Shown here: in pieces, positions 1-64,000 of the stretch
Position numbering within the stretch: position 1 is the first letter of the stretch
How the letters are laid out: each line of letters begins with the position of its first letter
Assembly: GCA_029974015.1 (NCBI GenBank)
Contig: JARKUF010000014.1
Span: 217 to 64,216, forward strand
Length of the DNA: 64,000 nucleotides
Reading direction: 5' to 3'
Source of the DNA: Spirochaetota bacterium
GTDB lineage: Bacteria > Spirochaetota > UBA4802 > JAGODF01
Translations under genes and position numbers: made by a program
The notes under the pieces: generated by a model
Told to the model about the DNA's origin: nothing
Databases searched by the model: none
The model's input: only the letters and a program-made list of their open reading frames with translations

Positions 1-144
1 CAGCCCAAAAATTTTTTAGGACTTGACTTTTTCTCGTTCTACCGGTAAATATTGTAGGAAATCTTAATGCTTCTTGATCATTCACGATGGAGTGCTAAGA
101 GAATAATAAAACAAAACTGACTTTTCTTTAAATGGCTTGTTCTA

Positions 145-606
145 ATGAAGATATTTCCGATCTGCTCCATCATACTTCTTTTTATTTTTTCTGCCGAAAC
201 ATGTTATCTGCATGCTGAAGTAAAAAAATGCTCCCTTATCATAATAAACCAGCGGGGTGAACGGGTACCTCTTTCGGTGGAAATAGCGCAAAACGAATTT
301 CGTCGCCGCAAGGGGCTAATGTTCCGAAAAAGGCTTCCTATCAATGAAGGAATGCTCTTTGTGTTCGAAACGGAACAACGCCTGAATTTTTGGATGCGTA
401 ACACCTACATCCCCCTGAGCATCGCCTATATAGACGGCTGTGGAGTGGTCCGGGAAATACTGGAGATGTCCCCCCTGGACGATTCCAAAACCTATCCTTC
501 AAAGTATCCCGCTAAATACGCGCTTGAAGTAAACATGGGTTGGTTCGCTTCCCGCGGTATTACTCCGGGGAGCAGGATTATTTTCGATGGATGCATCGGT
601 AAATAG
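145..606 (+). CDS. DUF192 (COG1430-like) secreted protein
   Basis: 153-aa ORF with an N-terminal hydrophobic signal-like segment. The pattern (GMLFVFE...WMRNTYIPLSIAYID...ALEVNMGWF) is typical of the DUF192 family. The 3' end overlaps the hflX ORF by 20 nt. Confidence 0.6.
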   Translation: MKIFPICSIILLFIFSAETCYLHAEVKKCSLIIINQRGERVPLSVEIAQNEFRRRKGLMFRKRLPINEGMLFVFETEQRLNFWMRNTYIPLSIAYIDGCGVVREILEMSPLDDSKTYPSKYPAKYALEVNMGWFASRGITPGSRIIFDGCIGK

Positions 607-1759
607 GATCCCCCCTTCCGATGATGAACGGGCACTCCTGGTGGCCCTCAATACCGCCGATAGCCGGGAGAACGAAGTAAGAGAGTCCCTTCAAGAATTA
701 ACCCTCCTGGTAAAGACCGCCGGCGCCATTGTCGTAGAAACCCGTGTATTTAACAGGCAAGCTTTGGATGCTGCAACTGTCGTGGGGAAAGGGCAGCTTG
801 AAACCATTAAAACGATTGTTCAAGAGAAGGACATCCGTCTCGTTGTTTTCGATATCAACAGCCTGAAACCAAACCAGGTGCGAAATCTTGAAGAGGCCCT
901 CAATTGCCGCGTTCTGGGAAGGACCGAAATCATCCTCGATATTTTCGCCAGAAGGGCGAAAAGCGCCGAGTCCAAAATCCAGGTGGAGCTGGCCCAATTG
1001 CGGTACACTCTGCCGCGCTTAAAAGGGCTTGGAGGCGCGCTTTCCAGGCTTGGAGGCGGCATAGGAACGCGGGGTCCCGGGGAGAAGATGATAGAAACGG
1101 ACCGCCGCCACATCCTTACCCGGATTACCGTTCTCAAAAAAAAGCTCGACCGCATCACGCGCCATCGGAGGCTTGTGCGGAAAGCGAGGTCGCACCAGAT
1201 CATGGGTGCCGTAATCGGGTACACAAATGCGGGGAAGTCAACCCTCATAAACCTCCTTGCCCGAGACGACCTATTCGTAGAAGACCGTCTTTTCGCGACC
1301 CTCGATTCCTACACCAGATCTGTATTTCTCGGGGAAGGGCGCAAAGTCCTTCTTGCCGATACTGTAGGTTTCATTAGAAACCTCCCGCACAACCTTCTTG
1401 AGTCTTTCAACTCCACCATGGAGGAAATCGCGGAAGCAGATTTTCTCATCCATGTGGTGGACGGCAGTTCCTCGGACATCCAGGGCTGTTTAGAAACGGT
1501 AGACCGGGTACTCACCGCACTTGGCGTCCTGCCAAAACACTTGATCACTTTCTTCAACAAAACCGATATCGTTAAAAACCGACACGACCTGGACCGGGCA
1601 ATCCTCGCTCATCCCGGCGCTCGGTGGGGTTCGGCCCGCACTGGTGAGGGAATCGACGAACTGAAGCTTGACCTGGCGTCGCTTCATGACCGCCTGCGAG
1701 GGGAGTTATTCAGGACCGCTCCCGAAAAACGACATGAGCACCCGGAGGCGGCAAGGTGA
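587..1759 (+). CDS. hflX: GTPase HflX
   Basis: 390 aa with an HflX-type N-terminal domain followed by a GTPase domain. G1 motif GYTNAGKST, DTVGF and the NKTD G4 motif are present. The true start may lie slightly downstream of the annotated ATG. Confidence 0.85.
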   Translation: MDASVNRIPPSDDERALLVALNTADSRENEVRESLQELTLLVKTAGAIVVETRVFNRQALDAATVVGKGQLETIKTIVQEKDIRLVVFDINSLKPNQVRNLEEALNCRVLGRTEIILDIFARRAKSAESKIQVELAQLRYTLPRLKGLGGALSRLGGGIGTRGPGEKMIETDRRHILTRITVLKKKLDRITRHRRLVRKARSHQIMGAVIGYTNAGKSTLINLLARDDLFVEDRLFATLDSYTRSVFLGEGRKVLLADTVGFIRNLPHNLLESFNSTMEEIAEADFLIHVVDGSSSDIQGCLETVDRVLTALGVLPKHLITFFNKTDIVKNRHDLDRAILAHPGARWGSARTGEGIDELKLDLASLHDRLRGELFRTAPEKRHEHPEAAR

Positions 1760-1774
1760 AGGGGCCGGGAAACT

Positions 1775-2914
1775 GTGTTAAAGATGGCGCTTCTTTTGTC
1801 CGATTTATGTACCATGAAGAGAAGGAACGCCATTGCAGGCCTGTTTCTTGCTGCGGGTATTCTGTGCCTGCTCAACCTGGACGAGCTTTCAGGGGGGCAG
1901 TCGCGCCCGGCGCTGCAGAGGGACAGGGATTTTGAAAAAATCGAAAATTCCATCATTGTCCACGGCATAACGAAAGAGGAAGTAGAGGAGGAGAGTGCGC
2001 CCGAAGCCGAAGGGGCCGCTCCGGGACGAATCGTCTACGATAATTTTTTTGACGCCCATGGCCCGGAAGAAACTGAAATTGACGCCCATGCCCTCTTCAA
2101 GGCCGAATTCAACCGTTATCGCCGCAAAGACCCGCGCTGGCATCTTTCGAAATACATTATACGAAGAGGCGACAATCTCTGGTCTATCGCTAAGCGCTTC
2201 AATACCGACCACCGTCTAATCATCAAGGCGAATGATATCCGTGACCCCGATATGTTAAAGATGGGAAAGACGATAATGGTCCCCAACCGTGAAGGTGTCC
2301 GTTATCGAATCAAGAAAAACGATACTCTCATGGGCATAGCATCGGCCTTCTCAACGAATGAAGGACGAATTCGCCGACACAATGGGATTTCAGGAAACCG
2401 CATTCTTGCCGGAGCGGACATCTTTATTCCCGACGCGAGGCCCGTTGTAAAGAAATCCGCGCCGCGGGAACAGCCGAAAGCGGTTGAAGCTCGCGCAGCA
2501 GTGGAACATGAGGAAACGCCTCGGCCGCGCCGGATGTTTTTGTGGCCTGTGAAGGGGCGCATCACCTCTTCTTTCGGTAGCAGAATAAGTCCCATTTCAG
2601 GCAGGAGGAGCTTCCATACCGGTATGGATATCGGCTGTTCCATGGATACGCCGGTTAAAGCCGCTTCGGCGGGTAAAGTCATTTTCAGCGGCTGGAAGGA
2701 GATTTTTGGTAACATGGTCATCCTCAAGCATGATCGCGGGTTCATTACGGTCTACGCCCACAACAAGAAGCTTCTCGTCCAGGAGAACGAGAAGGTGAGG
2801 GCAGGGCAGGTCATCGCCCGCTCGGGCACAACAGGAGCGTCAACGGGGCCCCATCTGCATTTCGAAGTGCGAAAACATCTTACGCCACTGAATCCAATCA
2901 GGTTTCTGCGCTGA
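1775..2914 (+). CDS. M23 family metallopeptidase with LysM domains
   Basis: Two LysM-like segments (YIIRRGDNLWSIAKRF; YRIKKNDTLMGIASAF). C-terminal M23 signature HTGMDI ... GTTGASTGPHLHFEV. N-terminal TM/signal segment. Confidence 0.85.
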   Translation: MLKMALLLSDLCTMKRRNAIAGLFLAAGILCLLNLDELSGGQSRPALQRDRDFEKIENSIIVHGITKEEVEEESAPEAEGAAPGRIVYDNFFDAHGPEETEIDAHALFKAEFNRYRRKDPRWHLSKYIIRRGDNLWSIAKRFNTDHRLIIKANDIRDPDMLKMGKTIMVPNREGVRYRIKKNDTLMGIASAFSTNEGRIRRHNGISGNRILAGADIFIPDARPVVKKSAPREQPKAVEARAAVEHEETPRPRRMFLWPVKGRITSSFGSRISPISGRRSFHTGMDIGCSMDTPVKAASAGKVIFSGWKEIFGNMVILKHDRGFITVYAHNKKLLVQENEKVRAGQVIARSGTTGASTGPHLHFEVRKHLTPLNPIRFLR

Positions 2915-2915
2915 C

Positions 2916-3980
2916 ATGGCAACTGTGAAACACTTCATCGGTATTGCGTCGCTCCTCATCTTCGCCATTACTCTGCCATGCGATGGAATACTTGCCATGG
3001 CCCTGAGGGCGCATCGGCCGCAGGAAAAGATAAAGGTGTTTTACACTGAAAGCGACAGCAGTGGATGGACCGCCGTTCCCCGCGGCGAGGTGCACTCTAT
3101 CGGCGTTCGCGAGGACGCGCATAGCCAGGAACTCATGAAGTTTGCCCAGAGCAATAGCCGCGCCACAGTGCGGCTTTACAGCTCCGAAGGACTCAGGAAA
3201 GGCGATGAGCTCTTCGTGGTGAATGCGAGGAATCTGGTGGTCGCCAGGATAGACGTGAAGCTCATTTATCAAGACCATTCCTTTGGACCCATGCTCATCG
3301 GCTACGGGAACTTCAGGTATGCCGGTGTTGGATTCAAAGTGGTCCAAAAAGTGGACGATGCCTATTCAAAGTACGCCTACATCTACAAAGCGCGTGGCGA
3401 TTACTTTAAAAGGAACGGGGAATACGCGAAAGCCATTGAATTATACAAGAAGTCGATAGAGATGGACAGGCGATATCCAGAGGCCCATTCCGCACTTGGA
3501 TATCTGTACCTGCGCGATGAGATGATGCCCTTCGCGATGAAGGAGTTTTCCGAAGCCTACCGTGAAATAGACAGAATCTACGATAACGAGGAGAAATACA
3601 TGCTTCTCAAAGGGCTGACGACGACCAGGTACAGAATGGCCTATGAATATACAATACCGGCCGCAGACCGAAAAAAATACATCTCCGAGGGAATTAAGTA
3701 CGCCGAAGAGGCCCTGAAAATTTTTCCCGGGTCCCGGGACATGAACCTCTACCTGGGCATCTTTTACTATAGGGGACCTGAGCCTCAGGACGTGAAGGCA
3801 AAAAACCAGTTTCAGAAACTCTTAGAAATCGACCCTCTCAATGCCACGGCCTGCCTGGCCCTTGCGGAACTCTACAGGAAGCACGACAATCCACAGAAGG
3901 CCCGAATGTATGCCCGTAAGGCCCTGGAAGCCCGCCCCGACAGCGTAGAAGCCCGCCGTCTGCTCGATAGCTTACAGTAG
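2916..3980 (+). CDS. TPR repeat protein with signal peptide
   Basis: ATG overlaps the upstream stop (TGAcATG). C-terminal half has TPR-like repeats (YKARGDYFKRNGEYAKAIELYKKSIEMD..., ALAELYRKHDNPQKARMYARKALE). Confidence 0.7.
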   Translation: MATVKHFIGIASLLIFAITLPCDGILAMALRAHRPQEKIKVFYTESDSSGWTAVPRGEVHSIGVREDAHSQELMKFAQSNSRATVRLYSSEGLRKGDELFVVNARNLVVARIDVKLIYQDHSFGPMLIGYGNFRYAGVGFKVVQKVDDAYSKYAYIYKARGDYFKRNGEYAKAIELYKKSIEMDRRYPEAHSALGYLYLRDEMMPFAMKEFSEAYREIDRIYDNEEKYMLLKGLTTTRYRMAYEYTIPAADRKKYISEGIKYAEEALKIFPGSRDMNLYLGIFYYRGPEPQDVKAKNQFQKLLEIDPLNATACLALAELYRKHDNPQKARMYARKALEARPDSVEARRLLDSLQ

Positions 3981-4035
3981 GCAGCTCTCGACATTAAGTT
4001 TACCGGAAATTCTTAATACTGACAAACTCAGAACT

Positions 4036-4110
4036 GGCAACCTCTAATAATTGCGATTTCCTGCCTGCTTTCGTCCGGCTGGAAATCCTGAGTTCGGAAT
4101 ATGCCGATAT
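4036..4110. repeat. Intergenic modular hairpin repeat (copy R1, inverted orientation)
   Basis: ggcaacctctaataatt + degenerate GC hairpin + cctgagttcggaatatgccga. This is the reverse complement of the 'tcggcatactcagga ... aattattagaggttgcc' unit seen at other loci. Confidence 0.75.
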
Positions 4111-4409
4111 CTAGTTTATATACATGGAACATACAACTTCCGATAATATATATTATGTCGCATAAGAAAAAGTATCTCTAAAACTCCCTGCACTTAATTT
4201 AAACCCGCTTTGCCGTCGTTCTGTAAAACCTGATAATGCTGTGCCCTGCGATATTGGCAGGTTTTAAGCTGTCTTTAATATGACTCTGTGCCTGCCCACC
4301 TCCATCCCCTGACGGGCCCCTCCCGCTATTTTGGCTATCGGCGCTAAAAAAAGATCTTGCAAAAAAACCGTAGTACTATACATTTGTATTGTAAAAGCAG
4401 TCTCAAATA

Positions 4410-4600
4410 ATCAGGTTGGGAAAACCTGGATCCTGAGTATGCCAGTATTTACATTTTATGGAAACTTTAAAAATTTAAGGCAGCCATAAAAATTGCGATT
4501 TCCCGCCCGCCTTCGGCGGGCGGGAAATCGCAATTCCTGAGTGTGGCCTCACATGAGTTTTTGTGACTGTCCTTAATTTTTAGAGGTTCCCTGGGTTAAC
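4410..4600. repeat. Intergenic modular hairpin repeat cluster (copy R2)
   Basis: Contains a perfect 21-bp-arm hairpin at 4491-4535 (aattgcgatttcccgcccgcc TTCG ggcgggcgggaaatcgcaatt). Also contains 'atcctgagtatgccagt' and 'cacatgagtttttgtgactgtccttaatttttagaggttccc' modules shared with loci at 14.4 kb and 43.0 kb. Confidence 0.85.
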
Positions 4601-4617
4601 CTGGAGGCCTTTTTGCG

Positions 4618-5058
4618 ATGCACGAACGCGATACCATGCCGACCGCCATGTATGGGTTTCAACGCACCGGATGGATGGAGCTTCCTTTTCTTCTGGCCTC
4701 CATCCCCGCGGGGTTTCCTTCCCCGGCCGACGACTACATCGACCGAAAGCTCGACTTAAACGAGCTTCTGGTCCGGCATCCGGCGGCCACCTTCTTCGTT
4801 CGCGTCGTCGGCGACTCCATGACGGGCGCGGGAATCCGCTCCGGAGACATTCTTGTGGTGGACCGGGCCCTTGCGCCGGAGAACAACCGCATCGTCATCG
4901 CCGCCCTCAATGGGGAGCTCACGGTGAAACGCCTCAGGAAACAGAGTGGCCGGATTTTCCTGGTCCCGGAGAACGGCGAGTATGAGGCGATGGAGGTGAC
5001 GCAGGAGATGCAGTTCGAGATATGGGGCGTCGTGGCCCATGTAATCCATTCTCTCTGA
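4618..5058 (+). CDS. umuD: LexA/UmuD-like S24 peptidase (translesion polymerase accessory subunit)
   Basis: 146 aa. S24 fold motifs VGDSMTGAGIRSGDILVVDR and Lys-containing GELTVKRL. Immediately upstream of a Y-family polymerase gene, 7 nt apart. Confidence 0.8.
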   Translation: MHERDTMPTAMYGFQRTGWMELPFLLASIPAGFPSPADDYIDRKLDLNELLVRHPAATFFVRVVGDSMTGAGIRSGDILVVDRALAPENNRIVIAALNGELTVKRLRKQSGRIFLVPENGEYEAMEVTQEMQFEIWGVVAHVIHSL

Positions 5059-5064
5059 GGCCCC

Positions 5065-6330
5065 ATGTTCGCCCTTGTGGACTGCAATAATTTCTACGTC
5101 TCCTGCGAGCGGGTTTTTATGCCCTCCCTGGAAGGAAGGCCCGTGGTGGTGCTTTCAAACAATGATGGAAACGTCGTGGCCCGCTCCAATGAGGTGAAAG
5201 CCCTGGGGCTGGAGTTCGGCGCCCCCTATCATAAATGCAGGGATTTCATAGCCCGTTACGGCGTGCAGGTTTTTTCTTCCAATTACGCGCTCTATGGGGA
5301 CCTGTCCCTTCGCGTTATGGAAACCCTCGCCCGCTTCTCGCCATCCATGGAAATCTACTCCATCGACGAGGCCTTCCTGCACCTCCCCTCGTCCCGGCGC
5401 TTCGACATCATGGAATGGGGCTCCCGGATCAGGGCCACGGTGCGGCAGTGGACCGGCATTCCCGTTTCCATAGGCATCGGCCCCACAAAGACCCTGGCAA
5501 AGTTGGCCAACCGCCTGGCGAAAAAGCGCTTCCCTGACCGGGGTGTCTTCGATATCAGCGGCTGTACGGACATGGATGACCTTCTGGAAAGCGTGTTCGT
5601 CGGGGACATCTGGGGGATCGGGCACAGCTACTCGGCCATGCTCGCCCGCCATGGCGTAACCAACGCGAGGCAGTTTCGTGGCCTTCCGGACCACTGGATA
5701 AAAAAGCGGATGACCGTCACGGGCCTGCGTACGGCCTGGGAACTCAGGGGGCGCCCCTGCCTCGACCTGGAGGAAATGGCGCCGCCCCGGAAAGGCATCG
5801 TGAGCTCACGTTCTTTCGGTAGGCCCGTGGAATCCCTGGGGGAGCTCAGGGAAGCCCTGGCCTCCTATGTGGGGCGCGCCGCCGCAAAGCTACGCCGCCA
5901 GGGCTCCGCAGCCTCCTTTCTGGGGGTTTTTCTGGCCACCAACCGGTTCAAGGCGGAACCCCAGTATTCCAACTTCACTGCGGTTCGCCTTCCCGTTCCC
6001 TCCTCATACACTCCGGAGCTTCTGGTCCCCGCCCTGGCCTGCCTGGAATCGATATACCGCCCCGGTTTCCGCTACAAAAAAACCGGGATAATGCTCTCGG
6101 AGATCGTGGCGGAGTGCGACGCTGTGCGGAGCCTCTTCGAGGACCAGGGGGCTTCGGGACGCAAACGGCGCCTCTCCGAGACCGTGGACCGGATCAACGG
6201 CCGACTCGGCGCGGGGCGGCTCTTCTATGCCGCCGAGGGCATGGGGAAATCCTGGCAGATGCGCCGCTCCCTTCTTTCGCCTGCCTACACAACGAGATGG
6301 AGCGAAATTCCCGTGGTAAAGGCGCTGTGA
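5065..6330 (+). CDS. umuC: Y-family DNA polymerase (UmuC/DinB-like)
   Basis: 421 aa. N-terminus [18 protein letters not shown] and [18 protein letters not shown] match the UmuC/DinB palm domain. Adjacent to the umuD-like gene. Confidence 0.85.
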
Positions 6331-6381
6331 GCTTTAAAATTATACTTGCTCCTCTGGCAGTTTTCCCAATAAGTTACGGGA

Positions 6382-6939
6382 ATGCGCACCCGGCAAAATG
6401 AACATGAAAGAGTACCGAACGAGATGGAATGCCGTAAACTCATGGAAGAATACGGCATGCTCCCGAACATCGTGGCGCATTCACTTCAGGTGATGAAGGT
6501 GGCCCTGGCCATCGTTGATGGTCTCGTCAATCCCAAAGCCGTTGACAGAGGCCTCATTATAGCCGGGGCGCTTCTCCACGACATTACCAAGACCCGCTCC
6601 CTCGAAACGAAGGAGCGCCACGACGTGACCGGTGCGGAACTCCTCCGGTCCCTGGGCCTGCCCTCTCTGGCCTGCATAGTGGAGCAACATGTTTTCTTCA
6701 CGGATTTCGATCCCGATGGCCCTCTGGAGGAGCGCGAGGTCGTCTACTACGCCGACAAGCGCGTCATGCACGAACGTATCGTGTCCGTGGACCGGCGCGT
6801 GGAGGACCTCCTGGAACGATACGGGACCACGCCCGAACGCCGGGAGAGCATCATCAAAAATAAGGCTTTAGTACTCCGCATCGAAAGAAAAATTAATAGC
6901 TTTCTGAGGGTCGATATCGCCCGCATAGCGGGTGAATAA
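6382..6939 (+). CDS. HD domain phosphohydrolase
   Basis: 185 aa with H...HD motif (AHSLQVMKVA...LLHDITK). Confidence 0.7.
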   Translation: MRTRQNEHERVPNEMECRKLMEEYGMLPNIVAHSLQVMKVALAIVDGLVNPKAVDRGLIIAGALLHDITKTRSLETKERHDVTGAELLRSLGLPSLACIVEQHVFFTDFDPDGPLEEREVVYYADKRVMHERIVSVDRRVEDLLERYGTTPERRESIIKNKALVLRIERKINSFLRVDIARIAGE

Positions 6940-6965
6940 AGGACCTCCCGGAGGGAAACTCGCCA

Positions 6966-7289
6966 CTAATATTTTTTTCTTTCCTTGTCGTGGTTGAGAC
7001 GGTTCATGATGAAAACCGCGATATAGCCGCCCACGAAACCGGCGATGATGTTCACACCGGCGTCCCTGGCGAGAAACGAGAGGATTTTTACAGTGATGTC
7101 GTAGAGGAACTTGTCAAGGATAAAGGCCCCGATGAGGGCCCCGATGACGCCGACTACGAACCCGCCGATATATCCACCGAAGAGGTCCCTCTTTTTATAG
7201 TAATAGAATATCCATGCAACGGCGGCGCCGATGATGAGGATGATGAAAATCGATTTTATCAATACCCACAATTCCTGAAGTCCGCCCAT
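6966..7289 (-). CDS. GlsB/YeaQ/YmgE (transglycosylase-associated) family membrane protein
   Basis: 107 aa with glycine-zipper TM helices (GGYIGGFVVGVIGALIGAFIL). Preferred over the overlapping + strand ORF 6990..7304, which is low-complexity and acidic. Confidence 0.7.
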   Translation of the reverse strand: MGGLQELWVLIKSIFIILIIGAAVAWIFYYYKKRDLFGGYIGGFVVGVIGALIGAFILDKFLYDITVKILSFLARDAGVNIIAGFVGGYIAVFIMNRLNHDKERKKY

Positions 7290-7336
7290 AACACACCTCG
7301 CTAAAATAATTCATCGATGGGGGCCTGTGCCGTTTT

Positions 7337-7948
7337 TCACAGGAAAAAAAGCTCGCCCTTCCCTTCCCGGATGATTTTCATCTCGTCGCCCGAAAAATCC
7401 AGGATTGTTGAAGGATCGGAAATTTTTGGCCCGCAGTCGATTATTATGTCAACTTCATTTTTGTGCCGCTTTTCCAGGTCGCTCGGCTCAATGACATAGG
7501 CACCGTCGGCGGCGCTTACGCCGGCGGAGAGGATGGGCCTTCCCAGGGAGTTTACCAGGGCCAGGGGAATCCGGTGGTCCGGAATTCGCACGCCGATGGT
7601 CTTCTGGTTGGTTATGGCTATTTTTGGGACGAGCCTGGAGGCCTTGAAAATGAAAGTGTACGGCCCGGGAAACGCCTTTTTCATGATTTTAAATGCGGCG
7701 TCGGAAATATTCCTGACATATTCATGAAGCTGGCTGATGTCCGAAAAAATAAAGCTTAAAGGCTTGTTTCGAGGAATTTTTTTGATGGAATAAATTCGTT
7801 CGATGGCATGGCGCTCCTTGATGTCACAGCCATAGGCATATACCGTGTCCGTAGGATACACGACGACTCCGCCTTCCGACAGAACGCCCGATACTCGTTT
7901 AATGAGCCTTTCCTGCGGGTTGCGTTCATTTATTTCAAATACTTTCAT
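7337..7948 (-). CDS. tsaC: L-threonylcarbamoyladenylate synthase (YrdC/TsaC family)
   Basis: 203 aa. YrdC-domain signature VVVYPTDTVYAYGCD and RIYSIKKIPRNKPLSF. Confidence 0.85.
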   Translation of the reverse strand: MKVFEINERNPQERLIKRVSGVLSEGGVVVYPTDTVYAYGCDIKERHAIERIYSIKKIPRNKPLSFIFSDISQLHEYVRNISDAAFKIMKKAFPGPYTFIFKASRLVPKIAITNQKTIGVRIPDHRIPLALVNSLGRPILSAGVSAADGAYVIEPSDLEKRHKNEVDIIIDCGPKISDPSTILDFSGDEMKIIREGKGELFFL

Positions 7949-7999
7949 AAGTTTGCTTTTATAGAGGACATCGCCCTATTCTATAATCGGATTATAAAA

Positions 8000-8195
8000 G
8001 GGAAGCTCTAAAAATTAAATTTTTGAATTCCCCATAATTTGTTACTGCTGGCATGCTCTGGGCTTAAGTTTACCCGCCCGCCGCGAGCGGGTAAACCTAA
8101 TTTTTAGAGGTTGCCAAATGTAACTTATAACAGGCTAAGCGCTTAAATTTTTTCCTTCCGCCTTCGGCGGTCGGAAAATTGGAGTACCGGAGCTT
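8000..8195. repeat. Intergenic modular hairpin repeat cluster (copy R3)
   Basis: Palindromic AT-cored module gggaagctctaaaaattaaatttttgaattcccc. Then ttgttactgctggcatgctctggg, hairpin gtttacccgcccgccgcgagcgggtaaac and tail taatttttagaggttgcc. A second hairpin tttccttccgccTTCGgcggtcggaaaa follows. Confidence 0.85.
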
Positions 8196-8498
8196 CCATT
8201 CCCCGGCGAAAATAGAGTAAAAAAAAGGCTTTTGCAAGAGTGTCCCTTGCAAAAGCCTTCAACCTGGTAATGTAACAATAGGAGTGCCGGCGATATATGC
8301 AATTAATCGGTTTTTAACGAGTTTGTCTTAACAGTTTTTTACCTCCAAAATCTAACTTTTTGTGAAAAATGGACCGAATGATTCAATCCTTCTAAATTCT
8401 CTTCTGGTAAAAATATCTCCACCGTTTTCCACCAGCCGAAAACTGGCGGGAAAGTATCAGGAGAGAAAGCCTTCCTATAAATTCAGCTTTACAATCGT

Positions 8499-9368
8499 TT
8501 GCGGCAGATATGGAATGGCAAATCCTGCGCCCCATTAAGGCGCTCATTGCCATTATTAGTGCCATCTATGAGCAATTCCAAACCAATGTACGCAAATGAC
8601 GCACCCTTGCCTCCCTTCCGCGGTTTCAGAGCTTGGGAATATTCCGATGGGGTGTTCTCCGAGGTCGAGGTGAACCTGAGCATGGAGCATTCCCTTACTC
8701 TCTCCCTCAATGGAACCCCTTACATCACTATCGCCTGTTCCGGATCGGACATGAGAGAGATGGCGGCGGGCCATCTTCTCACCGAGGGAATCATCTCGAA
8801 TCCGGGAGATATCCTTTCAATGACGTTTGACGGGGATTCCATGACCCTCAATGTGGAAATTGGGCGGAACGATGGCATGCTGGAATGTATTCGCAATAAC
8901 CGCAGATTTCCCCGGGAATCCTCTTCTGGAGGAGAAGTGGTTCGGCAACCTTCGGGACGCACCTCAATTGCGGCTCGAACGGTCCTTCCCATGATGAATG
9001 AATTTCTTCAACACTCTCCCCTGCACCACCTTACCCATGGAGTCCACAGCGCCGCCCTTTTTACCGCGGAGGGGAAACGCCTTTCATTTTTTGATGAGAT
9101 AGGGCGCCACAATGCCATCGACAAGGTCCTGGGACATGCCCTCCTCAACGGCATCGATCTTTCGGACAAGGTCGCGGCAACAACGGGTCGGGTGGCAAGT
9201 GAAATCATAATAAAGTTCATACGCGCTTCGGTCCCAATTGTCGTTTCCCGTGCTGTTCCAACAAGCCTGAGCCTCGAACTGGCAATACGGCATGGCATCG
9301 TGCTGGTAGGCAGAGCGCGGGAATCATCATTCACTGTGTTCAACGGAAAGTGGGCGCTCACGCCATGA
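8499..9368 (+). CDS. fdhD: Formate dehydrogenase accessory sulfurtransferase FdhD
   Basis: 289 aa. FdhD signature IACSGSDMREMAAGHLLTEG and C-terminal GRARESSFTV. The true start may be the internal Met at about 8568. Confidence 0.8.
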   Translation: MRQIWNGKSCAPLRRSLPLLVPSMSNSKPMYANDAPLPPFRGFRAWEYSDGVFSEVEVNLSMEHSLTLSLNGTPYITIACSGSDMREMAAGHLLTEGIISNPGDILSMTFDGDSMTLNVEIGRNDGMLECIRNNRRFPRESSSGGEVVRQPSGRTSIAARTVLPMMNEFLQHSPLHHLTHGVHSAALFTAEGKRLSFFDEIGRHNAIDKVLGHALLNGIDLSDKVAATTGRVASEIIIKFIRASVPIVVSRAVPTSLSLELAIRHGIVLVGRARESSFTVFNGKWALTP

Positions 9369-9445
9369 TTTGCAGAGCTTGTGGACAGGGTACGATCTTC
9401 ATTTTTTTGCTGGAACCGATGAAATAAGGTATATTATTGAAGTAT

Positions 9446-9555
9446 GGGAACCTCTTAAAAAATAAATTTTTGGGGTTCCCATAAATTGTTACTGCCGGCA
9501 TACTCAGGATTTGGGTTTTCCCGCCGGCGGGAAAACCCAATTATTAGAGGTTGCC
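9446..9555. repeat. Intergenic modular hairpin repeat (copy R4, complete exemplar)
   Basis: gggaacctcttaaaaaataaatttttggggttccc (palindrome) + ataaattgttactgccggcatactcaggat + gggttttcccgccggcgggaaaaccc (hairpin) + aattattagaggttgcc. Ends 43 nt before the relA ATG. Confidence 0.9.
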
Positions 9556-9597
9556 GTATGTTAAAAAAATAATGAAGACTGGCGGTGTTAGTGCTGA

Positions 9598-11631
9598 ATG
9601 CCCGATATTGAACTGAAAATTAGAAGCAGGGACATCGACACACTGATCGATACCATACGGCGGAACGTACAGGACGCCGATATCGACCTCATTCGCCGGG
9701 TCTACGAGTACTCTGAAAAGTCCCATAAAAAACAGCTACGCCTATCCGGTGAGCCCTACATCATCCACCCCATGGAGGTGGCAATAATCCTTGCCGGGAT
9801 AGGCCTCGATACCACGACAATCGCCGCGGCCCTTCTGCATGATGTAGTGGAGGACACGGGGAGCACCACGGAAGACATCACACGCCTCTTCGGGGAGGAC
9901 ATTGCCCTCCTGGTTGAAGGCGTGACAAAAATATCCTCCCTGAAAAAACAGTCGAAATCGAAAGAACAGGCACACAATCTTCGAAAGATGCTCCTTGCTA
10001 CTATCAAAGACGTCCGTGTCATTCTTATAAAGCTCGCCGACAAGCTACACAATATGCGGACCATCATGTTTCAGCCCGAAGCCAAACAGAGGGTGATAGC
10101 CCAGGAAGTATTGGACATCTACGCCCCCCTGGCTGGAAGGCTCGGAATTTCCAAGATCCGTTCAGAGCTTGAGGACCTGGCGTTCCACTGTCTTCACCAC
10201 GATGAGTATCACGAGATCGCAAGCAAGGTGGTGCGGCAAAAGCAAAAAACCGAGGAGTTTCTGGAATCGATACGGTCGATCCTTTTAAAAAAATTCGAAG
10301 AACTAAAGATTTCCGCAATAATCACCGGGCGGGTGAAGCACCACTATTCCATTTTTAGAAAAATGAACCGACAGAACAAAACCTTCGAGGATATTTTCGA
10401 CATACGCGCCATCAGGATCATCACCGATGAGATACGGGACTGCTACGGAATACTGGGTATCATCCACACCCTATGGGCGCCCATTGCTTCGCGCTTTAAG
10501 GATTACATAGCGGTGCCGAAATCGAACATGTACCAATCCCTCCATACTACGGTGATAGGTCCCGACAGCCATCCCCTGGAAATTCAAATCCGGACACCGG
10601 AAATGCACGCCACGGCGGAGAATGGAATTGCCGCCCACTGGCTCTATAAGGAGCAACAGGGAGAGGCCCATAACGGATACCGAGACCTCACGATCATCAA
10701 GAACCTGGACAAACTCGAAGACGAAACGGACACCCGGGAGTTCATGAAAGAACTCAAAATGGACCTCTACGAGGACGAGATTTTCGTCTTCACTCCGAAG
10801 GGGAAAATTGTGAAGCTCGCCTCGGGGTCCACGCCTGTCGATTTCGCCTACGCCATCCACTCCGAGGTCGGTTCACACTGCACCGGAGCAAGAGTGAACA
10901 ACATGATGGTGCCCTTGAAGACGCGCCTGAAAAGCGGGGACATCGTGGAGATAATGACAAGCGCCAAGGGGCATCCATCGGAATCTTGGCTGAAATTTGT
11001 CCGTTCATCCAATGCCAGATATAAAATCAGGAGCTATCTGCGGCGCACCGGCAAGCCGGAAAGAGAGAGGGAGCGGCGGGAAGAGGCGCCGAAGCCGGAG
11101 CAGTCGGTGGAAGTGACGATCCCCGAAAAGGACCTCATCAAGATTAAAAAGGTCAATCTGAAAAGCAGAGTAGGCCTTACCATCGACGGAAATTCCAACG
11201 TGCTCATAAGGCTTTCCCAGTGCTGTCAGCCCATACCGGGCGACGATGTCGTTGGCTTCATTACCAGGGGCCGCGGCATCACCGTCCATAAGAAAAACTG
11301 CCCTTCTCTGAAACGGATGCGCATGGAAAAGGAGCGGTTCATTAACATCAAATGGGAAGAGGAATACGGCTCGAACACATATCCCGTGAAACTCCATGTG
11401 TACGGTTTCGACAGGCCTAACCTCCTAAAAGACCTTGCCGAGGAGATATCCCTCCGCGAATCTAATATCCTCAAGGTCGAGGCCCAGGTTGTAGAAAACG
11501 CCAACGCGGAATTTAAAATGGTCCTTGAGGTGCGCAACATAGATCACCTGAACAAAATCATCAAACATCTCCTAACCATAAAAAACATCACCAATGTGTA
11601 CAAGGTCAACGAAAAAGTTGTGCTGAAATGA
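9598..11631 (+). CDS. relA: Bifunctional (p)ppGpp synthetase/hydrolase RelA/SpoT
   Basis: 677 aa. HD hydrolase motif (HPMEVA...LLHDVVEDT), synthetase domain (DIRAIRIIT, RFKDYIAVPKSNMYQSLHTTV), TGS and ACT-like C-terminus. Confidence 0.9.
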   Translation: MPDIELKIRSRDIDTLIDTIRRNVQDADIDLIRRVYEYSEKSHKKQLRLSGEPYIIHPMEVAIILAGIGLDTTTIAAALLHDVVEDTGSTTEDITRLFGEDIALLVEGVTKISSLKKQSKSKEQAHNLRKMLLATIKDVRVILIKLADKLHNMRTIMFQPEAKQRVIAQEVLDIYAPLAGRLGISKIRSELEDLAFHCLHHDEYHEIASKVVRQKQKTEEFLESIRSILLKKFEELKISAIITGRVKHHYSIFRKMNRQNKTFEDIFDIRAIRIITDEIRDCYGILGIIHTLWAPIASRFKDYIAVPKSNMYQSLHTTVIGPDSHPLEIQIRTPEMHATAENGIAAHWLYKEQQGEAHNGYRDLTIIKNLDKLEDETDTREFMKELKMDLYEDEIFVFTPKGKIVKLASGSTPVDFAYAIHSEVGSHCTGARVNNMMVPLKTRLKSGDIVEIMTSAKGHPSESWLKFVRSSNARYKIRSYLRRTGKPERERERREEAPKPEQSVEVTIPEKDLIKIKKVNLKSRVGLTIDGNSNVLIRLSQCCQPIPGDDVVGFITRGRGITVHKKNCPSLKRMRMEKERFINIKWEEEYGSNTYPVKLHVYGFDRPNLLKDLAEEISLRESNILKVEAQVVENANAEFKMVLEVRNIDHLNKIIKHLLTIKNITNVYKVNEKVVLK

Positions 11632-12260
11632 GAGTAATCCTCGCTTCAACATCGCCGAGGCGAAAAACCATCTTGGAAAGCGTCATCCCTTCTTTCGAAA
11701 TCATCGCCCCCTGTGTCGACGAATCGTCATTCACCTGGGAAAAACCCCACAGCCACACAGAAAGGGTTTCAGCGATGAAAGCGGAATATGCCCTATCCAG
11801 CTCGGGGCGAGGCGGCGAAATCCTGGTTATCGCCTCCGACACTATCGTCACTTATGAGGGCAGGATCATCGGAAAACCCGCCGATTACGAGGATGCCGTG
11901 CTCACCCTCACTGCTTTAAGCGGGAAAACTCACTCCGTAGTGACGGCGGTCACTATCATCCACGATAAAGGGATGCTGAAAAGGGCCACGTCCTCGGAGG
12001 AAACGTCCGTGACTTTTAGAAAACTCGATGGGGAAGCGATTCGGAAGTACCTTTCCCTTGTCGAATACGCCGACAAGGCCGGTTCCTACGCCGTCCAGGA
12101 GTACGGGGAGATGATCGTCGCGTCATTGCGGGGTTCCCTTACAAACGTGATCGGCTTCCCCCTCAGGAAGTTTTTCGCCATGCTGGCGGACCTCGGTCTC
12201 TTAAATCGTGTTTTCCCCGGCCCGGAAGCCCATTTGCCCAACCCTACAATGAGGCCGTGA
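11628..12260 (+). CDS. maf: Maf-like nucleoside triphosphate pyrophosphatase
   Basis: 210 aa, MRVILASTSPRRKTILE ... VIASDTIV. Its ATG overlaps the relA stop (ATGA). Confidence 0.85.
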   Translation: MRVILASTSPRRKTILESVIPSFEIIAPCVDESSFTWEKPHSHTERVSAMKAEYALSSSGRGGEILVIASDTIVTYEGRIIGKPADYEDAVLTLTALSGKTHSVVTAVTIIHDKGMLKRATSSEETSVTFRKLDGEAIRKYLSLVEYADKAGSYAVQEYGEMIVASLRGSLTNVIGFPLRKFFAMLADLGLLNRVFPGPEAHLPNPTMRP

Positions 12261-12293
12261 GAAAGGGCTTGACACTGCCGCCTGTCTCTGTTC

Positions 12294-13433
12294 ATGTCGA
12301 CTCTGCATATCCGCTGTCCAACTGATGTTAGCAATAATTCCGAGGTATTTATGATATATTCTCGCATTGTCGGTACGGCATCCTCCCGAATTATCCGGGC
12401 GGTGTTGTTCTCGGTCATGGTTCTCTGTTTGTACGTGACCGAAAGTGTTTGTGCACCAGCGAAGGCCTCAGCGCAAACGGCCCACAATTCCCTATTGGAA
12501 CTCTTCAAGGGCACGCCGGAGGAAAAGGTCACGCCCACCAGATGGGAAATAGGAAATACTATAATCTCAAATGAGGACAGGCTGGAGCTTTTCAAGGCTT
12601 CAGTGGAAAACCTCGGAGGCGGGTACGTGGGACTTGGGGGCACCCAGAATTTTCTCCTCGCTTCATGGGCCGGTTCAGAATGGATGTGGCTCTTCGATTT
12701 CACCTCCAGGGTCGTCATGGCAAACAGGATACATGTGGCATTTCTAAAAAATGCAACGACTCCCCGGGAGTTTAGAGAGCTTTGGATGAAAAAATCCAAA
12801 AAAAAGGCGATGGAGATAATCGATACAGAGTTTGCGAAAGACCCGGAGCTTCAGTATGCGAAGAAAACATGGAACATCGGCCTCGGGTATATTCCCTGGA
12901 GGTTCCGTAACCTCGACCGCGTCACGAAAAAATACGGCTACAAGATATGGCTCAACGACCAGACCTATTTCGACAGGGTGCGGAATCTGGCCCTTCAAAA
13001 CCGCATCATCGCAAGGAAGGGAAACCTCAACGGCACGGTGACGCTTCTCGGCATCGCTGAAACGGCGAAGAAAATGGGCGTCCCGATTCGCATAGTATAC
13101 CTCTCGAACGCCGAAGAGTATATCAGCAATTACCAGGAACAGTACCGTAAAAATTTCATTGCCATGCCCGTTGACGCAAAGTCGGTCCTGCTCAGGACGA
13201 ATTCTGTGTTCCGCACTCTTTTCCCATGGGCCCCCGACTCTGAAATTTCCACCGATAAAGGTTTTCATTACAATGTGATGCCCATGCAGGTTTTCCAGGA
13301 ATGGCTTTCCCTTCCACTCCAAAAGCTTAGAGTTGTCGATATGATGAAACACGGAGAAGTTGATAAAAAAAACGGCTTCAGCGTGGTTAAAGCCGTTCCT
13401 GAATGCGTGAAAAAAGACCCGGGAGTGAAATGA
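12294..13433 (+). CDS. Hypothetical secreted protein
   Basis: 379-aa ORF with an N-terminal hydrophobic segment and coding-like composition. No confident family assignment. Stop is 1 nt before the FGE-family gene start. Confidence 0.5.
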   Translation: MSTLHIRCPTDVSNNSEVFMIYSRIVGTASSRIIRAVLFSVMVLCLYVTESVCAPAKASAQTAHNSLLELFKGTPEEKVTPTRWEIGNTIISNEDRLELFKASVENLGGGYVGLGGTQNFLLASWAGSEWMWLFDFTSRVVMANRIHVAFLKNATTPREFRELWMKKSKKKAMEIIDTEFAKDPELQYAKKTWNIGLGYIPWRFRNLDRVTKKYGYKIWLNDQTYFDRVRNLALQNRIIARKGNLNGTVTLLGIAETAKKMGVPIRIVYLSNAEEYISNYQEQYRKNFIAMPVDAKSVLLRTNSVFRTLFPWAPDSEISTDKGFHYNVMPMQVFQEWLSLPLQKLRVVDMMKHGEVDKKNGFSVVKAVPECVKKDPGVK

Positions 13434-13434
13434 A

Positions 13435-14307
13435 ATGTCGCATCGCATCTCTCCCTTTATCGCTTCGTCGATAACATCAATAGCCCTCGCAACGCACTTT
13501 GCCTGCGGCGCCGTAGGCGGCACTTCGGATGCCGGCCACATCGATTGTGCATGCCTGGAAGTCCCTCAAGGCATGAAGTGCATTCCCGGCGGCGTATTTA
13601 TACGAGGAAGCAACCGAACAACTGTCGACGAAGACAGCGGCAGGAAGGTTAAAGATGAGTATCCAGAGGGCCCAGTCGAAGTAAGCACTTTTTTTATGGA
13701 TACCGATGAAGTAACCTTTGCAAACTACCAGGAATGCGTGAAGGCGAAAGCCTGTCCACCGGCAAGGCCTAATTATCGGGGATACAGCCGGGCGAACCAG
13801 CCGATGCTGGGCGTCAACTGGTACCATGCCCGGGATTACTGCCGATGGAAGGGAAAGCGCCTACCCACGGAAGCAGAATGGGAAAAAGCGGCCCGTGGCG
13901 ATCACGGAGAGCTGTACCCATGGGGTAACGAAAAACCGGATTGCACCAGGGCGATCATCCAGGAAAAGAAAGTAAAAGGATGCGGGAAAGGCACCACCTG
14001 GGACGTAGGCTCCCGCCCGGCCTACCGTTATGGTTTACGTGACATGGCAGGTAACTCCTGGGAATGGGTCAACGATTGGTACAGCCCCGACTACAAGGAG
14101 TGTGGGGCTCTATGTTTCGGCAGAGACCCACGGGGTCCCTGCAATGGCGCTGAAAAATGCCCTGGTCACACCAAAAAAATCGTACGTGGAGGTTCGTGGT
14201 GGTGGGACGGCCCCTATGCCCTGGGGCATAACCGTCGGCCCCATTATCCTTCGAACAAGCCTTATCACCATTTCGGTTTCAGATGCGCCAAAACGGCAAA
14301 GTATTAA
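13435..14307 (+). CDS. Formylglycine-generating enzyme (SUMF1/FGE-sulfatase) family protein
   Basis: 290 aa. FGE-family motifs MAGNSWEWVNDWY and RGGSWWWDGPYALGHNRR. N-terminal lipoprotein/signal-like segment. Confidence 0.8.
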   Translation: MSHRISPFIASSITSIALATHFACGAVGGTSDAGHIDCACLEVPQGMKCIPGGVFIRGSNRTTVDEDSGRKVKDEYPEGPVEVSTFFMDTDEVTFANYQECVKAKACPPARPNYRGYSRANQPMLGVNWYHARDYCRWKGKRLPTEAEWEKAARGDHGELYPWGNEKPDCTRAIIQEKKVKGCGKGTTWDVGSRPAYRYGLRDMAGNSWEWVNDWYSPDYKECGALCFGRDPRGPCNGAEKCPGHTKKIVRGGSWWWDGPYALGHNRRPHYPSNKPYHHFGFRCAKTAKY

Positions 14308-14376
14308 GGACTGCAAATGACATTTTTTATTGACGTGGAGCCTTGATAGGCCTATACTACATTATTATTGAGTTAT

Positions 14377-14465
14377 GGCAATCTCTAATATTAGGCTTTC
14401 CCGCCCGCCTTCGGCGGGCGGGAGAATGAAGTTTTTGTGACTGCCCTTAATTTTAAGAGGTTCCC
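14377..14465. repeat. Intergenic modular hairpin repeat (copy R5)
   Basis: ggcaatctctaatatt + hairpin ctttcccgcccgccTTCGgcgggcgggaga + gtttttgtgactgcccttaattttaagaggttccc. Confidence 0.85.
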
Positions 14466-14523
14466 TTATATTGTTCCTTGCTGTAATATTTTTCGAATCG
14501 TGTAATTTTGGAATTGTAACACC

Positions 14524-15123
14524 ATGTTCAAGGGTGGAAACGTGAAAAAAGAGATAAATTTTCTCGACAGCTTTTCCGCTGACACCTCAATCATCCCAAA
14601 TATTATTAATAACCTCATGAAAAATCTTGAGGTTATGGATTATCCACGCGAAGAGATCGATGAAATTGTCCTTTCCATGGACGAAGCCATTACCAACGCC
14701 GTACAGGAGACAATACGGAAAAAATGCGATTCTGCACCTAAAGAACCATGCTGTGAACAGCGGGAAATCACCATCAGATACAATATTACGTCATTCAATT
14801 TTGATGCAACCATCATCGACCGCGGTTGCGGTCTTGACATAGACTCCCTTGTGGGTATCATCCCCGACAGTTCCGCCGTCGATTATCATAATCAAATTGT
14901 TCGATATGCGACAGAGTCCGAACGAAAAAAGCTCATCGTCCGCGTTAATGGAAAGGAAATCATATTGAAGGGGATCGGAGCGGGGTTAAAAATAATACTC
15001 GCCTTTATGGACAATATAACTATCGACCTCATCGATAAAAAAAAGATTATCTCAAACAGCGTTTCCGAATTTACCGACGGCACTATCCTCAATATCAAAA
15101 GGCGTAGACGGTATTCTCCATGA
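14524..15123 (+). CDS. Anti-sigma regulatory factor-like GHKL ATPase (RsbW/SpoIIAB-like)
   Basis: 199 aa. N-box-like LSMDEAITNAVQE and G-box-like GIGAGLKIILAFMD. Translationally coupled to the next gene (ATGA). Confidence 0.6.
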   Translation: MFKGGNVKKEINFLDSFSADTSIIPNIINNLMKNLEVMDYPREEIDEIVLSMDEAITNAVQETIRKKCDSAPKEPCCEQREITIRYNITSFNFDATIIDRGCGLDIDSLVGIIPDSSAVDYHNQIVRYATESERKKLIVRVNGKEIILKGIGAGLKIILAFMDNITIDLIDKKKIISNSVSEFTDGTILNIKRRRRYSP

Positions 15124-15884
15124 CGTTGAGGGCCCGGAAAGCGTACGACAACCAGGATTTTCTCAACTCCCGGGATGCGCGCACCGTGAGGATACTTTGC
15201 GAATACCTGGAACCGGAAAAGAGGCTCGAAGATTGCGAAGTGTCGAATACCGTTGTCTTTTTCGGGTCCGCAAGGCTGGGTCCGGAAGGCGCCGCGGGAG
15301 AACGAATGGAGGGGTATTATTGGGCTGCGGAAGAGCTCGCGTTTCGCCTTGCCACCTGGTCGAAAACGATGGCGAAAAAGGAACATATGTTTCATGTGTG
15401 TACGGGGGGCGGGCCCGGTATTATGGAAGCGGCCAACCGGGGCGCCAGGCGCGCCGGCGCCGATACCATAGGCTACAATATCTCTCTCCCTTTTGAACAG
15501 CATCCTAACGAATTTATTTCGGAAAAACTTAATTTTGAGTTTCACTATTTTTTCATGAGAAAGCTCTGGTTCATATACCACGCAAAGGCCGTCATCGTAT
15601 TTCCGGGAGGATTTGGAACTTTTGACGAACTTTTCGAGATCCTCACTTTGAAGCAGACGAAAACACTTGAAAAAGCGGAAATCCCCATACTTCTATACGA
15701 TGAGATATTTTGGCGCGAAATGGTGAATTTTGAAGGGCTCGCAGAGCGCGGACTTATATCACATGAGGACCTAAACATCTTTCACTACGTTTCAAGTCCC
15801 GAAGAGGGGTTTGAATACCTTAAGCCGCGACTTATTAGTTTGATTGATGATGTCAACGGCATATTCCATGATGGGAACCCCTAA
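15120..15884 (+). CDS. LOG family (TIGR00730, Rossmann-fold nucleotide-binding) protein
   Basis: 254 aa. LOG signatures GGGPGIMEAANRGA and PGGFGTFDELFE. Its last codons and stop (ggg aac ccc taa) lie inside repeat copy R6. Confidence 0.8.
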   Translation: MTLRARKAYDNQDFLNSRDARTVRILCEYLEPEKRLEDCEVSNTVVFFGSARLGPEGAAGERMEGYYWAAEELAFRLATWSKTMAKKEHMFHVCTGGGPGIMEAANRGARRAGADTIGYNISLPFEQHPNEFISEKLNFEFHYFFMRKLWFIYHAKAVIVFPGGFGTFDELFEILTLKQTKTLEKAEIPILLYDEIFWREMVNFEGLAERGLISHEDLNIFHYVSSPEEGFEYLKPRLISLIDDVNGIFHDGNP

Positions 15885-15922
15885 AAATTGGTTTTTAGTA
15901 TCCCATAATATTTGACGTTGCC
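15873..15922. repeat. Repeat fragment (copy R6) overlapping the LOG gene stop codon
   Basis: gggaacccctaaaaattggtttttagtatcccataatatttgacgttgcc. Palindromic AT-cored module plus a 'cccataa..ttgcc' tail. Shares the gggaacc...aaaaatt...ttttag pattern with R3, R4 and R10. Confidence 0.7.
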
Positions 15923-15957
15923 TGAAGTTTGATACATTATTCTCAATTGTCACCGGG

Positions 15958-16650
15958 GTGCACATGAAAAAGGTATTTATCTGCGCCGTTCTCTTGGTCG
16001 CTTTTTTGTTCGGGACCCGGGAATCTTCACTCCAGGGCGGACCCCGTTACAAAAAACACAGGAACGGCACATTCAATTATGAAATAATCGTACCTGCGCG
16101 CTGGCAGACCGACGAAGTAACCCTGGAAAAAAAGCATATCTTCCTCGCCTGCCGGGGCAGACATGAAATTAAAGTCAGGGCCTTTTTGTCGGAAAACCCG
16201 AAAATTGACTCGGTTATCCATAAACGAAGCTGGAACCTCAGGGAGATCGATCCCCTGTTGAACAGGATCCTGGAAACTGAAAAGATATCCGTGAAAAAGA
16301 ACGTTGAGGGAAAACTCCTCGTTTTTGAGTATCGATCTCACCGCAAGAAGATGCTCATGAGGACCATGGTACGCCGTGAAAACAATACAATATATATTAT
16401 TGACTGCAAATCTCCGGTGGATGGTTTTTACAGAAACGAGGAGGCTTTCAATATAGCCCTTTCAAGCTTCAAAATCCTTTCCGGCGGCGCGGAAAACGGC
16501 CAGGATGAGAGCGGGCGCCTGGAAGAGGAAGAAGGGCTTGCCAGCTTTTCCGATGGGGAAACCGATAAGGACACGCCCGTAAGATCAGGAGAGCGCAAGG
16601 TTACACCGAAGGGGCAGTTCTTTGAGGAACAATTCTTCGAAATGGATTAG
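15958..16650 (+). CDS. Hypothetical secreted/lipoprotein
   Basis: 230 aa with a signal peptide (MHMKKVFICAVLLVAFLFG) and an acidic Gly/Glu-rich C-terminus. No family assigned. Confidence 0.5.
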   Translation: MHMKKVFICAVLLVAFLFGTRESSLQGGPRYKKHRNGTFNYEIIVPARWQTDEVTLEKKHIFLACRGRHEIKVRAFLSENPKIDSVIHKRSWNLREIDPLLNRILETEKISVKKNVEGKLLVFEYRSHRKKMLMRTMVRRENNTIYIIDCKSPVDGFYRNEEAFNIALSSFKILSGGAENGQDESGRLEEEEGLASFSDGETDKDTPVRSGERKVTPKGQFFEEQFFEMD

Positions 16651-16696
16651 CCCCGGAGAAGATGTCCTCTGCCCGGATACACGCCATACCCCGCTG

Positions 16697-16781
16697 TGCC
16701 CAAGGCCGGACTTGAACCGGCACGGACAAAAAGCCCAAGGGATTTTAAGTCCCTTGTGTCTACCTATTCCACCACTTGGGC
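16697..16781 (-). tRNA. tRNA-Leu (anticodon TAA)
   Basis: Reverse complement reads GCCCAAGTGGTGGAATAGGTAGACACAAGGGACTTAAAATCCCTTGGGCTTTTTGTCCGTGCCGGTTCAAGTCCGGCCTTGGGCA. Cloverleaf has a long variable arm, anticodon loop CTTAAAA and T-loop GGTTCAAGTCC. Confidence 0.85.
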
Positions 16782-16843
16782 GACGAATCCTCTTTCTTCT
16801 TTTCAATTTCGACTTTTATATTATTCCTACTATTCCTAATTGA

Positions 16844-16963
16844 GGGAACCGCTTAAACTTATATTTTTAAGATTATTAAAAATTGTAATTACTGGCAGAC
16901 TCAGAACTTGGGTTTTCCCTCCCGCCGAAGGCGTGCGGGAAAACCCTATAATTGGAGGTTGCC
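16844..16963. repeat. Modular hairpin repeat (copy R7) between two tRNA genes
   Basis: gggaaccgcttaaacttatatttttaag + aaaaattgtaattactggcagactcagaa + cttgggttttccctcccgccgaaggcgtgcgggaaaaccc + tataattggaggttgcc. Ends 7 nt from the tRNA-Cys 3' end. Confidence 0.85.
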
Positions 16964-16970
16964 TTAATTT

Positions 16971-17043
16971 AGGCGCCGAGCGGATTCGAACCGCTGAATA
17001 AAGGTTTTGCAGACCTCTCCCTTAGCCACTTGGGTACGGCGCC
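16971..17043 (-). tRNA. tRNA-Cys (anticodon GCA)
   Basis: Reverse complement reads GGCGCCGTACCCAAGTGGCTAAGGGAGAGGTCTGCAAAACCTTTATTCAGCGGTTCGAATCCGCTCGGCGCCT. Acceptor stem GGCGCCG/CGGCGCC, anticodon loop CTGCAAA and T-loop GGTTCGAATCC. Confidence 0.8.
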
Positions 17044-17230
17044 GTGCGAACAGCCCTTCGTTTTTTTCATGAACATGAAAAGTATCACAGCAGGTAATGT
17101 CAACAATATTTTCCGGGCCGGAGTTCATCAAAAAAATGGTCGGTATTACATATACGCCCTATGCAAAATGTCTTACATGAGTTCTGAGAAAAATAAAACG
17201 ACCCCGTTTAGGTATTGCACAAAATAAATA

Positions 17231-17276
17231 GGGAACCCCAAAATTTTTAGGTAGCACTTGGGTTTTCCAGGTTGGG
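17231..17276. repeat. Degenerate repeat fragment (copy R8) in AT-rich leader
   Basis: gggaaccccaaaatttttaggtagcacttgggttttccaggttggg. Shares gggaacc..aaaattttt and cttgggttttcc with other copies. Confidence 0.5.
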
Positions 17277-17511
17277 ATAAAACAATTGCTGAGCAGACTT
17301 GCGAATTTTCAAGAATAATGGGTTCAAAGCAACTGTATTCTCCTGTACTAAGGCTACAAAAAAAGCGGATAAAAATGAGCTTCTTCAGTATCAAAACAGG
17401 TATAACTATTGACAACTTGGATTCCTGCTTCAAGATTGGCCCAGGTTGGGCCTTATATTAAAGGATACATAGCGATGGGCTATAACTAACACACTTCTAC
17501 AGGAGGTATTT

Positions 17512-19938
17512 ATGGTTAGACGGATCGAAAAGGCAGCTGTAATCGGTTCCGGTATCATGGGTGGAGGAATCGCTGCTCTATGCGCCAGTGCCGGTATACC
17601 TACTCTGCTGCTGGACATCGTACCCTTCGATTTGAAACCCGAGGAGAAAAGCAATCCCGATGCCCGCAACAGGATCGTGAAAGCCGGACTCGATGGGGCG
17701 AAGAAGGCTAAGCCCGGTCTTTTCATGGACAAAAAAGTTGACCCGGACATGATCACGATCGGAAACCTGGAAGACGATTTCGACAAACTCAAGGATGTCG
17801 ACATCATCTTCGAAGTGGTAGTTGAGAACCTTAAAATCAAACAGGACCTTTTTGCGCGCGTTGAAAAGGTGATTAAACCCACCTGCATTATCGCATCGAA
17901 CACCTCCGGCCTTCCACTGGCGAAAATGGCCGAAGGCAGGGGAAAATTGTTCAAAGAAAATTTTCTCATCATGCACTTCTTCAATCCGGTCCGTTACATG
18001 AAGCTCCTGGAGCTGGTAAAGGGCCCCGACACAAGTGATGAAGTGTGTAAGTTTGTCGAGCAGTGGGGCGAAAAAGTACTTGGCAAAGGCATCGTATGGG
18101 CGAAGGACACGCCGAACTTTATCGGAAACCGCATCGGCGTATATTTCATCGCCGAAGCCTTCCGCCTCCTTGAAAAATCCGATGTGACCATTCCCGAAGT
18201 TGACGCCATGTTTGGCCCCACCTTCGGTCTACCCAAGACCGCGGTGTTTGCCCTGGCCGACCTCGTCGGTCTCGATACCATCGGGCACCTCTCGGATAAT
18301 TCTTACGAACTCCTTCCGAACGATGAAGAACGTGAAGTCTACAAGATTCCCCAGTTTGTGAAGGACATGCTCGCGAAAAAGATGTTCGGCAACAAGACCA
18401 AGGACCAGGGCGGCTTCTACAAATCCGAAGTCGACATGGCTACCTGGAAAAAGATCAAAAAGGCCCTCGACATCAAGACCGGGGAGCACAAAGAATTCGA
18501 CAGGAAGGCAGTCGTTCCCGAGTGCGCCAAGAAGGCGAAGGAAGCGAAGACCCTTTCAGACAAACAGAAGTCGATCCTTTATGGAGACGACAAGGCTTCC
18601 AAATTCGCATGGAACCTCATTTCCAAGGCCGCCATCTACACGGCCAATAGAATTCCTGAAATATCCGACACAATCGTTGGCATCGACAACGCCATGAGGT
18701 GGGGATATGCCTGGGAAGCAGGCCCCTTCGAAATGTGGGACAATATCGGCCTTGAGGAATCCGTAAAGAAAATGGAAGCAGACGGATTGAAGGTCCCCGA
18801 AAGCATCAAGAAGATGCTCTCCAAGGGCAACAAGACCTTCTACAAGATCGAGGGCGGTAAAAAGTATTTCTACGACCTCTTGAAGCAGGAGTACAAGCCG
18901 GTCATTTTCAGCGAGAATTGCCTCTTTCTGGATGTTTACAAGGCCGACAAGAAGAACATCGTTAAGTCAAACGATTCCTGCTCTCTCATCGACATAGGCG
19001 ACGGAGTTTTTAACCTTGAGTTCCATTCCAAAATGAACGCCATCAATAAGAACATGGTTGATTTCATGGCCGTTGCCGGTGATTACGTATACAACAACGG
19101 AGTCGGCATGGTCATTGGAAACCAGGCCCCGGGCATCCCCGGCGCATTCTCGGCCGGCGGCGACCTCGCTTACATGCTTGGCCTCGCAAGGGCCGGTAAG
19201 TTCAGCGAGATCGACGGGTTCATCAGGGAAGTCCACAAGGGGATTATGGGCACCCGTTACGCCCCATTCCCCGTTGTAGCGGCCCCGTATGGTATGACTC
19301 TTGGCGGAGGATGTGAAGTTTGCCTTGCAGCCGACAAGATCGTTGCCCACTGTGAGCTGTACATGGGCCTCGTCGAGATCGGGGCCGGGCTTGTTCCTGG
19401 CGGATGCGGCATGATCAACCTCTGGAGAAAGTTCATGGATTCGGTCCCCGGGCCCGCCAAGGTCACGGACCTCGGCGGATATTTCGTGCCGGCATTCATG
19501 AACGTCGCCCAGGCGAAGGTGTCCATGTCTGCGGCGGAAGCCCGCGCAAACGGCTTCCTCGGGCCAAATGACAGGATCGTCTACAACAAGGACTATATCA
19601 TCGGCGAAGCTAAGAAGGAAGTCCTTAAAATGCTCGACGAAGGGTATACTCCCCCAAGGAAGAAGAAGATCCCCGTCATGGGAGGCGAAGCCTTAGGCAT
19701 GATCTATGCTGAAATGCTTAACATGAAGAACGGCGGCTACATCACTCCGCACATGGAAACTATTGCGAAGAAGATCGCCTTCTGCATGTCCGGCGGCCTC
19801 GTGCAGGGCGGCACACCGGTCGAAGAAGAATACCTGATGACGCTTGAAAGAGAAGCCTTCGTCGAACTGTGGAAGACCGAAAACACCCAGAAGATGGCCG
19901 AGCATATCATGAATACCGGCAAGCCGCTCATGATATAA
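17512..19938 (+). CDS. Fused 3-hydroxyacyl-CoA dehydrogenase / enoyl-CoA hydratase (FadN/FadJ-like)
   Basis: 808 aa. N-terminal NAD-binding Rossmann motif VIGSGIMGGGIAALCA (HACD domain). C-terminal crotonase-fold region (GGGCEVCLAAD). RBS AGGAGG 6 nt upstream of the ATG. Confidence 0.85.
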   Translation: MVRRIEKAAVIGSGIMGGGIAALCASAGIPTLLLDIVPFDLKPEEKSNPDARNRIVKAGLDGAKKAKPGLFMDKKVDPDMITIGNLEDDFDKLKDVDIIFEVVVENLKIKQDLFARVEKVIKPTCIIASNTSGLPLAKMAEGRGKLFKENFLIMHFFNPVRYMKLLELVKGPDTSDEVCKFVEQWGEKVLGKGIVWAKDTPNFIGNRIGVYFIAEAFRLLEKSDVTIPEVDAMFGPTFGLPKTAVFALADLVGLDTIGHLSDNSYELLPNDEEREVYKIPQFVKDMLAKKMFGNKTKDQGGFYKSEVDMATWKKIKKALDIKTGEHKEFDRKAVVPECAKKAKEAKTLSDKQKSILYGDDKASKFAWNLISKAAIYTANRIPEISDTIVGIDNAMRWGYAWEAGPFEMWDNIGLEESVKKMEADGLKVPESIKKMLSKGNKTFYKIEGGKKYFYDLLKQEYKPVIFSENCLFLDVYKADKKNIVKSNDSCSLIDIGDGVFNLEFHSKMNAINKNMVDFMAVAGDYVYNNGVGMVIGNQAPGIPGAFSAGGDLAYMLGLARAGKFSEIDGFIREVHKGIMGTRYAPFPVVAAPYGMTLGGGCEVCLAADKIVAHCELYMGLVEIGAGLVPGGCGMINLWRKFMDSVPGPAKVTDLGGYFVPAFMNVAQAKVSMSAAEARANGFLGPNDRIVYNKDYIIGEAKKEVLKMLDEGYTPPRKKKIPVMGGEALGMIYAEMLNMKNGGYITPHMETIAKKIAFCMSGGLVQGGTPVEEEYLMTLEREAFVELWKTENTQKMAEHIMNTGKPLMI

Positions 19939-19956
19939 CTGGTCGGATAATTTACC

Positions 19957-21174
19957 TTGGAGGAAAATATGAGAGAAGCGTATATAGTAACTTCAGTAAG
20001 AACTCCTGGTTGCAGAAGAAACAAGGGCGCTTTCGCACACACCCGTCCCGAGGACCTTCTTGTAACAGCACTTAACGGCCTTATGGAAAGGTCCAAGGGA
20101 GTTGAAAAGGGAGCCATAGAAGATATAATGATCGGTTGTGCTTTCCCGGAAGCCGAACAGGGGCTGAATATAGGCCGTGTGGCCGCACAGATCGCAAAAT
20201 TTCCCGACAGCGTGTGCGGCGCCACTGTCAACAGGTTCTGCTCCTCCGGCCTTGAAGCGATCGCGCTCCAGGCCATGAGGATCAAATGCGGCTGGTGCGA
20301 CGTTGCCATCGGCGGCGGCCTCGAGTCGATGACGATCGTTCCCATGGGCGGAAACATGCCCAGACCCCATCCCGAGTGGGCGATGGAAAACCCCGACGTC
20401 TACATCTCCATGGGCATCACAGCGGAGAACGTTGCGAAAAGGTACAACATCACCCGGGAGATGCAGGACGAGTTCGCCTACCATTCAAACATGAAGGCGG
20501 CAGCGGCGCAGGAGAAGGGCCTCTACACTGAAATCGTTCCCACTCCCGCCGTATCGTACAAGATGAAAGACGGGAAATACGTGAAAGAAATCAAGATGCA
20601 GGATTTTGATGATGGGGTCCGTAAGGAGACCACGATTGAAGGGCTCAAGAAGTTAAGGCCCGCCTTCGCCTCCACCGGCTCCGTTACCGCCGGCAACTCT
20701 TCCCAGACCACTGACGGCGCCGCTGCGACGCTTCTTATGAGCGAAGATGCGGTGAAGAAGTACGGCGTGAAGCCCATAGCCAAGCTGGTAGCATACACCG
20801 TTGCTGGTTGCAGGGCCGATGAAATGGGTGTAGGTCCTGCCTACGCTGTTCCGAAGCTCCTCAAGATGGTGGGCCTTAAGGCCACCGACATTGGGCTTTA
20901 CGAGCTGAATGAAGCCTTCGCTTCCCAGTGCATTTACAGCGCACAGCAAATCGGCATTGCCGACAGGAAGAACTGGGCCTCCGACAGCGACTCCAGGATA
21001 ATCAACGTCAACGGCGGCGCCATTGCACTCGGACATCCCCTGGGATGCACCGGCGCAAAATTGGCGTCACAGCTCATGACGATGATGCAGAAGAAAGGAG
21101 CCAAGTACGGCATAGAGTCTATGTGCATAGGCGGCGGCATGGGTGCCGCGGCGCTCTTCGAGCTCTGCGAGTAA
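19957..21174 (+). CDS. fadA: Acetyl-CoA C-acyltransferase (thiolase)
   Basis: 405 aa. Thiolase motifs VNRFCSSGLEAI (active-site Cys), NEAFASQ and GHPLGCTGA. 18 nt downstream of the FadN-like gene. Confidence 0.9.
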   Translation: MEENMREAYIVTSVRTPGCRRNKGAFAHTRPEDLLVTALNGLMERSKGVEKGAIEDIMIGCAFPEAEQGLNIGRVAAQIAKFPDSVCGATVNRFCSSGLEAIALQAMRIKCGWCDVAIGGGLESMTIVPMGGNMPRPHPEWAMENPDVYISMGITAENVAKRYNITREMQDEFAYHSNMKAAAAQEKGLYTEIVPTPAVSYKMKDGKYVKEIKMQDFDDGVRKETTIEGLKKLRPAFASTGSVTAGNSSQTTDGAAATLLMSEDAVKKYGVKPIAKLVAYTVAGCRADEMGVGPAYAVPKLLKMVGLKATDIGLYELNEAFASQCIYSAQQIGIADRKNWASDSDSRIINVNGGAIALGHPLGCTGAKLASQLMTMMQKKGAKYGIESMCIGGGMGAAALFELCE

Positions 21175-21196
21175 TTAGCCGAATAAAAAAACATCG

Positions 21197-21228
21197 AAAG
21201 GGCCGCCGGATGGCGGCCCTTTCTTTTT
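21197..21228 (+). terminator. Rho-independent terminator after the thiolase gene
   Basis: aagggccgcc ggat ggcggccctt forms a 10-bp GC-rich stem and is followed by tcttttt. Confidence 0.75.
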
Positions 21229-21364
21229 AAACTCCCAGCAGTGGAGCGTTAAAAGAAAGCAAGGAGGGGCTTACGCCCTCCCCCAATGGGATTTTCTATT
21301 TTTTCGTTGTGGTATACATGCTATTTTGAATTGCAAAATTTCTTCGGCACTTCAATAATAAGCC

Positions 21365-22111
21365 ATGAAAACGATTTCACTCTTTGCCATTGCAGTCTTG
21401 GCTATTGCAGCCAATACCTCCTTCCCGGAAGGCGAAGACCCTTTGATGCGCGTAAAAGCCGTACACGAAAAAATCCGCACCATAGATTGCACTATCGAAC
21501 AATTCATTCACGATGGCGGCTCCGTATCGAGATACGCTGGCAGATTAAGGGCTGACTCATCGGGACGTTTCAGGATCGATTACCGAGAACCGTCACAACA
21601 AACGGTTGTCGCTACATCAAATTCACTCCTCTGGTACATAAAAGACACCGCGACTCTGTACGTTATTCCTTCAAATAATCCGAAAACGGCTGGGACCTCC
21701 CTCGGAATGACGGGAAGTTTTATAAAAAAAATAGACGAATCCATGAAAATCCAGTATCTCGGCACCGGGTTTCATGGTTTTTTTACGGCGGTACACCGTT
21801 TTATACTCCTGGACCGCTCCACAGGGCTTAAAATTGAGATGTCAACTGGAATAAAAGACAACGTTATTTTAGAAAAAAAAATACGTGACAGAGATGGCAG
21901 AGAGGTAATGCGTGAAATATACGGAGATTACCGGGACATAGATTCAATGAAATTCCCGCACAGGGTGGATGTCTTTGCCCTCACCGGGCGAGGTGTCGTA
22001 AGGAGCATCTCGAAATATAAAAACGTTGTTCTTAATTCTAACATTTCTAAACGAAACTTCGTCTTGAAAGTACCGGCAAAGACAAAAGTCTTGACGTACG
22101 GCCCGGAATGA
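21365..22111 (+). CDS. LolA-like outer-membrane lipoprotein carrier family protein
   Basis: 248 aa with a signal peptide and beta-rich composition (RVKAVHEKIRTIDCTIEQF...). Overall resemblance to the LolA/LolB fold. Its stop overlaps the next gene's ATG (ATGA). Confidence 0.5.
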   Translation: MKTISLFAIAVLAIAANTSFPEGEDPLMRVKAVHEKIRTIDCTIEQFIHDGGSVSRYAGRLRADSSGRFRIDYREPSQQTVVATSNSLLWYIKDTATLYVIPSNNPKTAGTSLGMTGSFIKKIDESMKIQYLGTGFHGFFTAVHRFILLDRSTGLKIEMSTGIKDNVILEKKIRDRDGREVMREIYGDYRDIDSMKFPHRVDVFALTGRGVVRSISKYKNVVLNSNISKRNFVLKVPAKTKVLTYGPE

Positions 22112-23532
22112 AAGCTGCCGTGGAAATAATCAGGAAACTGTGTATTCTCTTCCTGATCACACTTTACTTTCAGGGAACAGCCTCAGCAGACGGCGATTCT
22201 GTTATTTTTACTGGCAACACTATTGATATAGGGCTAAGAGAGCTTGCGAAAGGAATAACGGCCGCTTCTTCAAAAAGGGACCTGGAATCACTTGCGGCTG
22301 CAGTGACGGACCGGTACCATAAACTTGGATATACCACCACCATGGTGGAAAAAATTCATGTCAGAAAAGACGGTATTGTGGAAATTGCGATCAGGGAATC
22401 AAAAATTGCCGAAATCACAGTTAGAGGCGTCTCGGACGGCATTGCGAAGTCCATTTGCGCGATACTGCGGCCCTCTGAGGGAGAGCTGTATAATGTCCAT
22501 GTCCTGCGCAGCAGGTCCATGGAGGTCCGTCGCAGGTTAGATATTTCCTCCATAAAAATCCGCGTTCTGAACCGAGACGGCAGCGAAGATGTATCCCTGG
22601 TCGTTACGGCGCGGAGACCATTGTGGGGGACTTTTCGTGGAGAGATGTTGTATGAGCCGATCTACGGTCTTTCTCCTTTCATCGAATACAGGCAGAAAAT
22701 GGCTCAATGCTCTTTAACATTACATGGAAATGCCGGCGTACGTCAGAGTGAATTCAGAAAAAAAGAGGGGGTTTTAAGATTCTCCGTTGAAACATTCGAC
22801 AGATGTCAAATCTTCGCGGACTTCGGGTGGACCGGAAAAACCGATGTCTGGGAAAGCGCCCATACCGAATATCATGAGCGGACCCACAGACCATCTGTCG
22901 GCATGAATGTTCAAAGCGGAGGATTTGTTTTTGAGCTTTCGTTCGTACAAAGCAGCATCCATCTCCGTGACTATCCTTCCGGAGAAGACGACCATTCGGA
23001 GCTCTTCGTAAAGGCATCAGCGGCATATCGGGAGACCGATATTCTTCTGCCGGGAATGGACGGGAAAAGCTTTGCCATATCGGCATCATCCGGGAAAAGC
23101 TCACTTTTGGAAGGGTACTTTATGAAAGGTGAAGCAATGGGAGTCACATCATGGTCGCCGGCGGTATGGCTCACTTTCCGTTCAAAGTTTATTGGACAGT
23201 ACGTTTCCGCACATGAGCGCTACTACATGTTCTACGTATTTGACCGCTTCCTTCCCGGGTTTGCGGACGATTTTACCTCCACTACAGCAAGGTTATTGTT
23301 GGGAGTTGAATCGGAATTTGAAGTATATCCGGACACAGTCTATCTGGCGCCCCTGGTTAACGGTGGAAGGTTCCGAAGCGAAGCAGGCCCTTCCTGGTAT
23401 AATGCCGTGGGATCAGGAATTAGTATATCCGTGCGAATCGGCACTTTCGGCTTTCAGGCCGTTTACGCCTGGGACATACAAGGGAATATGAAAGACGGAT
23501 CGTTCCTTATGACGGCGAACGGCACTTTTTAG
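22108..23532 (+). CDS. POTRA-domain outer-membrane beta-barrel protein (Omp85/TpsB superfamily)
   Basis: 474 aa with a signal peptide. POTRA-like segment (DRYHKLGYTTTMVEKIHVRKDGIVEIAIRESKIAEITVRG). C-terminal beta-barrel ending in aromatic ...MTANGTF. Confidence 0.6.
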   Translation: MKAAVEIIRKLCILFLITLYFQGTASADGDSVIFTGNTIDIGLRELAKGITAASSKRDLESLAAAVTDRYHKLGYTTTMVEKIHVRKDGIVEIAIRESKIAEITVRGVSDGIAKSICAILRPSEGELYNVHVLRSRSMEVRRRLDISSIKIRVLNRDGSEDVSLVVTARRPLWGTFRGEMLYEPIYGLSPFIEYRQKMAQCSLTLHGNAGVRQSEFRKKEGVLRFSVETFDRCQIFADFGWTGKTDVWESAHTEYHERTHRPSVGMNVQSGGFVFELSFVQSSIHLRDYPSGEDDHSELFVKASAAYRETDILLPGMDGKSFAISASSGKSSLLEGYFMKGEAMGVTSWSPAVWLTFRSKFIGQYVSAHERYYMFYVFDRFLPGFADDFTSTTARLLLGVESEFEVYPDTVYLAPLVNGGRFRSEAGPSWYNAVGSGISISVRIGTFGFQAVYAWDIQGNMKDGSFLMTANGTF

Positions 23533-23539
23533 GAATGCA

Positions 23540-24022
23540 ATGAACAGGGAAAAAGGAACAGTGGTTGAAGTCAGGGGCGGCAAAGCAATTGTCGAAACTT
23601 CCGGTGGCGAAGCCTGCGCTTCATGTTCGGCGCGCCATGCGTGTGTCAGCATGGGTGGAACTAAAAAAATTACTATGGAGAACAAATCAGGTGCCGCAGC
23701 GGGAGACGAAGTGGAATTTGTTATACATGACCTGGGAATGTTGTTGTCTTCTATTATTGTGTACGGGGTTCCCCTGATATTCCTTGTTATTGGCATTGTA
23801 ATCGGACCAATGATCGGAAGTTTGGCAGGTTTAGGTGAAGAGCCATCAGCCGCCATTGGAGGGATTTTAGGGACGGCTCTCGCTCTGGGAATCATTCGGC
23901 TGCTTCACTTAGCCGTGGGCAAAAACCGGGTTTTCACCCCAGTAATGCTGAGAATCACTCACAGGCGTGGGCAAACGTCTAAAAATGTAAATAACGCGGG
24001 AGAATATACCGACAATACATAA
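23540..24022 (+). CDS. rseC: RseC/MucC family sigma-E regulatory protein
   Basis: 160 aa. N-terminal GTVVEVRGGKAIVETSGGEACASCSARHAC followed by two TM helices. Classic RseC layout. Confidence 0.75.
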   Translation: MNREKGTVVEVRGGKAIVETSGGEACASCSARHACVSMGGTKKITMENKSGAAAGDEVEFVIHDLGMLLSSIIVYGVPLIFLVIGIVIGPMIGSLAGLGEEPSAAIGGILGTALALGIIRLLHLAVGKNRVFTPVMLRITHRRGQTSKNVNNAGEYTDNT

Positions 24023-24023
24023 T

Positions 24024-24140
24024 AGGTTTGTTTGCCCGCAAAAGGTGGGCGGATAAACATTATATTTCGAGGTTACCTTCTGGCAAAGTCAGAATTATGC
24101 CTTCCCCCCCGCCGAAGGCGGTCGGGGAAACTTAATTGGA
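24024..24140. repeat. Degenerate modular hairpin repeat (copy R9)
   Basis: ggtttgtttgcccgcaaaaggtgggcggataaac + attatatttcgaggttacc + tggcaaagtcagaattatgcc + hairpin ttcccccccgccGAAGgcggtcggggaaa + cttaattggag. Confidence 0.7.
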
Positions 24141-24583
24141 GTTTTCCCAAAAAATATGATTTCTTATCCACCATGAAGAAAAAAGGACGCCATGGGAAAG
24201 AAAATCTTGGATTTAACCGCCTACAAGATCGAAAAATCGCTTAAAGAAGAAGGCTTTATCATTAAAATCGACAAAAAAAAGAAGATTAAGCTCCTTTTGA
24301 GAATAACCCGTTGATTTTCCTTTTTTTTATTCCAACCACAAATCATGCTTGCCTTTCAGGTTAATACAGTATAGGTATCAAAAATTCACTGTGAACAGAA
24401 CACCGTGCTTTTCTTTTTTTATAGTTTGATAGTGTCGTGTGTAAAGCCTTATCCTGCTTTTATGCGCCTTGACTGACGAGGTGGCCAAACTGCTTCTACT
24501 GGATTTCCGAGGCCCCTATGGCATGGACCCCGGATATTGTATAAGGCGGTGAAGTAAAAATATATTGCATCGGACTGGTTACC

Positions 24584-25084
24584 ATGAGCAACAATATCGA
24601 AGATAACAGGGATGCCCTTAAAAAGGAGCTTGAAAAACTCAAGTACGAGTTCAAGATAGAATTGCCGAAAAAAATAGCAGAGGCCCGTGCGTATGGCGAC
24701 CTGCGCGAAAATGCTGAATACCACGCGGCCAGGGAGCGTCAGTCTTTCGTCAAAGCCCGCATAGGCCAGCTTGCCGATCAGTTGAGCAAGTTAAATAATA
24801 TTGACCTGTCGCGCATCAGCTCCGATTGCATTGGATTTGGCTCGACCATTATTGTTATTGACAATGACTCCGGCGAGGAATTGGAGTTGTCGTTCGTATC
24901 CCCTAACGAAGTTAACCCCTCGGAGGGGAAAATTTCCCTCTCCTCCCCTATAGGTCAGGCCCTCAACAACAAGTCAGTTGGCGATGTGGTAGTAGTGGAT
25001 ATCCCCGCGGGAAAGCGCACTTTCCTCGTACAAAAGTTAATAACGATCCACGGCAATATTTTCGATATCGCTGAAAAAGAATAA
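24584..25084 (+). CDS. greA: Transcription elongation factor GreA
   Basis: 166 aa. GreA N-terminal coiled coil with EARAYGDLRENAEYHAARERQSFV, and C-terminal FKBP-like domain. Confidence 0.9.
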   Translation: MSNNIEDNRDALKKELEKLKYEFKIELPKKIAEARAYGDLRENAEYHAARERQSFVKARIGQLADQLSKLNNIDLSRISSDCIGFGSTIIVIDNDSGEELELSFVSPNEVNPSEGKISLSSPIGQALNNKSVGDVVVVDIPAGKRTFLVQKLITIHGNIFDIAEKE

Positions 25085-25109
25085 TAAACGTAGGACGGTA
25101 AAAAGTCTC

Positions 25110-26330
25110 ATGGCGACAATCAAAGAATTCAAGGGCCTAAGGCCTAAACAGGGCATGGAAGAGAAGGTGGCGGAGCTACCCTACGATGTGATAAGCTCCG
25201 ACGAAGCCAGGAAGATTGCGGAACGTAATGAGTTCAGTTTTTTTCATATAACAAAACCGGAAGTAGATCTTCCTGCCGGCTTGGATATTTACGATGACAG
25301 GGTATACGCCAAAGGGAAGGAGAACCTTGAAAGATTCATCTCCAACGGCACACTGCGCCGTGATGACTCGAACAATCTGTATCTATACTCGCTTGTCATG
25401 GAGGGACGCCTCCAGACCGGCCTCGTGGCCTGCGTTAGTATCGACGATTATCTTAAAGACATCGTTAAGAAACACGAGCTTACAAGGAAAGACAAGGAAC
25501 TCGACAGAACCAACCATATCGACCGTCTGGGGGCCCAGGCCGGTCTCGTATTCCTACTCTACGAGGAAGACGGTTCCAGGGCGGGGCTCATCGAAAAAGC
25601 CATGGCGGAAAAACCGGTGAACGATTTTACGACTTCCGACGGGATTCGTCATACGGTCCGCGTGATACACGACCCGGCGCTCATTCAAGCTCTGAAGAAA
25701 TCATTTGCCGGGACCACTCTCTACATCGCAGACGGCCACCACAGGGCAGCGTCTTCTGTCACGGTGGGTTTGAAGCGGCGTGAATCCGCAGGCGGAGAAA
25801 ACGGCGAGCATGGGTATTTCATCGCCGCGCTTTTCCCACATAATGAACTTACCATCCTTGCCTACAACAGGGTGGTACGTGATCTGAATGGTCTTGACGC
25901 TGATGGATTCATCAATGCCGTAAAAAAACGTTTCACGTGCAAAATAACAGGGAAAGATATGCCTGCGGCTAAACACGATGTCAGCATGTATCTAAATGGA
26001 GAATGGTACACCCTTACGCCCAACTTCCCCATACCGAACGACCCGATTGCGTCCCTGGACGTAAAAATTTTGCAGGATAATATCCTCAATCCGATTCTCG
26101 GCATAAATGATCCAAGGACGAGTACGCGCATTGACTTCATAGGAGGGATTAAAGGAACAGGCGAGTTGAAGAAACTCGTCGATAAAGGGGATTTTACCGT
26201 TGCATTTTCAATGTATCCCACTTCCGTTTTGGATCTTATTTCGGTATCGGATTCGGGGGGGATAATGCCGCCGAAATCGACCTGGTTTGAACCGAAATTG
26301 AGGAGCGGGCTCATTATCCATGAAATATAG
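25110..26330 (+). CDS. DUF1015 family protein
   Basis: 406 aa with the characteristic LYIADGHHRAASS motif. Confidence 0.75.
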   Translation: MATIKEFKGLRPKQGMEEKVAELPYDVISSDEARKIAERNEFSFFHITKPEVDLPAGLDIYDDRVYAKGKENLERFISNGTLRRDDSNNLYLYSLVMEGRLQTGLVACVSIDDYLKDIVKKHELTRKDKELDRTNHIDRLGAQAGLVFLLYEEDGSRAGLIEKAMAEKPVNDFTTSDGIRHTVRVIHDPALIQALKKSFAGTTLYIADGHHRAASSVTVGLKRRESAGGENGEHGYFIAALFPHNELTILAYNRVVRDLNGLDADGFINAVKKRFTCKITGKDMPAAKHDVSMYLNGEWYTLTPNFPIPNDPIASLDVKILQDNILNPILGINDPRTSTRIDFIGGIKGTGELKKLVDKGDFTVAFSMYPTSVLDLISVSDSGGIMPPKSTWFEPKLRSGLIIHEI

Positions 26331-26371
26331 CGGATGAAGAAATGGTTGGTGCTGCAATCGGCGGGATAACT

Positions 26372-26444
<73 letters not shown>

Positions 26445-26562
26445 GCACTTGAGTAACGTTACATTGTTTAAGAGGGCGCTATTTGTCAATATTTTTTTAC
26501 AATTTCAAATTCAATGCCCAAATAGAGGTGCAAAATCCTCTTAAAATAAATCGGGAGGAGGC

Positions 26563-26886
26563 ATGGATATAAGTGCAGACAACAGCCGCTTGAAAAAAGA
26601 AAACGACCTTCTACAGCATGAACTCGAAAACTGCAGAAAAATGATACTCGGATTTGAAAAAGTCCTCAAATTGACTGAGAAAGAAATTCTTAACGCCGAA
26701 GAAATTATCAAGATGTACGAAAACATCGTGGAATTCGCCCGCAATGAGCTTATTCTGGCAACAGAAACTGTGAAAGCGCAGGAAAGCGCATCGTATTTAA
26801 GCCGACAGGAGCTAATGAACGCCCTGTCCAGGATAAGGGAACTAGAAGAGCAGAACAGGAAATATAGAGTACTGAAAGGTAAATAA
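26563..26886 (+). CDS. Small coiled-coil protein
   Basis: 107 aa, heptad-rich (LKKENDLLQHELENCRKMILGFEKVLKLTEKEIL...). RBS GGAGG upstream. First gene beyond tRNA-Ala. Confidence 0.5.
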   Translation: MDISADNSRLKKENDLLQHELENCRKMILGFEKVLKLTEKEILNAEEIIKMYENIVEFARNELILATETVKAQESASYLSRQELMNALSRIRELEEQNRKYRVLKGK

Positions 26887-26997
26887 ATACCTTTCAAAGG
26901 AAATAATTTTGTACGATAATATTATTACCTGAATTGCCAGAATCAGTGATATACTACGTTCTATCGATACGGAATTTTCATTTTGGGTTAAGATTGT

Positions 26998-28356
26998 ATG
27001 TTAATTACATATGTATTTGTTTTCGTTATACTTATAATTGTGACGATTTTTGTCCTCTATATCCTGTCAACATATGTTTTTCCCAGGAAAATTGAGGAAA
27101 TCGCACGCATGGTGGAAAACGGGCAGACGAAACTTGCTATAAAGAAACTTATGGAGTTAATAGAGAAGGATGACCGGAACGCTTATGCCCGCTACCTTCT
27201 TGCCGAAGCCTATTTTAAAGAAAATAACATACAATACGCAATTCTCGAATACCGCCAGGTACTGAAGCTCGCAAAATTCGACGACAAAGTCAATGAAATC
27301 AAGATCAGGTCAAAATTGGCCAAAATATACATGGATCGAAAATCAATCGACGAGGCCAGGAAGGAATATTTGATACTGTCAAAAATTGATCCGATGAACT
27401 TCCAGCATTTTTACGAGCTGGGTCTCATTTATTTCAACGCGGACCAACACGAAAAGGCCACGCCATATTTCAAAAAATCAGTCGCATTGAACAATAATCA
27501 CGCCATGTCGCTCTACTTCCTCGGCCAGATATACTATCGGATGAACCTCTACCAGGATGCAAAGCAGATGTTTCTTGAGGCAATTAAAGTTGATCATGCG
27601 AATTACCGCTCCCATTATTTTTTAGGTTTGGTTCTTCGCCAGCTTGGCGATTATGAGTGGGCCATTAAGGAATTCGAAGTGGCCCAAAAAGACGACGATA
27701 TAAAGATTAAATGCTTCCTTGCCAAAGGAACGTGCTTCATTGAGAAGGAGCTGTATCCCAAGGCCATCATCGAGTTTGAACGGGGCCTGAAATTTGCGAA
27801 GAGGGGAAGCGACACGGAATTGAACCTCAGATACTTCCTTGCCGAGGCACAGGAAAAGATGCGTGATCTCCACTCGGCAATATCCAACTGGGAAAAGATC
27901 CATGAGGTGAACAAAAATTTCCGTGATGTACAGGAGAAGCTGAAATCGTATTCGGAATTCCGCCAGGATGACCGGATAAAGGATTTCATGATAGCTGGAC
28001 TTGCCCAGTTTGAACATCTAACCAGGAAAATCGTTGAAACAATGGGGCTCACCATTCTGGATATTGACATTATCAGCGACACCGACATAGAAATTATTGC
28101 GACCGAAACCGAAGGGAAATGGCGGAACACAAGAAAGACCAACAGAATAATAAGGATCATCCGCACTACGGACACTATATCCGACAAGCTGCTAAGATCC
28201 ATTCATGAAACGATGAAACCGAAAAATGCAACACGCGCCGTGATTATTTCCACCGGCGAATACAGCCAGACTGCCGTGGAATTCTCCAACACAAGGCCCA
28301 TCGAGCTTATGAGTAAAAACGAGCTTATAAAGCTTTTGAAACATGTTGGCGCCTGA
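26998..28356 (+). CDS. TM-anchored TPR protein with C-terminal Mrr_cat-like (restriction endonuclease fold) domain
   Basis: 452 aa. N-terminal TM helix, about 7 TPR-like repeats, and a C-terminal segment FEHLTRKIVETMGLTILDIDIISDTDIEIIATE...RIIRIIRTTD...RAVIISTGEYSQTAVEFS...IELMSKNELIKLL that aligns to the Mrr_cat pattern. AT-rich codon usage. Confidence 0.6.
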   Translation: MLITYVFVFVILIIVTIFVLYILSTYVFPRKIEEIARMVENGQTKLAIKKLMELIEKDDRNAYARYLLAEAYFKENNIQYAILEYRQVLKLAKFDDKVNEIKIRSKLAKIYMDRKSIDEARKEYLILSKIDPMNFQHFYELGLIYFNADQHEKATPYFKKSVALNNNHAMSLYFLGQIYYRMNLYQDAKQMFLEAIKVDHANYRSHYFLGLVLRQLGDYEWAIKEFEVAQKDDDIKIKCFLAKGTCFIEKELYPKAIIEFERGLKFAKRGSDTELNLRYFLAEAQEKMRDLHSAISNWEKIHEVNKNFRDVQEKLKSYSEFRQDDRIKDFMIAGLAQFEHLTRKIVETMGLTILDIDIISDTDIEIIATETEGKWRNTRKTNRIIRIIRTTDTISDKLLRSIHETMKPKNATRAVIISTGEYSQTAVEFSNTRPIELMSKNELIKLLKHVGA

Positions 28357-28368
28357 TATTTCCGCCAG

Positions 28369-30186
28369 ATGGATTCATTTTACTACATTTTTGATTCGAT
28401 TCCACTTCTGAAACATTTCAATGAGAAAGAACGCTCTTTTCTTGCCGCACTGGGAAGAATTTCCAGGGTAAAAACCAACCAGATAATTGATTTAAAAAAA
28501 ATCAGCGCCTTAAACGTCATTCTGGAAGGAGTGTTTGAACTTGAGGTTTTTGGGAAAAAAGAATACATCTATCTCACGCCCGGGTCTTTTTTTGGCGACT
28601 ACCCATTCACGGACATAAAAAACCGAGGAACCATCAAGGCCGTTTCCGAAGCACGCCTTTTGCAATTCAACACAGAAGATCTCTATAAGTTCTTTTTCAC
28701 GAATTACCGGGCACTGAGGGGGTATATCCGCTCTCTGGAAAACCTCGGCATGGACCTTTCTTCTGCCAGCGCTTCCCACTTTAAAAGAAGAACAAAGATT
28801 GTTACTGTGTTCGGGACGGGGAACCGAGAAGGCAAATCCCTCTTTGCCGCTTCCCTTGCGCTTACTTTGGCGGAAAGGGGGGCAACAATTCTTCTGGATA
28901 TGTCATACGGCGGAGAATCCGTGTACACATTCTTCGAAAAAAGGCCCCCTGCTCCCCTCTCCCAGAAACAGGAAGAAAGCGATGCAAATGAGCAATTCAT
29001 AGTAGAACGCCTTGAACATGCCGCGGCAGGCCTCGATCTTCTAAATGTTCTCCATGGCTCCAATGTAAAGGCCAGTCCATCCATTCTTTCCCCGCTGCTC
29101 TTTCTGCTTTCGAAAAGCTATAAATACATCATTGTAGATCTTTCCAACAGTGACGGAGAAATAAGGGACCGCGTTTTTGAGGAATCGCATATCATACTGG
29201 GTCTAGTGACAAGAATGAAAAACCGCGATGACCTTTCAGCCATCTTTAATGACAGTATCTCCAACGGACAGCGGGTGTACTATCTGCTTAATACACACTT
29301 TCATGACAAGACCGTTTTTGAAGGCGGTTTCAGATGGGAATCAATCGGCCCGAATGAAGGAACCGATTCGAATTTTTCATTCGATGCCATGAAGGAGAGC
29401 GTACCGAAAGAAATTCCTACAATAATCTCTTCTCCAGTAAAGGCGCTTGTACTTGAAGCGAACGGGCTTGACGCCTGGGCATACGCAGGCCTTTACGACG
29501 AAATTCTCAATACCGGAGTTTTATTCGATATTCATTACTGCTCGTCCTTTGCCTTCCTGTTCCTTTTTGCGTTCTTAACCTCACAAAATGCAGATGAGTA
29601 TAAGAAAACGATAAAGAGGTTCTATCCCTGGGAGAAGATCAACGAGTTACTTGACATTACATTTCCCAAAAATGTCCTGTTTAAGAGCGCAAAGATCGCC
29701 AGATTCGCGACTGAATTGGCAAAAGACGCCAGGTTGGAATATTTTCCGGCAAGGGCCCTGCTTCTTGCTTCAAGTAAGGATTTTTCACGAAGAATCTTCA
29801 GCACCGGAAATATGGAAGAATTAATTCAAGTGTCGATGTCGGCATATCCTTTCTTCGAAGCGGGGAGAATAGGGAACGGGAAGTATATCTCCGGGTATCC
29901 TTTTACTGTCTGTAGCGTCGAAGACATCATGCCGCTGGATGTGGATACGGTCGCGGCCGTATCGGTCAAACCTCGAATCGACCATCCCGGAGCATCCGGA
30001 ATTCTCCCAATATTTTTGCATCATCATGAATATTTCGATTCCCGTGAAAAACGGCCTTTCTCTTCCCCCGGCAGGACAGCCCGACTTGAACTTGAATGGG
30101 GCGAAGATGAAAAAGACCCCGAAAAAATCCTAGAAATTGTAAGAACAAGCACTAATAAATTCTTGAAAGAAAACCGCTTTATATAA
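28369..30186 (+). CDS. Three-domain protein: cNMP-binding-like + ParA/MinD-like P-loop + patatin-like, each with non-canonical motifs
   Basis: 605 aa. The N-terminus fits the CRP/cNMP beta-barrel pattern (IPLLKHFNEKERSFLA...ILEGVFELEVFGKKEYIYLTPGSFFGD...IKAVSEARLL). The middle is KIVTVFGTGNREGKSLFAASLALTLAERGATILLDMSYGG (deviant Walker A). The C-terminus is ALVLEANGLDAWAYAGLYDEILNTGVLFDIHYCSSFAFL, a patatin-like layout with GGxRG and GxSxG altered. Confidence 0.5.
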   Translation: MDSFYYIFDSIPLLKHFNEKERSFLAALGRISRVKTNQIIDLKKISALNVILEGVFELEVFGKKEYIYLTPGSFFGDYPFTDIKNRGTIKAVSEARLLQFNTEDLYKFFFTNYRALRGYIRSLENLGMDLSSASASHFKRRTKIVTVFGTGNREGKSLFAASLALTLAERGATILLDMSYGGESVYTFFEKRPPAPLSQKQEESDANEQFIVERLEHAAAGLDLLNVLHGSNVKASPSILSPLLFLLSKSYKYIIVDLSNSDGEIRDRVFEESHIILGLVTRMKNRDDLSAIFNDSISNGQRVYYLLNTHFHDKTVFEGGFRWESIGPNEGTDSNFSFDAMKESVPKEIPTIISSPVKALVLEANGLDAWAYAGLYDEILNTGVLFDIHYCSSFAFLFLFAFLTSQNADEYKKTIKRFYPWEKINELLDITFPKNVLFKSAKIARFATELAKDARLEYFPARALLLASSKDFSRRIFSTGNMEELIQVSMSAYPFFEAGRIGNGKYISGYPFTVCSVEDIMPLDVDTVAAVSVKPRIDHPGASGILPIFLHHHEYFDSREKRPFSSPGRTARLELEWGEDEKDPEKILEIVRTSTNKFLKENRFI

Positions 30187-30233
30187 TAACTATCCGTAAG
30201 CCACGTCTAACTTGAGAGGGGGAATGGCATACA

Positions 30234-30680
30234 ATGAGATCGCGAAAAACGAATTTTCTTCAAGCGGTCGTTCTGTTAACTGGGGTTCTGTACATACTCT
30301 CCGGCGGTATATTCTCACTCTCCCCCCATCTATTTGCAGATATATTCTCCATCGATATCAATGAAGACTGGTTTAAAGAAATTCCTAGAGAGCCGTTCAT
30401 GTTCATGATGATTGCAATTTCCCGATCATTTGGCCTGCTTTTATTTACGATGGGGATTGCTATGGTACTCCCTCTCTTCGATCCCCTGCGTTATCGAGGC
30501 CTTGTTTATTTCACCGGTATTCTTTTTCCGTCCGGAGCGGCGTTTCTTTGCGCCATAAGCTGTTTGACAAACCCCCTTGGCGTTCTCATCATTTATGCGT
30601 CCCTATTTGTTCTCATAGCAGTTGCGACAATCGCCGGGCTTTTTATAACCAAAGGCACGGTAAAAACAGGCGTAGAGTGA
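30234..30680 (+). CDS. Small integral membrane protein (4 predicted TM helices)
   Basis: 148 aa, hydrophobic throughout. Confidence 0.5.
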   Translation: MRSRKTNFLQAVVLLTGVLYILSGGIFSLSPHLFADIFSIDINEDWFKEIPREPFMFMMIAISRSFGLLLFTMGIAMVLPLFDPLRYRGLVYFTGILFPSGAAFLCAISCLTNPLGVLIIYASLFVLIAVATIAGLFITKGTVKTGVE

Positions 30681-30773
30681 TACCTTTGGGTCTAAGGCCA
30701 GGCGCAAAGCGCGATGCCAATTTTTTTTTTTGATTGATTTATTAACCCTCTTTTCTATAATGTGATTAGATTA

Positions 30774-30893
30774 TGGTAGCCTCAAAAATTTAATTTTTGA
30801 GGCTACCATAAATTGTAACTACTGGCATACTCAGGACTCAGGTTTTCCCGCCCCCCGAAGGCGGGCGGGAAAACCTGATTATTAGAAGTTGCC
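30774..30893. repeat. Modular hairpin repeat (copy R10, complete)
   Basis: tggtagcctcaaaaatttaatttttgaggctacca (palindrome) + taaattgtaactactggcatactcaggactcagg + ttttcccgccccccGAAGgcgggcgggaaaacc + tgattattagaagttgcc. Confidence 0.9.
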
Positions 30894-30982
30894 TTATGTA
30901 AATGTTTCGTTATTATTTTTTAGGTCTTATAAAAAAACATCCGTTTGAGCTGTAAAATCGATTTTCTACTCGGAGGAAATAA

Positions 30983-31318
30983 ATGGAATTGAAAACGAAG
31001 AAAAACAACAATGTGATAATTATATATCTCGCCGGGCGACTGGATGTACATCTTTCCGCTGACGTTGAAAAAGAAATCAATAAAATTATCAATGATGATC
31101 CCGCAAGCCATCTCCTGCTTAATTTACATGATGTCGAGTATATGAACAGTTCCGGGCTTCGCATCTTTGTATCAACGATGAGGATACTTAAAGAATCCAA
31201 AAGAAAACTTTTTCTCTGCAATATGAACAGTGCGGTGAAAAAAATTTTTGAAGTTGTCGAACTAATGGACATGTTTGACATTTTTGAATCTGAAGAAGAA
31301 GCGCTGAGGTCATTTTAA
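30983..31318 (+). CDS. STAS domain protein (anti-sigma factor antagonist, SpoIIAA-like)
   Basis: 111 aa. VIIIYLAGRLDVHLSADVEKEINKII...DVEYMNSSGLRIFVSTMRILKESKRKLFLCNMNSAVKKIFEVVEL is a typical STAS alpha/beta pattern with a phosphorylatable Ser in the SSGL motif. Confidence 0.75.
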   Translation: MELKTKKNNNVIIIYLAGRLDVHLSADVEKEINKIINDDPASHLLLNLHDVEYMNSSGLRIFVSTMRILKESKRKLFLCNMNSAVKKIFEVVELMDMFDIFESEEEALRSF

Positions 31319-31338
31319 CAGGCCTGTGAATACGCGAA

Positions 31339-33609
31339 TTGAAACTCGGCTGGAAAAAATTAATAACGAAGAAGCGTCCTCCGGCCCTTATGCCCCTGCA
31401 AACCATCGGTGCTTTACCTGATGCGTCGAAGACCGGGGGGGTGGAAAAAACCATCTCCCTTGGCCTAAAAAACTACTTGCTATTCCAGTCATATCACCAT
31501 TATCGCTGGCCCCTCTGGCTAATTTCATCAATAGATGAATTAGAACGCCACTTCAGGCCTGTAACCCCCCCGATTCTCCTGAACACGTATTATCGAGACT
31601 GGATGTACTTTACCAGCATCCTTTCATCACACAGGATTATGATAGACCATGCAGGCATGCTTACACCGACGAATGCGCCATGGTCAATTGAACTGTGGGT
31701 GCTTAACGGCAACAGGGTTTTCAGGCCGCAGGACGACTGCAATTCTATTATACAGGTCAGGGATCCCCATACTTCCCTAATAACTACGAAGTGGACCAAT
31801 AGAGACTTTACACTTCACATGGAAATGTATGGAACAAGAACTTCCATCGATGAAGCAATAGCAGACATAAGTTTTTCCACCGTTGGAAAGGCCGGGGGAA
31901 CATCACTTGTCGTGGCGGTGCGACCCTATGGAACAGAGCAGATCGGAGGGCTCCACTCCCTGGAATATCAGTCTGAAAATAAGACTGTCCGTATTAACAA
32001 TGAGACTACTTTTTATGTTAGCCACAGTCCCAGTGAAGTCTTCACGGGTAGTGGAATGTACGGAGATGTAAATTTCAGGGAAAAACAGGGAAAAGTATCT
32101 TGTTTCGACGGTATGGCTTCCATGGCCCTCGTGTATCCAGTAAAGAAAGAACTCCTGGAACTTAAAGTTAGACTTAGCCTCTCAGAAAAAAAATCCGTAG
32201 AATCGTTGAAGCTTAATTATATTTCCGTAAAGAAAGATTTTGCCGAATATCTTGACGTTATGAAACGGCAGGGTTTCATTCTTTCCATCGGAGACAAACG
32301 GCTTTCTAACTGGTTCGTCAATACAAAACTTATCTCGCTTGGAAACGTTAACCGCATGATACGCCTTCTTGGCGATAAATGCGGCGTCATAGAAGCGAGG
32401 GAATCATTTTATCTGGTAAAAGCCCTGTCGAGGATGGGATTCGACAAGGAAGCACGTCTGATCGTTGACGCATGGAGGACAAGCATTCACATTTCGGAGC
32501 GTACAGAATTTGATGATCTAATTATCTTCTGCTACTTCTTATCCTCTTTCGCCGACAGTTACCTTTTTACACGGGACACAGCTTACCTTCAAGACAACTA
32601 TGAATTTATTAAGAAGCTTGCCCATGCAGCACTGTCAGCGGGAAAGGACCTGTTTCAAAAGAAGAAAAAAAAGGCCGCACATAATTCCCTTCCATACGTG
32701 TACGCGGGGCGATACCATCTGCACGATACCCTGCTATATGCCCATACGCTTTCGCAATACGCTTACCTCTGCAGAACGATAGGGCTTTTTGGAGACGAAA
32801 TAAAGTTCTCCAGGGAGGCCGAAAGATATCACGAGATGTTATCCTATGAAATAACAGGTCTTATTGCCTCTGCGGCGGCGGAATCACCCTTAGATTCCGA
32901 TGCATTTTCAGGTATTCACGGACTTGACGAATTTATTGTGTATCTTTCATTCTGCGTCTCCCCTTTTGCGGTTGACTCGATCAAGCGCGAAGAGAAGAAG
33001 AAACTCCTTTCAATGATCAGCGCAGTGTATAAAAAGAAACCACTTTTCCTGCGTTCTTTCGGGGGATGGGATATTTTTCTTACAATTATGTTCGCTCGGA
33101 ATACGCTTCTCATGAATGATGCCGCATCCCAAGATATTATTGAGTTTTTTCTAAACATCGGGGAGCCAAGATATTCCCTTCCGGACTGCATCCATCCGGT
33201 GAGTCTGAGGGGAATCGGCGGAACCGGCGAATCTTCTATGGTGAACAGCTCTATATTCCTTTTTCTAAGAAACCTTATCCTCATTGACGGACCGAACCGT
33301 TTGGAGATTTTCCCGGTTCCGAAAGAAGAGTGGTTTCGGCCGGGAGCTGAGATAGTGGTGGAGAACGCGCCCTCGCGGTTTGGAAAGATTCATTTTAAAG
33401 TCATTTCGACCCAGAATGAAATACAGATGTATTTTACAGAACTGCCCAAGTACGTGCCTCCGGATATCATGATACATCTCCCGTACAAAACCGAGTTGAA
33501 AGAAGGAGATGATTTCATGCTGAAAAAAGAGGAAGGGTTTTCCTATATAATTAATGGATGGCCGTCTGTTATAAGGTTCGTCCGGACAGGGCAAGAAAAG
33601 AATTCATGA
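31339..33609 (+). CDS. Large hypothetical protein (possible beta-sandwich + alpha/alpha-toroid glycosidase-like fold)
   Basis: 756-aa ORF. No confident family. An N-terminal beta-rich region and a C-terminal helical region are reminiscent of GH15/GH63/debranching-enzyme-like proteins, but no catalytic motif was recognised. AT-rich. Confidence 0.45.
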   Translation: MKLGWKKLITKKRPPALMPLQTIGALPDASKTGGVEKTISLGLKNYLLFQSYHHYRWPLWLISSIDELERHFRPVTPPILLNTYYRDWMYFTSILSSHRIMIDHAGMLTPTNAPWSIELWVLNGNRVFRPQDDCNSIIQVRDPHTSLITTKWTNRDFTLHMEMYGTRTSIDEAIADISFSTVGKAGGTSLVVAVRPYGTEQIGGLHSLEYQSENKTVRINNETTFYVSHSPSEVFTGSGMYGDVNFREKQGKVSCFDGMASMALVYPVKKELLELKVRLSLSEKKSVESLKLNYISVKKDFAEYLDVMKRQGFILSIGDKRLSNWFVNTKLISLGNVNRMIRLLGDKCGVIEARESFYLVKALSRMGFDKEARLIVDAWRTSIHISERTEFDDLIIFCYFLSSFADSYLFTRDTAYLQDNYEFIKKLAHAALSAGKDLFQKKKKKAAHNSLPYVYAGRYHLHDTLLYAHTLSQYAYLCRTIGLFGDEIKFSREAERYHEMLSYEITGLIASAAAESPLDSDAFSGIHGLDEFIVYLSFCVSPFAVDSIKREEKKKLLSMISAVYKKKPLFLRSFGGWDIFLTIMFARNTLLMNDAASQDIIEFFLNIGEPRYSLPDCIHPVSLRGIGGTGESSMVNSSIFLFLRNLILIDGPNRLEIFPVPKEEWFRPGAEIVVENAPSRFGKIHFKVISTQNEIQMYFTELPKYVPPDIMIHLPYKTELKEGDDFMLKKEEGFSYIINGWPSVIRFVRTGQEKNS

Positions 33610-35174
33610 TACTTTATCTTCTCATATTTTCCGTTCTGGTTTCCGGGATTTTTCTTTATTACACATATTATATATCTCCACGCCTTAATCCAGTAAAAAA
33701 GGCGGAAAAATATCTGAAAAACGAACAGCATAATGAAGCAGTATTGGAATACAAGAAGGCGCTTGACCGTAATGGCGCTGATTTCGTGGTACATTTCAGG
33801 CTCGCGAATATCTACCTGCAGCAGAAAGAAATCGACCAGGCCGTACTGCACCTGGAAAAAATCCTGGACTTGAACGCATTCAATTACGAAGTGGAAAAGC
33901 TTGATGTTCAGAAAAAACTGGCCTCCGCATATCAGGTTCGCGACGAACCCGAAAAGGCATTCCAGATGTATTATGACATCCTGAGATACTACCCGGTGGA
34001 TCAGGAAGCATTGTATAATGTGACGTTCATGGCCCTCGGACAGGAAGAGTTCGAAATAGCACAGCGTTACGCAGAAAAACTCGTCAATCTCATGCCCAAT
34101 AGTTTTGAAGTCGTTTTTGCCGCCGGCATGTGTAATTACCAGAACAAGAGGATTAATGACGCATCGAGTTACTTCAAGACGGCCGCCGCACTGAAACCCG
34201 GTTCCGACATAGCAAACCTTGCTGCGGCCTTGACCCTGCAGAAAAAGGGGGATTACAGACTCGCCCTTTCATATGTCCAAAAAATCCCGGAAAACGATAA
34301 CGATCCAGGTGTGATTTTTATTTCTAGAAGGCTCCAGGGAATCATTCTCCTTCAGGGGCGTAAGCACGATGAAGCAATAAAAATCTTTGAGGAGCTTCTA
34401 AATTTCGCCAAAACAAATGAAATGCAGGAAGAGGTTCTATTGGTCCTGTACGATATCGGCTTCGTCGCAGCGAAAGCGGAAAGGACAAACCAGGCCTACG
34501 AATACTGGAACGAGCTTTACAGGCTCGATAAGTCGTACAAAAAAATCCAATCTCTGGTGATGATGCTCAGGAAGGAAATGGAGTTGGATTACAGAACAGC
34601 AATGGAAGAACCGCAGTCTTCGCTTGACGATTACACGGAGGCCTGGCTCGAAGAAATATTTCCCGCAGATTTTCTCTGGAATATCTGTGGTTTGAAGAGC
34701 GACAGGAAATTGAACCTGAAAGGAATAATGACTACGGCCCGTGTGCAGACAGCCCACGGGGACGAAAGTGGCCTGGAGCTCGGTTCGGGAGCAAATTTCG
34801 AGAAGTTAGAACGGTTCAATACGATGAATGTGGAAAATTTCAGAATAGCCTCAAACAGACTCGTCGCTAAGATGGGGTATAAGGTGGAACAAATACTCCA
34901 AACATACCGAGAAAACGACGGTGTCGACTTTCTTGCCGTCTCCCCTGAAAAGGAAAAAACCCTGATCTGGGTGAGGAGATGGACCAAGGCGAGGGTCGGA
35001 GAAATTCCTTTTAGAAATTTTGCCCAGGCTATAAATGACATAAAGGCGAAAAAGGGCGTTTTTGTAACATCCTCGGAAATAACCGAGGCGGCTGAAATTA
35101 GCCTTAAGAACCTCTCTAAGGTGGTTGTCGTTCAGCCCGATGAACTCGCCTCGCTTCTGGAGGGGCTGGTGTGA
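33606..35174 (+). CDS. TM-anchored TPR protein with C-terminal Mrr_cat-like domain (paralog of 26998..28356)
   Basis: Start chosen at the ATG overlapping the upstream stop (ATGA at 33606-33609); the longer 33558 ORF start is less likely. N-terminal TM helix, TPR repeats, and a C-terminus FEKLERF...RLVAKMGYKVEQILQTYRENDGVDFLAV...LIWVRRWTKARVGEIPFRNFAQAINDIKAKKGVFVTSSEITEAAE...VVVVQPDELASLL that is closely Mrr_cat-like. Confidence 0.65.
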   Translation: MILYLLIFSVLVSGIFLYYTYYISPRLNPVKKAEKYLKNEQHNEAVLEYKKALDRNGADFVVHFRLANIYLQQKEIDQAVLHLEKILDLNAFNYEVEKLDVQKKLASAYQVRDEPEKAFQMYYDILRYYPVDQEALYNVTFMALGQEEFEIAQRYAEKLVNLMPNSFEVVFAAGMCNYQNKRINDASSYFKTAAALKPGSDIANLAAALTLQKKGDYRLALSYVQKIPENDNDPGVIFISRRLQGIILLQGRKHDEAIKIFEELLNFAKTNEMQEEVLLVLYDIGFVAAKAERTNQAYEYWNELYRLDKSYKKIQSLVMMLRKEMELDYRTAMEEPQSSLDDYTEAWLEEIFPADFLWNICGLKSDRKLNLKGIMTTARVQTAHGDESGLELGSGANFEKLERFNTMNVENFRIASNRLVAKMGYKVEQILQTYRENDGVDFLAVSPEKEKTLIWVRRWTKARVGEIPFRNFAQAINDIKAKKGVFVTSSEITEAAEISLKNLSKVVVVQPDELASLLEGLV

Positions 35175-36121
35175 ACCCCGCCATGCAGGCCCTGCCAGTG
35201 GAAAACATCAACGTTTCCCACATAGATTTTACAGATAACCGCTACAAAATCAGCAAACCCGAAATCAGCGATCAGCTTATGCGGTCGATTAAGACCCATG
35301 GCCTTCTGGAGTTTCCCGTGCTTCTTCCTCAGTATGAAAAATACATCGTTGTTGGAGGGCATAATAGACTTGTAGCCGCAAAAAATACCGGTGCGTCCAC
35401 AGTCCCTTGCAGGATTATGGACCCCTTCGACATGGGAACCTTTCTCGGCCATGCGGTCCTGAAAATTGACCGAGGTGAGGTTGGACCTATCGGGCGCCTT
35501 AAGCTTTACAACCTGCTGAAAAAAACGAAAACTGAAGCGATTCAAAACGATCGGTTGTTTGCAAGAAGGGAATTAGGCATACCCGATTTCCTGCTTGGCG
35601 ACGAAGCAGCCATAGAAACGATATTATCCATTCCTGATACAATTGCCTTCTATGCGGACTCCAGGGATGTGCACTACAGGGTTTTGCGTGAAATTGGCGG
35701 TATGTCAAGTGCCGCCGTGTCGTTGCTCTCTTCCTGGCTCGACCAAATACCAATGAGGGTTAATATCTTCAGAGAGGTCGTCGAAATGTTGTCGGAAATA
35801 TCACGTCGTGACGGATCCATTGAAACGGCTTCGGCGATTAAAATACCGGATATCCGCGACCCCAGAGGACGCGAGAACAGCCTTCATTCATCGTTGATGT
35901 CACTTCGGTGTCCACGCTACACGGTTTTAAAGGAAGAGGCCGATAATCTTATTGCGAAGCTGAGGGCCGTGGGAATCGAAGTAACTTTCCCGAATTATTT
36001 CGAAGGCGATACAATTGGCCTTACAGTAAAGGTTTCGAAAAAGGACGGCCCGGCCGTAGTTCGGGATACATTTACACGGGCGGATGAGGAGACTTTAGGC
36101 AAGTTGCTGGATTTGCTGTGA
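35171..36121 (+). CDS. ParB-like nuclease (ParBc) domain protein
   Basis: 316 aa (GTG start; alternative ATG at 35183). ParB N-terminal-domain pattern IDFTDNRYKISKPEISDQLMRSIKTHGLLEFPVLL...YIVVGGHNRLVAAKNTG. The C-terminal 200 aa are unassigned. Confidence 0.6.
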   Translation: MNPAMQALPVENINVSHIDFTDNRYKISKPEISDQLMRSIKTHGLLEFPVLLPQYEKYIVVGGHNRLVAAKNTGASTVPCRIMDPFDMGTFLGHAVLKIDRGEVGPIGRLKLYNLLKKTKTEAIQNDRLFARRELGIPDFLLGDEAAIETILSIPDTIAFYADSRDVHYRVLREIGGMSSAAVSLLSSWLDQIPMRVNIFREVVEMLSEISRRDGSIETASAIKIPDIRDPRGRENSLHSSLMSLRCPRYTVLKEEADNLIAKLRAVGIEVTFPNYFEGDTIGLTVKVSKKDGPAVVRDTFTRADEETLGKLLDLL

Positions 36122-36127
36122 CGAAAC

Positions 36128-37111
36128 TCAGGTAAAAAACTTTCCCATGTCCGACACGGCCCTCCGACAAGTTTCCTCGAAATCGTATTTGGATTTGTAG
36201 CCGGAAGCGTTCTTGTGCCCCCCACCCCCGTTCTCTATGGCGATCTCCCCCACGTCATAATCCCCCTTGGTGCGCATACTAACCTTCACGGGACCTTCGC
36301 CGTCGCTTTTCACCAGGATGCTTGAAACGACACCCTTTATCGTAAGGGGAAGGTTGATGTTCATCTCCCCTTCCTCATAGGGGGCGCCGCTTTTTTTCAG
36401 CATGTCCGGGGTGAGTTTCATTAAAATCAACTTGCCTCCGTAATGGATTTCCATGGAAGCCAGCATGAGGGCCCGGAGTTCGAAGCTGGACAGTGAATTA
36501 TTTTCGTATATTTTTTCGTATATCTTGAAGGGACTGGCGCCAGCCTCGACGAGACGGGCGATGATCCTGAAAGTTTTTGAAGAAGTTTTAGGATAACGGA
36601 AGGAACCGGTATCGAAAAGTATGCCCGCATAAAGCGCCTGGGCCGCCTTGAAACTCGGCGAAAATCCGAAGTGTTCCAAAATATCGTACATAATCTCGCA
36701 GACCGATGACGCTTCCGCCTTGATGAAATTCGCTTCAAACTTGTCTTTCCCTCCTTCGTGGTGGTCAATGATGAAATAGTCTTTTACAAGCCCCCCGAGA
36801 TGTCCATAGGCGGCCCCCATATTGTTAAGGTCGTTTGTGTCCAGAACAAAGAGGGCAAAGTCTCGAGGATCTCCGGGGAAAACAAAATTGTCATCGAACA
36901 CGAAAATCTCATCATCCATATCAATAAAGGCGAATTTTTCAGGAACGGGATCGGAATTCACGATGAGGGCTGACTTCCCTATACCCCGAAGGAGCTCCAG
37001 GAAGGCTATTTCCGCGCCAAGGCCGTCTCCGTCGGGGCTTTCATGGGTGGAAATGATGAACCTGTCGTATCTGCCAAGAAACTCGGTGAGCTTTTCAAGC
37101 CCTGATTTCAT
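36128..37111 (-). CDS. nrnA: DHH family phosphoesterase (NrnA-like oligoribonuclease/pAp phosphatase)
   Basis: 327 aa. DHH motifs FIISTHESPDGDGLGA and FIIDHHEGG, plus a DHHA1-like C-terminus GGGHKNASG. Confidence 0.8.
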   Translation of the reverse strand: MKSGLEKLTEFLGRYDRFIISTHESPDGDGLGAEIAFLELLRGIGKSALIVNSDPVPEKFAFIDMDDEIFVFDDNFVFPGDPRDFALFVLDTNDLNNMGAAYGHLGGLVKDYFIIDHHEGGKDKFEANFIKAEASSVCEIMYDILEHFGFSPSFKAAQALYAGILFDTGSFRYPKTSSKTFRIIARLVEAGASPFKIYEKIYENNSLSSFELRALMLASMEIHYGGKLILMKLTPDMLKKSGAPYEEGEMNINLPLTIKGVVSSILVKSDGEGPVKVSMRTKGDYDVGEIAIENGGGGHKNASGYKSKYDFEETCRRAVSDMGKFFT

Positions 37112-37114
37112 ACG

Positions 37115-38095
37115 TTACCCTGCCGATGAGGCCGTTTTATTTAACAGGGGAAACCCCATTTCCTCTCGTATGGATAGATATTGTTCGGCCGCCTTTCGGG
37201 CCATGGTGCGAACCCGGGCGATATATCCGACCCGCTCGGTAACTGAAATCGCACTCCGGGCATCGAGCATGTTGAAAACATGGGAACATTTCAGCACGTA
37301 ATCGTATGCGGGCAATATGAGTTTCACGGGTTGGTAATCCAAGATAGCGTGGAACTCCTTTTCGTACATATCGAAGAGCTTAAAGAGAAGATCCGTGTCG
37401 GCGACATTGAAGTTGTAATGGGAAAATTCGAACTCGCTGCGGTGATGAACATCGCGATAGGTTATGGTGTCGTTCCATTTAACATCGAACACGTTGTCGA
37501 CTCCCTGGATGTACATGCAGAGGCGCTCAATACCATAGGTGAGCTCAACGGATATCGGGTGAAGGTCAATGCTGCCGCATTGCTGAAAGTAGGTAAATTG
37601 CGTGACCTCCATGCCATCGAGCCAGACTTCCCATCCAAGACCGGCGGCCCCGAGGGTCGGGGATTCCCAGTCGTCCTCTACGAAGCGGACATCATGCTCC
37701 TCAAGGTTGATTCCGATGTGGCGCAGGGAATCAAGATAGAGGTCCTGGATATCCGGAGGTGATGGTTTCATTATCACCTGGTATTGGTAATAATGCTGAA
37801 GTCTATTGGGATTTGCGCCGTACCGTCCGTCCGTGGGACGCCTTGATGGTTCCACGTAGGCCACGTTCCACGGCTCCGGACCAAGGCATCGCAGGAATGT
37901 CGCGGGGTTAAATGTGCCGGCTCCGACTTCGAGATCGTAACCCATGATGACCAGGCAACCACGGGAGGCCCAGAAATCATGAAGCCGTGCGATTATCTCC
38001 TGGAAGGTGGGGGCTTGACGGCTGACCATGTCGATTCTCTCTTGCTTTTGGATTAAGCGAAACTTTACACAATTACGCACACTCCCTTTTGTCAA
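37115..38095 (-). CDS. glyQ: Glycine--tRNA ligase alpha subunit
   Basis: 326 aa. N-terminus [83 protein letters not shown] is highly conserved GlyQ sequence. Confidence 0.9.
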
Positions 38096-38288
38096 GAATT
38101 ATTCACGCGCTGGTTAAAGGGCGCCGGTAAAAGGGAAGCAGGGATATTTGCCGGATAAATCAAAGTTGCAGGCCTGAAACGGTTTGAGATTGAAATGGTT
38201 TTTCTCATTCCGCGAAGCCGGTGTCCGGGGAGGAAACCATATAGAAATTGCCAGCAGCACAACTCCGGAGAATTCCGCCTGATGGCGT

Positions 38289-39791
38289 TTAGTGGATTTC
38301 CTGGGATTGGACTTCATACGCCTGCTTCAGCATATTGTGCAGGGCCATGAATTCTTCGCGGCGTGCAATTTGAAAATACTCTAAAACGTCTTCGTCGAGC
38401 ACCTCGTATTTAATTCTGTTCATCTCTATGTCCAGGAGGACCGTGGAAAGATATACTATGTATATCAGGTCGCGGTATTGTTCAGGGGCCAAATGCGGTC
38501 TCTTATGATACTCAATTGTATTGACCAGGGCCTCGTTAAAACCCCACTTTTTCAGTATCATGCTTCCCAGGGTGCTGTGGCTGATGCCAAGGCTCATTTC
38601 CTCAAGGACCCCCGAGTCACCGATGCCTTTTATGCCCACGAGGCCCTTTATTTTCTCCGAAATTTCAGGCTTGATGGACAGAATTACAAGCCTGCCGATT
38701 TCCGACAGGAGGGCGGCAAGATACACGAATTCGACGAGCCTCACTTTTTTATATTGGATGGCGATGCGCTGGGAGTAAAAAGCCGCCCTGTGGGAATGTT
38801 TCCACATTGCCTCGAACTTTTTATAGCGTGATTCCATTATCTTCTGGACCCCGCTTGCCACAATGAGGGTGTTGATCCCTTTCATCCCGATTTTCAACAC
38901 CGCTTCCTCTATGGTCTCAACCCTGTTGATGGTCATGTAACCGGCTGAGTTTGCGATTTTCAGTATGTTTGTAGTCAAACCCGGATCGCGTTTTATACGA
39001 TCGGATATCTCTTTTATTTTTGTTTCAGGATTGAAACAAAGCCTCTGAATTTCCTTGATGTGGGCCGGAAAAGAAGGGAGGCTTTCAATTTCATTCGTTA
39101 TTTCGCCGGCCACAAGCGTTTGTCGTTCCTTGAGGATATGGTCGACAGGAATGGTGACGGTGGCAACGGTAAGCTTCTCACGGCGCATAATTTTGACCGG
39201 ATTAGCCGGGAAACCGGAGTTTTTAAAAAGCATGGTGGCCACGATTAGGCCGAGGCCGGCCCCCTCGGAATCATCCAGGGCGTCGTCGAAGGCTTCGTAG
39301 ATATTGTTGTAGGTATTTGCTTGTTTTATCCGTGCGTTTATTTTTTGAAGCTCGACATCCAGGATGGGAGAATTGTTGATCACATGGATGATGAAATTAC
39401 CGTTGCGGAAGATGAAGGAGGCCCTGACAACCAGCTTGGCCGTTGCGAGCCCGTCAAAGTCGACCAACCGCTTCTCATAGGCCTCCTCCTTAAATTTTTT
39501 CATGCCGAGCTTATAGCTTTCCCGATCATTGATATCGAGTTTCTTCTCGAAAAAATAGAGCCGTTTCATGTTGGCCTTGACGGCATTATTGACCAACTCC
39601 CTGAGAACAGTTAGGAGAATGTCTTTTATGTAGAGGATGTCGTACTGTTCAAGAAAACGGTGAAGTATTTTCGTCAGGAGCGATTCGACTTCGGGGGTTA
39701 CATGGTAAAATTGGAGATAGACGTCCATCCCTTCCTTGATGGATTCCCGGTAAGAAGGTGGATTGATTATAAACGATTCCCTTTTATTCAC
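38289..39791 (-). CDS. HDOD domain signalling protein with N-terminal GHKL-ATPase-like region
   Basis: 500 aa. N-terminal LRELVNNAVKAN ... EGAGLGLIVATMLF (HATPase-like N and G boxes). C-terminal HDOD pattern (LPSFPAHIKEIQRLCFNPETKIKEISDRIKRDPGLTTNILKIANSAGY...). Confidence 0.65.
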   Translation of the reverse strand: MNKRESFIINPPSYRESIKEGMDVYLQFYHVTPEVESLLTKILHRFLEQYDILYIKDILLTVLRELVNNAVKANMKRLYFFEKKLDINDRESYKLGMKKFKEEAYEKRLVDFDGLATAKLVVRASFIFRNGNFIIHVINNSPILDVELQKINARIKQANTYNNIYEAFDDALDDSEGAGLGLIVATMLFKNSGFPANPVKIMRREKLTVATVTIPVDHILKERQTLVAGEITNEIESLPSFPAHIKEIQRLCFNPETKIKEISDRIKRDPGLTTNILKIANSAGYMTINRVETIEEAVLKIGMKGINTLIVASGVQKIMESRYKKFEAMWKHSHRAAFYSQRIAIQYKKVRLVEFVYLAALLSEIGRLVILSIKPEISEKIKGLVGIKGIGDSGVLEEMSLGISHSTLGSMILKKWGFNEALVNTIEYHKRPHLAPEQYRDLIYIVYLSTVLLDIEMNRIKYEVLDEDVLEYFQIARREEFMALHNMLKQAYEVQSQEIH

Positions 39792-39894
39792 TGTCGCTTG
39801 CTTCCCCGCTAATTACGCCGCTTTTTTTTGTTTTGCCGCTTGTGTAGCATGTCGACCTTGGATTTTCGCCAGATTTATCGAGCGTATCAACAGA

Positions 39895-42810
39895 TCACAA
39901 AAAATCAAACCATTTATTATGATTTTTCAGAGCTCCCTCGATAACCGTGGCGACACCGAAAAAGACCTGGCTTTCTCCCATGGGGCCAAATCCCCTTGCA
40001 GCGCCGATATATCCGGTAATATCTAGATAATATCCCAGGGTGGTTCTCATGTGGAGTTCTACTCCTGCGGACGACCTAAACCCGCCGGAGGCATTAGATC
40101 CGGACCACACGTTTCCATATTCGAAAAAAAGGGCGCCCCAAAGGTCTCGAAACATGAGAGGATAGGTATTGTGGCCCACATCGGCTTGCAACAGAGGGAC
40201 GCGGTATTCTGTTGCAGCGACGGCAAGGCGCGTTCCATAGAGCCCTCCTGCGGGATAGCCCCTCATCCCGAAAGAGTCCTCATCCTGTGGAACACCGCCC
40301 GATCTGCCTTTTTCATAACGCCCAAGGCTATATGGCGCAAGATGATCCGGTGCCCCGACGGAAATTCCGCCGCGCAGCCGAAGCAGGATGATATTGTTTC
40401 GCCAGGGGCCGGACACAAACTCCGAGTATTCGCCCCGTGTTTTGTGGAAAGCGTAATCTGAACCGAGGTTTTCACGGTAATTATCGTGGATAATAAACAA
40501 AGACCTTCCATCTTCCTTGCTTATGGAAAAGGGATATTCCCGCGTGCTGTCATGATACAAAGCCAGACGGGCATAGCCCAGGGAATCATGGTGCGTTGCA
40601 ACAGGGTGGCCCGGAAGGAAGATATCGGTCCTGGCAGTTTCCCTTTCCCAGGCGAGAATGAACACATCCCTTGTAATGAAACGAAGGAAAGGAACGGCAA
40701 TTCCCAGGGCGAGGTTGCGTTTCAGTTTTCTTCTCGTTTCTGTGGAATTTTCCCCCTCCCAGGGGAAGAGGTCATCTCCCCAAAAGAGCGTATCATCCCT
40801 GTATGCTGCAAGGACATCTGGATAAAACGGCGATATCATGAGGGTGGCGTCAACCGCGGCCCTCTCCTGAAAAGCATATACATAAGCCAACAACGAATAC
40901 TGGTATTGGTAGAGGGTATCGCTCCCCATGGTTGTAAAACCGAAGGCATTGTCGGTTTTACCTTCGTATGCTTTTTCCGTGAAATACACGGGGATCCAGA
41001 ATGAAGGCAGCACGCTAAACCATGGCCTATAGGAGCGAGCTGAAAGCTCTCGGGTTGTTTCCCGGGGCGTCGGGGTGAAATATTCACCGGGAAGAGGAAG
41101 GACAGCGTGCACCGGCTCTTCAGCCCCGGATGCCGGGTAATCGATGAGCGCTATGTCGAATCCCCCAGCTCCATAATTGGAAAAAGCGATCGTGCGGCCC
41201 GAGGGAGATACATCCGGCGAGACCGCCCCGCCAATAAGGTTGGTTAGGCGTCGGACCGTATTTCGGCCTTCATGCCATTCATAGAGATTGTAGACCCCGG
41301 TCCTGTCGGAAGAAAAAACCAGGCGTTTTCCATCGGGATACCAGGAAGGATGCAGGAGATTTTCGTTGCAGGTAAAAATTTTCAATGTGGTTTTGTCCCC
41401 GATGTTGTGAATAGCGATATTGGATTTCCCATCCCTGTCCTTATATGTAAAGGCGATGCGCGTGCTGTCGGGAGATATTCGGGGATGGGCCACCTGGATG
41501 TCGGTCCCTTCAATGATCGGCCTGGCTTTTCCAGACACGATATCTTCAAGCATAAGCCAGTAACTGTCCCGTTCCTGCTTCACGTAAATCAGGCTTTTAC
41601 CGTCGGCTCCTACGTCTACCTGGAGGGCCCGCCGCCTCCAGGTCCTCCGTTTATATGAGCCGCTGTAGCTAAAAATATCGTAATATTGAGAATGGTTCCT
41701 GTACAATTCAAGGTCTGAAAGATAGGCGCTGCCGTCCCCAGCAATGGAGAGACTGCCGGGATAATGCACCTGGCACAGATTTTTGGCCACCTTCGTCTCG
41801 AAGGAGTATTTCATCAGGGTCGGGGCGCCGTAGGGAGTCGATTTCACCCAGAAGAGGGAGTTCCCGTCCGGGTGGAAGCGCGGAAACATAGTCCTGTAGC
41901 CGGACTTTGTGACAGACATGAACTCGGTGATATTTGCGTTTTTTATAGAATCAATTTGCTTTTTATATTTCAAACTCACGCTCTTTTTCCACTCCAGCCA
42001 GAGGCCTGGAAAATCTTTCCTGTAAACCTGATTTGCATTATAGTTTACAAAATACGGAAGAATGTTGTCGCTGTTCTCCTGCATGACCCTGGAAAAACTG
42101 TCCCGCCCGTAATGCGCCTCGAGGTGTTCGATAAACAGGCCGCCGTACAAATAGGGTACGGAACCGCCGGGCCATTTTCGGGGATAATGGGAAGCTACGT
42201 CTATCTCCGGGAAGCCCCCCGATGCGATTTCGCTGCGCAAAATCATGTCGGTCCAGGTGCTGTTGTTTCTTCCATATCTGGAATCACGTGATTCATGGTA
42301 GACGGCGTTTCCCTCTATCTGCCAGATGGGGAGGAACATATTGGGGAAACAGCATCTTCCCACAGTGTACCGGGACATGGCGGGTAGGCCTCCGATGGTG
42401 TCCAGGTTAAGGATATGCGTGTATTCGTGGGTAAACACGAGGGTAAGCCAGTCGTCATAATTATTTAGAACGCCGTCAGGCTCAGGGCGGGAAACGTATA
42501 TCTGGACCCTATTATAAGGAAAGGGCTGGGCAAAACCATTGCTCAAATCCATCGAGTCCACGAGGACAATATCGGTTCGGAGATATGGCTCCCATCCTAT
42601 ATCCCGCGCCAGACGTCGGTGGACTTCTTCGGCAATGACGGTCATTCTGCCAGCAGCCTCTTCAAGTCCCCGGGGGTAATGGACCCAAAAATGGTCAGTG
42701 CGTATCGACATCCATTGAAGATCGGGATCAAACATTATCGAAGCTTCGGAAGGCGCCGCGAGAAACAGAATAAAAATTTGGATGATAAAAAGATGCAAAC
42801 CGCGTTTCAT
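39895..42810 (-). CDS. Secreted multi-domain protein: HExxH peptidase-like N-domain + TolB-like PD40 beta-propeller + C-terminal Omp85-family (Bac_surface_Ag) beta-barrel
   Basis: 971 aa with a signal peptide. Contains HEYTHILNLD (HExxH). PD40 repeats (ISPDSTRIAFTYKDRDGKSNIAI...WYPDGKRLVFSSDRTG...VSPDVSPSGRTIAFS). The C-terminus FGMRGYPAGGLYGTRLAVAATEYRVPL...LWGALFFEYGNVWSG...GFRSSAGVELHMRT...VFFGVATV...KWFDFL matches the Omp85 barrel end. Confidence 0.6.
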   Translation of the reverse strand: MKRGLHLFIIQIFILFLAAPSEASIMFDPDLQWMSIRTDHFWVHYPRGLEEAAGRMTVIAEEVHRRLARDIGWEPYLRTDIVLVDSMDLSNGFAQPFPYNRVQIYVSRPEPDGVLNNYDDWLTLVFTHEYTHILNLDTIGGLPAMSRYTVGRCCFPNMFLPIWQIEGNAVYHESRDSRYGRNNSTWTDMILRSEIASGGFPEIDVASHYPRKWPGGSVPYLYGGLFIEHLEAHYGRDSFSRVMQENSDNILPYFVNYNANQVYRKDFPGLWLEWKKSVSLKYKKQIDSIKNANITEFMSVTKSGYRTMFPRFHPDGNSLFWVKSTPYGAPTLMKYSFETKVAKNLCQVHYPGSLSIAGDGSAYLSDLELYRNHSQYYDIFSYSGSYKRRTWRRRALQVDVGADGKSLIYVKQERDSYWLMLEDIVSGKARPIIEGTDIQVAHPRISPDSTRIAFTYKDRDGKSNIAIHNIGDKTTLKIFTCNENLLHPSWYPDGKRLVFSSDRTGVYNLYEWHEGRNTVRRLTNLIGGAVSPDVSPSGRTIAFSNYGAGGFDIALIDYPASGAEEPVHAVLPLPGEYFTPTPRETTRELSARSYRPWFSVLPSFWIPVYFTEKAYEGKTDNAFGFTTMGSDTLYQYQYSLLAYVYAFQERAAVDATLMISPFYPDVLAAYRDDTLFWGDDLFPWEGENSTETRRKLKRNLALGIAVPFLRFITRDVFILAWERETARTDIFLPGHPVATHHDSLGYARLALYHDSTREYPFSISKEDGRSLFIIHDNYRENLGSDYAFHKTRGEYSEFVSGPWRNNIILLRLRGGISVGAPDHLAPYSLGRYEKGRSGGVPQDEDSFGMRGYPAGGLYGTRLAVAATEYRVPLLQADVGHNTYPLMFRDLWGALFFEYGNVWSGSNASGGFRSSAGVELHMRTTLGYYLDITGYIGAARGFGPMGESQVFFGVATVIEGALKNHNKWFDFL

Positions 42811-42837
42811 ACGTAAAAAGCCCCAAGATGAGTATAT

Positions 42838-43075
42838 GCAACCTCTTAAAATCAGGTTTTTCCGACCGCCGAGGGCGGACGGAAAAACCTAAGGACAGTC
42901 ACAAAAACTTTGTTTACCCGCCCGCCTTCGGCGGGCAGGTAAACCTGAGTCCTGAGTATGTCAGCAGCTACAATTCATAAGACCTCTAAAAATTTATTTT
43001 TTTGAGGTCTCACATGAGTTTTTGTGGCTACCCCTAATTATTAGAGGTTGCCATAATTGAATTTTGGAGGTTCCC
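42838..43075. repeat. Largest modular hairpin repeat cluster (copy R11)
   Basis: gcaacctcttaaaatcagg; hairpin tttttccgaccgccGAGggcggacggaaaaa; cctaaggacagtcacaaaaactttg; hairpin tttacccgcccgccTTCGgcgggcaggtaaa; cctgagtcctgagtatgtcagcagctacaattcataag; palindrome gacctctaaaaatttatttttttgaggtc; tcacatgagtttttgtggctacccctaattattagaggttgcc; ataattgaattttggaggttccc. Confidence 0.9.
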
Positions 43076-43298
43076 GTTTGTTTGTCAAAACAATATTGTA
43101 AAGAAAACAAAGAGTAATGCAACTCTTTTCGAGGCCGCCTCAGGGATGTATGGCGAATGTTTACGTCCAGATGTTCTTTTACGGAAAAAACGGGTAACGA
43201 ATATTTCCCTAAAACCTATTATTTGTTATTTACAAAAAGGGGCCTCATGAATAGATCATCTGTTTAGTGATGTACCCCCATTTTTTCAGGAGCCTACG

Positions 43299-44864
43299 AT
43301 GAAAGTACTGCTTATAAACCCGCCATATCCATTTGAGGAATCCCCCACCCCGCCATTTGGCATCATGTCTCTTGCGGCATTCATAAGGGAAAAGGGGATA
43401 GAGGTATCGATAGAGGACTACATCATCGCCCCTTATACCCGCGAAAGGGCCAAAAGGGTGGTCGAAGATTTCCGCCCAGATATCATCGGAGCTACGGGCG
43501 TTACGATGAATATAAAGCGATCACTTGAAATATTGGAAGATTATAAGGCGGTCGCGCCCATGTCTTTCACCGTACTGGGAGGCCCCCATGTGACATTCGA
43601 CGCAGAAGATATTTTGGGACGCAATCCGTTTGTTGACGGCGTTGTTCGCGGAGAAGGAGAACTCACGCTTTTGGAGCTAACCGAGTCCCTCGGCAGGAAA
43701 GAAGACCTCAGCGGGATACTCGGAATGAGCTACCGTTCCGGCGGCTCCATCGTCCATAACCAAACGCGGCCTTTCATCGAGGACATCAACATACTCCCCT
43801 ACCCGGCCCGCGATCTTGTTGAGCTGAACAAGTACAAGGCCATGGGCTTTCCAATCAATATGGTGACCTCCCGGGGATGTCCCCATAAATGCATTTTCTG
43901 CGTAGGCAGCAAAATGGTGGGACGCAAGGTGAGGTATTTCGACGTCAAGAGGGTTGTCGACGAATTTGAGATGCTGTCGAAGATGGGATTCAACCAAATT
44001 AACATCGTGGACGATCTCTTCACCTCCCATAAAAACAGGTGCATAGCCATATGCGATGAAATTGTCAAACGCGGCATCGAACATCCCTGGACCGCCTTCG
44101 CAAGGGTCGATACGGTGTCAAAAGACCTACTCACGGCCATGAAAAAGGCCGGATGCTCAATGCTCTGTTTCGGCATAGAGAGTGGCAATCAGGAAATTCT
44201 CGACACGATTAAAAAAAAGATTACCTTGGAGAAATGCCGCCAGGCGGTGGACCTCTGCAATGAAACCGGTATCGCCCCCATGGCGTCGTACATACTCGGC
44301 CTGCCTGGCGAAACGGCCGAAACGATCCGAACCACCATGGATTTCGCCCGCTCCCTGACCCCACATTATGGATACCACATCCTTGCTCCTTTCCCCGGTA
44401 CGGAGGTGCGGGAGATGTGCGACCTGTATGGATTGCGGATTTTGACCAGCGACTGGGACCGCTACGACGCGAACCAGTGCGTCGCCGATACAGGGCTGGT
44501 ACCGTACCAGGAGATTGACGAAATCGTTGCCGAATTCAATGCCGGGATAAAACGTTATGTCGAAAGCGCCATAAGGAGAAAGGAAGCAGGCGAATCCCTG
44601 TCTCCGAGCGACGAAGACATGATAAAGAAGCTTTCCTCCTTTTTTGTGGTGAAAGACATCATCATGAAAGAGCTCGTTGAATCGTACCGGGGCCTTAACG
44701 GTGGCGCCGGGAAAAATGAAATACTTGACGATTTCTCGGCCTATGTTTCCTCCAGCACCGGCCATCCCGGCGGCATCACCAGGGAAATTATCGAAAATCT
44801 GGTGGGGATGAAGGCCCTGGCCCTTTCGGAAAAAGAGGGGGCCGCCCGCGTTACCTGGAACTGA
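43299..44864 (+). CDS. B12-binding domain radical SAM protein
   Basis: 521 aa. N-terminal B12-binding-like Rossmann region (MKVLLINPPYP...). Radical SAM CxxxCxxC (SRGCPHKCIFC). Confidence 0.8.
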   Translation: MKVLLINPPYPFEESPTPPFGIMSLAAFIREKGIEVSIEDYIIAPYTRERAKRVVEDFRPDIIGATGVTMNIKRSLEILEDYKAVAPMSFTVLGGPHVTFDAEDILGRNPFVDGVVRGEGELTLLELTESLGRKEDLSGILGMSYRSGGSIVHNQTRPFIEDINILPYPARDLVELNKYKAMGFPINMVTSRGCPHKCIFCVGSKMVGRKVRYFDVKRVVDEFEMLSKMGFNQINIVDDLFTSHKNRCIAICDEIVKRGIEHPWTAFARVDTVSKDLLTAMKKAGCSMLCFGIESGNQEILDTIKKKITLEKCRQAVDLCNETGIAPMASYILGLPGETAETIRTTMDFARSLTPHYGYHILAPFPGTEVREMCDLYGLRILTSDWDRYDANQCVADTGLVPYQEIDEIVAEFNAGIKRYVESAIRRKEAGESLSPSDEDMIKKLSSFFVVKDIIMKELVESYRGLNGGAGKNEILDDFSAYVSSSTGHPGGITREIIENLVGMKALALSEKEGAARVTWN

Positions 44865-44870
44865 AGGGCC

Positions 44871-46427
44871 ATGAGTCCCCCTTCTCTCTTTCGATCTACG
44901 GGTATCGTCGCATTATCGACGCTGCTGAGCCGGGTACTCGGTTTTGTGAGGGACATGCTCACCGCTAAATATTTCGGCGCCACCGGGTCCCTTGACGCTT
45001 TTTTTGTCGCCTTTCGGATCCCCAATCTCTTTCGTCGCCTCACCGCCGAAGGAGCGCTTTCCGCGAGCTTTATTCCGGTATATACCGAATACCTTATAAA
45101 TCGGGGCGATGCGGAAGCCTTGAAGCTCGCCCAGAAGGCCCTTTCAATTCTGGTCCTTTTTCTAACAGGGCTAATTCTCCTGGGAATAGTCTTCTCCCCG
45201 GAAATTGTTAAGGTCATTGCATTCGGATTTACTGACCCGGGAAAGATCGAGCTTACCGTATTTCTCAACCGAATCATGTTCCCGTATCTCTTCTTCGTTA
45301 GCCTCGTAGCCTTCGCCATGGGAGTGCTCAATTCCCACGATTATTTCTTTGCTCCCGCTTTTTCTCCGGTCCTCCTCAACATGGGCATCATCGCCGGAAT
45401 AATTTTAATCAGCTCATTCTTCCATGAGCCTCTTTATGGGATGGCAATCGGGGTCATCGCCGGAGGGGTTCTTCAACTCCTTTTGCAGGTCCCGTACCTC
45501 ATAAAAAGCGGATTCAAGTTGAAAATATCCATCGACTTGCGGCATCCCGGCATCAGGAAAATCGGGGCCCTCATGGCCCCGCTCCTCCTGGGGACGGCCA
45601 TATACCAGATAAACACCTTCATGACCACGGTCCTGGCGTCATTCCTTCCCGACGGGAGCATTTCCTATCTTTACTATTCAGACCGTCTCAACGAAATGGT
45701 CCTGGGTGTTTTTATAGTGTCGATCGGGAATGTCATTCTCCCTGCCATGTCGAAGGTTTCGGCCGTGAACGACATGTCGCGGCTTCGGGACCTTTATGGA
45801 GGCTCGATGGGGGCGGCGCTTTTCCTCGCAATACCCGCCGCAACGGCTCTTATGACTGCAGGCGTCCCCATCGTCTCTGTCCTCTTTATGAGGGACCGAT
45901 TCACCCCCTTCCATGCCGTAATGACCGAGAAGGCGCTTTTCTATGCCAGCATGGGTATCGTATCAATAGCGATACTCCGCATTACCATGCCGGCCTTCTA
46001 TTCTCTGAAAGACACGAGAACACCGGTCATAACATCTGCCGTTTCATTTATTCTGAATATTTCCCTTGGACTGGTCCTCATGCGCACAGGTCTGAAGCAT
46101 GCGGGACTTTCCCTTGCCAACACGATCGCCGTGACGGTCCAGGTGGTGTTGCTTTTGATGGTGTTGAGAAAAAAGATCGGAGGGCTAGACCTTGGAGGAG
46201 TTCTCGTTTCTTCCCTGAAGATTTGCGCGGCCTCCCTCTTCATGGGTTGGGTCCTCTACGGCCTCTCCCTTCAGGTCGACTGGCTTCATGACGGTATTGC
46301 CCGACGGGTGATATTGCTGGGTATTATGATTGGAGTTGGAGGAGGTGCCTATTTTGCCGCCTGCGCCCTCCTCGGTGTCCCGGAAATAGCCTTTATAGCG
46401 AACAAATTACGCTCACTGAAACGGTGA
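44871..46427 (+). CDS. murJ: Lipid II flippase MurJ (MviN)
   Basis: 518 aa, polytopic. N-terminal RVLGFVRDMLTAKYFGATGSLDAFFVAFRIPNLFRRL is a conserved MurJ signature. Confidence 0.9.
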   Translation: MSPPSLFRSTGIVALSTLLSRVLGFVRDMLTAKYFGATGSLDAFFVAFRIPNLFRRLTAEGALSASFIPVYTEYLINRGDAEALKLAQKALSILVLFLTGLILLGIVFSPEIVKVIAFGFTDPGKIELTVFLNRIMFPYLFFVSLVAFAMGVLNSHDYFFAPAFSPVLLNMGIIAGIILISSFFHEPLYGMAIGVIAGGVLQLLLQVPYLIKSGFKLKISIDLRHPGIRKIGALMAPLLLGTAIYQINTFMTTVLASFLPDGSISYLYYSDRLNEMVLGVFIVSIGNVILPAMSKVSAVNDMSRLRDLYGGSMGAALFLAIPAATALMTAGVPIVSVLFMRDRFTPFHAVMTEKALFYASMGIVSIAILRITMPAFYSLKDTRTPVITSAVSFILNISLGLVLMRTGLKHAGLSLANTIAVTVQVVLLLMVLRKKIGGLDLGGVLVSSLKICAASLFMGWVLYGLSLQVDWLHDGIARRVILLGIMIGVGGGAYFAACALLGVPEIAFIANKLRSLKR

Positions 46428-46573
46428 AGAACCGAGCCACTGAAATTTTGTTGACTAAAATGGGTATTACTTCCTTAATTGTCCATTAAAAAAAGCATGC
46501 GGAAACATAATGATATCGACACATTTTCATCTGCCTGCACATCGTATTTAATGAATCCTGACAGGAGCATATA

Positions 46574-46852
46574 ATGGCAAAAGAAAAGATATTCTGCGCG
46601 AACTGCCTTAACTGCATCGTCATTAGGCAGTACGAATCGGAACCGGACAGATACGTCCTCAGAGTGAAATGCTTGAAAAAGAAATGGGTAAAGAGGTCCG
46701 GCGAAGAAAAGCTATACAAGTATTTTACAGTGGCGCGCAGGATCATGGACGATTGCGAGGATTTCATCGAAGGAGGAGAACTCTTCCCCTATATCAAGAA
46801 TCTTCGAAAGGAACTTCCAATTAAGGACGAGATATACTCAATCAAGGGTTGA
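46574..46852 (+). CDS. Small Cys-containing hypothetical protein upstream of rnfC
   Basis: 92 aa (CANCLNC...C...C). RBS AGGAG 6 nt upstream of the ATG. Ends 4 nt before rnfC. Confidence 0.45.
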   Translation: MAKEKIFCANCLNCIVIRQYESEPDRYVLRVKCLKKKWVKRSGEEKLYKYFTVARRIMDDCEDFIEGGELFPYIKNLRKELPIKDEIYSIKG

Positions 46853-46856
46853 GGAT

Positions 46857-48176
46857 ATGTTCCGCGGCTTCAAAGGAGGGATACACCCTCCGGAGAACAA
46901 GCATTTCTCCGGAGGAAAAAGTTTTTCCAACCTTTCGGTGCCCCATTCTTGCTTTATCCCGTTACAACAGCACATAGGCAAGCCGGCTAAACCTGTCGTC
47001 GAACCGGGACAGTCTGTAGAGGAAGGCCAGTTGATCGGATCTTCCGACGGCTTTATTAGCGCCAATGTCCATTCGTCAATCCCTGGAAAAGTAGTCGAGA
47101 TACGAGAACATCCCACGGTATATACCCCCTTCGGCCAGTGCGTAGTGATCGAAACCGGAGGGGCATTCGCGTCCAACGTCACCCGGGAGCCTGACAACAC
47201 CTGGGCCGAACTACCCGGAGAGGAACTCCTCGGCCGCATTCGTGAATGCGGCATAGTTGGGCTGGGAGGCGCCGCATTTCCCACGATGGTGAAACTCTCT
47301 CCTCCAAGAAACAAGGTAATAGACACGCTCCTCATCAACGGCTCGGAATGCGAACCCTACCTCACTGTAGACGACATGCTCTTGAGGACCTACCCCGCAG
47401 AGATAATCGAGGGGACGAGGATAATTTTGAAAATTCTCGGCGTTAAAAGGGCCGTGATCGGCGTAGAAAAAAACAAACCAGACGCTGTCAGGGCGCTCAA
47501 ACAAGCCATCTCCGCGTCCAGGTTCAGGGAAAAAGTCGAAATATGGACGTTAAAAACAAAATATCCCCAGGGTGCGGAAAAGCAGCTCATCAAAGCCGTA
47601 CTGAACCGGGAAGTGCCTTCAGGGGGACTTCCCATGGACGCCGCGGTAGTTGTTCAAAACGTGGGCACCGTATTCGCCATTCGGGAAGCGGTCTTATTTA
47701 AAAAATCACTCTTCGAAAGATACATAACTGTTACCGGAGCCATCGTGAATAATCCCGGTAATTACAAGGTCAGGATCGGCACCCGAATTTCCGATATTCT
47801 CCGGGAGATTGGCGGTCTTACCGAGGAACCCGCAAAGATTATAATGGGGGGACCCATGTGCGGCATCAGCCTCAATTCGCTTGAAGTCCCGGTAGTCAAG
47901 GGGACCTCGGGGGTGCTTTTTCTCGGGAAAAACGAGGTGGATGTCGTAGACTACAGGCCCTGCATCCGCTGCGGCCGCTGCGTTACCGTGTGCCCCTCTG
48001 GACTCCTCCCCTGCGATCTTTGCAATGCCGTAGAAAAAAACCAATTGCAAATTGCGGAAGGGCTTAGCCCCTTCGATTGCATAATGTGCGGTTCATGCAC
48101 ATACGTATGTCCCTCCAGAAGACCAATCAGCCACTTCATAAAGGTGGGACAGCAGAGGCTGCGAAAATTGAAATAA
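46857..48176 (+). CDS. rnfC: Rnf electron transport complex subunit C
   Basis: 439 aa. NADH-binding RnfC-N region and two 4Fe-4S motifs CIRCGRCVTVCP and CIMCGSCTYVCP. Confidence 0.9.
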   Translation: MFRGFKGGIHPPENKHFSGGKSFSNLSVPHSCFIPLQQHIGKPAKPVVEPGQSVEEGQLIGSSDGFISANVHSSIPGKVVEIREHPTVYTPFGQCVVIETGGAFASNVTREPDNTWAELPGEELLGRIRECGIVGLGGAAFPTMVKLSPPRNKVIDTLLINGSECEPYLTVDDMLLRTYPAEIIEGTRIILKILGVKRAVIGVEKNKPDAVRALKQAISASRFREKVEIWTLKTKYPQGAEKQLIKAVLNREVPSGGLPMDAAVVVQNVGTVFAIREAVLFKKSLFERYITVTGAIVNNPGNYKVRIGTRISDILREIGGLTEEPAKIIMGGPMCGISLNSLEVPVVKGTSGVLFLGKNEVDVVDYRPCIRCGRCVTVCPSGLLPCDLCNAVEKNQLQIAEGLSPFDCIMCGSCTYVCPSRRPISHFIKVGQQRLRKLK

Positions 48177-48230
48177 GGGAACCTCAAAAATTTCATTGCA
48201 TACAGGTCAGCAACCTTGGAAAATTAAACT
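48177..48230. repeat. Repeat fragment (copy R12) directly after the rnfC stop codon
   Basis: taa|gggaacctcaaaaatttcattgcatacaggtcagcaaccttgg. Shares gggaacctc(t)aaaaattt with R4 and R10. Confidence 0.5.
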
Positions 48231-48243
48231 GCCCGGATATCGT

Positions 48244-49389
48244 ATGGATTTAGAAAAAAATGAACAGGAGAAAAAGGAAAGTAAAGCGCCAAAGATAGAA
48301 CTGGTGCTTTCAAATCCCCCCCACATAAGGGCCCCACAGAGTGTCACTTCTATCATGTGGCTTGTGGTCGTATCGCTCCTGCCGGCCCTGGCATTTTCGG
48401 TATATCTTTTTGGAGCGAAGGCGCTGTACCTCATTGCCGTATCGACAGGGACCGCCATGGTTGCGGAAACACTGTACCAACTGGCCATGAGAAAAAAGGC
48501 CACACCATTTGACGGCTCCGCCGTCATCACTGGCATTCTTTTGGCCATGAATGTTCCTCCCGACGCTCCGTTGTGGATGGTCGGGATAGGGTCCGCCTTT
48601 GCCATCATCATCGCCAAACAGCTCTTTGGCGGCCTCGGGTTTAATATTTTCAATCCCGCCCTGGCGGGACGCGCCTTTCTCCTTGCGTCATGGCCGGTTT
48701 ATATGGCGACGGCATGGCACAGGTTCACAGATACAAATATCCTTTCCAGGGGAATCCAAAACTGCTCAAACATACCGCCTGGGGCATTCGACGCAATTAC
48801 CGGCGCAACGCCCCTTGCCGTCCTGAAGGGGGCAAGTAAATACATTAACGAAATGAATGTCCAGGCCGACGCTTTCTACACCACTCTCCTGTCGAACCAG
48901 ATGCTAAAGTCTCTCGCCCTGGGAGATATAGGCGGATGTCTCGGTGAAACCTCCGCCCTTTTCCTCCTGGCCGGGGCGCTTTTGCTTTTGTATAAAAGAA
49001 TTATTACCTGGCATATCCCCGCCTCCTATATGGGTACCGTGGCGGTTTTTACGGCAATCTATTACTTTCTGAATCCGGTGCCGGGATCGGAGACAGTTGG
49101 ACACTTTATCCCAAGGATGGTCCTGTTCCATCTCCTCTCCGGCGGACTTGTATTAGGGGCCTTCTACATGGCCACGGATATGGTGACCACGCCGGTGACG
49201 CGGAAGGGAATGATACTTTTCGGCGTCGGCTGCGGCATTATAACATGCCTAATTAGACTCTGGGGCGGATATCCGGAAGGTGTTTCCTATTCGATACTCC
49301 TCATGAACGCGACGGTCCCACTTATAGATAAACTTTTTAAGCCGAGAGTTTACGGTACTTTCAGAAAACATACATCCCATGAAGAATAA
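48244..49389 (+). CDS. rnfD: Rnf complex subunit D
   Basis: Polytopic. VLSNPPHIRAPQSVTSIMWLVVVSLLPAL matches the RnfD N-terminus. FMN-attachment region TGATPL. Start chosen at the internal ATG 48244 (ORF extends to 48196). Confidence 0.85.
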   Translation: MDLEKNEQEKKESKAPKIELVLSNPPHIRAPQSVTSIMWLVVVSLLPALAFSVYLFGAKALYLIAVSTGTAMVAETLYQLAMRKKATPFDGSAVITGILLAMNVPPDAPLWMVGIGSAFAIIIAKQLFGGLGFNIFNPALAGRAFLLASWPVYMATAWHRFTDTNILSRGIQNCSNIPPGAFDAITGATPLAVLKGASKYINEMNVQADAFYTTLLSNQMLKSLALGDIGGCLGETSALFLLAGALLLLYKRIITWHIPASYMGTVAVFTAIYYFLNPVPGSETVGHFIPRMVLFHLLSGGLVLGAFYMATDMVTTPVTRKGMILFGVGCGIITCLIRLWGGYPEGVSYSILLMNATVPLIDKLFKPRVYGTFRKHTSHEE

Positions 49390-49427
49390 CCATCAGATAG
49401 ATTGACTCCGATGCACAGGTTAGAGCA

Positions 49428-50159
49428 ATGTACCGAATTTTCATAAAACCGACCCTTATTCTCGCGGCCATCGCCTTTGCCGCTTCCTTCGCCCTTTCAC
49501 ATGTCAACAAAATCACCAGGGGAAAGATAGAAGAACGGGCACGACAGCAAAAGGAAGATGCCCTGAAGGCCGTCCTTCCTCCTTACCTGGGCTATACCAT
49601 CGTTGAGAAAAACAGAAAGGCAACAGTGGAAGGTATAGAATTCTTCTATTCCATCGCACAAAAGAACGAAGGTGAAAAAATATTAAAGGCCTATGTGTTT
49701 GAGTGCGAAAATCCCGGTTACAGCGGCATTGTGCGTTCAATAGTCGCCGTGGATGAAAAATTGACGCTACTGGGCATGTCGGTTATCCAACAGGCGGAAA
49801 CTCCTGGACTCGGGGCCCGGTCGAAAGAGATGGCAAGCAATAAAACTTTTTTTGAGGTTTTTTTCGGCTTGTCGCGAAAAGCGGCTTCCGACAAAGAAGC
49901 GGTTTCGCAATCGTGGTTCGAAGCCCAGTTTACCGGTCTTGATGCGGGAAAGAAAATTGGCATTATTAAAAAGGGAGAATGGAGCGCGGAAAACGCCGCC
50001 CTTCGACAGGAACTCATTGACCACAACGCCGTCTCGGCAATTACCGGCGCCACCATAACTACAAAAGCAGTAATCCTCAGCATCGAAAAGGGCATCGCTG
50101 CGCTAAAGCATGTCCTGGAACAGGAAAATAATGCTCCCGGGGAGGCCGCGTCTCCATGA
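49428..50159 (+). CDS. rnfG: Rnf complex subunit G (FMN-binding)
   Basis: 243 aa. N-terminal TM and FMN-binding motif SAITGATITTKAV. Confidence 0.85.
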   Translation: MYRIFIKPTLILAAIAFAASFALSHVNKITRGKIEERARQQKEDALKAVLPPYLGYTIVEKNRKATVEGIEFFYSIAQKNEGEKILKAYVFECENPGYSGIVRSIVAVDEKLTLLGMSVIQQAETPGLGARSKEMASNKTFFEVFFGLSRKAASDKEAVSQSWFEAQFTGLDAGKKIGIIKKGEWSAENAALRQELIDHNAVSAITGATITTKAVILSIEKGIAALKHVLEQENNAPGEAASP

Positions 50160-50749
50160 AATACTGGCAGCTTATTACCGACGGCATCTGGCACAGAAAC
50201 CCTACTCTCGTCATCGGAATCGGCATGTGCCCCACTCTAGCGGTCACCACTTCTATCTCCAACGCCCTCTGGATGACCCTTGCGGCCACCTTCGTCCTGG
50301 TGTGCTCAAACGCCCTCGTATCGGCGGTGAAGAATATCGTCCCCGACCATATTCGCATCCCTATTTTTATAACCATAATAGCATCTTTTGTCATCATCGT
50401 CGAGTTGACCTTGAAGGCTTTCCAACCTGAAGTCGACAAGGCCCTGGGGATATTCATCCCGCTCATAGTCGTCAACTGCATCATTCTCGGACGGGCCGAG
50501 GAATTCGCACAGAAGAACGACGTAATAAGTTCGGTTTTCGACGGTATCGGTATGGGCATGGGAATAGGGTTTGCCCTCGGCCTTCTGGCTTTCTTCCGAG
50601 AGATATTAGGGGCGAACAAACTCATGGGGTACACCTTCATACCCGGAATGGAACCCTCCCTGGTCATGATAATGGCCCCCGGCGCGTTTTTCACCCTGGC
50701 CTTTATCCTTTGGGGCATGAACGTTATAAAATCGAAGTCAAAAAAGTAG
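50156..50749 (+). CDS. rnfE: Rnf complex subunit E
   Basis: 197 aa polytopic. NPTLVIGIGMCPTLAVTTS is the RnfE/RnfA family signature. ATGA overlap with rnfG. Confidence 0.85.
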   Translation: MKYWQLITDGIWHRNPTLVIGIGMCPTLAVTTSISNALWMTLAATFVLVCSNALVSAVKNIVPDHIRIPIFITIIASFVIIVELTLKAFQPEVDKALGIFIPLIVVNCIILGRAEEFAQKNDVISSVFDGIGMGMGIGFALGLLAFFREILGANKLMGYTFIPGMEPSLVMIMAPGAFFTLAFILWGMNVIKSKSKK

Positions 50750-50757
50750 GGGCAAAA

Positions 50758-51357
50758 ATGGAACTCAAGATTTTCCTGACAATCCTCTTCGCCACCATAT
50801 TCATCAATAACTATGTTCTGTCCCAGATACTCGGACTTTGCCCATTCCTCGGAGTATCCAAAAAACTCGATTCCGCCCTTGGAATGGGACTGGCGGTAAT
50901 TTTCGTCATGGGCATGGCCTCATTTTTTACCTTTTTCATTTACAAATACGTTCTCATCCCATACGGAATTACGTATCTTAGAACTCTGGCTTTCATCCTC
51001 ATCATTGCGGGACTCGTTCAGCTTGTTGAAATGATTATTGAAAAAGTATCGCCGTCCCTGTATCAGGCCCTGGGCATTTTTCTCCCCCTCATCACCACAA
51101 ACTGCGCCATCTTGGGCGTAACTGTCCTCAATATCGATTCGGGGTTCATTACTGCGGATTATGGGCTGCTGAAGTCAGTTGTCCAGGGGATCGGCGGTGG
51201 CATCGGGTTCACATTGGCGCTCCTTCTTATGGCAGGCATTCGCGAGAGGCTGGAACTGGCCGATATCCCGGAGAACCTCAAGGGTTTGCCGATCACCTTT
51301 ATCGTCGCCGGGCTTCTCGCCATCGCATTTCTCGGTTTCTCGGGCATGAGCTTTTAG
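50758..51357 (+). CDS. rnfA: Rnf complex subunit A
   Basis: Start at MELKIF (ATG 50758), 8 nt after the rnfE stop. Polytopic, RnfA-like (LGLCPFLGVSKKL). No rnfB follows. Confidence 0.85.
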   Translation: MELKIFLTILFATIFINNYVLSQILGLCPFLGVSKKLDSALGMGLAVIFVMGMASFFTFFIYKYVLIPYGITYLRTLAFILIIAGLVQLVEMIIEKVSPSLYQALGIFLPLITTNCAILGVTVLNIDSGFITADYGLLKSVVQGIGGGIGFTLALLLMAGIRERLELADIPENLKGLPITFIVAGLLAIAFLGFSGMSF

Positions 51358-51367
51358 GGCAGAACAA

Positions 51368-52150
51368 TCAGAGGACGATGCGCTGATAGAGGAGCACTAT
51401 CTCACGGCCGTAAAGCAGTGCCAGGATAAGGCCGATGGTTAGAAAAGGGCCGAAAGGTATTTTTATCCGAAGGCCTTTCTCGGTCGCCATAGCATAGACT
51501 ATACCGTACAACGCCCCCGCAACCAGTGAGGACTCCAGCACAACCAGTGAAAGTTCGAACCCTGAAAGAAGCCCCAATGCTGCCGCAAACTTGATATCGC
51601 CCCCGCCGAATCCTCCAGGAAATAAGAGGACAACTATAAGGAAAAACCCTCCGAGGACCAGCGCTCCACTAAAAGCGTTCCATGACGATTCGCCCGTCAA
51701 CCGCAGGTAGGCGGGATGGAGCGAAAGAAAGATTAGTACGCCGACGAGCTGTCCGGGAATGGTATATGTTTTCGCGTCGACGGTCGCAATTGCGATAGCG
51801 ATTCCAGAAGCGAGAAAATATTCGAGGGCAAGGAAGGCGCCTCCGTACCGGCACCAGAGCGCCAAGGCGAGAGCTCCATATAAGGCCTCCATTAGTGGAT
51901 ACAGCGGTGATATCCTTTTCCCACAAGAAGAACATTTGCCGAGGGTAAAGAAATATCCAAGGAAGGGAACCAGGTGGAAGGGGGATATCCGCACATCACA
52001 AAATGCGCAATGCGACGGCATGGTAAGGGTTCGGAGCGTTAATTTACCAACGATACTACGCAGGGCCAGGGTATAGCAGAAGCTTCCCCAGGAAGCTCCC
52101 GCCAGAAAGATTACCACTGTGAGGGCTATTGAGCATTGAAGGGAAAACAT
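51368..52150 (-). CDS. Prepilin peptidase (A24 family, PilD-like)
   Basis: 260 aa. Zn-binding CAFCDVRIS...CSSCGKRIS tetracysteine and catalytic-Asp region FGGGDIKFAAALG. Confidence 0.8.
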   Translation of the reverse strand: MFSLQCSIALTVVIFLAGASWGSFCYTLALRSIVGKLTLRTLTMPSHCAFCDVRISPFHLVPFLGYFFTLGKCSSCGKRISPLYPLMEALYGALALALWCRYGGAFLALEYFLASGIAIAIATVDAKTYTIPGQLVGVLIFLSLHPAYLRLTGESSWNAFSGALVLGGFFLIVVLLFPGGFGGGDIKFAAALGLLSGFELSLVVLESSLVAGALYGIVYAMATEKGLRIKIPFGPFLTIGLILALLYGREIVLLYQRIVL

Positions 52151-52154
52151 GCAC

Positions 52155-53618
52155 CTACTTGACCAGTTGGCATGTCACCGCATGGTTTCCGGTACCGGCG
52201 AGAGACTCTGCGTACTGTATGCCTCCGATTGAAATGCTTTCACCGGGAATCCCGAGATCGGCGAGGTGTTTCTTGATGGAGTAAAAGCGCATGCCCCAGG
52301 TATGGGTGTAGACTGTGTTTTCCGGAGTATCCGCAAGGCCGTTGAGTATAATACGGGTCCCACAGAAAAGCAGGGACAGGCGGCTGAACCTGTCAAGCGA
52401 CCTTGAACTATCCTGCCCAATTAAGTACTCGGCGGCCAAAAATTTTACCGTGACGGGAGAAGACAGTGTTTCAAAAGACATGGTTTCTTTGGATGAATGG
52501 CCTGCATCGAAACCGGGGGGGGATTTCTTCATAGCTTCGCTTAAGAGTACAAGGATGTCGGTATTTTTCAACGCTTCACAGGGAGGGATTAAAGCAGTCG
52601 AGACTCCCGCAAGTGAGCGGTGCATGTCAACCAAGTAATCAAATGAAATAGGTTCTGCACCGCCAATGTGGAAAAAAGAACAATTATCCCGATATCCCGT
52701 TAAGACTATACCTCGCAGCAATTCTTCCGATTGAGATATATCCATTGAAAAGCATTTGGAAAGCAGTGTAACAGTCCCGGCCTGGTCTTTTCTAACTTCC
52801 TCGAGTCCCCTGAACCATCCGGAGATAAAACGCGACAACCTATCCCTGTCCGTTAGGACTGTTTCCTCTCTGGAGAGGAAAATGATCGGAAGCAATTTGG
52901 GCGCCGCTGATGATGACGCCAATAGCGTAACATTGGCCGGCAGAGGGGTCCCGGCGGTTGAAAACGCTCCCAACTCGACCCTGCCATTTTCGAGGAGGGA
53001 GCGGGCATCAGAATCTGTAGACGTGTAGCGCCATATCAGGCCAGAAGCGTCCACTCCGGCGGCACGAAGAAGAAAAAGCAAAAGATGTTGGGAATTGCCG
53101 CCACGGACGCAGGCGACCGTGGCCCCCTTCAACTCATTCACGCTTTTCGCGGGACGACGGGAAAAGACCGCATCTTCACCCCTGGAATTTGCGATAATAA
53201 GCACAGCCGCGGGATTTATGCCCCTATGACGGCAGTAACGCCTGGTTAGGAAGGGGACAGTTGTCCAAACCAGGTCGGCACCGCCTTCTTCGCCGAGAAG
53301 GGAAAGGGCGCGTTCAGGGTCTTCTTCCACGAAAAATTCAACTTTGAGCTTCTGCTCCTTTTCATAAATACTGTCTATTCTATTTTTCAAACCGCCGTTA
53401 GCAACGAGGCCCGGAGCGAATGCGCCATCAGGAAATATTGCCACGCGAAACGCTGTATCGGCAGTCGGCAGTGGCCTGAAAGGTACTTCACGGGAAATGG
53501 CGGGACGGGCAATTCCTCCATTACACTGGAAGGCACCATAGAACGATAGGACCAGTATAAATGTTACAAGGGTTGCCGCAGTTGCGATGCTTCGCGTAAG
53601 CAGTTTAAATGAAAACAT
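52155..53618 (-). CDS. Hypothetical secreted protein with periplasmic substrate-binding-like (NMT1/PhnD-type) region
   Basis: 487 aa with an N-terminal TM/signal segment. Weak resemblance to ABC-type substrate-binding domains (KGATVACVRGGNSQHLLLFLLRAAGVD...LENGRVELGAFS). Same strand as, and 4 nt from, the prepilin peptidase gene. Confidence 0.4.
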   Translation of the reverse strand: MFSFKLLTRSIATAATLVTFILVLSFYGAFQCNGGIARPAISREVPFRPLPTADTAFRVAIFPDGAFAPGLVANGGLKNRIDSIYEKEQKLKVEFFVEEDPERALSLLGEEGGADLVWTTVPFLTRRYCRHRGINPAAVLIIANSRGEDAVFSRRPAKSVNELKGATVACVRGGNSQHLLLFLLRAAGVDASGLIWRYTSTDSDARSLLENGRVELGAFSTAGTPLPANVTLLASSSAAPKLLPIIFLSREETVLTDRDRLSRFISGWFRGLEEVRKDQAGTVTLLSKCFSMDISQSEELLRGIVLTGYRDNCSFFHIGGAEPISFDYLVDMHRSLAGVSTALIPPCEALKNTDILVLLSEAMKKSPPGFDAGHSSKETMSFETLSSPVTVKFLAAEYLIGQDSSRSLDRFSRLSLLFCGTRIILNGLADTPENTVYTHTWGMRFYSIKKHLADLGIPGESISIGGIQYAESLAGTGNHAVTCQLVK

Positions 53619-53661
53619 GGTGCGGAATAGCCTTTTGTATGGTAGAGTCTCCCTCTTTATT

Positions 53662-54468
53662 TCAGAACATGATGTAGTAATTCAAGCCGAAAATGAGGAA
53701 ATCGCCCCGGGAATCAAGCGTTCTCCTGGGGGAGGATGCGGCAGCATCGCCCGCGTCGATGCCGTCGTTGTCAACGGGGTGGGATTTCCCTTCCTGGTGG
53801 ATCCACTCTACGGACAGGGAGAACTTATCATGAACGGGGATCTCCGCTCCTATCATGAGATGATATCCAACAAAAGACGCGGAGTAACGGTCCCTCTTAT
53901 TGGAAGTGAGAGTCGGATCGGTAGTGTTAAAATTGAAAGCTGTTGCCGGGGCCGGAGGCGATTGAACAGGATTGCTCTGTGTTATTGAAACGCTTGATTG
54001 GTGGTATGTCGGGCCGGCGCCGATGAAAAACAATGTTCGAGAGCTCAATGGGACAAGCAGTCCAACTGTCGCCGGAAGCGCAGCCTGGTAGGTGGAAAAT
54101 TTAATTGTGTTTTTCTCTCCGCCCGCAGGAGTGACTGTGCCTTTCACGGTTTTAAATGGAGTGGTATAATGACATCCAATGCGGAAAAAGAAAAAATTGA
54201 GCTGGTAGCGGGCATTGAAACCGAAAACGGGCGAATATGGAATTGAAATTTGGCTCAATGAGGTATCGGCGTTGCCGGGATCGGCCTCTCTGTACATAAG
54301 CATCGCCATATTATAGCGCGAGGTTAAGTCTTCCAGATTGTTCGCATCGTAGGTGACACCGCCATTAAGGCCGATGGCGAATTCCCCGATGGCATACGCG
54401 GGCATCACGGCACACATGGTAATAATCGCAATTGCAAAAATGAGAAATGTGGTAATCATCGGTTTCAT
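53662..54468 (-). CDS. Outer-membrane beta-barrel protein (OMP_b-brl/OmpW-like), paralog 1
   Basis: Start trimmed to Met at 54468, which gives a signal peptide MKPMITTFLIFAIAIITMCAVMPAYA and removes the overlap with the upstream gene. Alternating amphipathic beta-strands; C-terminal ...GLNYYIMF. Confidence 0.6.
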   Translation of the reverse strand: MKPMITTFLIFAIAIITMCAVMPAYAIGEFAIGLNGGVTYDANNLEDLTSRYNMAMLMYREADPGNADTSLSQISIPYSPVFGFNARYQLNFFFFRIGCHYTTPFKTVKGTVTPAGGEKNTIKFSTYQAALPATVGLLVPLSSRTLFFIGAGPTYHQSSVSITQSNPVQSPPAPATAFNFNTTDPTLTSNKRDRYSASFVGYHLMIGAEIPVHDKFSLSVEWIHQEGKSHPVDNDGIDAGDAAASSPRRTLDSRGDFLIFGLNYYIMF

Positions 54469-54490
54469 GTCTGGAATAAAAACCTCATCT

Positions 54491-55252
54491 TCAGATGGAC
54501 CAAAAATAAAAAGAGACGCCGGCATTGTAGCGGTATCCCGTAAAATTGATCCGGGCATAGTCCGTGACTCCATCACTGGTGCTGCCGTCTTCAATGAATT
54601 TAGAGGAGCCCCTGTAATACACGAGCGATGAAGAAAGCGCCAAACGGTCCGTAATAAAATATTCTCCCTCGATAAGTATTACCAATGGCAATCCCCAGCC
54701 CGTGAAAGTTCCCTTGTGCTTCGTTGTGGAGTTTTCTATGAATCTGTTGGTGTATTTAGCGTAAGCATAAGCGAACCCGCAACTGAATACGATTTTTATG
54801 TCCTTCCAGAAGGGAATGGAAATACCAAAGGTCAGCGGCACATCGTACATGGTGAAACCGTATTTACATTCAAGAGTGGTGGGAGTAGCACCGAAGAGGG
54901 TTTCCCCTTCACCTCCCAATGTACTTTTAGTATAGTTTGCCCCAAGGCGAAATTGGTAATTATCCATCAAAAGGAGCTTGAACATGATGCCGCCGCCGAA
55001 TCCTATGAGGCGTTCAATCGCGCTGGTGCTGTAGCCGTCCTGCGCCCGATTCAGCCCATCGACACCGCTCTGTGTGCCATAGACATAGTACTGGTACGCC
55101 GATTGAAGATCATTGCCAAGGGAGGGAGCAAAACCGCCGTACATTCCCATTGCGCCGTTGACCGTCACCGCCATTAGGGCCGAAGGCATCACCATGAAGG
55201 CGATTAACGCGAGTATGTATATTCGTCTTCTCATCTTGTCTTGTCTTTTCAA
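54491..55252 (-). CDS. Outer-membrane beta-barrel protein, paralog 2
   Basis: 253 aa with signal peptide and beta-strand periodicity. C-terminal ...GVSFYFWSI. Confidence 0.6.
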   Translation of the reverse strand: MKRQDKMRRRIYILALIAFMVMPSALMAVTVNGAMGMYGGFAPSLGNDLQSAYQYYVYGTQSGVDGLNRAQDGYSTSAIERLIGFGGGIMFKLLLMDNYQFRLGANYTKSTLGGEGETLFGATPTTLECKYGFTMYDVPLTFGISIPFWKDIKIVFSCGFAYAYAKYTNRFIENSTTKHKGTFTGWGLPLVILIEGEYFITDRLALSSSLVYYRGSSKFIEDGSTSDGVTDYARINFTGYRYNAGVSFYFWSI

Positions 55253-55265
55253 TTAATGCCTGGGA

Positions 55266-55922
55266 TTATATTATATAGTATATCACGCCCAAAAGGATGC
55301 GGTGGCCTGAAAAATCCAAATGAAAATTGTCGTAAGAGCCGCCTTCGGTATTCATGACCGGTTCTGACCTTGCGTCGAAGTATTCCCATTCAATATACAG
55401 GCGAATAAGCTTGAGGAGCTTGAACTCGATGCCGGTTACAAATCCATATCCAAGGGATAGTGTTTCCACATCCTCGGAAGGGCCTCCGTCGAGTTCGATA
55501 GTACCCTGGCCAATGAAATATGCGGGACCTGCCCCCATATAAAACTCCCCCGCTTCCTTTAGGGGAAACCTGAATCCCGCGAAAAGCGGCAAAGCGAGAT
55601 AGCTGAAGGATGAATGCTCTATTTTGTCGGACCCATCGAGGACATTGCCGCGGTTTATAACGAATGCGGCGTCACAGCCGGTGCGGAGAAAAAAGAAATA
55701 TGCGTTTAGCTTGAATGAAAAACCGACGAGCAAGCTGTTCTGGGGGTCCAGTGAAATGGACCTGTTTTGGTTGGACAAATTCCCAACGTCATGATGAACA
55801 CCTACATGCGCACCAAGCCCGACGATGTCATGGGCCAGGAGGGTGACAGGCAGGGAGAAAACAAACAATAAGGCGAATGCAATTGTGCCAAGTTTCATGG
55901 TTTTGGAAAAAAACCGCCTCAT
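55266..55922 (-). CDS. Outer-membrane beta-barrel protein, paralog 3
   Basis: 218 aa with signal peptide (MKLGTIAFALLFVFSLPVTLLA). C-terminal ...LGVIYYII. Confidence 0.6.
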   Translation of the reverse strand: MRRFFSKTMKLGTIAFALLFVFSLPVTLLAHDIVGLGAHVGVHHDVGNLSNQNRSISLDPQNSLLVGFSFKLNAYFFFLRTGCDAAFVINRGNVLDGSDKIEHSSFSYLALPLFAGFRFPLKEAGEFYMGAGPAYFIGQGTIELDGGPSEDVETLSLGYGFVTGIEFKLLKLIRLYIEWEYFDARSEPVMNTEGGSYDNFHLDFSGHRILLGVIYYII

Positions 55923-56109
55923 TAATGTTCAAAAACAAATAATGTAGAAATATACGGCTATTAGTCAAGAAGATTATTTATAACGTCCTATTATTTTTCC
56001 CCTCATGGCGCTAAAATGGGTCCAGAGAATGTATTTTCAAAAAAAGTTAGTGACGCATATGGATTCCTGATGATATCGTCATATCCGGCAAAGTGGAGGA
56101 GAAAAGGCC

Positions 56110-56670
56110 ATGCTTGACGATTATCCTAAAAAAATAATTCTTAAAGACAGCAGCGAGTGTACCTTCTCCATCGCAGACCGAGAATCAATCACGGCGGTTA
56201 AGGGGCTTTTCCCCCGCGTGTCCCCCGACGATCTCTGGGTGATGTCGAGGGACTATACCCGACCGGAATCGGTGGACCTTTTCATCGGCTCCTTCAACCC
56301 CGAAGAAAACCTCCATCTTATCGCCAACATGGATGATACGGTAATCGGACTCGGGAGCATTTATTTTTCCCATTTCGGGGCCCGGAAACATATCGGCCGG
56401 GTGGAAATCATCATCGATGAAGCGTACAAGCAAAAAAGGCTCGGCACATGGATAATTCTGGAGCTTGCAACCCTTGCCCGTTTTTTAAAGCTGGAAATCC
56501 TTGAAATAGAGCTTGTGGCGGGCAAAGACGACGCGGCCATCATTGCGTCGAAGAGAATAAACTTCATACCACAGGCCACTTTGAAAAACTACCTCCAGGA
56601 CCGGAGGGGCCGCTGGATGGACATGGTCATTCTGGTAAAGGAGATACACGAATCCTGGAGCGATTACTGA
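56110..56670 (+). CDS. GNAT family N-acetyltransferase
   Basis: 186 aa. Acetyl-CoA-binding motif region (RVEIIIDEAYKQKRLGTWIILELATLA). Confidence 0.7.
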   Translation: MLDDYPKKIILKDSSECTFSIADRESITAVKGLFPRVSPDDLWVMSRDYTRPESVDLFIGSFNPEENLHLIANMDDTVIGLGSIYFSHFGARKHIGRVEIIIDEAYKQKRLGTWIILELATLARFLKLEILEIELVAGKDDAAIIASKRINFIPQATLKNYLQDRRGRWMDMVILVKEIHESWSDY

Positions 56671-56704
56671 TTATATGCCCCGCACCTGCCTTGGACATGC
56701 GGGG

Positions 56705-57013
56705 CTATTTGATATCTTTAAAGAGAGTTTCTGCCTTTTTCTTCCCCGTTAGACGGTCAAAATCATCATAATCAACGAAGATGAGGTCCGGAAGCTTTCT
56801 TCGGGTCCTCATCACCATAGCGGGGGACTTTTCCCTTGACGTGACATACTTGAATTCCCTGCCGCATTTGGGGCATTTTTTAAGGTCCTCAAGTTTGATC
56901 CCGATTTCCCGGCATCCCGGACAGAACCCGAAAATATCATCCACAATAATGATATGCGCCTGTATTTCGGCCAGGTCCACTTCCTTCCATATTCTCAGAT
57001 AGTCCATGTTCAC
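56705..57013 (-). CDS. Small zinc-ribbon-containing hypothetical protein
   Basis: 102 aa with CPGC...CPKC. Immediately downstream, on the same strand, of the methyltransferase gene. Confidence 0.45.
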   Translation of the reverse strand: MNMDYLRIWKEVDLAEIQAHIIIVDDIFGFCPGCREIGIKLEDLKKCPKCGREFKYVTSREKSPAMVMRTRRKLPDLIFVDYDDFDRLTGKKKAETLFKDIK

Positions 57014-57025
57014 CTCTTCGAAGGA

Positions 57026-57970
57026 TTATTTGCGCGCAATGATGAGTTGCCAGGCCGGGTCTGAAAGTCTCGTCACTTCAGCGCCGATAAACCCCGCCGC
57101 ATCGGTCCATTTGTAATACTCTTCCAGGGAATACACATTGCCAAGGGGGCTCTGAGTCATCATGTGGAGCGCCAGGGTGGCCCCACAGGAACTTATTCCC
57201 CGTATGTTGTCAAAGATCACGATAATGCCCCCTGAAGAGAGACGCTCATAGCACATGGAGATAATTGAGCCATTGTCCTTCGGGGACTGTCCGTGGCAGA
57301 GGTTTCCAAGAAAGGCGATATCCCAGGGGCCACGAGGGAGTTCTTTTGTCGCGTCTCCCTCTTCGATGATGATATTGGGGACCCGTGAAAGCTCATCCTT
57401 CATTACGGCCAGGGATTTTGGAAGATCGAACACGATGGTGCGTAACCCGCGGGCAGCGAACTCTCTTGCGATTGTGCCAGGGGCCCCTCCTATGTCCGCA
57501 ACGGTGGAAGAGCCGGGGTTTCGGCCAATGCAGATATCGACAATTTCCGGCGCCACTTTTTTTTTCCAGGGGGAATCCATCCCGCGAATAAAGTCGTCCA
57601 TGTCAAATCCCGCGTAGCTCGATGTGTCGGGTCCGCCATGGACTAAAACATGTTCCAGGGTCCTCCAGGGATTGATGAGGTAATAAAGAAACTGCCAGAA
57701 ATCTCCCTCATAAGAGGGACCGTCCCTATCAACGAGGCGGGCGCGGCAATCGGGCGTGATATGGTATTGTCCCTCCGATGAGCGGAGGTAGCCCATTTCA
57801 ACGAGCGCATCGAGAAGCGCCGACACGGCCCGGAGGTCCCAGGACCTGCGGAGTGAAAGTCCCTGGGCCGTGTCGGGAGACCGATCAAGATCGTCGAACA
57901 CGCCGAGGCGGTGCGCCTGGCCGACGAAAATTGTTTGCTCCACGGCCTCCTGCAGTTCCCTTATTCCCAC
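57026..57970 (-). CDS. Class I SAM-dependent (O-)methyltransferase
   Basis: 314 aa. SAM-binding motif I VADIGGAPGTIAREFAARG and acidic motif II IVFDLP. Confidence 0.75.
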   Translation of the reverse strand: MGIRELQEAVEQTIFVGQAHRLGVFDDLDRSPDTAQGLSLRRSWDLRAVSALLDALVEMGYLRSSEGQYHITPDCRARLVDRDGPSYEGDFWQFLYYLINPWRTLEHVLVHGGPDTSSYAGFDMDDFIRGMDSPWKKKVAPEIVDICIGRNPGSSTVADIGGAPGTIAREFAARGLRTIVFDLPKSLAVMKDELSRVPNIIIEEGDATKELPRGPWDIAFLGNLCHGQSPKDNGSIISMCYERLSSGGIIVIFDNIRGISSCGATLALHMMTQSPLGNVYSLEEYYKWTDAAGFIGAEVTRLSDPAWQLIIARK

Positions 57971-58154
57971 TGTATCCTCATTTTTAATGATTGTACGTCC
58001 GAGCGTGCATGATTTCTCACAGTATCGGACGGTGGTCCCTTCGCAGCACCTGTGCCAATGATCTTTGGAGCTGAAACGGCCATGTCAATACTTTTTTAGC
58101 GATTTTGATTTGACTGATAAAGCACAGGGTGCCTACGATGACGATTCAATGAAG

Positions 58155-58222
58155 GCAACTTTTTAATTAGGGTTTCCCGCCAGCCGAAGGCGGGCGGGAA
58201 ACCCTAATTTTTATGACTTCCC
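58155..58222. repeat. Modular hairpin repeat (copy R13)
   Basis: ggcaactttttaatta + hairpin gggtttcccgccagccGAAGgcgggcgggaaaccc + taatttttatgacttccc. Confidence 0.8.
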
Positions 58223-58271
58223 TTAATTACGGGCGGGTCTGCCTGAAAAACGAACCGCAAAGGAGATATGG

Positions 58272-59456
58272 ATGTTGCAGGACAACGACGCGGTAATTGT
58301 AAGCGCAGTGAGAACTCCCCTGGGTGGATTTGGCGGAAGCCTTTCCGGGACAGGCGCCACAGACTTGGGTGCAATGGTCATAGAAGAGTCCCTCATGCGC
58401 GCCGGCATCGAAAAAGAGATGGTACAGGAAGTCCTCATGGGAATCGTCCTGCCCTGCGGATACGGCCAAAACCCGGCGCGTCAGGCCGCAATCAAGGCCG
58501 GACTTCCAATGTCCGCCGGCTGTCTAACGATCAACAAGGTCTGCGGATCAGGCCTCATGGCCGCCATGTTGGCATCTGAGTTCGTGAAATCCGGATACGC
58601 CGATATCGTCGTAGCCGGTGGAATGGAAAACATGAGCATGGCCCCGTACTACCTACCGAAAGCCCGATGGGGCGTTAGAATGGGCCAGGCGGAGATAAGC
58701 GACCACATGGTCCATGACGGCCTCTGGGACATTGTGAACGACTTCCACATGGGGATCAGCAATGACCTGATCTCGGAAAAATACGGCGTATCCCGGGAAG
58801 AGCAGGACAAATACGCCCTAAGCTCTTATGAAAAAGCCCTAGATTCAATCAAAAACGGGATCTTTAAAGACGAAATAATGCCCGTGAGAATACAATCGAA
58901 AAAGGGCGACACGGTGTTTGACACCGACGAATGCCCCCGCCCAACTTCCATGGAACTCCTGGCGAAAATGCGACCGGCCTTTCAAAAGGAAGGTTTCGCC
59001 ACGGCGGGGAATTCCTCGGTGATAAGCGATGGAGCCTCCGCAGTGGTGGTAATGAATTATCGCAAAGCGAAAGAATTGGGGATAAGCCCCCTCCTCAGGG
59101 TGGTCGCGTATGGCAGCGGGGGCATAGAACTGAAGTATGTCCTGATGGCCCCCATTAAGTCAATACCAAAGGTGTGCCGCAAGGCCGGTATCGACCTCGG
59201 AAGAATCGACCTCCATGAAATAAACGAAGCGTTCTCCGGGTCCACCGTAGCGGTGTCCCGGGAACTCGGACTAGACCCGGGAAAGGTGAACGTCTTCGGA
59301 GGAAGTGTGGCCCTGGGGCATCCCATCGGGGCTTCCGGGGCCCGAGTGCTTACCACCCTTGCCTACGGCATGAAGAGGCAAAACGCGGCACTCGGCGAGG
59401 CCTCCCTCTGTCTGGGAGGTGCCGAGTCGGTCACGATGATCGTGGAGAATATATGA
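58272..59456 (+). CDS. Acetyl-CoA acetyltransferase (thiolase II)
   Basis: 394 aa. [13 protein letters not shown] (active-site Cys), [17 protein letters not shown] and C-terminal LCLGGAESV. Confidence 0.9.
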
Positions 59457-59889
59457 CAATCTCGATTCCCGCTTCGAGAATCATCTCCTCGGACAGAGGG
59501 TCTTTGTATGGCTCGCGGTAAATAAATTTCTTTATTCCGCTGTTAATGAGCATTTTGGTGCATATTGAACAGGGCTGAGTGGTCACATATATGACTGCGC
59601 CGTTGATCGATACGCCGTGAAGGGCCGCTTGGATGATGGCGTTCTGCTCGGCATGGAGGCCCCGGCATAGCTCATGGCGCTCTCCTGAGGGGACATTGTA
59701 TTTCGTCCTCAGGCAGGTTTCCTCCGTACAGTGGGTGATTTTCGTCGGCACCCCATTGTACCCTGTGGATATTATCCACTTGTCCTTGACAATGACCGCC
59801 CCCACCCTGCGCCGGATGCAAGTGGCCCTCGTGGCCACGTCCTCGGCTATTTTCATGAAGTAGTCGTCCCAACCCGGCCTTTCCGCCAT
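59431..59889 (-). CDS. dCMP deaminase (ComEB-like CMP/dCMP zinc deaminase)
   Basis: 152 aa with HAEQNAI and PCSICTKML zinc-binding motifs. Its 3' end overlaps the convergent thiolase gene by 26 nt. Confidence 0.85.
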
Positions 59890-60500
59890 CAGTCAACCTC
59901 GTAGAAACGGTAGTCGAAGATCGACGCAACAGCATCGTCGGTGTTTATTATAAGCCGCGCCGTAAGGGGCAAGTGGCGCGCCTCGAGGGACACGAGGCTT
60001 CTTTTTGCGGGTACCATAACAGCGCAGGGAGCCTGTGAGAATGTTCTGATGTCATTCACGGGAACGGTGGCCGTGTAGGTCCTGGTTTCCCCTGGTTCGA
60101 GAGTGATCATGTTAACCCCTCCCCCAATTTTTTCAACGGCCACGCGGCTCTTCCCCTGGTAAAACTCGAGTGTACCAAGGGCTTCCCTGTACCGCATAGT
60201 CAGGCGCCCCGGCCCCTGTGAGCGAAGAGACAGGGCTGCGAGGCTTTCCCCGGTTGTCCTGTCCTTAATAAAGGAAAGGCGGTATTCAATGTTTCGGTAC
60301 AGTATGGCGGTCCCCCCCTGGCTCTCGCGCTCTTCGCGCCTGGAGAACACGAAAAGTATGTATACTATCAGGAGCATGTTCACCACCAGAACATACCAGG
60401 GAATTTTGAAGCTGTGCTCTTTCTGCCTCGGGTATTTGGACCGTACCCTCGCTTTGAATTCTTCCACCTTTTCGCTTGTTTCTTTCACAGTTATCTCCAA
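59889..60500 (-). CDS. Hypothetical membrane-anchored protein
   Basis: 203 aa with one TM helix ([18 protein letters not shown]). Immediately downstream of the dCMP deaminase gene. Confidence 0.45.
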
Positions 60501-60540
60501 TTTTGAAAAAACCTTCTATCTTATGGGTTTTGTCAATACT

Positions 60541-60587
60541 TTTTAGCGAACCCCGGCGGGCGGGTAAACCCGATTAACAGAGGTCGC
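60541..60587. repeat. Repeat fragment (copy R14)
   Basis: ccccggcgggcgggtaaacccg (half hairpin) + attaacagaggtcgc tail. Confidence 0.55.
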
Positions 60588-60691
60588 TTTTGTGAATAAT
60601 TATCCCCCGGGAAAGTACTTGCATTTTATTCCATTCAGGGTTTAATTGATGTGAAGTTATTCATCGTGCAAGCTAAGACAAGGGGGCCGTC

Positions 60692-62836
60692 ATGTTCACA
60701 TTGAGCCTCATCTTTTCCCTCCTCGCATCATTCATGCTTTGTTTTGCCGCCATATTCGGCATATTGAAAAACTGGAGGGACCAGGTCTATCGGTATTATT
60801 TTGTGTTCGCCATCTGCTCTTTAGGGATACTGTTCACGATGTTCCTGACCTACGCATATCCCGATTACCTGGACCTCACCCTGGTCAACAAGATTACACA
60901 GGTCTCGACGGTCATGAGCTTTTCCTCTATCTTCATCCTTTCATTTGTGTTTCCAAAGGGCGATAAGCCATTCCCTTTGGGGTATACCCTACTTTTCCTC
61001 TCCCCTGCCTTTGCCGTGGGATACATCGCCGTGGGAACGGACTGGAATATCACCAGGGCGTACTTTATTGGCAAGGCCCTCGTTAGAGACTTTAACTTTT
61101 TTTACCGCTATTACGCCATTATCGCCTTCACCTATGTAATTTTAGGCGTGGGGCATTTTATCTACAAATATTTAAAGGTTAAAATTGAAATCTATCGACT
61201 TCAGATGCGCTATGTGTTCGTGGGGACTTCTATCGGGATGCTCATAGCCGCGGTTTTTTCAATCTTCCTGCCCCTCGTTTTCAACTATGCGGACCTCTAC
61301 GTACTCGGTCCCTCTCTCGCCACATTTTTAGGAGTGGGGTCGTTTTTTTACGCAATAATATCCTACAACCTGATGGATATCACCACGGCCATCCATAAAA
61401 CCACGATGTACATCATAATCTCCGCCGTCATTTTTATTCCCATGTACGGACTGCTCTGGCTCCATGAGTCAGAGCAGTTTTTCATGCCCCAGGTCCCCCT
61501 GTACCTCGTGGCGGCTGCTATCGTCCTTGTGTTTATCCTCTTTTCCGCGAAAGTACAACCCTACATCGACAAGTTTTTCAGGCGTCGCCAGTACGAATTC
61601 GAGGCTGTCATCGATACGTTCATTCGTGACGTGGAGAACACCAAAGATTTCAGGAGCCTCATCGGCCGCACCGTCGACATTCTCTACGAGTCGCTATTAT
61701 TAAAACAAGCGTTCTATGTAAGTTACAGCAACGAAAAAAGGCATTACGAAATGTATTACCGTAAAGGTGAGCAGGTAGATGTGGACCCCCTTGAACGAAA
61801 CTCCCCGGTGATACGCTGGTTTGTCCGGAACCAGGAGGTCCTGCACCTAGACAGGGTGTATGTAGACGACGAGAACTTTGCCGATCTCAGGGAAAGCATT
61901 TCAGATTTTTTCGTCAGGAACAAGATCAAAGTGATCCTTCCTGTATACCATCAGCGCATGGTCCTCGGCCTTCTCTGCCTTGGTGACAAGGACACGCTCG
62001 CGGCTTTCAAACCGGATGAGCTCACGAAGCTTCTTTTCTTCCAGAAAGAATGCAACATCCACATTTCAAACTCACTTACCTATGAGGAAACCATGAGAGA
62101 GCAATTCATCAACAGGACCATAGAGCTCTCTTCGAACATACTTTCCAGGGCGATACCGCAGGCGCTTCCAAATATGATTGGAGTGAAATTCGGGGCTTTT
62201 TACATGCCGAAACACGGTGAGGGAGTCGACTACTTCGATTTCCTCCGCCCTGGAGGACAGGGTATCGGCTGTATTACAACGGATATATCCGGAGTGGGAG
62301 TCAACAGCGCCCTTTATTCGGTTGTGCTGAGGTCCGCTTTCCAATCCAGCATACATGAGGCCCCTTCGAGCTACTCAGTGCTGCAGCGCCTTAACAATGT
62401 ACTGTACGATTATTCCGGAGGAATGGGGGGATTCATCACCGCCTATTACTTTTATTACGACGTGAAGACCATGCGCCTCATCTATTCAAACGCCGGTTTT
62501 CCCTCCCTTGAGCTGTACCGAATAGAAAAAAACGATTTCGATTCCCTTGACACAGAGGGGATACCCCTGGGGTACGATCCGAAGGCGAGCTACGGTATGG
62601 GAAGGACCTTTCTTCTTCGGGGCGATATTGGTGTGCTTTATTCCAAGGCCCTGGTGAATTCCAAGAATCAAAAAGGGGAAAATTTCGGGCTACTTCGTCT
62701 GAGGAGCATCATCAAGGACAACCGGGCGCTCAGGCCCACGGACCTGGCGAAGATGGTAAACGAGAAATTTACCGCATTTTTGGGAATATCGTCGCCGGAT
62801 TCCGACGTTCTCGCGATTGTCTTCAAAATTGTATAG
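60692..62836 (+). CDS. 7TM-receptor-linked PP2C/SpoIIE family serine phosphatase
   Basis: 714 aa. Seven N-terminal TM helices (7TMR-DISM-like), a central GAF-like region, and a C-terminal PP2C/SpoIIE domain (FYMPKHGEGVDYFDF...ITTDISGVGVNSALYS). Confidence 0.7.
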   Translation: MFTLSLIFSLLASFMLCFAAIFGILKNWRDQVYRYYFVFAICSLGILFTMFLTYAYPDYLDLTLVNKITQVSTVMSFSSIFILSFVFPKGDKPFPLGYTLLFLSPAFAVGYIAVGTDWNITRAYFIGKALVRDFNFFYRYYAIIAFTYVILGVGHFIYKYLKVKIEIYRLQMRYVFVGTSIGMLIAAVFSIFLPLVFNYADLYVLGPSLATFLGVGSFFYAIISYNLMDITTAIHKTTMYIIISAVIFIPMYGLLWLHESEQFFMPQVPLYLVAAAIVLVFILFSAKVQPYIDKFFRRRQYEFEAVIDTFIRDVENTKDFRSLIGRTVDILYESLLLKQAFYVSYSNEKRHYEMYYRKGEQVDVDPLERNSPVIRWFVRNQEVLHLDRVYVDDENFADLRESISDFFVRNKIKVILPVYHQRMVLGLLCLGDKDTLAAFKPDELTKLLFFQKECNIHISNSLTYEETMREQFINRTIELSSNILSRAIPQALPNMIGVKFGAFYMPKHGEGVDYFDFLRPGGQGIGCITTDISGVGVNSALYSVVLRSAFQSSIHEAPSSYSVLQRLNNVLYDYSGGMGGFITAYYFYYDVKTMRLIYSNAGFPSLELYRIEKNDFDSLDTEGIPLGYDPKASYGMGRTFLLRGDIGVLYSKALVNSKNQKGENFGLLRLRSIIKDNRALRPTDLAKMVNEKFTAFLGISSPDSDVLAIVFKIV

Positions 62837-63028
62837 AGGACTTGACATAAATCCTTGACATTTTATTTCGCACCTGGAAATTAGTGCAATCCTTTAGCGG
62901 TTTCATCTTGGAGAAATACTTCCTGCCCCTTATGTTGGGGGGGCCGTGTCGGCACATCCGCGGCGCACTTCACTGCTTTGGTTGCTGTGCCAGAACTGAA
63001 TTTTTTACCATAATAAAAGGAGAAACAG

Positions 63029-64000
63029 ATGAAAAAGAAAATCCTAATCAGCGACAAGGTTGCCGAAGAAGGTATCGCTATTTTAACGAAATCCGCTGAA
63101 TTCGACGTCGTGTACAAAACGGGCCTCTCTGAAGAAGATCTCATCAAGGAAATCAGGGACGCCAGCGGACTTATCATACGTTCCGCAACGAAAGCGAACG
63201 CGAAGGTCATTGAAGCCGCGGAAAAGCTCCAGGTCATCGCCAGGGCGGGAGTGGGCCTCGATAATGTTGACCTCGACAAGGCTACGGCAAAGGGCATAGT
63301 TGTAATGAACACTCCCGCAGGCAACACCATTTCCACGGCCGAACAGGCCATCGCCATGCTTTTCGCACTTGCGAGAAAAACAGCCGTCGCTGACGCCTCA
63401 ATGAAAAAAGGCGAATGGGAAAAGAAGCTGTTTCAGGGGACTGAACTCCGCGGAAAGACAATTGCGGTCATTGGCCTGGGGCGAATAGGCATGGAAGTAG
63501 CGAAGCGCTGCAAAGCCATGGCAATGCGCGTCGTTGGATACGATCCTTTCATAGCCAGGGAAGCTCTGTCCTCCATGGACATCGAAGTGCTGGAACTGGA
63601 TGAAATCTGGCGCGAAGCGGATTTTATCACTGTCCATACTCCCCTGACAGACCAGACCAGGGACCTGGTGAACAAGGACGTTATCAAAAAACTGAAGCCC
63701 ACAGTGAAACTCATCAATTGCGCCCGGGGCGGAATCTACAATGAACAGGACCTCTTTGACGCATTAAAAGAAAAAAAGATCGCCGGGGCCGCCCTTGACG
63801 TTTTCACCCAGGAACCCCCTAAAACCCTTCCCCCGTTCCATGAGCTTGACAACATCGTCCTCACACCACACCTCGGGGCCTCCACCGACGAGGCGCAGAT
63901 TGCGGTAGCCGTCGAGGCCGCTGAAAACGTCGCGGAATATCTGCTCACAGGCGTGGCGAGGAACAGCGCAAACTTCCCCTCCCTCGAAGTAAACGAATAC
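63029..64000 (+). CDS. serA: D-3-phosphoglycerate dehydrogenase (5' partial, runs off window end)
   Basis: MKKKILISDKV... with RBS AAAGGAG. NAD-binding GxGxxG (GLGRIGMEVA). Catalytic region continues to the window edge. Confidence 0.85.
   Translation, partial: MKKKILISDKVAEEGIAILTKSAEFDVVYKTGLSEEDLIKEIRDASGLIIRSATKANAKVIEAAEKLQVIARAGVGLDNVDLDKATAKGIVVMNTPAGNTISTAEQAIAMLFALARKTAVADASMKKGEWEKKLFQGTELRGKTIAVIGLGRIGMEVAKRCKAMAMRVVGYDPFIAREALSSMDIEVLELDEIWREADFITVHTPLTDQTRDLVNKDVIKKLKPTVKLINCARGGIYNEQDLFDALKEKKIAGAALDVFTQEPPKTLPPFHELDNIVLTPHLGASTDEAQIAVAVEAAENVAEYLLTGVARNSANFPSLEVNEY

Follow-up and report, generated by a model that had tools for sequence, protein, structure and literature searches.

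Genomic Setting of the Repeats

The window analyzed here, a stretch of 64 kb with 49.4% G+C, belongs to a metagenome-assembled genome. Its relA gene encodes a protein whose named relatives all come from Spirochaetes or Spirochaetota, and a porin encoded downstream of the window matches the OmpL1 family of Leptospira. The host is accordingly treated here as a probable uncultured member of the Spirochaetota. An initial annotation had described a family of intergenic hairpin repeats in this DNA, assembled from a few modules named P, S, H, X and T. The copy chosen as the focus of this study lies between the relA promoter and relA. Other copies are found beside tsaC, between two tRNA genes, behind rnfC and at further places (Table 1).

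The minus strand between the repeats next to tsaC and fdhD holds a candidate small RNA (8215–8310) that is conserved in all four relatives with a syntenic locus (L004–L007). It comprises a −35-like TTAAG and a −10-like GATTAT, followed by the invariant sequence CACUCCUAUUGUU, a 17-bp hairpin (8224–8260) and a U8 tail. The CUCCU within CACUCCUAUUGUU resembles an anti-Shine–Dalgarno sequence. No Rfam family matched the candidate, and the repeats at 8000–8195 separate it from tsaC. In L004–L007, tsaC and fdhD are separated by a NifU_N gene. The window, in which this interval is 7949–8663, has none, and tblastn gave no match anywhere in it. Because fdhD aligns only from about 8664, the TTG start of the ORF at 8499–9368 probably lies too far upstream. 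Elsewhere in the window, two paralogous genes (26998–28356 and 33558–35174) encode proteins that carry TPR repeats and, at the C-terminus, an Mrr_cat restriction-endonuclease-like domain.

Table 1. Repeat copies in the window, with module content, flanking tetranucleotides, profile scores and local setting
Position	Strand	Form	Flanks	nhmmer E	Further features
4036–4112	−	Partial: terminus, degenerate H, part of S		~1e-11	
4415–4591	−	Two abutting partial copies: half H–S–half P, then H–X–terminus		1e-15, 5e-12	H hairpin at 4491–4535 with perfect 21-bp stem
8000–8115	+	Full-length type A	AAAA/AAAT	~1e-31	Promoter-like site (7958–7987) 12 nt upstream; not in L004, L006 or L007
8149–8178		Solo H-type GC hairpin, degenerate		0.002 (H profile)	Repeat family D1, repeat pair I23
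9446–9555	+	Focal copy, full-length type A (P–S–H–T), H apex deleted	GTAT/GTAT	4.6e-27 (leave-one-out)	10 nt downstream of TATATT −10 box, relA promoter; fold −49.6 kcal/mol, z = −6.2; empty site in L004
14377–14465	−	Type B	TTAT/TTAT	~1e-10	18 nt downstream of conserved promoter TTGACG-17-TATACT; L006 site empty
15873–15922	+	Mini copy, P + right terminus, 50 nt	TGAT/TGAA		Terminus with 1 mismatch; not in L006 or L007
16844–16963	+	Full-length type A	TTGA/TTAA	~1e-32	Between tRNA-Leu and tRNA-Cys; no copy in L006 or L007, L006 spacer much shorter
17231–17276	+	Fragment: left terminus + S/H junction			Repeat family D15; in terminus listing; not in L006 or L007
24024–24146	+	Two degenerate H + terminus units, tandem		4e-10, 2e-6	2 nt past stop codon
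30775–30893	+	Full-length type A	TTAT/TTAT	~1e-36	13 nt downstream of TTGATT-16-TATAAT; fold z = −10.5
42837–43075	−	Composite locus with long form, terminus–X′–P–S–H–X–terminus		~1e-31 (42894–43008)	Second H hairpin (42854–42890) inside one terminus; extra terminus (43053–43075)
48177–48230	+	Solo left terminus (weak evidence)			Directly past rnfC stop codon; repeat family D11, 77%
58154–58222	+	Minimal copy, single long hairpin		~2e-11	14 nt downstream of TTGACT-18-TACGAT; fold −36 kcal/mol, z = −6.3
60541–60588	+	Fragment: right arm of H + right terminus		~3e-4	

A Family of Intergenic Repeats

Recurrence of the same building blocks at the loci named in the initial annotation was confirmed by direct reading, a repeat finder, an nhmmer profile and comparison with shuffled sequence. 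The repeat finder returned families of 5–10 copies and long inverted matches between loci. The nhmmer profile was built from five full-length copies, which it matched at E = 1e-30 to 1e-37, and it found partial copies at nine further places. When models without window copies are counted in, the five full copies score E = 1e-25 to 1e-36. As a safeguard against circularity, the profile was rebuilt without the focal copy and from metagenome copies only. The focal copy was recovered in both cases, with E = 5.1e-25 for the model from metagenome copies alone. Fuzzy matches to the modules were 6- to 80-fold more frequent than in shuffled sequence (terminus, 10 versus 1.6; H core, 8 versus 0.9; S, 4 versus 0.05; X, 4 versus 0.1).

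The figure of about 14 modular copies needs some qualification. Eleven of the 14 loci are robust (nhmmer E < 1e-3), whereas the three at 15873–15922, 17231–17276 and 48177–48230 are fragments, with good termini but an nhmmer E of at least 0.1 or no match.

Apart from short overlaps with the ends of ORFs, the repeats are intergenic. Of the 20 intergenic regions in the window that measure 60 nt or more, 12 contain a copy, and the repeats make up 1,467 of the 6,472 intergenic nucleotides (23%); no copy was found in the 10 kb past the window end. One overlap lies at 15873–15884, where ORF 15120–15884, which encodes a Lysine_decarbox/LOG-like protein, takes its three final codons and its TAA stop from the element terminus GGGAACCCCTAA. 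The insertion thus remodelled the C-terminus of the protein.

The gene order of the window also occurs in two independent Logan assemblies. One of them, L020, was compared base by base and is free of mismatches to the window across 13.3 kb; the repeats are therefore no artefact of one assembly. Pairwise identity among the copies is 63–90% and gives no hint that they moved very recently.

In the window only three tRNAs reached the Rfam gathering score, and relaxing the threshold to E ≤ 5 for 7900–9700 produced no meaningful match. Scans of viral contigs with two patterns and a plasmid BLAST search with the composite locus found no match. The X-module pattern matched genome contigs only twice, in unrelated Bdellovibrionales and Lachnospiraceae genomes, and we take these two matches to be chance.

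Organization of the Elements

The units are 35–240 bp long, too short to encode a transposase. Forty-one termini from window and metagenome copies align to the inverted repeat GGSAACCTCTAAWAATTA, and 21 of the 24 consensus positions are the same at left and right ends. This inverted-repeat nature of the ends is a key feature absent from the initial annotation. The terminus is about 17–21 nt long and exists in two types, G (GGGAACCTCTAAAAATTAA) and C (GGCAACCTCTAATAATTAGG).

Most of the modules can be expressed in terms of these ends. T corresponds to the right terminus, X is an inward extension of a terminus, and P consists of a left terminus abutting an inverted (right) one. S is a spacer and H a GC-rich hairpin; the internal modules are optional, and modules were found in both orientations. 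The minimal form, at 58154–58222, is terminus–H–terminus (69 nt), while type B, at 14377–14465, is terminus–H–X–terminus. Type A (P–S–H–T) measures about 115–120 nt and is represented by five copies, the focal copy among them. A long form of about 190 nt within 42837–43075 is 87.6% identical over 170 nt to positions 8867–9031 of metagenome contig L010, which argues that the long arrangement itself was propagated. The mosaic loci at 4036–4591 and 42837–43075 are not explicable by single insertions.

Most P palindromes are imperfect. In the palindrome at 30775–30807 the 15-bp stem pairs perfectly, and its two arms depart from the consensus (GGTAGCC/GGCTACC versus GGGAACC/GGTTCCC), unlike the right terminus of the same copy, which keeps the family sequence. 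This stem suggests in-place correction of one arm to the other.

Two further local features were noted on metagenome contigs. L010 carries at 4576–4824, upstream of an ORF without known function, a tandem array of three ~86-nt copies of a divergent subfamily, each unit being terminus–H–terminus with CTCCC/GAGAG outer stems. At 4506–4619 of L016, the 37-nt block GGGAAAACCTAATTATTAAAGGTTGCCTTATAGCAAC, consisting of an element end and its flank, is present twice; this is a segmental duplication and no second insertion.

Target-Site Duplications and Empty Sites

Complete copies are flanked by a 4-bp AT-rich direct repeat that is specific to each copy. Across 14 elements, the junction tetranucleotides match at 42 of 56 positions, compared with 19.0 ± 4.0 (maximum 28) at 80 other flank offsets. 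Perfect matches number five, where the controls average 0.15: three are TTAT (14377, 30775 and L016), one is GTAT (the focal copy) and one TTGA (metagenome contig L009). Half of the duplications, including most of the other copies, match at three of the four positions only.

Syntenic loci of relatives were taken via RelA orthologues, with 91% identity for L004 and L005 and 78–79% for L006 and L007. No copy was found in the 49 kb of these four contigs, which cover seven of the sites occupied in the window, nor in 32 kb more from two other Spirochaetota (L023 and L029), a total of about 81 kb of relatives. Alignments at the occupied sites show clean gaps in the relatives. For the site at 14377, L006 has GTTTATATT against GAGTTAT-element-TTATATT in the window. 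Taking the element and one TTAT out of the window sequence yields the empty site; this is the pattern of precise excision, in a comparison between species, not strains.

A metagenome scan with the S–H pattern returned 12 matches at six distinct loci, all of them true members of the family (E = 1e-26 to 1e-35). The loci have 47–58% G+C, and their copies lie in flanks unrelated to the window, with duplications of their own, TTGA and TTAT. One of the metagenome contigs encodes a PurA protein with only Spirochaetota among its named relatives and with no counterpart in NCBI assemblies; this contig therefore probably represents a second host genome.

No transposase gene with matching termini turned up among the 40 proteins of the window, in the metagenome loci or in the 10 kb past the window end. 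L016 encodes an IS110-family transposase (4906–5877, minus strand; domains DEDD_Tnp_IS110 and Transposase_20) about 170 nt from a cluster of the repeats. The IS110 family has no inverted termini of this kind and produces no 4-bp duplication. As the mobilizer of the repeats this transposase is implausible, and its gene splits no copy.

The Central Hairpin

The H module was examined in an alignment of 22 hairpins with a 20-pair helix, and sliding of the 3′ partner served as control. In the true register, 84% of the cells are paired, compared with 35–49% in the slid controls. Double changes occur in 10 of the 20 pairs, and the covariation score is 0.199 versus 0.03–0.06. The covarying stem reported in the initial annotation is accordingly real.

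Its reading as a mark of selection on structure is less secure. The double changes are real, but they are few, common to subfamilies and strand-symmetric; TTTTCC/GGAAAA versus TTTACC/GGTAAA in six copies is an example. The two strands do not differ in how well they fold, and z lies between −4 and −10. The mismatches comprise 8 G-T versus 20 A-C overall, and 5 versus 9 in the inner stem, with no clear strand bias. Moreover, the loop in L018 is flipped relative to its S/T context. From these observations we infer that descent from variant master copies or quasipalindrome correction explains the double changes at least as well as RNA-level selection.

For the apex, a c(UUCG)g tetraloop had been suggested. 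The center of the palindrome is CCGCC-TTC/GAA-GGCGG, and minimum-free-energy folds have 3-nt loops. Symmetry and folding both give the triloop CCGCC-UUC-GGCGG, and the tetraloop was rejected.

Position Relative to Promoters and Genes

The copies at 8000, 9446, 14377, 30775 and 58154 lie 10–18 nt downstream of sigma-70-like −10 hexamers. The relA promoter and the promoter at 14330–14358 are conserved in relatives that have no element there. Given the distance from the −10 boxes and the conservation of two of the promoters, these five copies are probably transcribed as structured 5′ leaders. A promoter-like site 8–20 nt from the junction was present for 10 of 22 elements, compared with 15–19% of control intergenic positions; the enrichment is suggestive in what is a small sample. 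We regard the leader position as a consequence of a preference for AT-rich targets near promoters and not as the family's reason to exist, because relatives manage without the elements.

The T module had been described as ending a few nucleotides before start codons. The ATGs concerned, at 9558, 8118 and 30896, lie two nucleotides past T and open only the mini-ORFs MLKK-stop, M-stop and M-stop; the relA start is 43 nt past the end of T. In these three type A copies (9541–9572, 8101–8123 and 30879–30901), the AGAGG of the terminus stands seven nucleotides before the ATG of the flank. The combination may have arisen by chance from a TTAT-G target, or it may form a ribosome-loading mini-ORF. The related statement that P modules abut stop codons applies to two or three loci only (15873 and 48177, plus 24024 with a different module).

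Nor do the copies appear to mark transcript 3′ ends, as had been proposed. At least five T within 8 nt past the stem, counted on either strand, were found for only three of 20 H hairpins, and a consensus terminator scan of 3900–17600 flagged a single hairpin. With T-rich tails this rare, the H hairpins are not intrinsic terminators.

Interpretation and Alternative Explanations

[quoted passage not shown] Here the MITE-like reading of the initial annotation is borne out by the terminal inverted repeats, the 4-bp target-site duplication and the empty orthologous sites. The copies also have the small size of MITEs, for which 50–800 bp is the criterion, and no coding capacity, are dispersed between genes and end in inverted termini longer than the minimum of at least 10–15 bp. 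A sixth hallmark, a partner insertion sequence with the same termini, was absent from the window, the 10 kb beyond it and the metagenome loci. The family appears to be undescribed so far.

A DDE-type transposase encoded elsewhere would bind the termini, and integration would involve a cut staggered by 4 bp in AT-rich DNA, typically at TTAT. The autonomous partner would be expected to carry GGSAACCTCTAAWAAT inverted repeats and 4-bp duplications around its ORF. Variant forms may have arisen by internal deletion, nesting and recombination between similar termini, while the complementarity of the arms could be kept by variant master copies and/or by arm-to-arm correction at the DNA level. Insertion at AT-rich targets adjacent to promoters would have turned copies into the present structured 5′ leaders of relA and of genes for an anti-sigma-like kinase, a STAS protein and a thiolase. 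As a side effect, such leaders may alter mRNA stability or translation.

A bolder version of the MITE hypothesis seems unlikely. In it, the family would be more than selfish DNA: the transposase would target the first 10–20 nt past −10 boxes, i.e. the DNA of open complexes or transcription starts, and selection would keep H complementary as a stabilizer or processing signal at the 5′ end of RNA. The burst of insertions would have rewired, in this lineage, the leaders of regulatory genes: relA and the partner-switching genes of anti-sigma and STAS type.

Explanations that do not involve a MITE family were also weighed. The most serious is a functional RNA or DNA motif (5′-UTR stabilizer, processing site, attenuator/terminator or protein-binding site) selected locus by locus, with mobility secondary or absent. 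The covariation of the H helix, the very stable folds and the placement of five copies where they would form mRNA 5′ ends are all compatible with such a role, as is the co-orientation of four of the five type A copies with the downstream gene. Yet these loci do not need the elements: relatives that share the genes and promoters have none at all. The equal folding of both strands, mismatches without clear strand bias and the flipped loop in L018 do not favor a role in RNA either, and the scarcity of T-rich tails and the lack of an Rfam match even at E ≤ 5 point the same way. This explanation is very unlikely. Transfer as single strands by a RAYT (Y1) enzyme, which would make the hairpins a REP/REPIN family and the rest BIME-like mosaic filler, is highly improbable. 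It draws on the GC-rich, extragenic and imperfectly palindromic character of hairpins that occur in both orientations, and on mosaic loci that recall BIMEs. The IS110 gene adjoining the cluster in L016 could be added, as REPs are known targets of IS110-family elements such as IS621 (work cited in PMC3184786). REP palindromes, however, are 20–40 nt long with a GTAG or CGTC head (PMC3733652). By this criterion the H stems do not qualify: they start with AGGTTTWCCCGCC, i.e. (A)GGTTTWCC, and have neither head. Moreover, Y1 enzymes do not make copy-specific 4-bp duplications or 17–21-nt inverted termini, and no Y1_Tnp domain was found among the 40 window proteins scanned. With no such head and with target duplications foreign to REP/RAYT systems, the REP-like reading of the initial annotation is not supported.

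The last alternative is derivation from IS200/IS605 as a PATE, a type of element that moves as a single strand and inserts 3′ of a fixed tetranucleotide. Many copies are indeed preceded by TTAT-like tetranucleotides, and subterminal as well as internal hairpins are present. The tetranucleotide nevertheless differs between copies (GTAT, TTAT, TTGA) and recurs at the two ends of one and the same copy, so that it is a true duplication, and the ends are inverted repeats, unlike those of IS200/IS605. Of the explanations considered, we find this one the hardest to believe.

Taken as a MITE family, the repeats leave the current understanding of MITEs unchanged. They are an ordinary selfish repeat, notable for copies just past promoters, and a clean example, from an uncultured spirochaete, of a lineage-specific burst of MITEs. 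Their insertions cluster in leaders close to promoters, that of the stringent-response gene relA among them, and offer a testable case of MITEs reshaping 5′ UTRs. For practical purposes, the elements should be masked in gene calling and in promoter and small-RNA prediction, as they occupy about a quarter of the intergenic DNA of the window. Repeats of this density can break or mis-join contigs of metagenome-assembled genomes, and the family profile can be used as a lineage marker in metagenomes.

Comparison with Known Repeat Families

BOX elements and BIMEs likewise combine a few modules in varied number, order and orientation. Their units are without inverted termini or target duplications, and BIMEs are built of REPs moved by RAYT. 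The ERIC/IRU and RUP elements are imperfect palindromes of about 107–127 bp that are intergenic, lie in transcribed regions and have no coding capacity (PMC3184786). They differ from the spirochaete family in having TA flanks and, for RUP, a tie to IS630-Spn1, and no sequence similarity connects them with it.

In a census, spirochaete genomes had low coding density and averaged 145 MITEs each (PMC11602168). The MITEs reported as abundant in Leptospira, Sediminispirochaeta and Treponema come from the same phylum and belong to the same element class as the family described here (PMC11602168). That census covers cultured genera, whereas the present family comes from one uncultured lineage and a few metagenome contigs.

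A close likeness exists to the Correia elements of Neisseria (CREE/NEMIS). Correia elements have a specific 26-bp terminus and a TA duplication. Membership of the present family in this group was rejected, the termini here being GGSAACCTCT... and the duplication 4 bp; the terminus is unrelated, the phylum is another, and the duplicated target is TTAT-like instead of TA. The resemblance is one of design: Correia elements are MITEs of about 100–160 bp with long inverted termini and length variants produced by internal deletion (PMC3184786). They are dense in intergenic DNA, often lie just upstream of genes and are co-transcribed into leaders (PMC3184786). RNase III processing, IHF binding and promoter activity have been shown for Correia elements. 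What distinguishes the spirochaete elements within this common design is a GC-rich central hairpin and a more mosaic order of modules.

Follow-up and report, generated by a model that had tools for sequence, protein, structure and literature searches.

X605, a predicted three-domain protein with altered cNMP-binding, MinD/ParA and patatin motifs, is encoded in a conserved operon of uncultured Spirochaetota

Identification and Domain Architecture of X605

The window, i.e., the whole 64,000-nucleotide stretch of Spirochaetota DNA that was analyzed, contains an open reading frame (28369..30186, + strand) with an ATG at position 28369 and a stop codon ending at 30186. The deduced protein of 605 amino acids, designated X605, was described in an original prediction as a chain of cNMP-binding-like, ParA/MinD-like and patatin-like domains, all with altered canonical motifs. 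This raises the questions of whether the three folds are present and what such a protein may do. On the opposite strand of 28369..30186, no comparable reading frame was found. The quoted motif strings were located in X605 at residues 74-91 (FFGDYPFTDIKNRGTIKA), 149-157 (GTGNREGKS), 363-370 (EANGLDAW) and 390-394 (YCSSF).

Searches with the single X605 sequence against Pfam, NCBIfam and PDB sequences provided sub-threshold hints only: within Pfam, cNMP_binding was matched at E=2.6e-4 (below the gathering score) and ParA at E=0.25, and no Patatin match was obtained at E<=10. Family profiles were therefore needed. About 90 orthologues of approximately 600 amino acids were collected, all originating from metagenome-assembled genomes (MAGs) of uncultured Spirochaetota, a clade labelled Leptospirales in several records. 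In the following, motif counts refer to the alignment of 89 X605 orthologues and Pfam counts to 81 family members. Among the latter, cNMP_binding was recognized in 69, Patatin in 30 (best 2.6e-10), ParA in 13, and AAA_31 and CbiA in eight members each. The original prediction had suggested profile searches as a check; the family profile retrieved the Borrelia protein PF-32 (E=1.7e-8) and ParA 3ea0 (E=2.4e-3) for the middle domain, PlpD (E=1.2e-4) for the C-terminal domain and the cGMP-binding domain 5h5o (E=1.8e-3) for the N-terminal domain among PDB sequences. Furthermore, the AlphaFold2 (AF2) model based on the 89-sequence alignment is confident (pLDDT 88.2, pTM 0.91). Judged by this model, X605 is a real, well-folded protein with one part each resembling solved structures of cNMP-binding domains, of ParA/MinD proteins and of patatins, and its three folds are predicted to form one rigid body. 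The proposed three-fold architecture was thus recovered by AF2 in combination with Foldseek, by profile searches and by Pfam over the 81 members, well above noise.

Degenerate canonical motifs and sub-threshold Pfam scores would also be expected from a decaying gene or an annotation artefact without function. This explanation has practically no probability and is already refuted by conservation: about 140 clusters of sequences have retained an intact reading frame of about 600 codons, the family shows 17 invariant and about 45 nearly invariant positions, the structure prediction is confident and the operon position is fixed. Residues that are invariant or nearly invariant include PGSFFGxxPF, G155, D177, D257, F432-P433, R455, E457 and FSTG, suggesting that purifying selection acts on non-canonical residues of this family. 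Invariants specific to the subfamily comprise R455, E457, S478-T479, R522 and PGSFFGxxPF.

The N-Terminal cNMP-Binding-Like Domain

Residues ~1-125 (28369..28743, +) represent a cNMP-binding-like beta-barrel recognized by Pfam and by Foldseek, with MlotiK1 (1u12; TM 0.78, rmsd 2.5) as match in addition to HCN, PKA-R and CRP. X605 itself scored 21.3 bits with cNMP_binding (PF00027), below the gathering threshold of 27.5. Its phosphate-binding cassette is degenerate and two residues shorter than that of 5h5o. Residue 77, which aligns with the Glu of FGE, is variable among the 89 orthologues (Thr 17, Phe 16, Asp 15 and others), position 85, aligned with the Arg of RSA, is Arg in only 4/89, and no helix of the phosphate-binding cassette is present at residues 77-87 of the AF2 model. 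Hence, as read from sequence and model, X605 lacks the FGE...R[ST]A cassette and the short helix of PF00027. The expectation of a CRP/cNMP barrel with a cassette deviating from FGE...RSA was confirmed, with support for the fold and with the cassette Glu and Arg absent.

The Central MinD/ParA-Like Domain

The MinD/ParA-like domain with a degenerate deviant Walker A motif comprises residues ~140-325 (28786..29343, +). Its topology, as predicted, is that of MinD/ParA proteins, which follows from the PF-32 profile match and from Foldseek against the PDB (PF-32, 3k9g; E=1.5e-6, TM on target 0.60). X605 shares the fold and the strand order with this closest solved relative, and no gap interrupts the alignment at GK[ST], at the first Asp of Walker A' or at the Asp of Walker B. 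The segment T150-G151-N152-R153-E154-G155-K156-S157 aligns to x-K-G-G-x-G-K-S. Among the 89 orthologues, variable residues occupy position 151, which corresponds to the signature Lys, as well as positions 152 and 153 of the GG pair. The P-loop core is kept to a larger extent: G155 and S/T157 occur in 89/89 and K156 in 68/89 sequences, the remaining 21 carrying Asn (11), Thr (6), Arg (2) or Val (2). D177, the first Asp of the Walker A' DxD motif, and the Walker B residue D257 are invariant (89/89 each), and the second Asp of DxD is replaced by Ser (S179) in 83/89. This second Asp is the catalytic one, equivalent to D40 of MinD and D44 of Soj, for which the hydrolysis-deficient variants D40A and D44A are known. 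The signature Lys is needed for the sandwich-dimer ATPase activity of ParA/MinD proteins.

In contrast to ParA/MinD proteins, X605 accordingly lacks the signature Lys, the GG pair and the second Asp of DxD, the Walker Lys is lost in a quarter of its orthologues, and the domain is embedded between two others rather than free-standing. The deviant Walker A xKGGxGK[ST] with its signature Lys is thus absent from X605. The earlier description of this motif held for the missing Lys; an additional residue, as had also been claimed, does not exist, since the alignment to IKGGVGKS of PF-32 is gapless. G149 of the string GTGNREGKS is simply out of register with Walker A.

The Patatin-Like Domain and Its Catalytically Intact Sister Family

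An exhaustive HMM profile search uncovered a wider family of proteins of 640-700 amino acids, 40-90 residues longer than X605, in which the three domains recur in identical order. Examples are MBN1793784.1 from a Candidatus Omnitrophota MAG (P0207) and a protein carrying the IMG name 'NTE family protein' (P0182). Alignment of both families by hhalign spanned the full length (604 columns, probability 100, E=1.3e-47). The patatin site of the sister family is intact (Ser in 53/55, Asp in 54/55, GxGxxG retained), and this part resembles RssA (NF007623, E~1e-44, which is below the cut-off of this model), the middle part being similar to archaeal MinD (E~1e-8). Elsewhere, these proteins are already degenerate: the cassette Arg is replaced by His in 48/55, and their P-loop, with the Walker Lys in 18/55 and the Asp in 38/55, is less well kept than that of the X605-type subfamily. 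In a neighbor-joining tree, 136/143 sequences lacking the catalytic site form one exclusive clade. Moreover, the two intact members examined adjoin lipid-catabolism genes (GDPD, glycerol kinase, acyl-CoA synthetase-like, ECH, HCDH, ETF), whereas X605-type genes reside in an operon encoding TPR-Mrr, four-transmembrane (4-TM), STAS and ParB-like proteins.

The patatin-like domain of X605 covers residues ~355-605 (29431..30183, +). Its fold was assigned by Foldseek against the PDB (PlpD 5fya, E=8.8e-9, TM on target 0.70; also CapE, CapV and potato patatin) and by the hhalign comparison. Patatin (PF01734) is matched at E<=0.01 by the 30 of 81 family members mentioned above, X605 itself failing the gathering threshold. 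In the hhalign register, the GxGxxG oxyanion loop of the intact family maps to E363-A-N-G-L-D-A369, and none of the corresponding columns is conserved as Gly across the 89 sequences. GSSxG aligns to C391-S392-S393-F394-A395. The nucleophile position 393 is occupied by Ser in 62, Ala in 21, Gly in three, Phe in two and Cys in one of the orthologues, X605 itself having Ser; the positions of the flanking Gly residues carry small residues, and Gly is rare at 391. DGG aligns to S508-G509-Y510, and the catalytic Asp is found in 0/89 (Ser 77, Asn 5, Ala 4). Structural motifs of patatins, namely block III A-S-x-x-x-P and F/P/G positions, are retained. Accordingly, GGxRG and GTSxG are replaced as originally noted, the register of GxSxG being C391-A395, one residue later than the YCSSF proposed for it. 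Taken at the level of the alignments, the X605 family has the patatin fold and is devoid of the PF01734 catalytic features, i.e., the oxyanion loop and the conserved Ser and Asp. The alteration of canonical motifs, the conservation of which was also to be checked in homologues, is shared across the 89 orthologues and is therefore a property of the family and not of X605 alone.

It might be argued that X605 has kept hydrolase or acyltransferase activity by means of a non-canonical site, composed for example of S393 with S392, S508 or further residues particular to the subfamily (R455 and E457, for instance), and that both N-terminal domains regulate it. Position 392 is almost invariably Ser (86 Ser and 3 Thr among 89), S508 is prevalent, S393 is present in X605 itself and the structural motifs named above persist. 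However, Ala, Gly, Phe or Cys at the nucleophile-equivalent position in 27/89 sequences cannot be reconciled with conserved catalysis by this residue, the dyad position is Asp, Glu or His in none of the 89, and the oxyanion loop is without conserved Gly. S392 was considered as nucleophile and rejected, as the HMM and hhalign registers both place the nucleophile at 393; since Ser also occupies this position in the intact family (GSSxG), S392 is an inherited, non-catalytic residue. A remaining enzymatic function of this kind is regarded as improbable. Loss of canonical residues is nevertheless no proof of complete loss of activity in this family: X605 itself keeps S393, G155-K156-S157, D177 and D257, and consequently might still bind nucleotides and carry out some serine chemistry.

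N-terminal placement of cNMP-binding domain(s) relative to a patatin domain is common to X605, NTE/PNPLA6, PNPLA7 and Swiss-cheese. These proteins and bacterial RssA-type patatins are active serine hydrolases in which sensor and lipase are not separated by a MinD/ParA-like domain (PMC9025805, PMC5704489). X605 differs from them by such an intervening domain and by the absence of the dyad and the oxyanion loop. The suggestion that X605 is a pseudo-enzyme scaffold gains weight from the catalytically intact sister family with its identical domain order, and X605 may well be interpreted in this way. Full-text literature searches retrieved no description of the CNBD-MinD-patatin architecture or of the X605-type operon.

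Genomic Context of the X605 Gene

Directly upstream of X605, a TPR and Mrr_cat-like protein with an N-terminal hydrophobic helix is encoded (26998..28356, +; Pfam TPR families, Mrr_cat E=6e-12). Its gene adjoins that of X605 in 53/53 scorable loci with a median gap of 14 bp, the protein is 60-90% identical across loci, and the stretch corresponding to (E/Q)xK reads IRIIRTT. Upstream of the operon, a small coiled-coil-like protein of 107 amino acids is encoded (26563..26886, +), which occurs at the same position in loci L002, L005-L008, L014, L044, L061 and L062 and as a gene call in L058; no Pfam family is recorded in those gene calls. X605 is followed by a 148-aa protein (30234..30680, +) with four hydrophobic stretches, probably a 4-TM protein, featuring an invariant MPLFDPxxYRG in the alignment of 39 orthologues and no match in Pfam, NCBIfam and PADLOC. 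Next, a STAS-domain protein of the anti-sigma-factor-antagonist type (30983..31318, +; Pfam STAS E=1.7e-21, TIGR00377 E=2.4e-24) retains NSSGL and is 71-93% identical across loci.

The subsequent gene (31390..33609, +) encodes a GH15/GH94-like protein of ~739 amino acids (739 in the public gene call), an accessory of the cluster that occurs in part of the clade; L061 and L062, two syntenic clusters, lack it. Its AF2 model (pLDDT 73, shallow alignment) displays a beta-sandwich, an (alpha/alpha)6 barrel and a further beta-sandwich, for which Foldseek reported bacterial glucoamylase 1lf6 (E=2.5e-12) and cellobiose phosphorylases. A second homologue search (as 756 aa; 42-sequence alignment) recovered the same seven proteins. 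A second TPR and Mrr_cat-like protein, which is NA-iREase1-like and also possesses an N-terminal hydrophobic helix (33606..35174, +; Pfam Mrr_cat E=5.7e-16, NA-iREase1 E=1.8e-7), has an orthologue consensus beginning at Met17 of the longest open reading frame. The last member is a ParB/Srx-fold protein of 316 amino acids (35171..36121, +) with GHNR in place of GERR, identified by a profile match to Myxococcus ParB 7o0n (E=1.1e-9), Spo0J and Noc as well as by Pfam ParB_N (E=4.2e-5) and NCBIfam SerK (E=2.9e-7). The visible hydrophobic segments suggest membrane anchoring of the TPR-Mrr proteins and the 148-aa protein. Rfam annotated a tRNA only between 24 and 38.5 kb of the window, and promoter and terminator scans yielded no more than shuffle level.

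The full cluster is present in 35/37 evaluable loci. Its neighbors are greA, RseC or DUF1015 and, at some loci, glyQ downstream. Because the same operon resides beside housekeeping genes in genomes whose orthologues are merely 29-53% identical, it is, judging from these comparisons, vertically inherited. GC content falls to 42-45% over 26-34 kb; a mobile island was rejected on synteny grounds despite this dip. The notion of an island was consequently not borne out, nor was that of X605 as its divergent effector, given vertical inheritance and the lack of a match between X605 and any PADLOC defence model. In this context, X605 would have been the effector of an anti-phage or conflict island comparable to the cyclic-nucleotide-activated CapV/CapE patatin effectors, and nuclease function would fall to the Mrr-like proteins. 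Structural comparison placed CapE and CapV among the top matches of X605, the flanking Mrr_cat proteins gave weak Mrr-type PADLOC matches only (mREase_IV, PDC-S02), and the GC dip would fit. CapV and CapE are active lipases within CBASS, activated by cyclic oligonucleotides from a neighboring CD-NTase (PMC12480259). The likeness to X605 comprises the patatin fold and, as a concept, the linkage of a nucleotide-sensing module to a patatin. X605, however, has a different sensor fold, lost its lipase catalytic residues and had no match in PADLOC-DB 2.0; domain annotation of its operon revealed neither a CD-NTase nor any other nucleotide cyclase, and the (E/Q)xK motif of Mrr is replaced. Owing to the synteny, this explanation is already largely refuted and deemed very improbable.

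The ParB-like neighbor draws attention to another alternative, according to which X605 acts as a switch controlled by nucleotides: its MinD/ParA-like domain would bind ATP or another NTP via G155-K156-S157, D177 and D257 and form a divergent ParA-ParB-type pair with the ParB/Srx-like protein that positions or assembles a membrane complex, the inactive lipase and CNBD folds being cargo or membrane adaptors. The better preserved P-loop core of the X605-type subfamily compared to the intact family, the constant presence of a protein with a ParB N-terminal domain in the operon and the fact that, among solved structures, a partition protein (PF-32) is closest to the middle domain are in line with this. 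Conversely, the signature Lys for sandwich-dimer activity is missing, the second Asp of DxD is mostly Ser, K156 is not universal among the orthologues, and the arginine patch GERR reads GHNR in the ParB-like protein. Such a switch is possible, though rather doubtful.

Proposed Role of X605

Based on sequence comparison and gene order, the explanation preferred here, and considered somewhat probable, is that X605 represents a non-catalytic adaptor or sensor descended from a regulated phospholipase family composed of CNBD, MinD/ParA-like and RssA/NTE-type patatin domains. The ancestor would have been an uncharacterised bacterial regulated phospholipase with this domain order. In one clade of uncultured Spirochaetota, the Ser-Asp dyad of the patatin domain would then have been lost along with its oxyanion loop, and all three folds would have stayed, packed rigidly against each other. 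The gene would have become fixed in an operon for proteins that work at the cytoplasmic face of the inner membrane or are anchored there, i.e., two N-terminally anchored TPR proteins with inactive-looking REase folds and the 4-TM, STAS and ParB/Srx-like proteins. X605 may bind its translationally coupled TPR partner, as gene order suggests; its former lipase groove or its altered nucleotide pockets may possibly take up a lipid or small ligand; and X605 may relay the bound state to the STAS and ParB-like components. The analyses show the assigned folds, the loss of motifs throughout the family, the homology to an intact family and the conservation of the operon, while absence of activity, physical partners, membrane location and sensing role of X605 are inferred.

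As a tentative extension, X605 could be the hub of an undescribed, vertically inherited inner-membrane machine made almost entirely of inactivated enzyme folds, serving either as a lipid-state or envelope sensor connected to a STAS-type partner switch or as a positioning device derived from ParA/ParB. The members of such a machine would be an NTE-type lipase without catalytic site, with degenerate MinD and ligand-blind CNBD, two TM-anchored TPR/inactive REase proteins, the ParB/Srx-fold GHNR protein and the STAS and 4-TM proteins.

The finding has no bearing on any long-standing open question, and all members originate from uncultured organisms. The architecture described is labelled in databases merely as 'cyclic nucleotide-binding / patatin'. 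An operon of six to seven genes, whose products are putatively membrane-anchored and for the most part look inactive, is fixed in a whole spirochaete clade. If the preferred reading is true, X605 would be a clean natural case of the transition from a multi-domain enzyme to a pseudoenzyme, for which a seemingly ancestor-like active family, having the same architecture, an intact Ser-Asp dyad and a lipid-catabolism context, is available for comparison.

Domain composition of the 605-aa protein

The open reading frame at window positions 28369–30186 (+) extends over 605 codons from ATG to stop without interruption, and the opposite strand contains stops throughout. An identical protein is recorded on contig JAPXOM010000010.1 of the metagenome-assembled genome GCA_033811455.1. 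Searches with the 605-aa protein (X605) retrieved 89 homologues of 598–623 aa, showing 29–53% identity over the full query length. All taxon-bearing source names refer to Spirochaetes or Spirochaetota, and one record is designated just 'bacterium'. Database annotations of members go no further than 'patatin-like phospholipase' and 'cyclic nucleotide-binding domain-containing', or leave them hypothetical. Beside the uninterrupted frame and these full-length homologues, gene decay is an extremely remote explanation for the altered motifs of X605.

By itself, X605 is nearly undetectable with profile libraries, and its family decides the domain question. Pfam returned cNMP_binding (E=2.6e-4, 21.3 bits at a cut-off of 27.5) and ParA (E=0.25) for the single sequence and no Patatin match; NCBIfam and PDB sequences gave hints of ParA-type ATPases at E~0.003–0.1 only. 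When 81 of the 89 homologues were scanned one by one against Pfam, 69 matched cNMP_binding, 30 Patatin (best E=2.6e-10), 13 ParA and eight each AAA_31 and CbiA. Furthermore, the profile built from all 89 sequences matched the ParA-type partition protein PF-32 of Borrelia (E=1.7e-8), the patatin PlpD (E=1.2e-4) and the cGMP-binding domain 5h5o (E=1.8e-3) among PDB sequences. The AlphaFold2 model derived from the same alignment was confident (pLDDT 88.2, pTM 0.91), the pTM value indicating that the three parts are predicted as one rigid body. Foldseek searches of the PDB with this model recovered patatins (PlpD at E=8.8e-9, CapE, CapV, potato patatin), cNMP-binding domains (MlotiK1 with a TM score of 0.78 at 2.5 Å, HCN, PKA-R, CRP) and PF-32 (E=1.5e-6). 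Based on the family-level Pfam matches, the PDB profile search, the model and its structural neighbours, the three domains named in the original prediction lie above noise, and none dissolved into low complexity.

Altered motifs of the three domains

The motif strings quoted for X605 in the original prediction were all located at their positions, and their degeneracy proved to be a family-wide trait of all three domains in the 89 sequences. Patatin motifs were mapped by HMM alignment to PlpD and by profile-profile alignment to a family of 640–700-aa relatives with an intact Ser-Asp site, with concordant results. The oxyanion loop corresponds to E363-A-N-G-L-D-A369 and holds no conserved glycine (n=89). 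GxSxG is represented by C391-S392-S393-F394-A395 and DGG by S508-G509-Y510. Position 508 is occupied by Ser in 77 members, Asn in five, Ala in four and Thr, Pro or Cys in one each, and by Asp, Glu or His in none of the 89. Block III (A-S-x-x-x-P-x-F) is an example of the structural patatin motifs that were kept. The nucleophile position 393 carries Ser in 62 sequences (otherwise Ala in 21, Gly in three, Phe in two and Cys in one); a residual non-canonical hydrolase activity, weighed between this serine and the family-wide loss of the dyad and oxyanion loop, is improbable.

In the cNMP-binding-like domain, the pattern P71-G-S-F-F-G76-x-x-P79-F80...G87...A91 is almost invariant (n=89). Position 77, aligned with the Glu of FGE, is variable, and position 85, aligned with the Arg of R[ST]A, is Arg in four of the 89 sequences. 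Moreover, the cassette is two residues shorter than that of 5h5o, and residues 77 to 87 form no helix in the model. The family is unlikely to bind cNMP canonically; from its strong conservation, the altered loop seems to do something else.

The P-loop of X605 aligns without gaps to IKGGVGKS of PF-32, so that T150-G151-N152-R153-E154-G155-K156-S157 stands for x-K-G-G-x-G-K-S. The extra Walker A residue reported earlier was an artefact of counting from G149, out of register. The missing signature lysine held up, since this position is variable across the 89 sequences, as are the GG positions. Invariant positions include G155, D177 as the first Asp of Walker A' and D257 as that of Walker B; K156 occurs in 68 of 89 sequences (else Asn 11, Thr 6, Arg 2, Val 2). 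The second Asp of DxD, equivalent to MinD D40 and Soj D44, whose replacement stops hydrolysis, is Ser in 83 of 89 sequences. The signature lysine is needed for the ATP sandwich dimer of the ParA/MinD family. Because the second Asp is replaced and the lysine position is variable, ParA-type ATPase cycling is very unlikely; X605 may still be capable of plain nucleotide binding.

An intact sister family

An exhaustive HMMER search with the X605 family profile against 1.84 billion cluster representatives yielded 2,095 proteins with E<=0.001, of which 243 reached E<=1e-10 and 81 reached E<=1e-30. Besides the ~600-aa proteins (the dead family), these comprised a second group of 640–700 aa matching nearly the entire profile. 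The alignment of 55 proteins of this group was compared with that of the dead family by hhalign (probability 100, E=1.3e-47, 604 columns aligned); domain set and order are common to both. The patatin site of the second group is canonical, with GxGxxG kept, the Ser of GSSxG in 53 of 55 and the Asp of DGG in 54 of 55 sequences. This group resembles RssA in the patatin part (E~1e-44), CRP-type domains at the N-terminus and archaeal MinD in the middle (E~1e-8). Its members include one Candidatus Omnitrophota protein and another labelled 'NTE family protein'.

The dead family descends from, or shares its origin with, this intact lipase family. Since the intact family already has a degenerate P-loop (Walker Lys in 18/55) and a cassette Arg mostly replaced by His (48/55), the ATPase and cNMP motifs were lost early and the lipase site in a later, new step. 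Motifs tabulated for 201 full-length sequences separate sharply into dead and intact states, and a crude NJ tree, rooted at its midpoint, places 136 of the 143 dead sequences in one clade without intact members. X605 is thus quite probably a non-catalytic descendant of a lipase family. The remaining seven dead sequences (P0192, P0194, P0204, P0218, P0221, P0229, P0235), lacking the patatin Asp and Ser, are placed elsewhere and may represent independent losses or alignment artefacts. In four of them, the former GxSxG site reads xxQGKS/xxKGWS.

The intact-family gene P0168 (locus L063) is flanked by glycerol kinase and glycerophosphodiesterase (GDPD) genes on one side and by genes for 3-hydroxyacyl-CoA dehydrogenase, enoyl-CoA hydratase, ETF and an AMP-binding (FadD-like) enzyme on the other; ETF genes also follow P0207 (intact, L060). 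Compared with the operon of the dead family, these lipid-catabolism neighbourhoods fit a working phospholipase in the intact family and a changed role in the dead one, and suggest that the intact family is a regulated phospholipase feeding beta-oxidation. PilZ-domain genes also occur in the vicinity. The window itself encodes a FadB-like fusion (3HCDH and enoyl-CoA hydratase, 808 aa) and a thiolase at 17512–21174 (+), 7–11 kb upstream of X605, a neighbourhood unconserved in the other loci examined.

Conserved operon and putative partners

Fifty-three loci from GTDB species representatives, all from Spirochaetota-type MAGs (several 'uncultured Leptospirales'), were analysed along with others retrieved by exact look-up. 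Genes run in one order nearly everywhere: TPR-Mrr1 (TPR and Mrr_cat-like domains), the 605-aa gene, a ~150–190-aa gene, STAS, a ~740-aa gene, TPR-Mrr2 and a ~310-aa gene, with greA, RseC or DUF1015 upstream and often DHH and glyQ downstream. Of 37 loci that extended far enough for judgement, 35 carried the complete set. TPR-Mrr1 and the 605-aa gene are separated by a median of 14 bp (0–26 bp in 50/53 loci). A single locus, L041, has just these two genes: the 4-TM, STAS, GH15-like, TPR-Mrr2 and ParB-like genes were not found downstream of 7989–9809, HMM searches included. The operons of P0132 and P0155 (L061, L062), the most divergent dead members examined, lack the ~740-aa gene; this GH15/GH94-like gene is therefore accessory, inserted in only a portion of the clade. 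GC content is 42–45% over window positions 26000–34000 and ~50% in most of the window, a dip that may have given rise to the earlier 'island' wording. Despite it, a mobile island is ruled out by conserved synteny, which at 29–53% protein identity indicates vertical inheritance.

The operon combines a ParA-like domain and a ParB-like protein, with nucleotide motifs altered in each. Upstream of TPR-Mrr1, a heptad-rich, coiled-coil-like ORF of 107 aa (26563–26886, +) without a Pfam family is conserved in place in nine loci (L002, L005–L008, L014, L044, L061, L062), has a public gene call and may be an operon member. Between DUF1015 and the operon there is a tRNA gene (26372–26444, −; Rfam 65 bits), the only Rfam match within 24–38.5 kb.

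TPR-Mrr1 (26998–28356, +) and TPR-Mrr2 (33606–35174, +) are putative membrane-anchored partners, with an N-terminal hydrophobic helix followed by basic residues (PRK..., PRLNPVKK...), from which, by the positive-inside rule, we infer cytoplasmic TPR and C-terminal domains. TPR-Mrr2 probably starts at ATG 33606, overlapping the stop of the preceding gene. Mrr_cat was matched at E=6e-12 and E=6e-16, respectively, and TPR-Mrr2 additionally matches 'NACHT-associated inactive REase'. Both read IRIIRTT or WVRRW at the expected Mrr-type (E/Q)xK stretch and look provisionally like inactive restriction-endonuclease folds, this stretch having been placed by eye and not by structural alignment. That X605 acts as a defence effector, next to restriction-type folds of such appearance, is highly improbable.

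The 148-aa protein, with four hydrophobic stretches and the invariant motif MPLFDPxxYRG, could be assigned to no known family. The 111-aa protein (30983–31318, +) is of the standard STAS anti-sigma-antagonist type and the best-conserved operon member (71–93% identity). It keeps NSSGL, the motif in which SpoIIAA-type proteins are phosphorylated on Ser. Kinases and phosphatases, including those of SpoIIAB and PP2C type, were not recognisable in the operon. A 500-aa protein at 38289–39791 (−), with HDOD (E=1e-47) and a weak HATPase_c match (E=0.0065), is a possible candidate for the missing kinase-type partner; HDOD proteins also occur beyond glyQ in L001 and L061. The ~739-aa protein (31390–33609, +), for which the public gene call of 739 aa sets the start at 31390 and not at TTG 31339, was modelled as a beta-sandwich, an (alpha/alpha)6 barrel and a further beta-sandwich, resembling bacterial glucoamylase and GH94 phosphorylases (E~1e-12).

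The 316-aa protein (35171–36121, +) contains a ParB N-terminal domain (profile E=1.1e-9 vs Myxococcus ParB) with GHNR in place of the GERR arginine patch, and weakly matches the ParB/Srx-fold serine kinase SerK. The main rival explanation is built on this protein: the MinD-like domain would still bind nucleotide and pair with it as a derived ParA/ParB device. With the ParB-type fold on one side and altered motifs in both proteins on the other, this is rather unlikely, yet it is the strongest of the rivals.

Proposed role

X605 has the fold of patatins without their defining catalytic features, that of cNMP-binding domains without the cassette and that of ParA/MinD ATPases without the signature motif; it is therefore regarded as a fold relative of each family, not a functional member. 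Functionally, it comes closest to a pseudoenzyme within the NTE/RssA-type CNBD-patatin proteins. The pseudo-enzyme part of the original prediction gains support from the lost lipase site and the intact sister family; a role as adaptor or sensor without lipid hydrolysis is the reading towards which we lean by a little, and its specific partners are far less certain than the descent from a lipase family. In this reading, X605 would no longer hydrolyse lipids and would reside at the cytoplasmic membrane face in association with the TPR protein to which it is translationally coupled. Through the groove of the former lipase or through its remodelled nucleotide pockets, it may sense a lipid or small ligand, and it would hand the signal to the STAS and ParB-like components.

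A full-text literature search returned no description of the CNBD-MinD-like-patatin architecture, the dead spirochaete branch or the operon. The family is known from uncultured organisms only. If the proposed reading is right, it offers a clear example, and an uncommonly complete one, of a multi-domain enzyme that became a pseudoenzyme within a conserved operon.

Follow-up and report, generated by a model that had tools for sequence, protein, structure and literature searches.

Degenerate Mrr-fold domains on two membrane-anchored TPR proteins of a conserved spirochaetal operon

Two proteins encoded in the stretch of Spirochaetota DNA analysed here (64,000 nucleotides, hereafter the window) combine an apparent N-terminal membrane anchor and a TPR region with a C-terminal domain of the Mrr restriction-endonuclease type whose catalytic residues have been replaced. 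We consider it reasonably likely that these proteins, ORF A and ORF B, provide non-catalytic binding modules on cytoplasmic membrane-tethered scaffolds, probably without a DNA-cutting role in defence. Both genes lie where the initial annotation had placed them, within a conserved seven-gene housekeeping operon that it had missed. The features of the two genes and their operon partners are as follows.

26998..28356, + strand: ORF A, 452 aa, with N-terminal membrane anchor, TPR region and degenerate Mrr-fold domain (ORF list, Pfam TPR and Mrr_cat matches, homologues, family alignment)
27001..27075, + strand: uncharged hydrophobic N-terminal segment of ORF A, residues 2-26, followed by P-R-K and read as a membrane anchor (translation)
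28003..28338, + strand: Mrr_cat-like domain of ORF A, residues 336-447 (Pfam PF04471; hhalign to the ORF B domain; MAFFT with Mrr and bridging sequences)
28090..28092, + strand: E365 of ORF A, at the catalytic Asp position (EcoKMrr D203) (hhalign, MAFFT and BLASTP alignments)
28153..28164, + strand: R386-I387-I388-R389 of ORF A, with R386 at the position of Mrr Q219, I388 at K221 and R389 at R222
28369..30186, + strand: operon partner, 605 aa, with cNMP-binding-like, ParA/MinD-like P-loop and patatin-like domains (Pfam on orthologues, PDB profile matches, synteny)
30234..30680, + strand: operon partner, 148-aa hydrophobic protein (ORF list; position kept in 55 of 58 loci)
30983..31318, + strand: operon partner, 111-aa STAS-domain protein (Pfam STAS, E = 1.7e-21)
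31339..33609, + strand: operon partner, approximately 740-756 aa (stop overlaps the ORF B start, ATGA)
33606..35174, + strand: ORF B, 522 aa, with N-terminal membrane anchor, TPR region, flexible linker and degenerate Mrr-fold domain (ORF list, Pfam, family alignment, AlphaFold full-length model)
33609..33677, + strand: uncharged hydrophobic N-terminal segment of ORF B, residues 2-24, followed by a net positive stretch (charge analysis, translation)
33690..34583, + strand: TPR superhelix of ORF B, 17 helices, residues 29-326 (model secondary structure, Pfam TPR, Foldseek matches to TPR superhelices)
34659..34700, + strand: conserved linker motif FPxDFLWxICGLKS of ORF B, residues 352-365 (family alignment, translation)
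34818..35159, + strand: Mrr_cat-like domain of ORF B, residues 405-518, alpha-beta-beta-beta-alpha-beta core (Pfam, domain model, Foldseek)
34926..34928, + strand: D441 of ORF B, an Asp retained at the EcoKMrr D203 position (family alignment, profile alignment to EcoKMrr)
34968..34982, + strand: W455-V-R457-R458-W459 of ORF B, replacing Mrr Q219-A-K221-R222-W223 (profile alignment to EcoKMrr)
35171..36121, + strand: operon partner, 316 aa, ParB_N/sulfiredoxin-fold N-terminal domain with motif GGHNR (GTG start overlaps the ORF B stop, GTGA)

Both C-termini score above the Pfam gathering threshold of 21 bits for Mrr_cat (PF04471), ORF A with 46.1 bits (E = 6e-12, residues 336-447) and ORF B with 59.2 bits (E = 5e-16, residues 405-518), which bears out the Mrr_cat-like assignment originally made for them. 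The structural check that had been suggested was run on the ORF B domain: its AlphaFold model (pLDDT 94.5, pTM 0.89) has the core order of the PD-(D/E)xK fold and matches Mrr-type structures of that fold, with MspJI, AspBHI, EndoMS/NucS, AF1548 and the Rpb5 N-terminal domain as Foldseek neighbours. The structure model covers ORF B, and the ORF A domain is placed on the Mrr fold by alignment to ORF B and Mrr. Profile alignment of ORF B to EcoKMrr (41.9 bits over 125 residues), together with the fold search, reproduced the block-by-block correspondences to Mrr that had been drawn from the sequence. The claim that the two proteins are paralogues is also upheld, by a collinear alignment of residues 2-312 of ORF A with residues 1-315 of ORF B (22% identity, E = 4e-19) and by a profile-to-profile match of the C-terminal domains (hhalign, 120 columns, E = 5.7e-4, probability 29.6%) that is weak when taken alone; these alignments support an ancient origin of the pair by duplication.

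Upstream of this domain both proteins have the same layout. No charged residue occurs in the first 25-29 residues of either family, and in all 26 ORF A family members the first one falls at position 29-30 (357 homologues of ORF A were found, most of them of about 450 aa). As read from the sequence, the N-terminus of ORF A lacks both a Cys lipobox and a positively charged n-region, and the net charge directly after its helix is approximately zero. For ORF B, family N-termini favour the ATG at 33606 over a longer ORF from 33558, and residues 2-27 form one long helix in the full-length AlphaFold model (pLDDT 86.4). Multiple Pfam TPR models above threshold, the 17 helices of the ORF B model and Foldseek matches to TPR superhelices identify a TPR-repeat protein. 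The hydrophobic anchor of the initial annotation thus stands, while its count of about seven repeats should be raised to approximately eight hairpins (ORF B residues 29-326). In the ORF B linker, F352, P353, C361 and L363 are invariant in 28 family sequences, and W358, I360, G362, K364 and S365 are at least 90% conserved. Only TPR models precede the Mrr-fold domain in A and B, and Pfam detected no DNA- or modification-recognition domain (Mrr_N, SRA-like) in either; EcoKMrr itself matches Mrr_N.

The catalytic D...(Q/E)-x-K triad, represented in EcoKMrr by D203, Q219 and K221, is absent from both domains. The alignment of ORF B to EcoKMrr pairs D203 with D441, Q219 with W455, K221 with R457, R222 with R458 and W223 with W459, and the alpha1 Glu of Mrr pairs with R413; R457, R458 and W459 are invariant in the ORF B family, with W455 at least 90% conserved. 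The corresponding residues of ORF A are E365, R386 and I388, a mapping on which four independent alignments agree (hhalign; hmmsearch against Mrr; MAFFT with bridging sequences; BLASTP through the A-type orthologue P0286). Across the A family E365 is at least 90% conserved, the I388 position is a variable hydrophobic residue, and R389, which pairs with the residue directly after the catalytic lysine (R222), is invariant, as is a basic loop, GKWRN, present in ORF A as EGKWRN between strands 2 and 3. Replacement of Q-x-K had been reported for both proteins and is found in both, but the proposed exchange of lysine for arginine applies to ORF B only: judging from these alignments, the lysine of ORF A is lost to a hydrophobic residue. 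The median pI of the domain is 6.5 for B-type and 8.2 for A-type sequences; the domains are not notably basic and lend no support to generic DNA binding.

To see how general these replacements are, we took the best 150 matches of the ORF B domain profile among 1.84 billion representatives, which include 73 long clusters with the C-terminal domain as well as 50 clusters of Mrr size. Within this set of best 150 matches, 70 of the 73 long clusters have an N-terminal hydrophobic segment and 68 have Arg at the Lys position. The change to Arg, which the initial annotation had wished to see followed through the homologues, is thus family-wide, though in A the position is hydrophobic. The Q/E position of the long clusters is scattered (Q in 19, S in 10, A in 10, W in 8, R in 7) and only 12 retain the alpha1 Glu, while the 50 Mrr-sized clusters retain E in 40, D in 45, Q/E in 42 and K in 41. 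Because the alpha1 Glu and the Q/E are not conserved, the Lys is usually Arg, and the Lys position in A is hydrophobic, the non-catalytic alternative is favoured. It was one of two offered at the outset, where it was coupled with a DNA-binding or sensor role that stays conjectural. The family comprises dozens of 50%-identity clusters, and all traceable members come from Spirochaetota assemblies; the architecture is therefore unusual in comparison with characterised Mrr enzymes, as had been remarked, but not rare. Its genes are currently annotated generically as 'TPR repeat protein' or 'restriction endonuclease'. On the sequence evidence, these traceable members would represent a large spirochaetal family in which the Mrr fold has turned non-catalytic under a conserved Arg-Arg/Lys-Trp signature, and they are almost certainly not restriction enzymes.

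The seven-gene cluster sits in a housekeeping neighbourhood. In 55 of 58 species-level loci, from uncultured Leptospirales-like genomes, all seven genes are found on one strand beside greA in the same order: A, the cNMP/ParA-like/patatin-like gene, the small membrane protein, STAS, the 756-aa protein, B and the ParB_N-like gene. Other neighbours are DUF1015, tRNA-Ala, a DHH/DHHA1 protein and the glycyl-tRNA synthetase alpha subunit (tRNA-synt_2e). STAS is the most conserved of the cluster, with a median identity of 78% to the window protein; the value is 67% for A, 60% for GreA and 48% for B, so that the conservation of A equals or exceeds that of a core transcription factor. At either end, ORF B overlaps the adjacent gene through its start or stop codon. 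More distant B-type genes have neither the ParA-like nor the ParB-like gene beside them and occur singly, in the vicinity of mutL/coaBC or recG/rsmD.

Among the partners, 21 orthologues of the 605-aa protein matched cNMP_binding (20 of 21) and Patatin (7 of 21) in Pfam, with AAA_31, CbiA and ParA in a few; its PDB profile matches include Borrelia PF-32 (E = 1.4e-8, the best) and the patatin PlpD (E = 0.008). The 756-aa window protein had no match in a Pfam search, and a few of its orthologues have a faint six-hairpin glycosidase similarity; the NCBI gene call is 739 aa, 17 residues shorter, with a start downstream of 31339. The 316-aa protein scores 24 bits with Pfam ParB_N, just under the cut-off, and has weak NCBIfam matches to SerK, Noc and ParB and PDB matches to 1vk1 and Spo0J/ParB; no HTH or centromere-binding domain was detected in it by Pfam, NCBIfam or PDB profiles. 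A search against PADLOC-DB 2.0 gave only weak single-domain matches of 15-26 bits in operon proteins (mREase_IV, PDC-S02 and PDC-M16B for A, mREase_IV for B and MTase_II for the ParB_N-like protein). Defence genes are usually patchy and fast-evolving; with weak matches only and a gene order fixed beside greA, the cluster does not qualify as an anti-phage defence system.

We propose that both proteins are scaffolds and, from gene order alone, that they act together with the other operon products. Each would be held in the inner membrane by its single N-terminal helix, with the TPR superhelix and C-terminal domain most likely in the cytoplasm, as suggested by the charge distribution and the cytoplasmic nature of the partner families. 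The C-terminal domain would genuinely descend from the Mrr-type PD-(D/E)xK nuclease fold but have lost its metal-binding and general-base constellation, and hence no longer cut DNA; the residues found suggest that nuclease activity has gone from both domains. The old pocket may have been rebuilt in ORF B around D441, R413, W455, R457, R458 and W459, and in ORF A around E365, R386 and R389 together with the basic loop, giving a putative site that binds, without catalysis, either a partner protein or a ligand carrying phosphate. The TPR superhelix could recruit the ParA-like/cNMP/patatin-like protein, STAS, the 756-aa protein and the ParB_N-like protein, and these soluble partners would form with A and B a membrane-tethered housekeeping complex. 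A broader idea, possible but doubtful, is that the cluster encodes a previously undescribed membrane-associated machine specific to an uncultured Leptospirales-like lineage, in which the dead Mrr domains would sit on TPR scaffolds as heads recognising a ligand or DNA; several of the other subunits may be degenerate enzymes too.

We think it very unlikely that the domains act as nucleases through a divergent active site, ORF B being, for example, a membrane-anchored Type IV (modification-dependent) restriction enzyme with Arg457 in place of Lys and metal bound by D438 and D441. It is true that the Mrr_cat threshold is passed, that D441 is invariant in the B family and D438 in the core clade, that the Lys position is positively charged in 72 of the 73 long clusters (best 150 matches), that some sources name the proteins 'restriction endonuclease', and that PADLOC gives weak mREase_IV matches; D441 with an invariant basic residue at the Lys position would suit a divergent nuclease or a phosphotransferase site. 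However, the metal site of Mrr-type enzymes is completed by the alpha1 Glu and the Q/E position, neither of which the family conserves (B has R413 and W455 there); the Lys position of A is a variable hydrophobic residue, and there is no N-terminal DNA-recognition domain such as the Mrr_N of EcoKMrr. A fixed operon position in 55 of 58 genomes and an A protein as conserved as GreA are also unlike defence genes.

A somewhat better, though still unlikely, alternative has the dead domain bind DNA and so tether the chromosome, or a plasmid, to the membrane, as a positioning or segregation device with the ParA-like and ParB_N-like proteins. The fold is that of DNA enzymes, its closest solved relative by profile (E = 0.0016) and by structure belongs to eukaryotic RNA polymerases, namely the non-catalytic N-terminal domain of Rpb5, the operon supplies a ParA/MinD-like P-loop domain and a ParB_N-like protein, and the basic loop of A is invariant. 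Yet the predicted pI of the domains is near neutral, neither an HTH nor a centromere-binding domain was detected in the ParB_N-like protein, which resembles serine-kinase/sulfiredoxin-type members no less than ParB, and distant B-type genes occur without either partner. We give little credence to a third view, in which A and B are cytoplasmic TPR adaptors anchored in the membrane like LapB (YciM); the small C-terminal domain would be the sensor of a metabolite or an envelope precursor and would pass a client enzyme on to a membrane protease or another regulator. The layout is shared: a helix at the N-terminus comes first, then about 8-9 cytoplasmic TPRs and finally a compact C-terminal domain. 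The neighbourhood is housekeeping, and LapB matches below threshold span most of the B TPR region (for example, residues 35-330 against 44-334 of the 388-position profile, E = 1.6e-7), but their scores are 24-36 bits against NCBIfam cut-offs of 363-474 and generic TPR similarity suffices to explain them. The rubredoxin-like zinc domain that defines LapB is absent, and neither FtsH nor LpxC is linked in the core clade, with LpxC 8 kb away in one distant locus only.

If A and B are non-catalytic modules, they join Rpb5 and RecC, as a bacterial housekeeping case, among the few PD-(D/E)xK folds put to a non-catalytic use. The name 'restriction endonuclease' is misleading for genes of this type, and the findings caution against counting them as defence systems. 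The operon, which matches greA in conservation across a widespread uncultured group, offers cell biology a concrete target once a relative can be grown or manipulated genetically.

Among known systems, EcoKMrr and the other Mrr_cat domains, including the catalytic domains of MspJI and AspBHI, have the fold in common with A and B and detectable sequence homology; EcoKMrr and B share the blocks G-x-D, K/R-R-W and KAK-x-G-hydrophobic-T-S. Unlike EcoKMrr, A and B have a broken D-(Q/E)xK motif (W-x-R in B, R-x-I in A) and have lost the alpha1 Glu, and they differ from Mrr-type enzymes in having a membrane anchor and about eight TPRs instead of Mrr_N or an SRA-like domain and in lying in a housekeeping operon rather than a restriction or defence locus. 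LapB, an adaptor in a housekeeping process, joins a membrane helix at its N-terminus to a TPR array in the cytoplasm and a compact C-terminal domain. A and B resemble this arrangement, and B has weak collinear matches to LapB models; the NCBIfam equivalog scores and an Mrr fold where LapB has a rubredoxin-type zinc domain place A and B outside that family.

The idea of an inactivated Mrr-like domain serving as a non-catalytic module is shared with NA-iREase1 (PF22722, 'NACHT-associated inactive restriction endonuclease 1'). ORF B scores 31.5 bits on this model against a threshold of 27, but active EcoKMrr scores 40.9 bits, so the match is no sign of inactivity; A has no match, no NACHT/STAND NTPase is found in A, B or the operon, and we do not assign the proteins to this family. 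The N-terminal domain of Rpb5 (PF03871), classified as a PD-(D/E)xK fold (PMC3424549), likewise uses the fold as a non-catalytic structural or binding module and is the best PDB match to the B domain (profile E = 0.0016, Foldseek E = 2.4e-5). Rpb5 differs in being a eukaryotic, soluble polymerase subunit, and the similarity is marginal (TM approximately 0.5, 20% identity); both domains have Trp at the Q/E position and share V-G and R-x-F blocks, a likeness that may stem from active-site loss in parallel and not from close kinship.

The two paralogous TPR proteins, A and B, are encoded on the forward strand at the positions given for them in the initial annotation, and they share one operon with the following partners. 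The domain assignments of the 605-aa, ~750-aa and 316-aa partners are weak and are used here for context only.

26998-28356, forward strand: A, 452 aa
28369-30186, forward strand: 605-aa protein with a putative cNMP-binding-like barrel, a ParA/MinD-like P-loop and a patatin-like C-terminal part
30983-31318, forward strand: STAS-domain protein, 111 aa, conserved more than any other gene of the cluster (67-88% identity within the clade)
31339-33609, forward strand: conserved protein of about 750 aa (756 aa by the ORF tool)
33606-35174, forward strand: B, 522 aa
35171-36121, forward strand: 316-aa protein with a putative ParB_N/sulfiredoxin-fold N-terminal domain (motif GGHNR), whose GTG start overlaps the stop of B

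For B, the ORF tool also reports a longer frame that begins at 33558. All 28 aligned homologues of B start at the position of the ATG at 33606, and nearly all of those listed are 517-528 aa long. This ATG overlaps the stop of the preceding gene as ATGA, and the stop of B overlaps the next start as GTGA; the two overlaps suggest translational coupling. The start of the ~750-aa gene is uncertain, as the ORF tool uses a TTG at 31339 and the NCBI gene call has a downstream start, 17 residues shorter (739 aa).

Many Pfam TPR models match across the first two-thirds of both A and B. In both families the N-terminal 25-29 residues are free of charge and are followed by P-R or P-R-K, with neither a Cys lipobox nor a positively charged n-region in the N-termini of A and B. 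Because of these features we read the segment as a probable uncleaved anchor helix, with the remainder of the protein predicted to be cytoplasmic. We modelled full-length B with AlphaFold2 on an alignment of 28 sequences (mean pLDDT 86.4). The model has a single long N-terminal helix (residues 2-27), 17 helices forming about eight TPR-like hairpins (residues 29-326), a partly disordered linker (pLDDT below 50 at 329-333 and 377-396), and a compact C-terminal domain; as a whole it matched only generic TPR superhelices in the PDB. The linker of B, which joins the TPR array to the Mrr-fold domain, carries the motif FPxDFLWxICGLKS (residues 352-365; window 34659-34700, forward strand), which matched no known domain. 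Four of its residues (F352, P353, C361 and L363) do not vary, and conservation is at least 90% at W358, I360, G362, K364 and S365.

The C-terminus of A matches Mrr_cat (Pfam PF04471) with 46.1 bits (E 6e-12, residues 336-447), and that of B matches it with 59.2 bits (E 5e-16, residues 405-518), where the gathering score is 21 bits. As sequence matches these are well outside chance, and by Pfam's criterion both domains are members of Mrr_cat. Modelled alone, the B domain (396-522) reached a pLDDT of 94.5 and a pTM of 0.89, with the order alpha-alpha-beta-beta-beta-alpha-beta-alpha-beta-alpha. A Foldseek search of the PDB with this model returned the N-terminal domain of Rpb5 (E 2.4e-5), MspJI (E 3e-5, TM 0.66), AspBHI (TM 0.72), EndoMS/NucS, and the Mrr-like protein AF1548 (1y88). 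These matches place the B segment on the Mrr-type PD-(D/E)xK fold, so that the condition on the fold under which the initial annotation would have been refuted does not hold. Searches of PDB sequences with the C-terminal domains of A and B, both as single sequences and as profiles, gave nothing significant besides Rpb5 (E 0.0016).

In EcoKMrr of E. coli K-12, the catalytic residues D203, Q219 and K221 lie within GDGGID and VQAKRW. A profile of the B domain built from 25 family members aligned to this enzyme with 41.9 bits over Mrr residues 157-281, pairing D203 with D441 of B, Q219 with W455, K221 with R457, R222 with R458, W223 with W459, and the Glu of the first core helix with R413. Throughout the core clade of B, D438, D441, R457, R458 and W459 are invariant and W455 is at least 90% conserved. 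The core-clade homologue P0098 reads LFEVRRW where B reads LVWVRRW; its Glu at the old Q/E position is the sole non-Trp residue there among 28 aligned B sequences. Further invariant charged residues in B are E466, which aligns with a non-catalytic Mrr residue, D478, and K480, which aligns with a lysine in the KAKRG block of Mrr. No intact D-(D/E)xK motif was seen elsewhere in the domain.

For A, four concordant alignments match E365 to the catalytic Asp, R386 to the Q/E residue and I388 to the Lys. They are an hhalign comparison of the two domain profiles (120 columns, E 5.7e-4), hmmsearch of the A profile against Mrr, MAFFT with Mrr and bridging sequences, and BLASTP of A against its A-type orthologue P0286 (E 1e-63, with 30% full-length identity), which retains GVDF...EVLRW. 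The position of I388 is a variable hydrophobic one in the family, and R389, which is invariant, aligns with R222 of Mrr. The initial annotation had the catalytic lysine replaced by arginine in both proteins; with I388 at that position, this is true of B only, while in A the lysine has been lost. Otherwise its observation was borne out. Only core-clade A proteins have a six-residue insertion, EGKWRN (residues 372-377; window 28111-28128, forward strand), between strands 2 and 3, with at least 90% conservation of E372 and no variation from G373 to N377. P0286 and P0318, two A-type proteins outside that clade, lack it.

A search of 1.84 billion representative proteins with the B domain profile gave 975 matches at E <= 1e-3, of which 74 reached E <= 1e-10. 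The best 150 of the 975 were aligned to the same profile for inspection of the key columns. These include 73 long clusters (at least 430 aa, domain C-terminal), 70 of them with an N-terminal hydrophobic segment, and 50 Mrr-sized clusters (250-400 aa).

Residues at the key positions among the best 150 matches
Lys position: long clusters, R 68, K 4 and L 1 of 73; Mrr-sized clusters, K 41 of 50
Q/E position: long clusters, scattered, Q 19, S 10, A 10, W 8, R 7; Mrr-sized clusters, Q or E 42 of 50
Asp position: long clusters, D 60 and N 10 of 73; Mrr-sized clusters, D 45 of 50
Alpha1 helix Glu: long clusters, E 12 of 73; Mrr-sized clusters, E 40 of 50

Thus, a single profile finds both typical Mrr enzymes, whose site is intact, and a separate, large family of TPR fusions whose site is broken and in which arginine at the Lys position is family-wide (68 of the 73 long clusters among these best 150 matches). 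That the arginine is strongly conserved while the metal-binding positions vary argues against a working nuclease in the TPR-fused family, and we consider it very unlikely that A and B are divergent active nucleases or Type IV restriction enzymes. The same pattern speaks for a conserved role of the pocket outside catalysis, possibly as a D441-R457 salt bridge or in the binding of an anionic group. The domains of A and B are most likely non-catalytic.

To examine the neighbourhood, we scanned one genome per species with the A alignment and compared ten window proteins with the 80 resulting loci by tblastn. The window matches contig JAPXOM010000010.1 of the NCBI assembly GCA_033811455.1. The close relatives of A and B all come from uncultured Spirochaetota MAGs, many labelled Leptospirales or Leptospiraceae. 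Among the 58 loci with enough downstream sequence for a synteny count, 55 carry seven genes that share one strand and an unchanged order: A, the 605-aa gene, a 148-aa hydrophobic protein, the 111-aa STAS protein, the ~750-aa protein, B, and the 316-aa ParB_N-like protein. In the other three (L067, L074 and L048), B and the ParB_N-like gene are absent downstream of otherwise kept genes; L074 keeps nothing beyond the 605-aa gene, and a short run of N occurs in L048. These gaps may reflect real loss, rearrangement or assembly. Relative to the window, median identity was 78% for the STAS protein, 67% for A, 60% for GreA, 48% for B, and 31-41% for the remaining operon proteins.

The gene greA lies directly upstream in most loci, and the flanking genes (greA, DUF1015, tRNA-Ala, a DHH/DHHA1 protein and the glycyl-tRNA synthetase alpha subunit, tRNA-synt_2e) are housekeeping genes. 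The tRNA-Ala (anticodon GGC; window 26372-26444, reverse strand) lies opposite to the operon, between it and DUF1015. Just 5' of A is a 107-aa ORF (window 26563-26886, forward strand), rich in Glu, Lys and Leu and possibly a coiled coil, found at 50-82% identity only in the closer genomes, the ones in which DUF1015 separates greA from A. More distantly related B-type genes lie on their own among mutL/coaBC or recG/rsmD. PADLOC gave only weak single-domain matches, and with the synteny also contrary we rejected a defence-system reading; the locus is unlike a restriction or defence locus.

The 605-aa protein is an unusual three-domain fusion present in all 55 complete operons. Its orthologues match the Pfam models cNMP_binding (20 of 21), Patatin (7 of 21) and, in a few cases, ParA/MinD types; their profile has the Borrelia PF-32 ParA-type protein as its best PDB match (E 1.4e-8) and also finds the patatin PlpD (E 0.008). 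The patatin part of the window copy has degenerated beyond detection by Pfam. No anti-sigma kinase or phosphatase partner for the STAS protein was found in the operon. The window 756-aa protein has no Pfam match, and a faint resemblance to six-hairpin glycosidases (rhamnosidase, GH95, O-GlcNAcase) is seen in a few orthologues. The 316-aa protein matches 1vk1 best in the PDB, followed by Spo0J/ParB and free serine kinase; its likeness to free serine kinase and 1vk1 is as great as that to ParB, and no HTH was detected in it.

We propose that A and B would be membrane-tethered cytoplasmic TPR scaffolds whose Mrr-fold domains have lost nucleic-acid cutting and may serve instead as binding heads, working with the soluble operon products in a housekeeping process. 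Taken as a whole, this explanation seems to us reasonably probable. As to what the heads might bind, both domain types are close to neutral, with a median pI of 6.5 (B-type) or 8.2 (A-type), and a check on charge gave no support to generic DNA binding. The interpretation in the initial annotation is partly supported: it holds for the fold and for its non-catalytic option, and less well for DNA binding. The basic, invariant GKWRN loop of A is a counterpoint to the neutral charge, and it favours a tether of DNA to the membrane acting with the ParA-like and ParB-like proteins; given the near-neutral domains, we regard such a tether as unlikely. An adaptor like LapB, whose overall layout resembles that of A and B, appears highly improbable, as A and B fall short of the LapB model cut-offs and lack its rubredoxin domain.

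A literature search for a membrane-anchored TPR and Mrr-fold architecture found no specific description. The Pfam model NA-iREase1, which B passes, was discarded as evidence of inactivity, because the active EcoKMrr also passes it with a higher score. Active Mrr-type enzymes combine a catalytic triad with a DNA-recognition domain; A and B fail the triad and have no recognition domain, and should therefore not be filed as restriction endonucleases. The greatest interest lies in the tightly conserved operon around them. We class A and B as a probably inactivated Mrr-fold module carried by a putative membrane-anchored TPR scaffold, and their nearest functional analogy is the N-terminal domain of Rpb5, the best PDB match by both profile and structure, in which the PD-(D/E)xK fold is put to non-catalytic use (PMC3424549).
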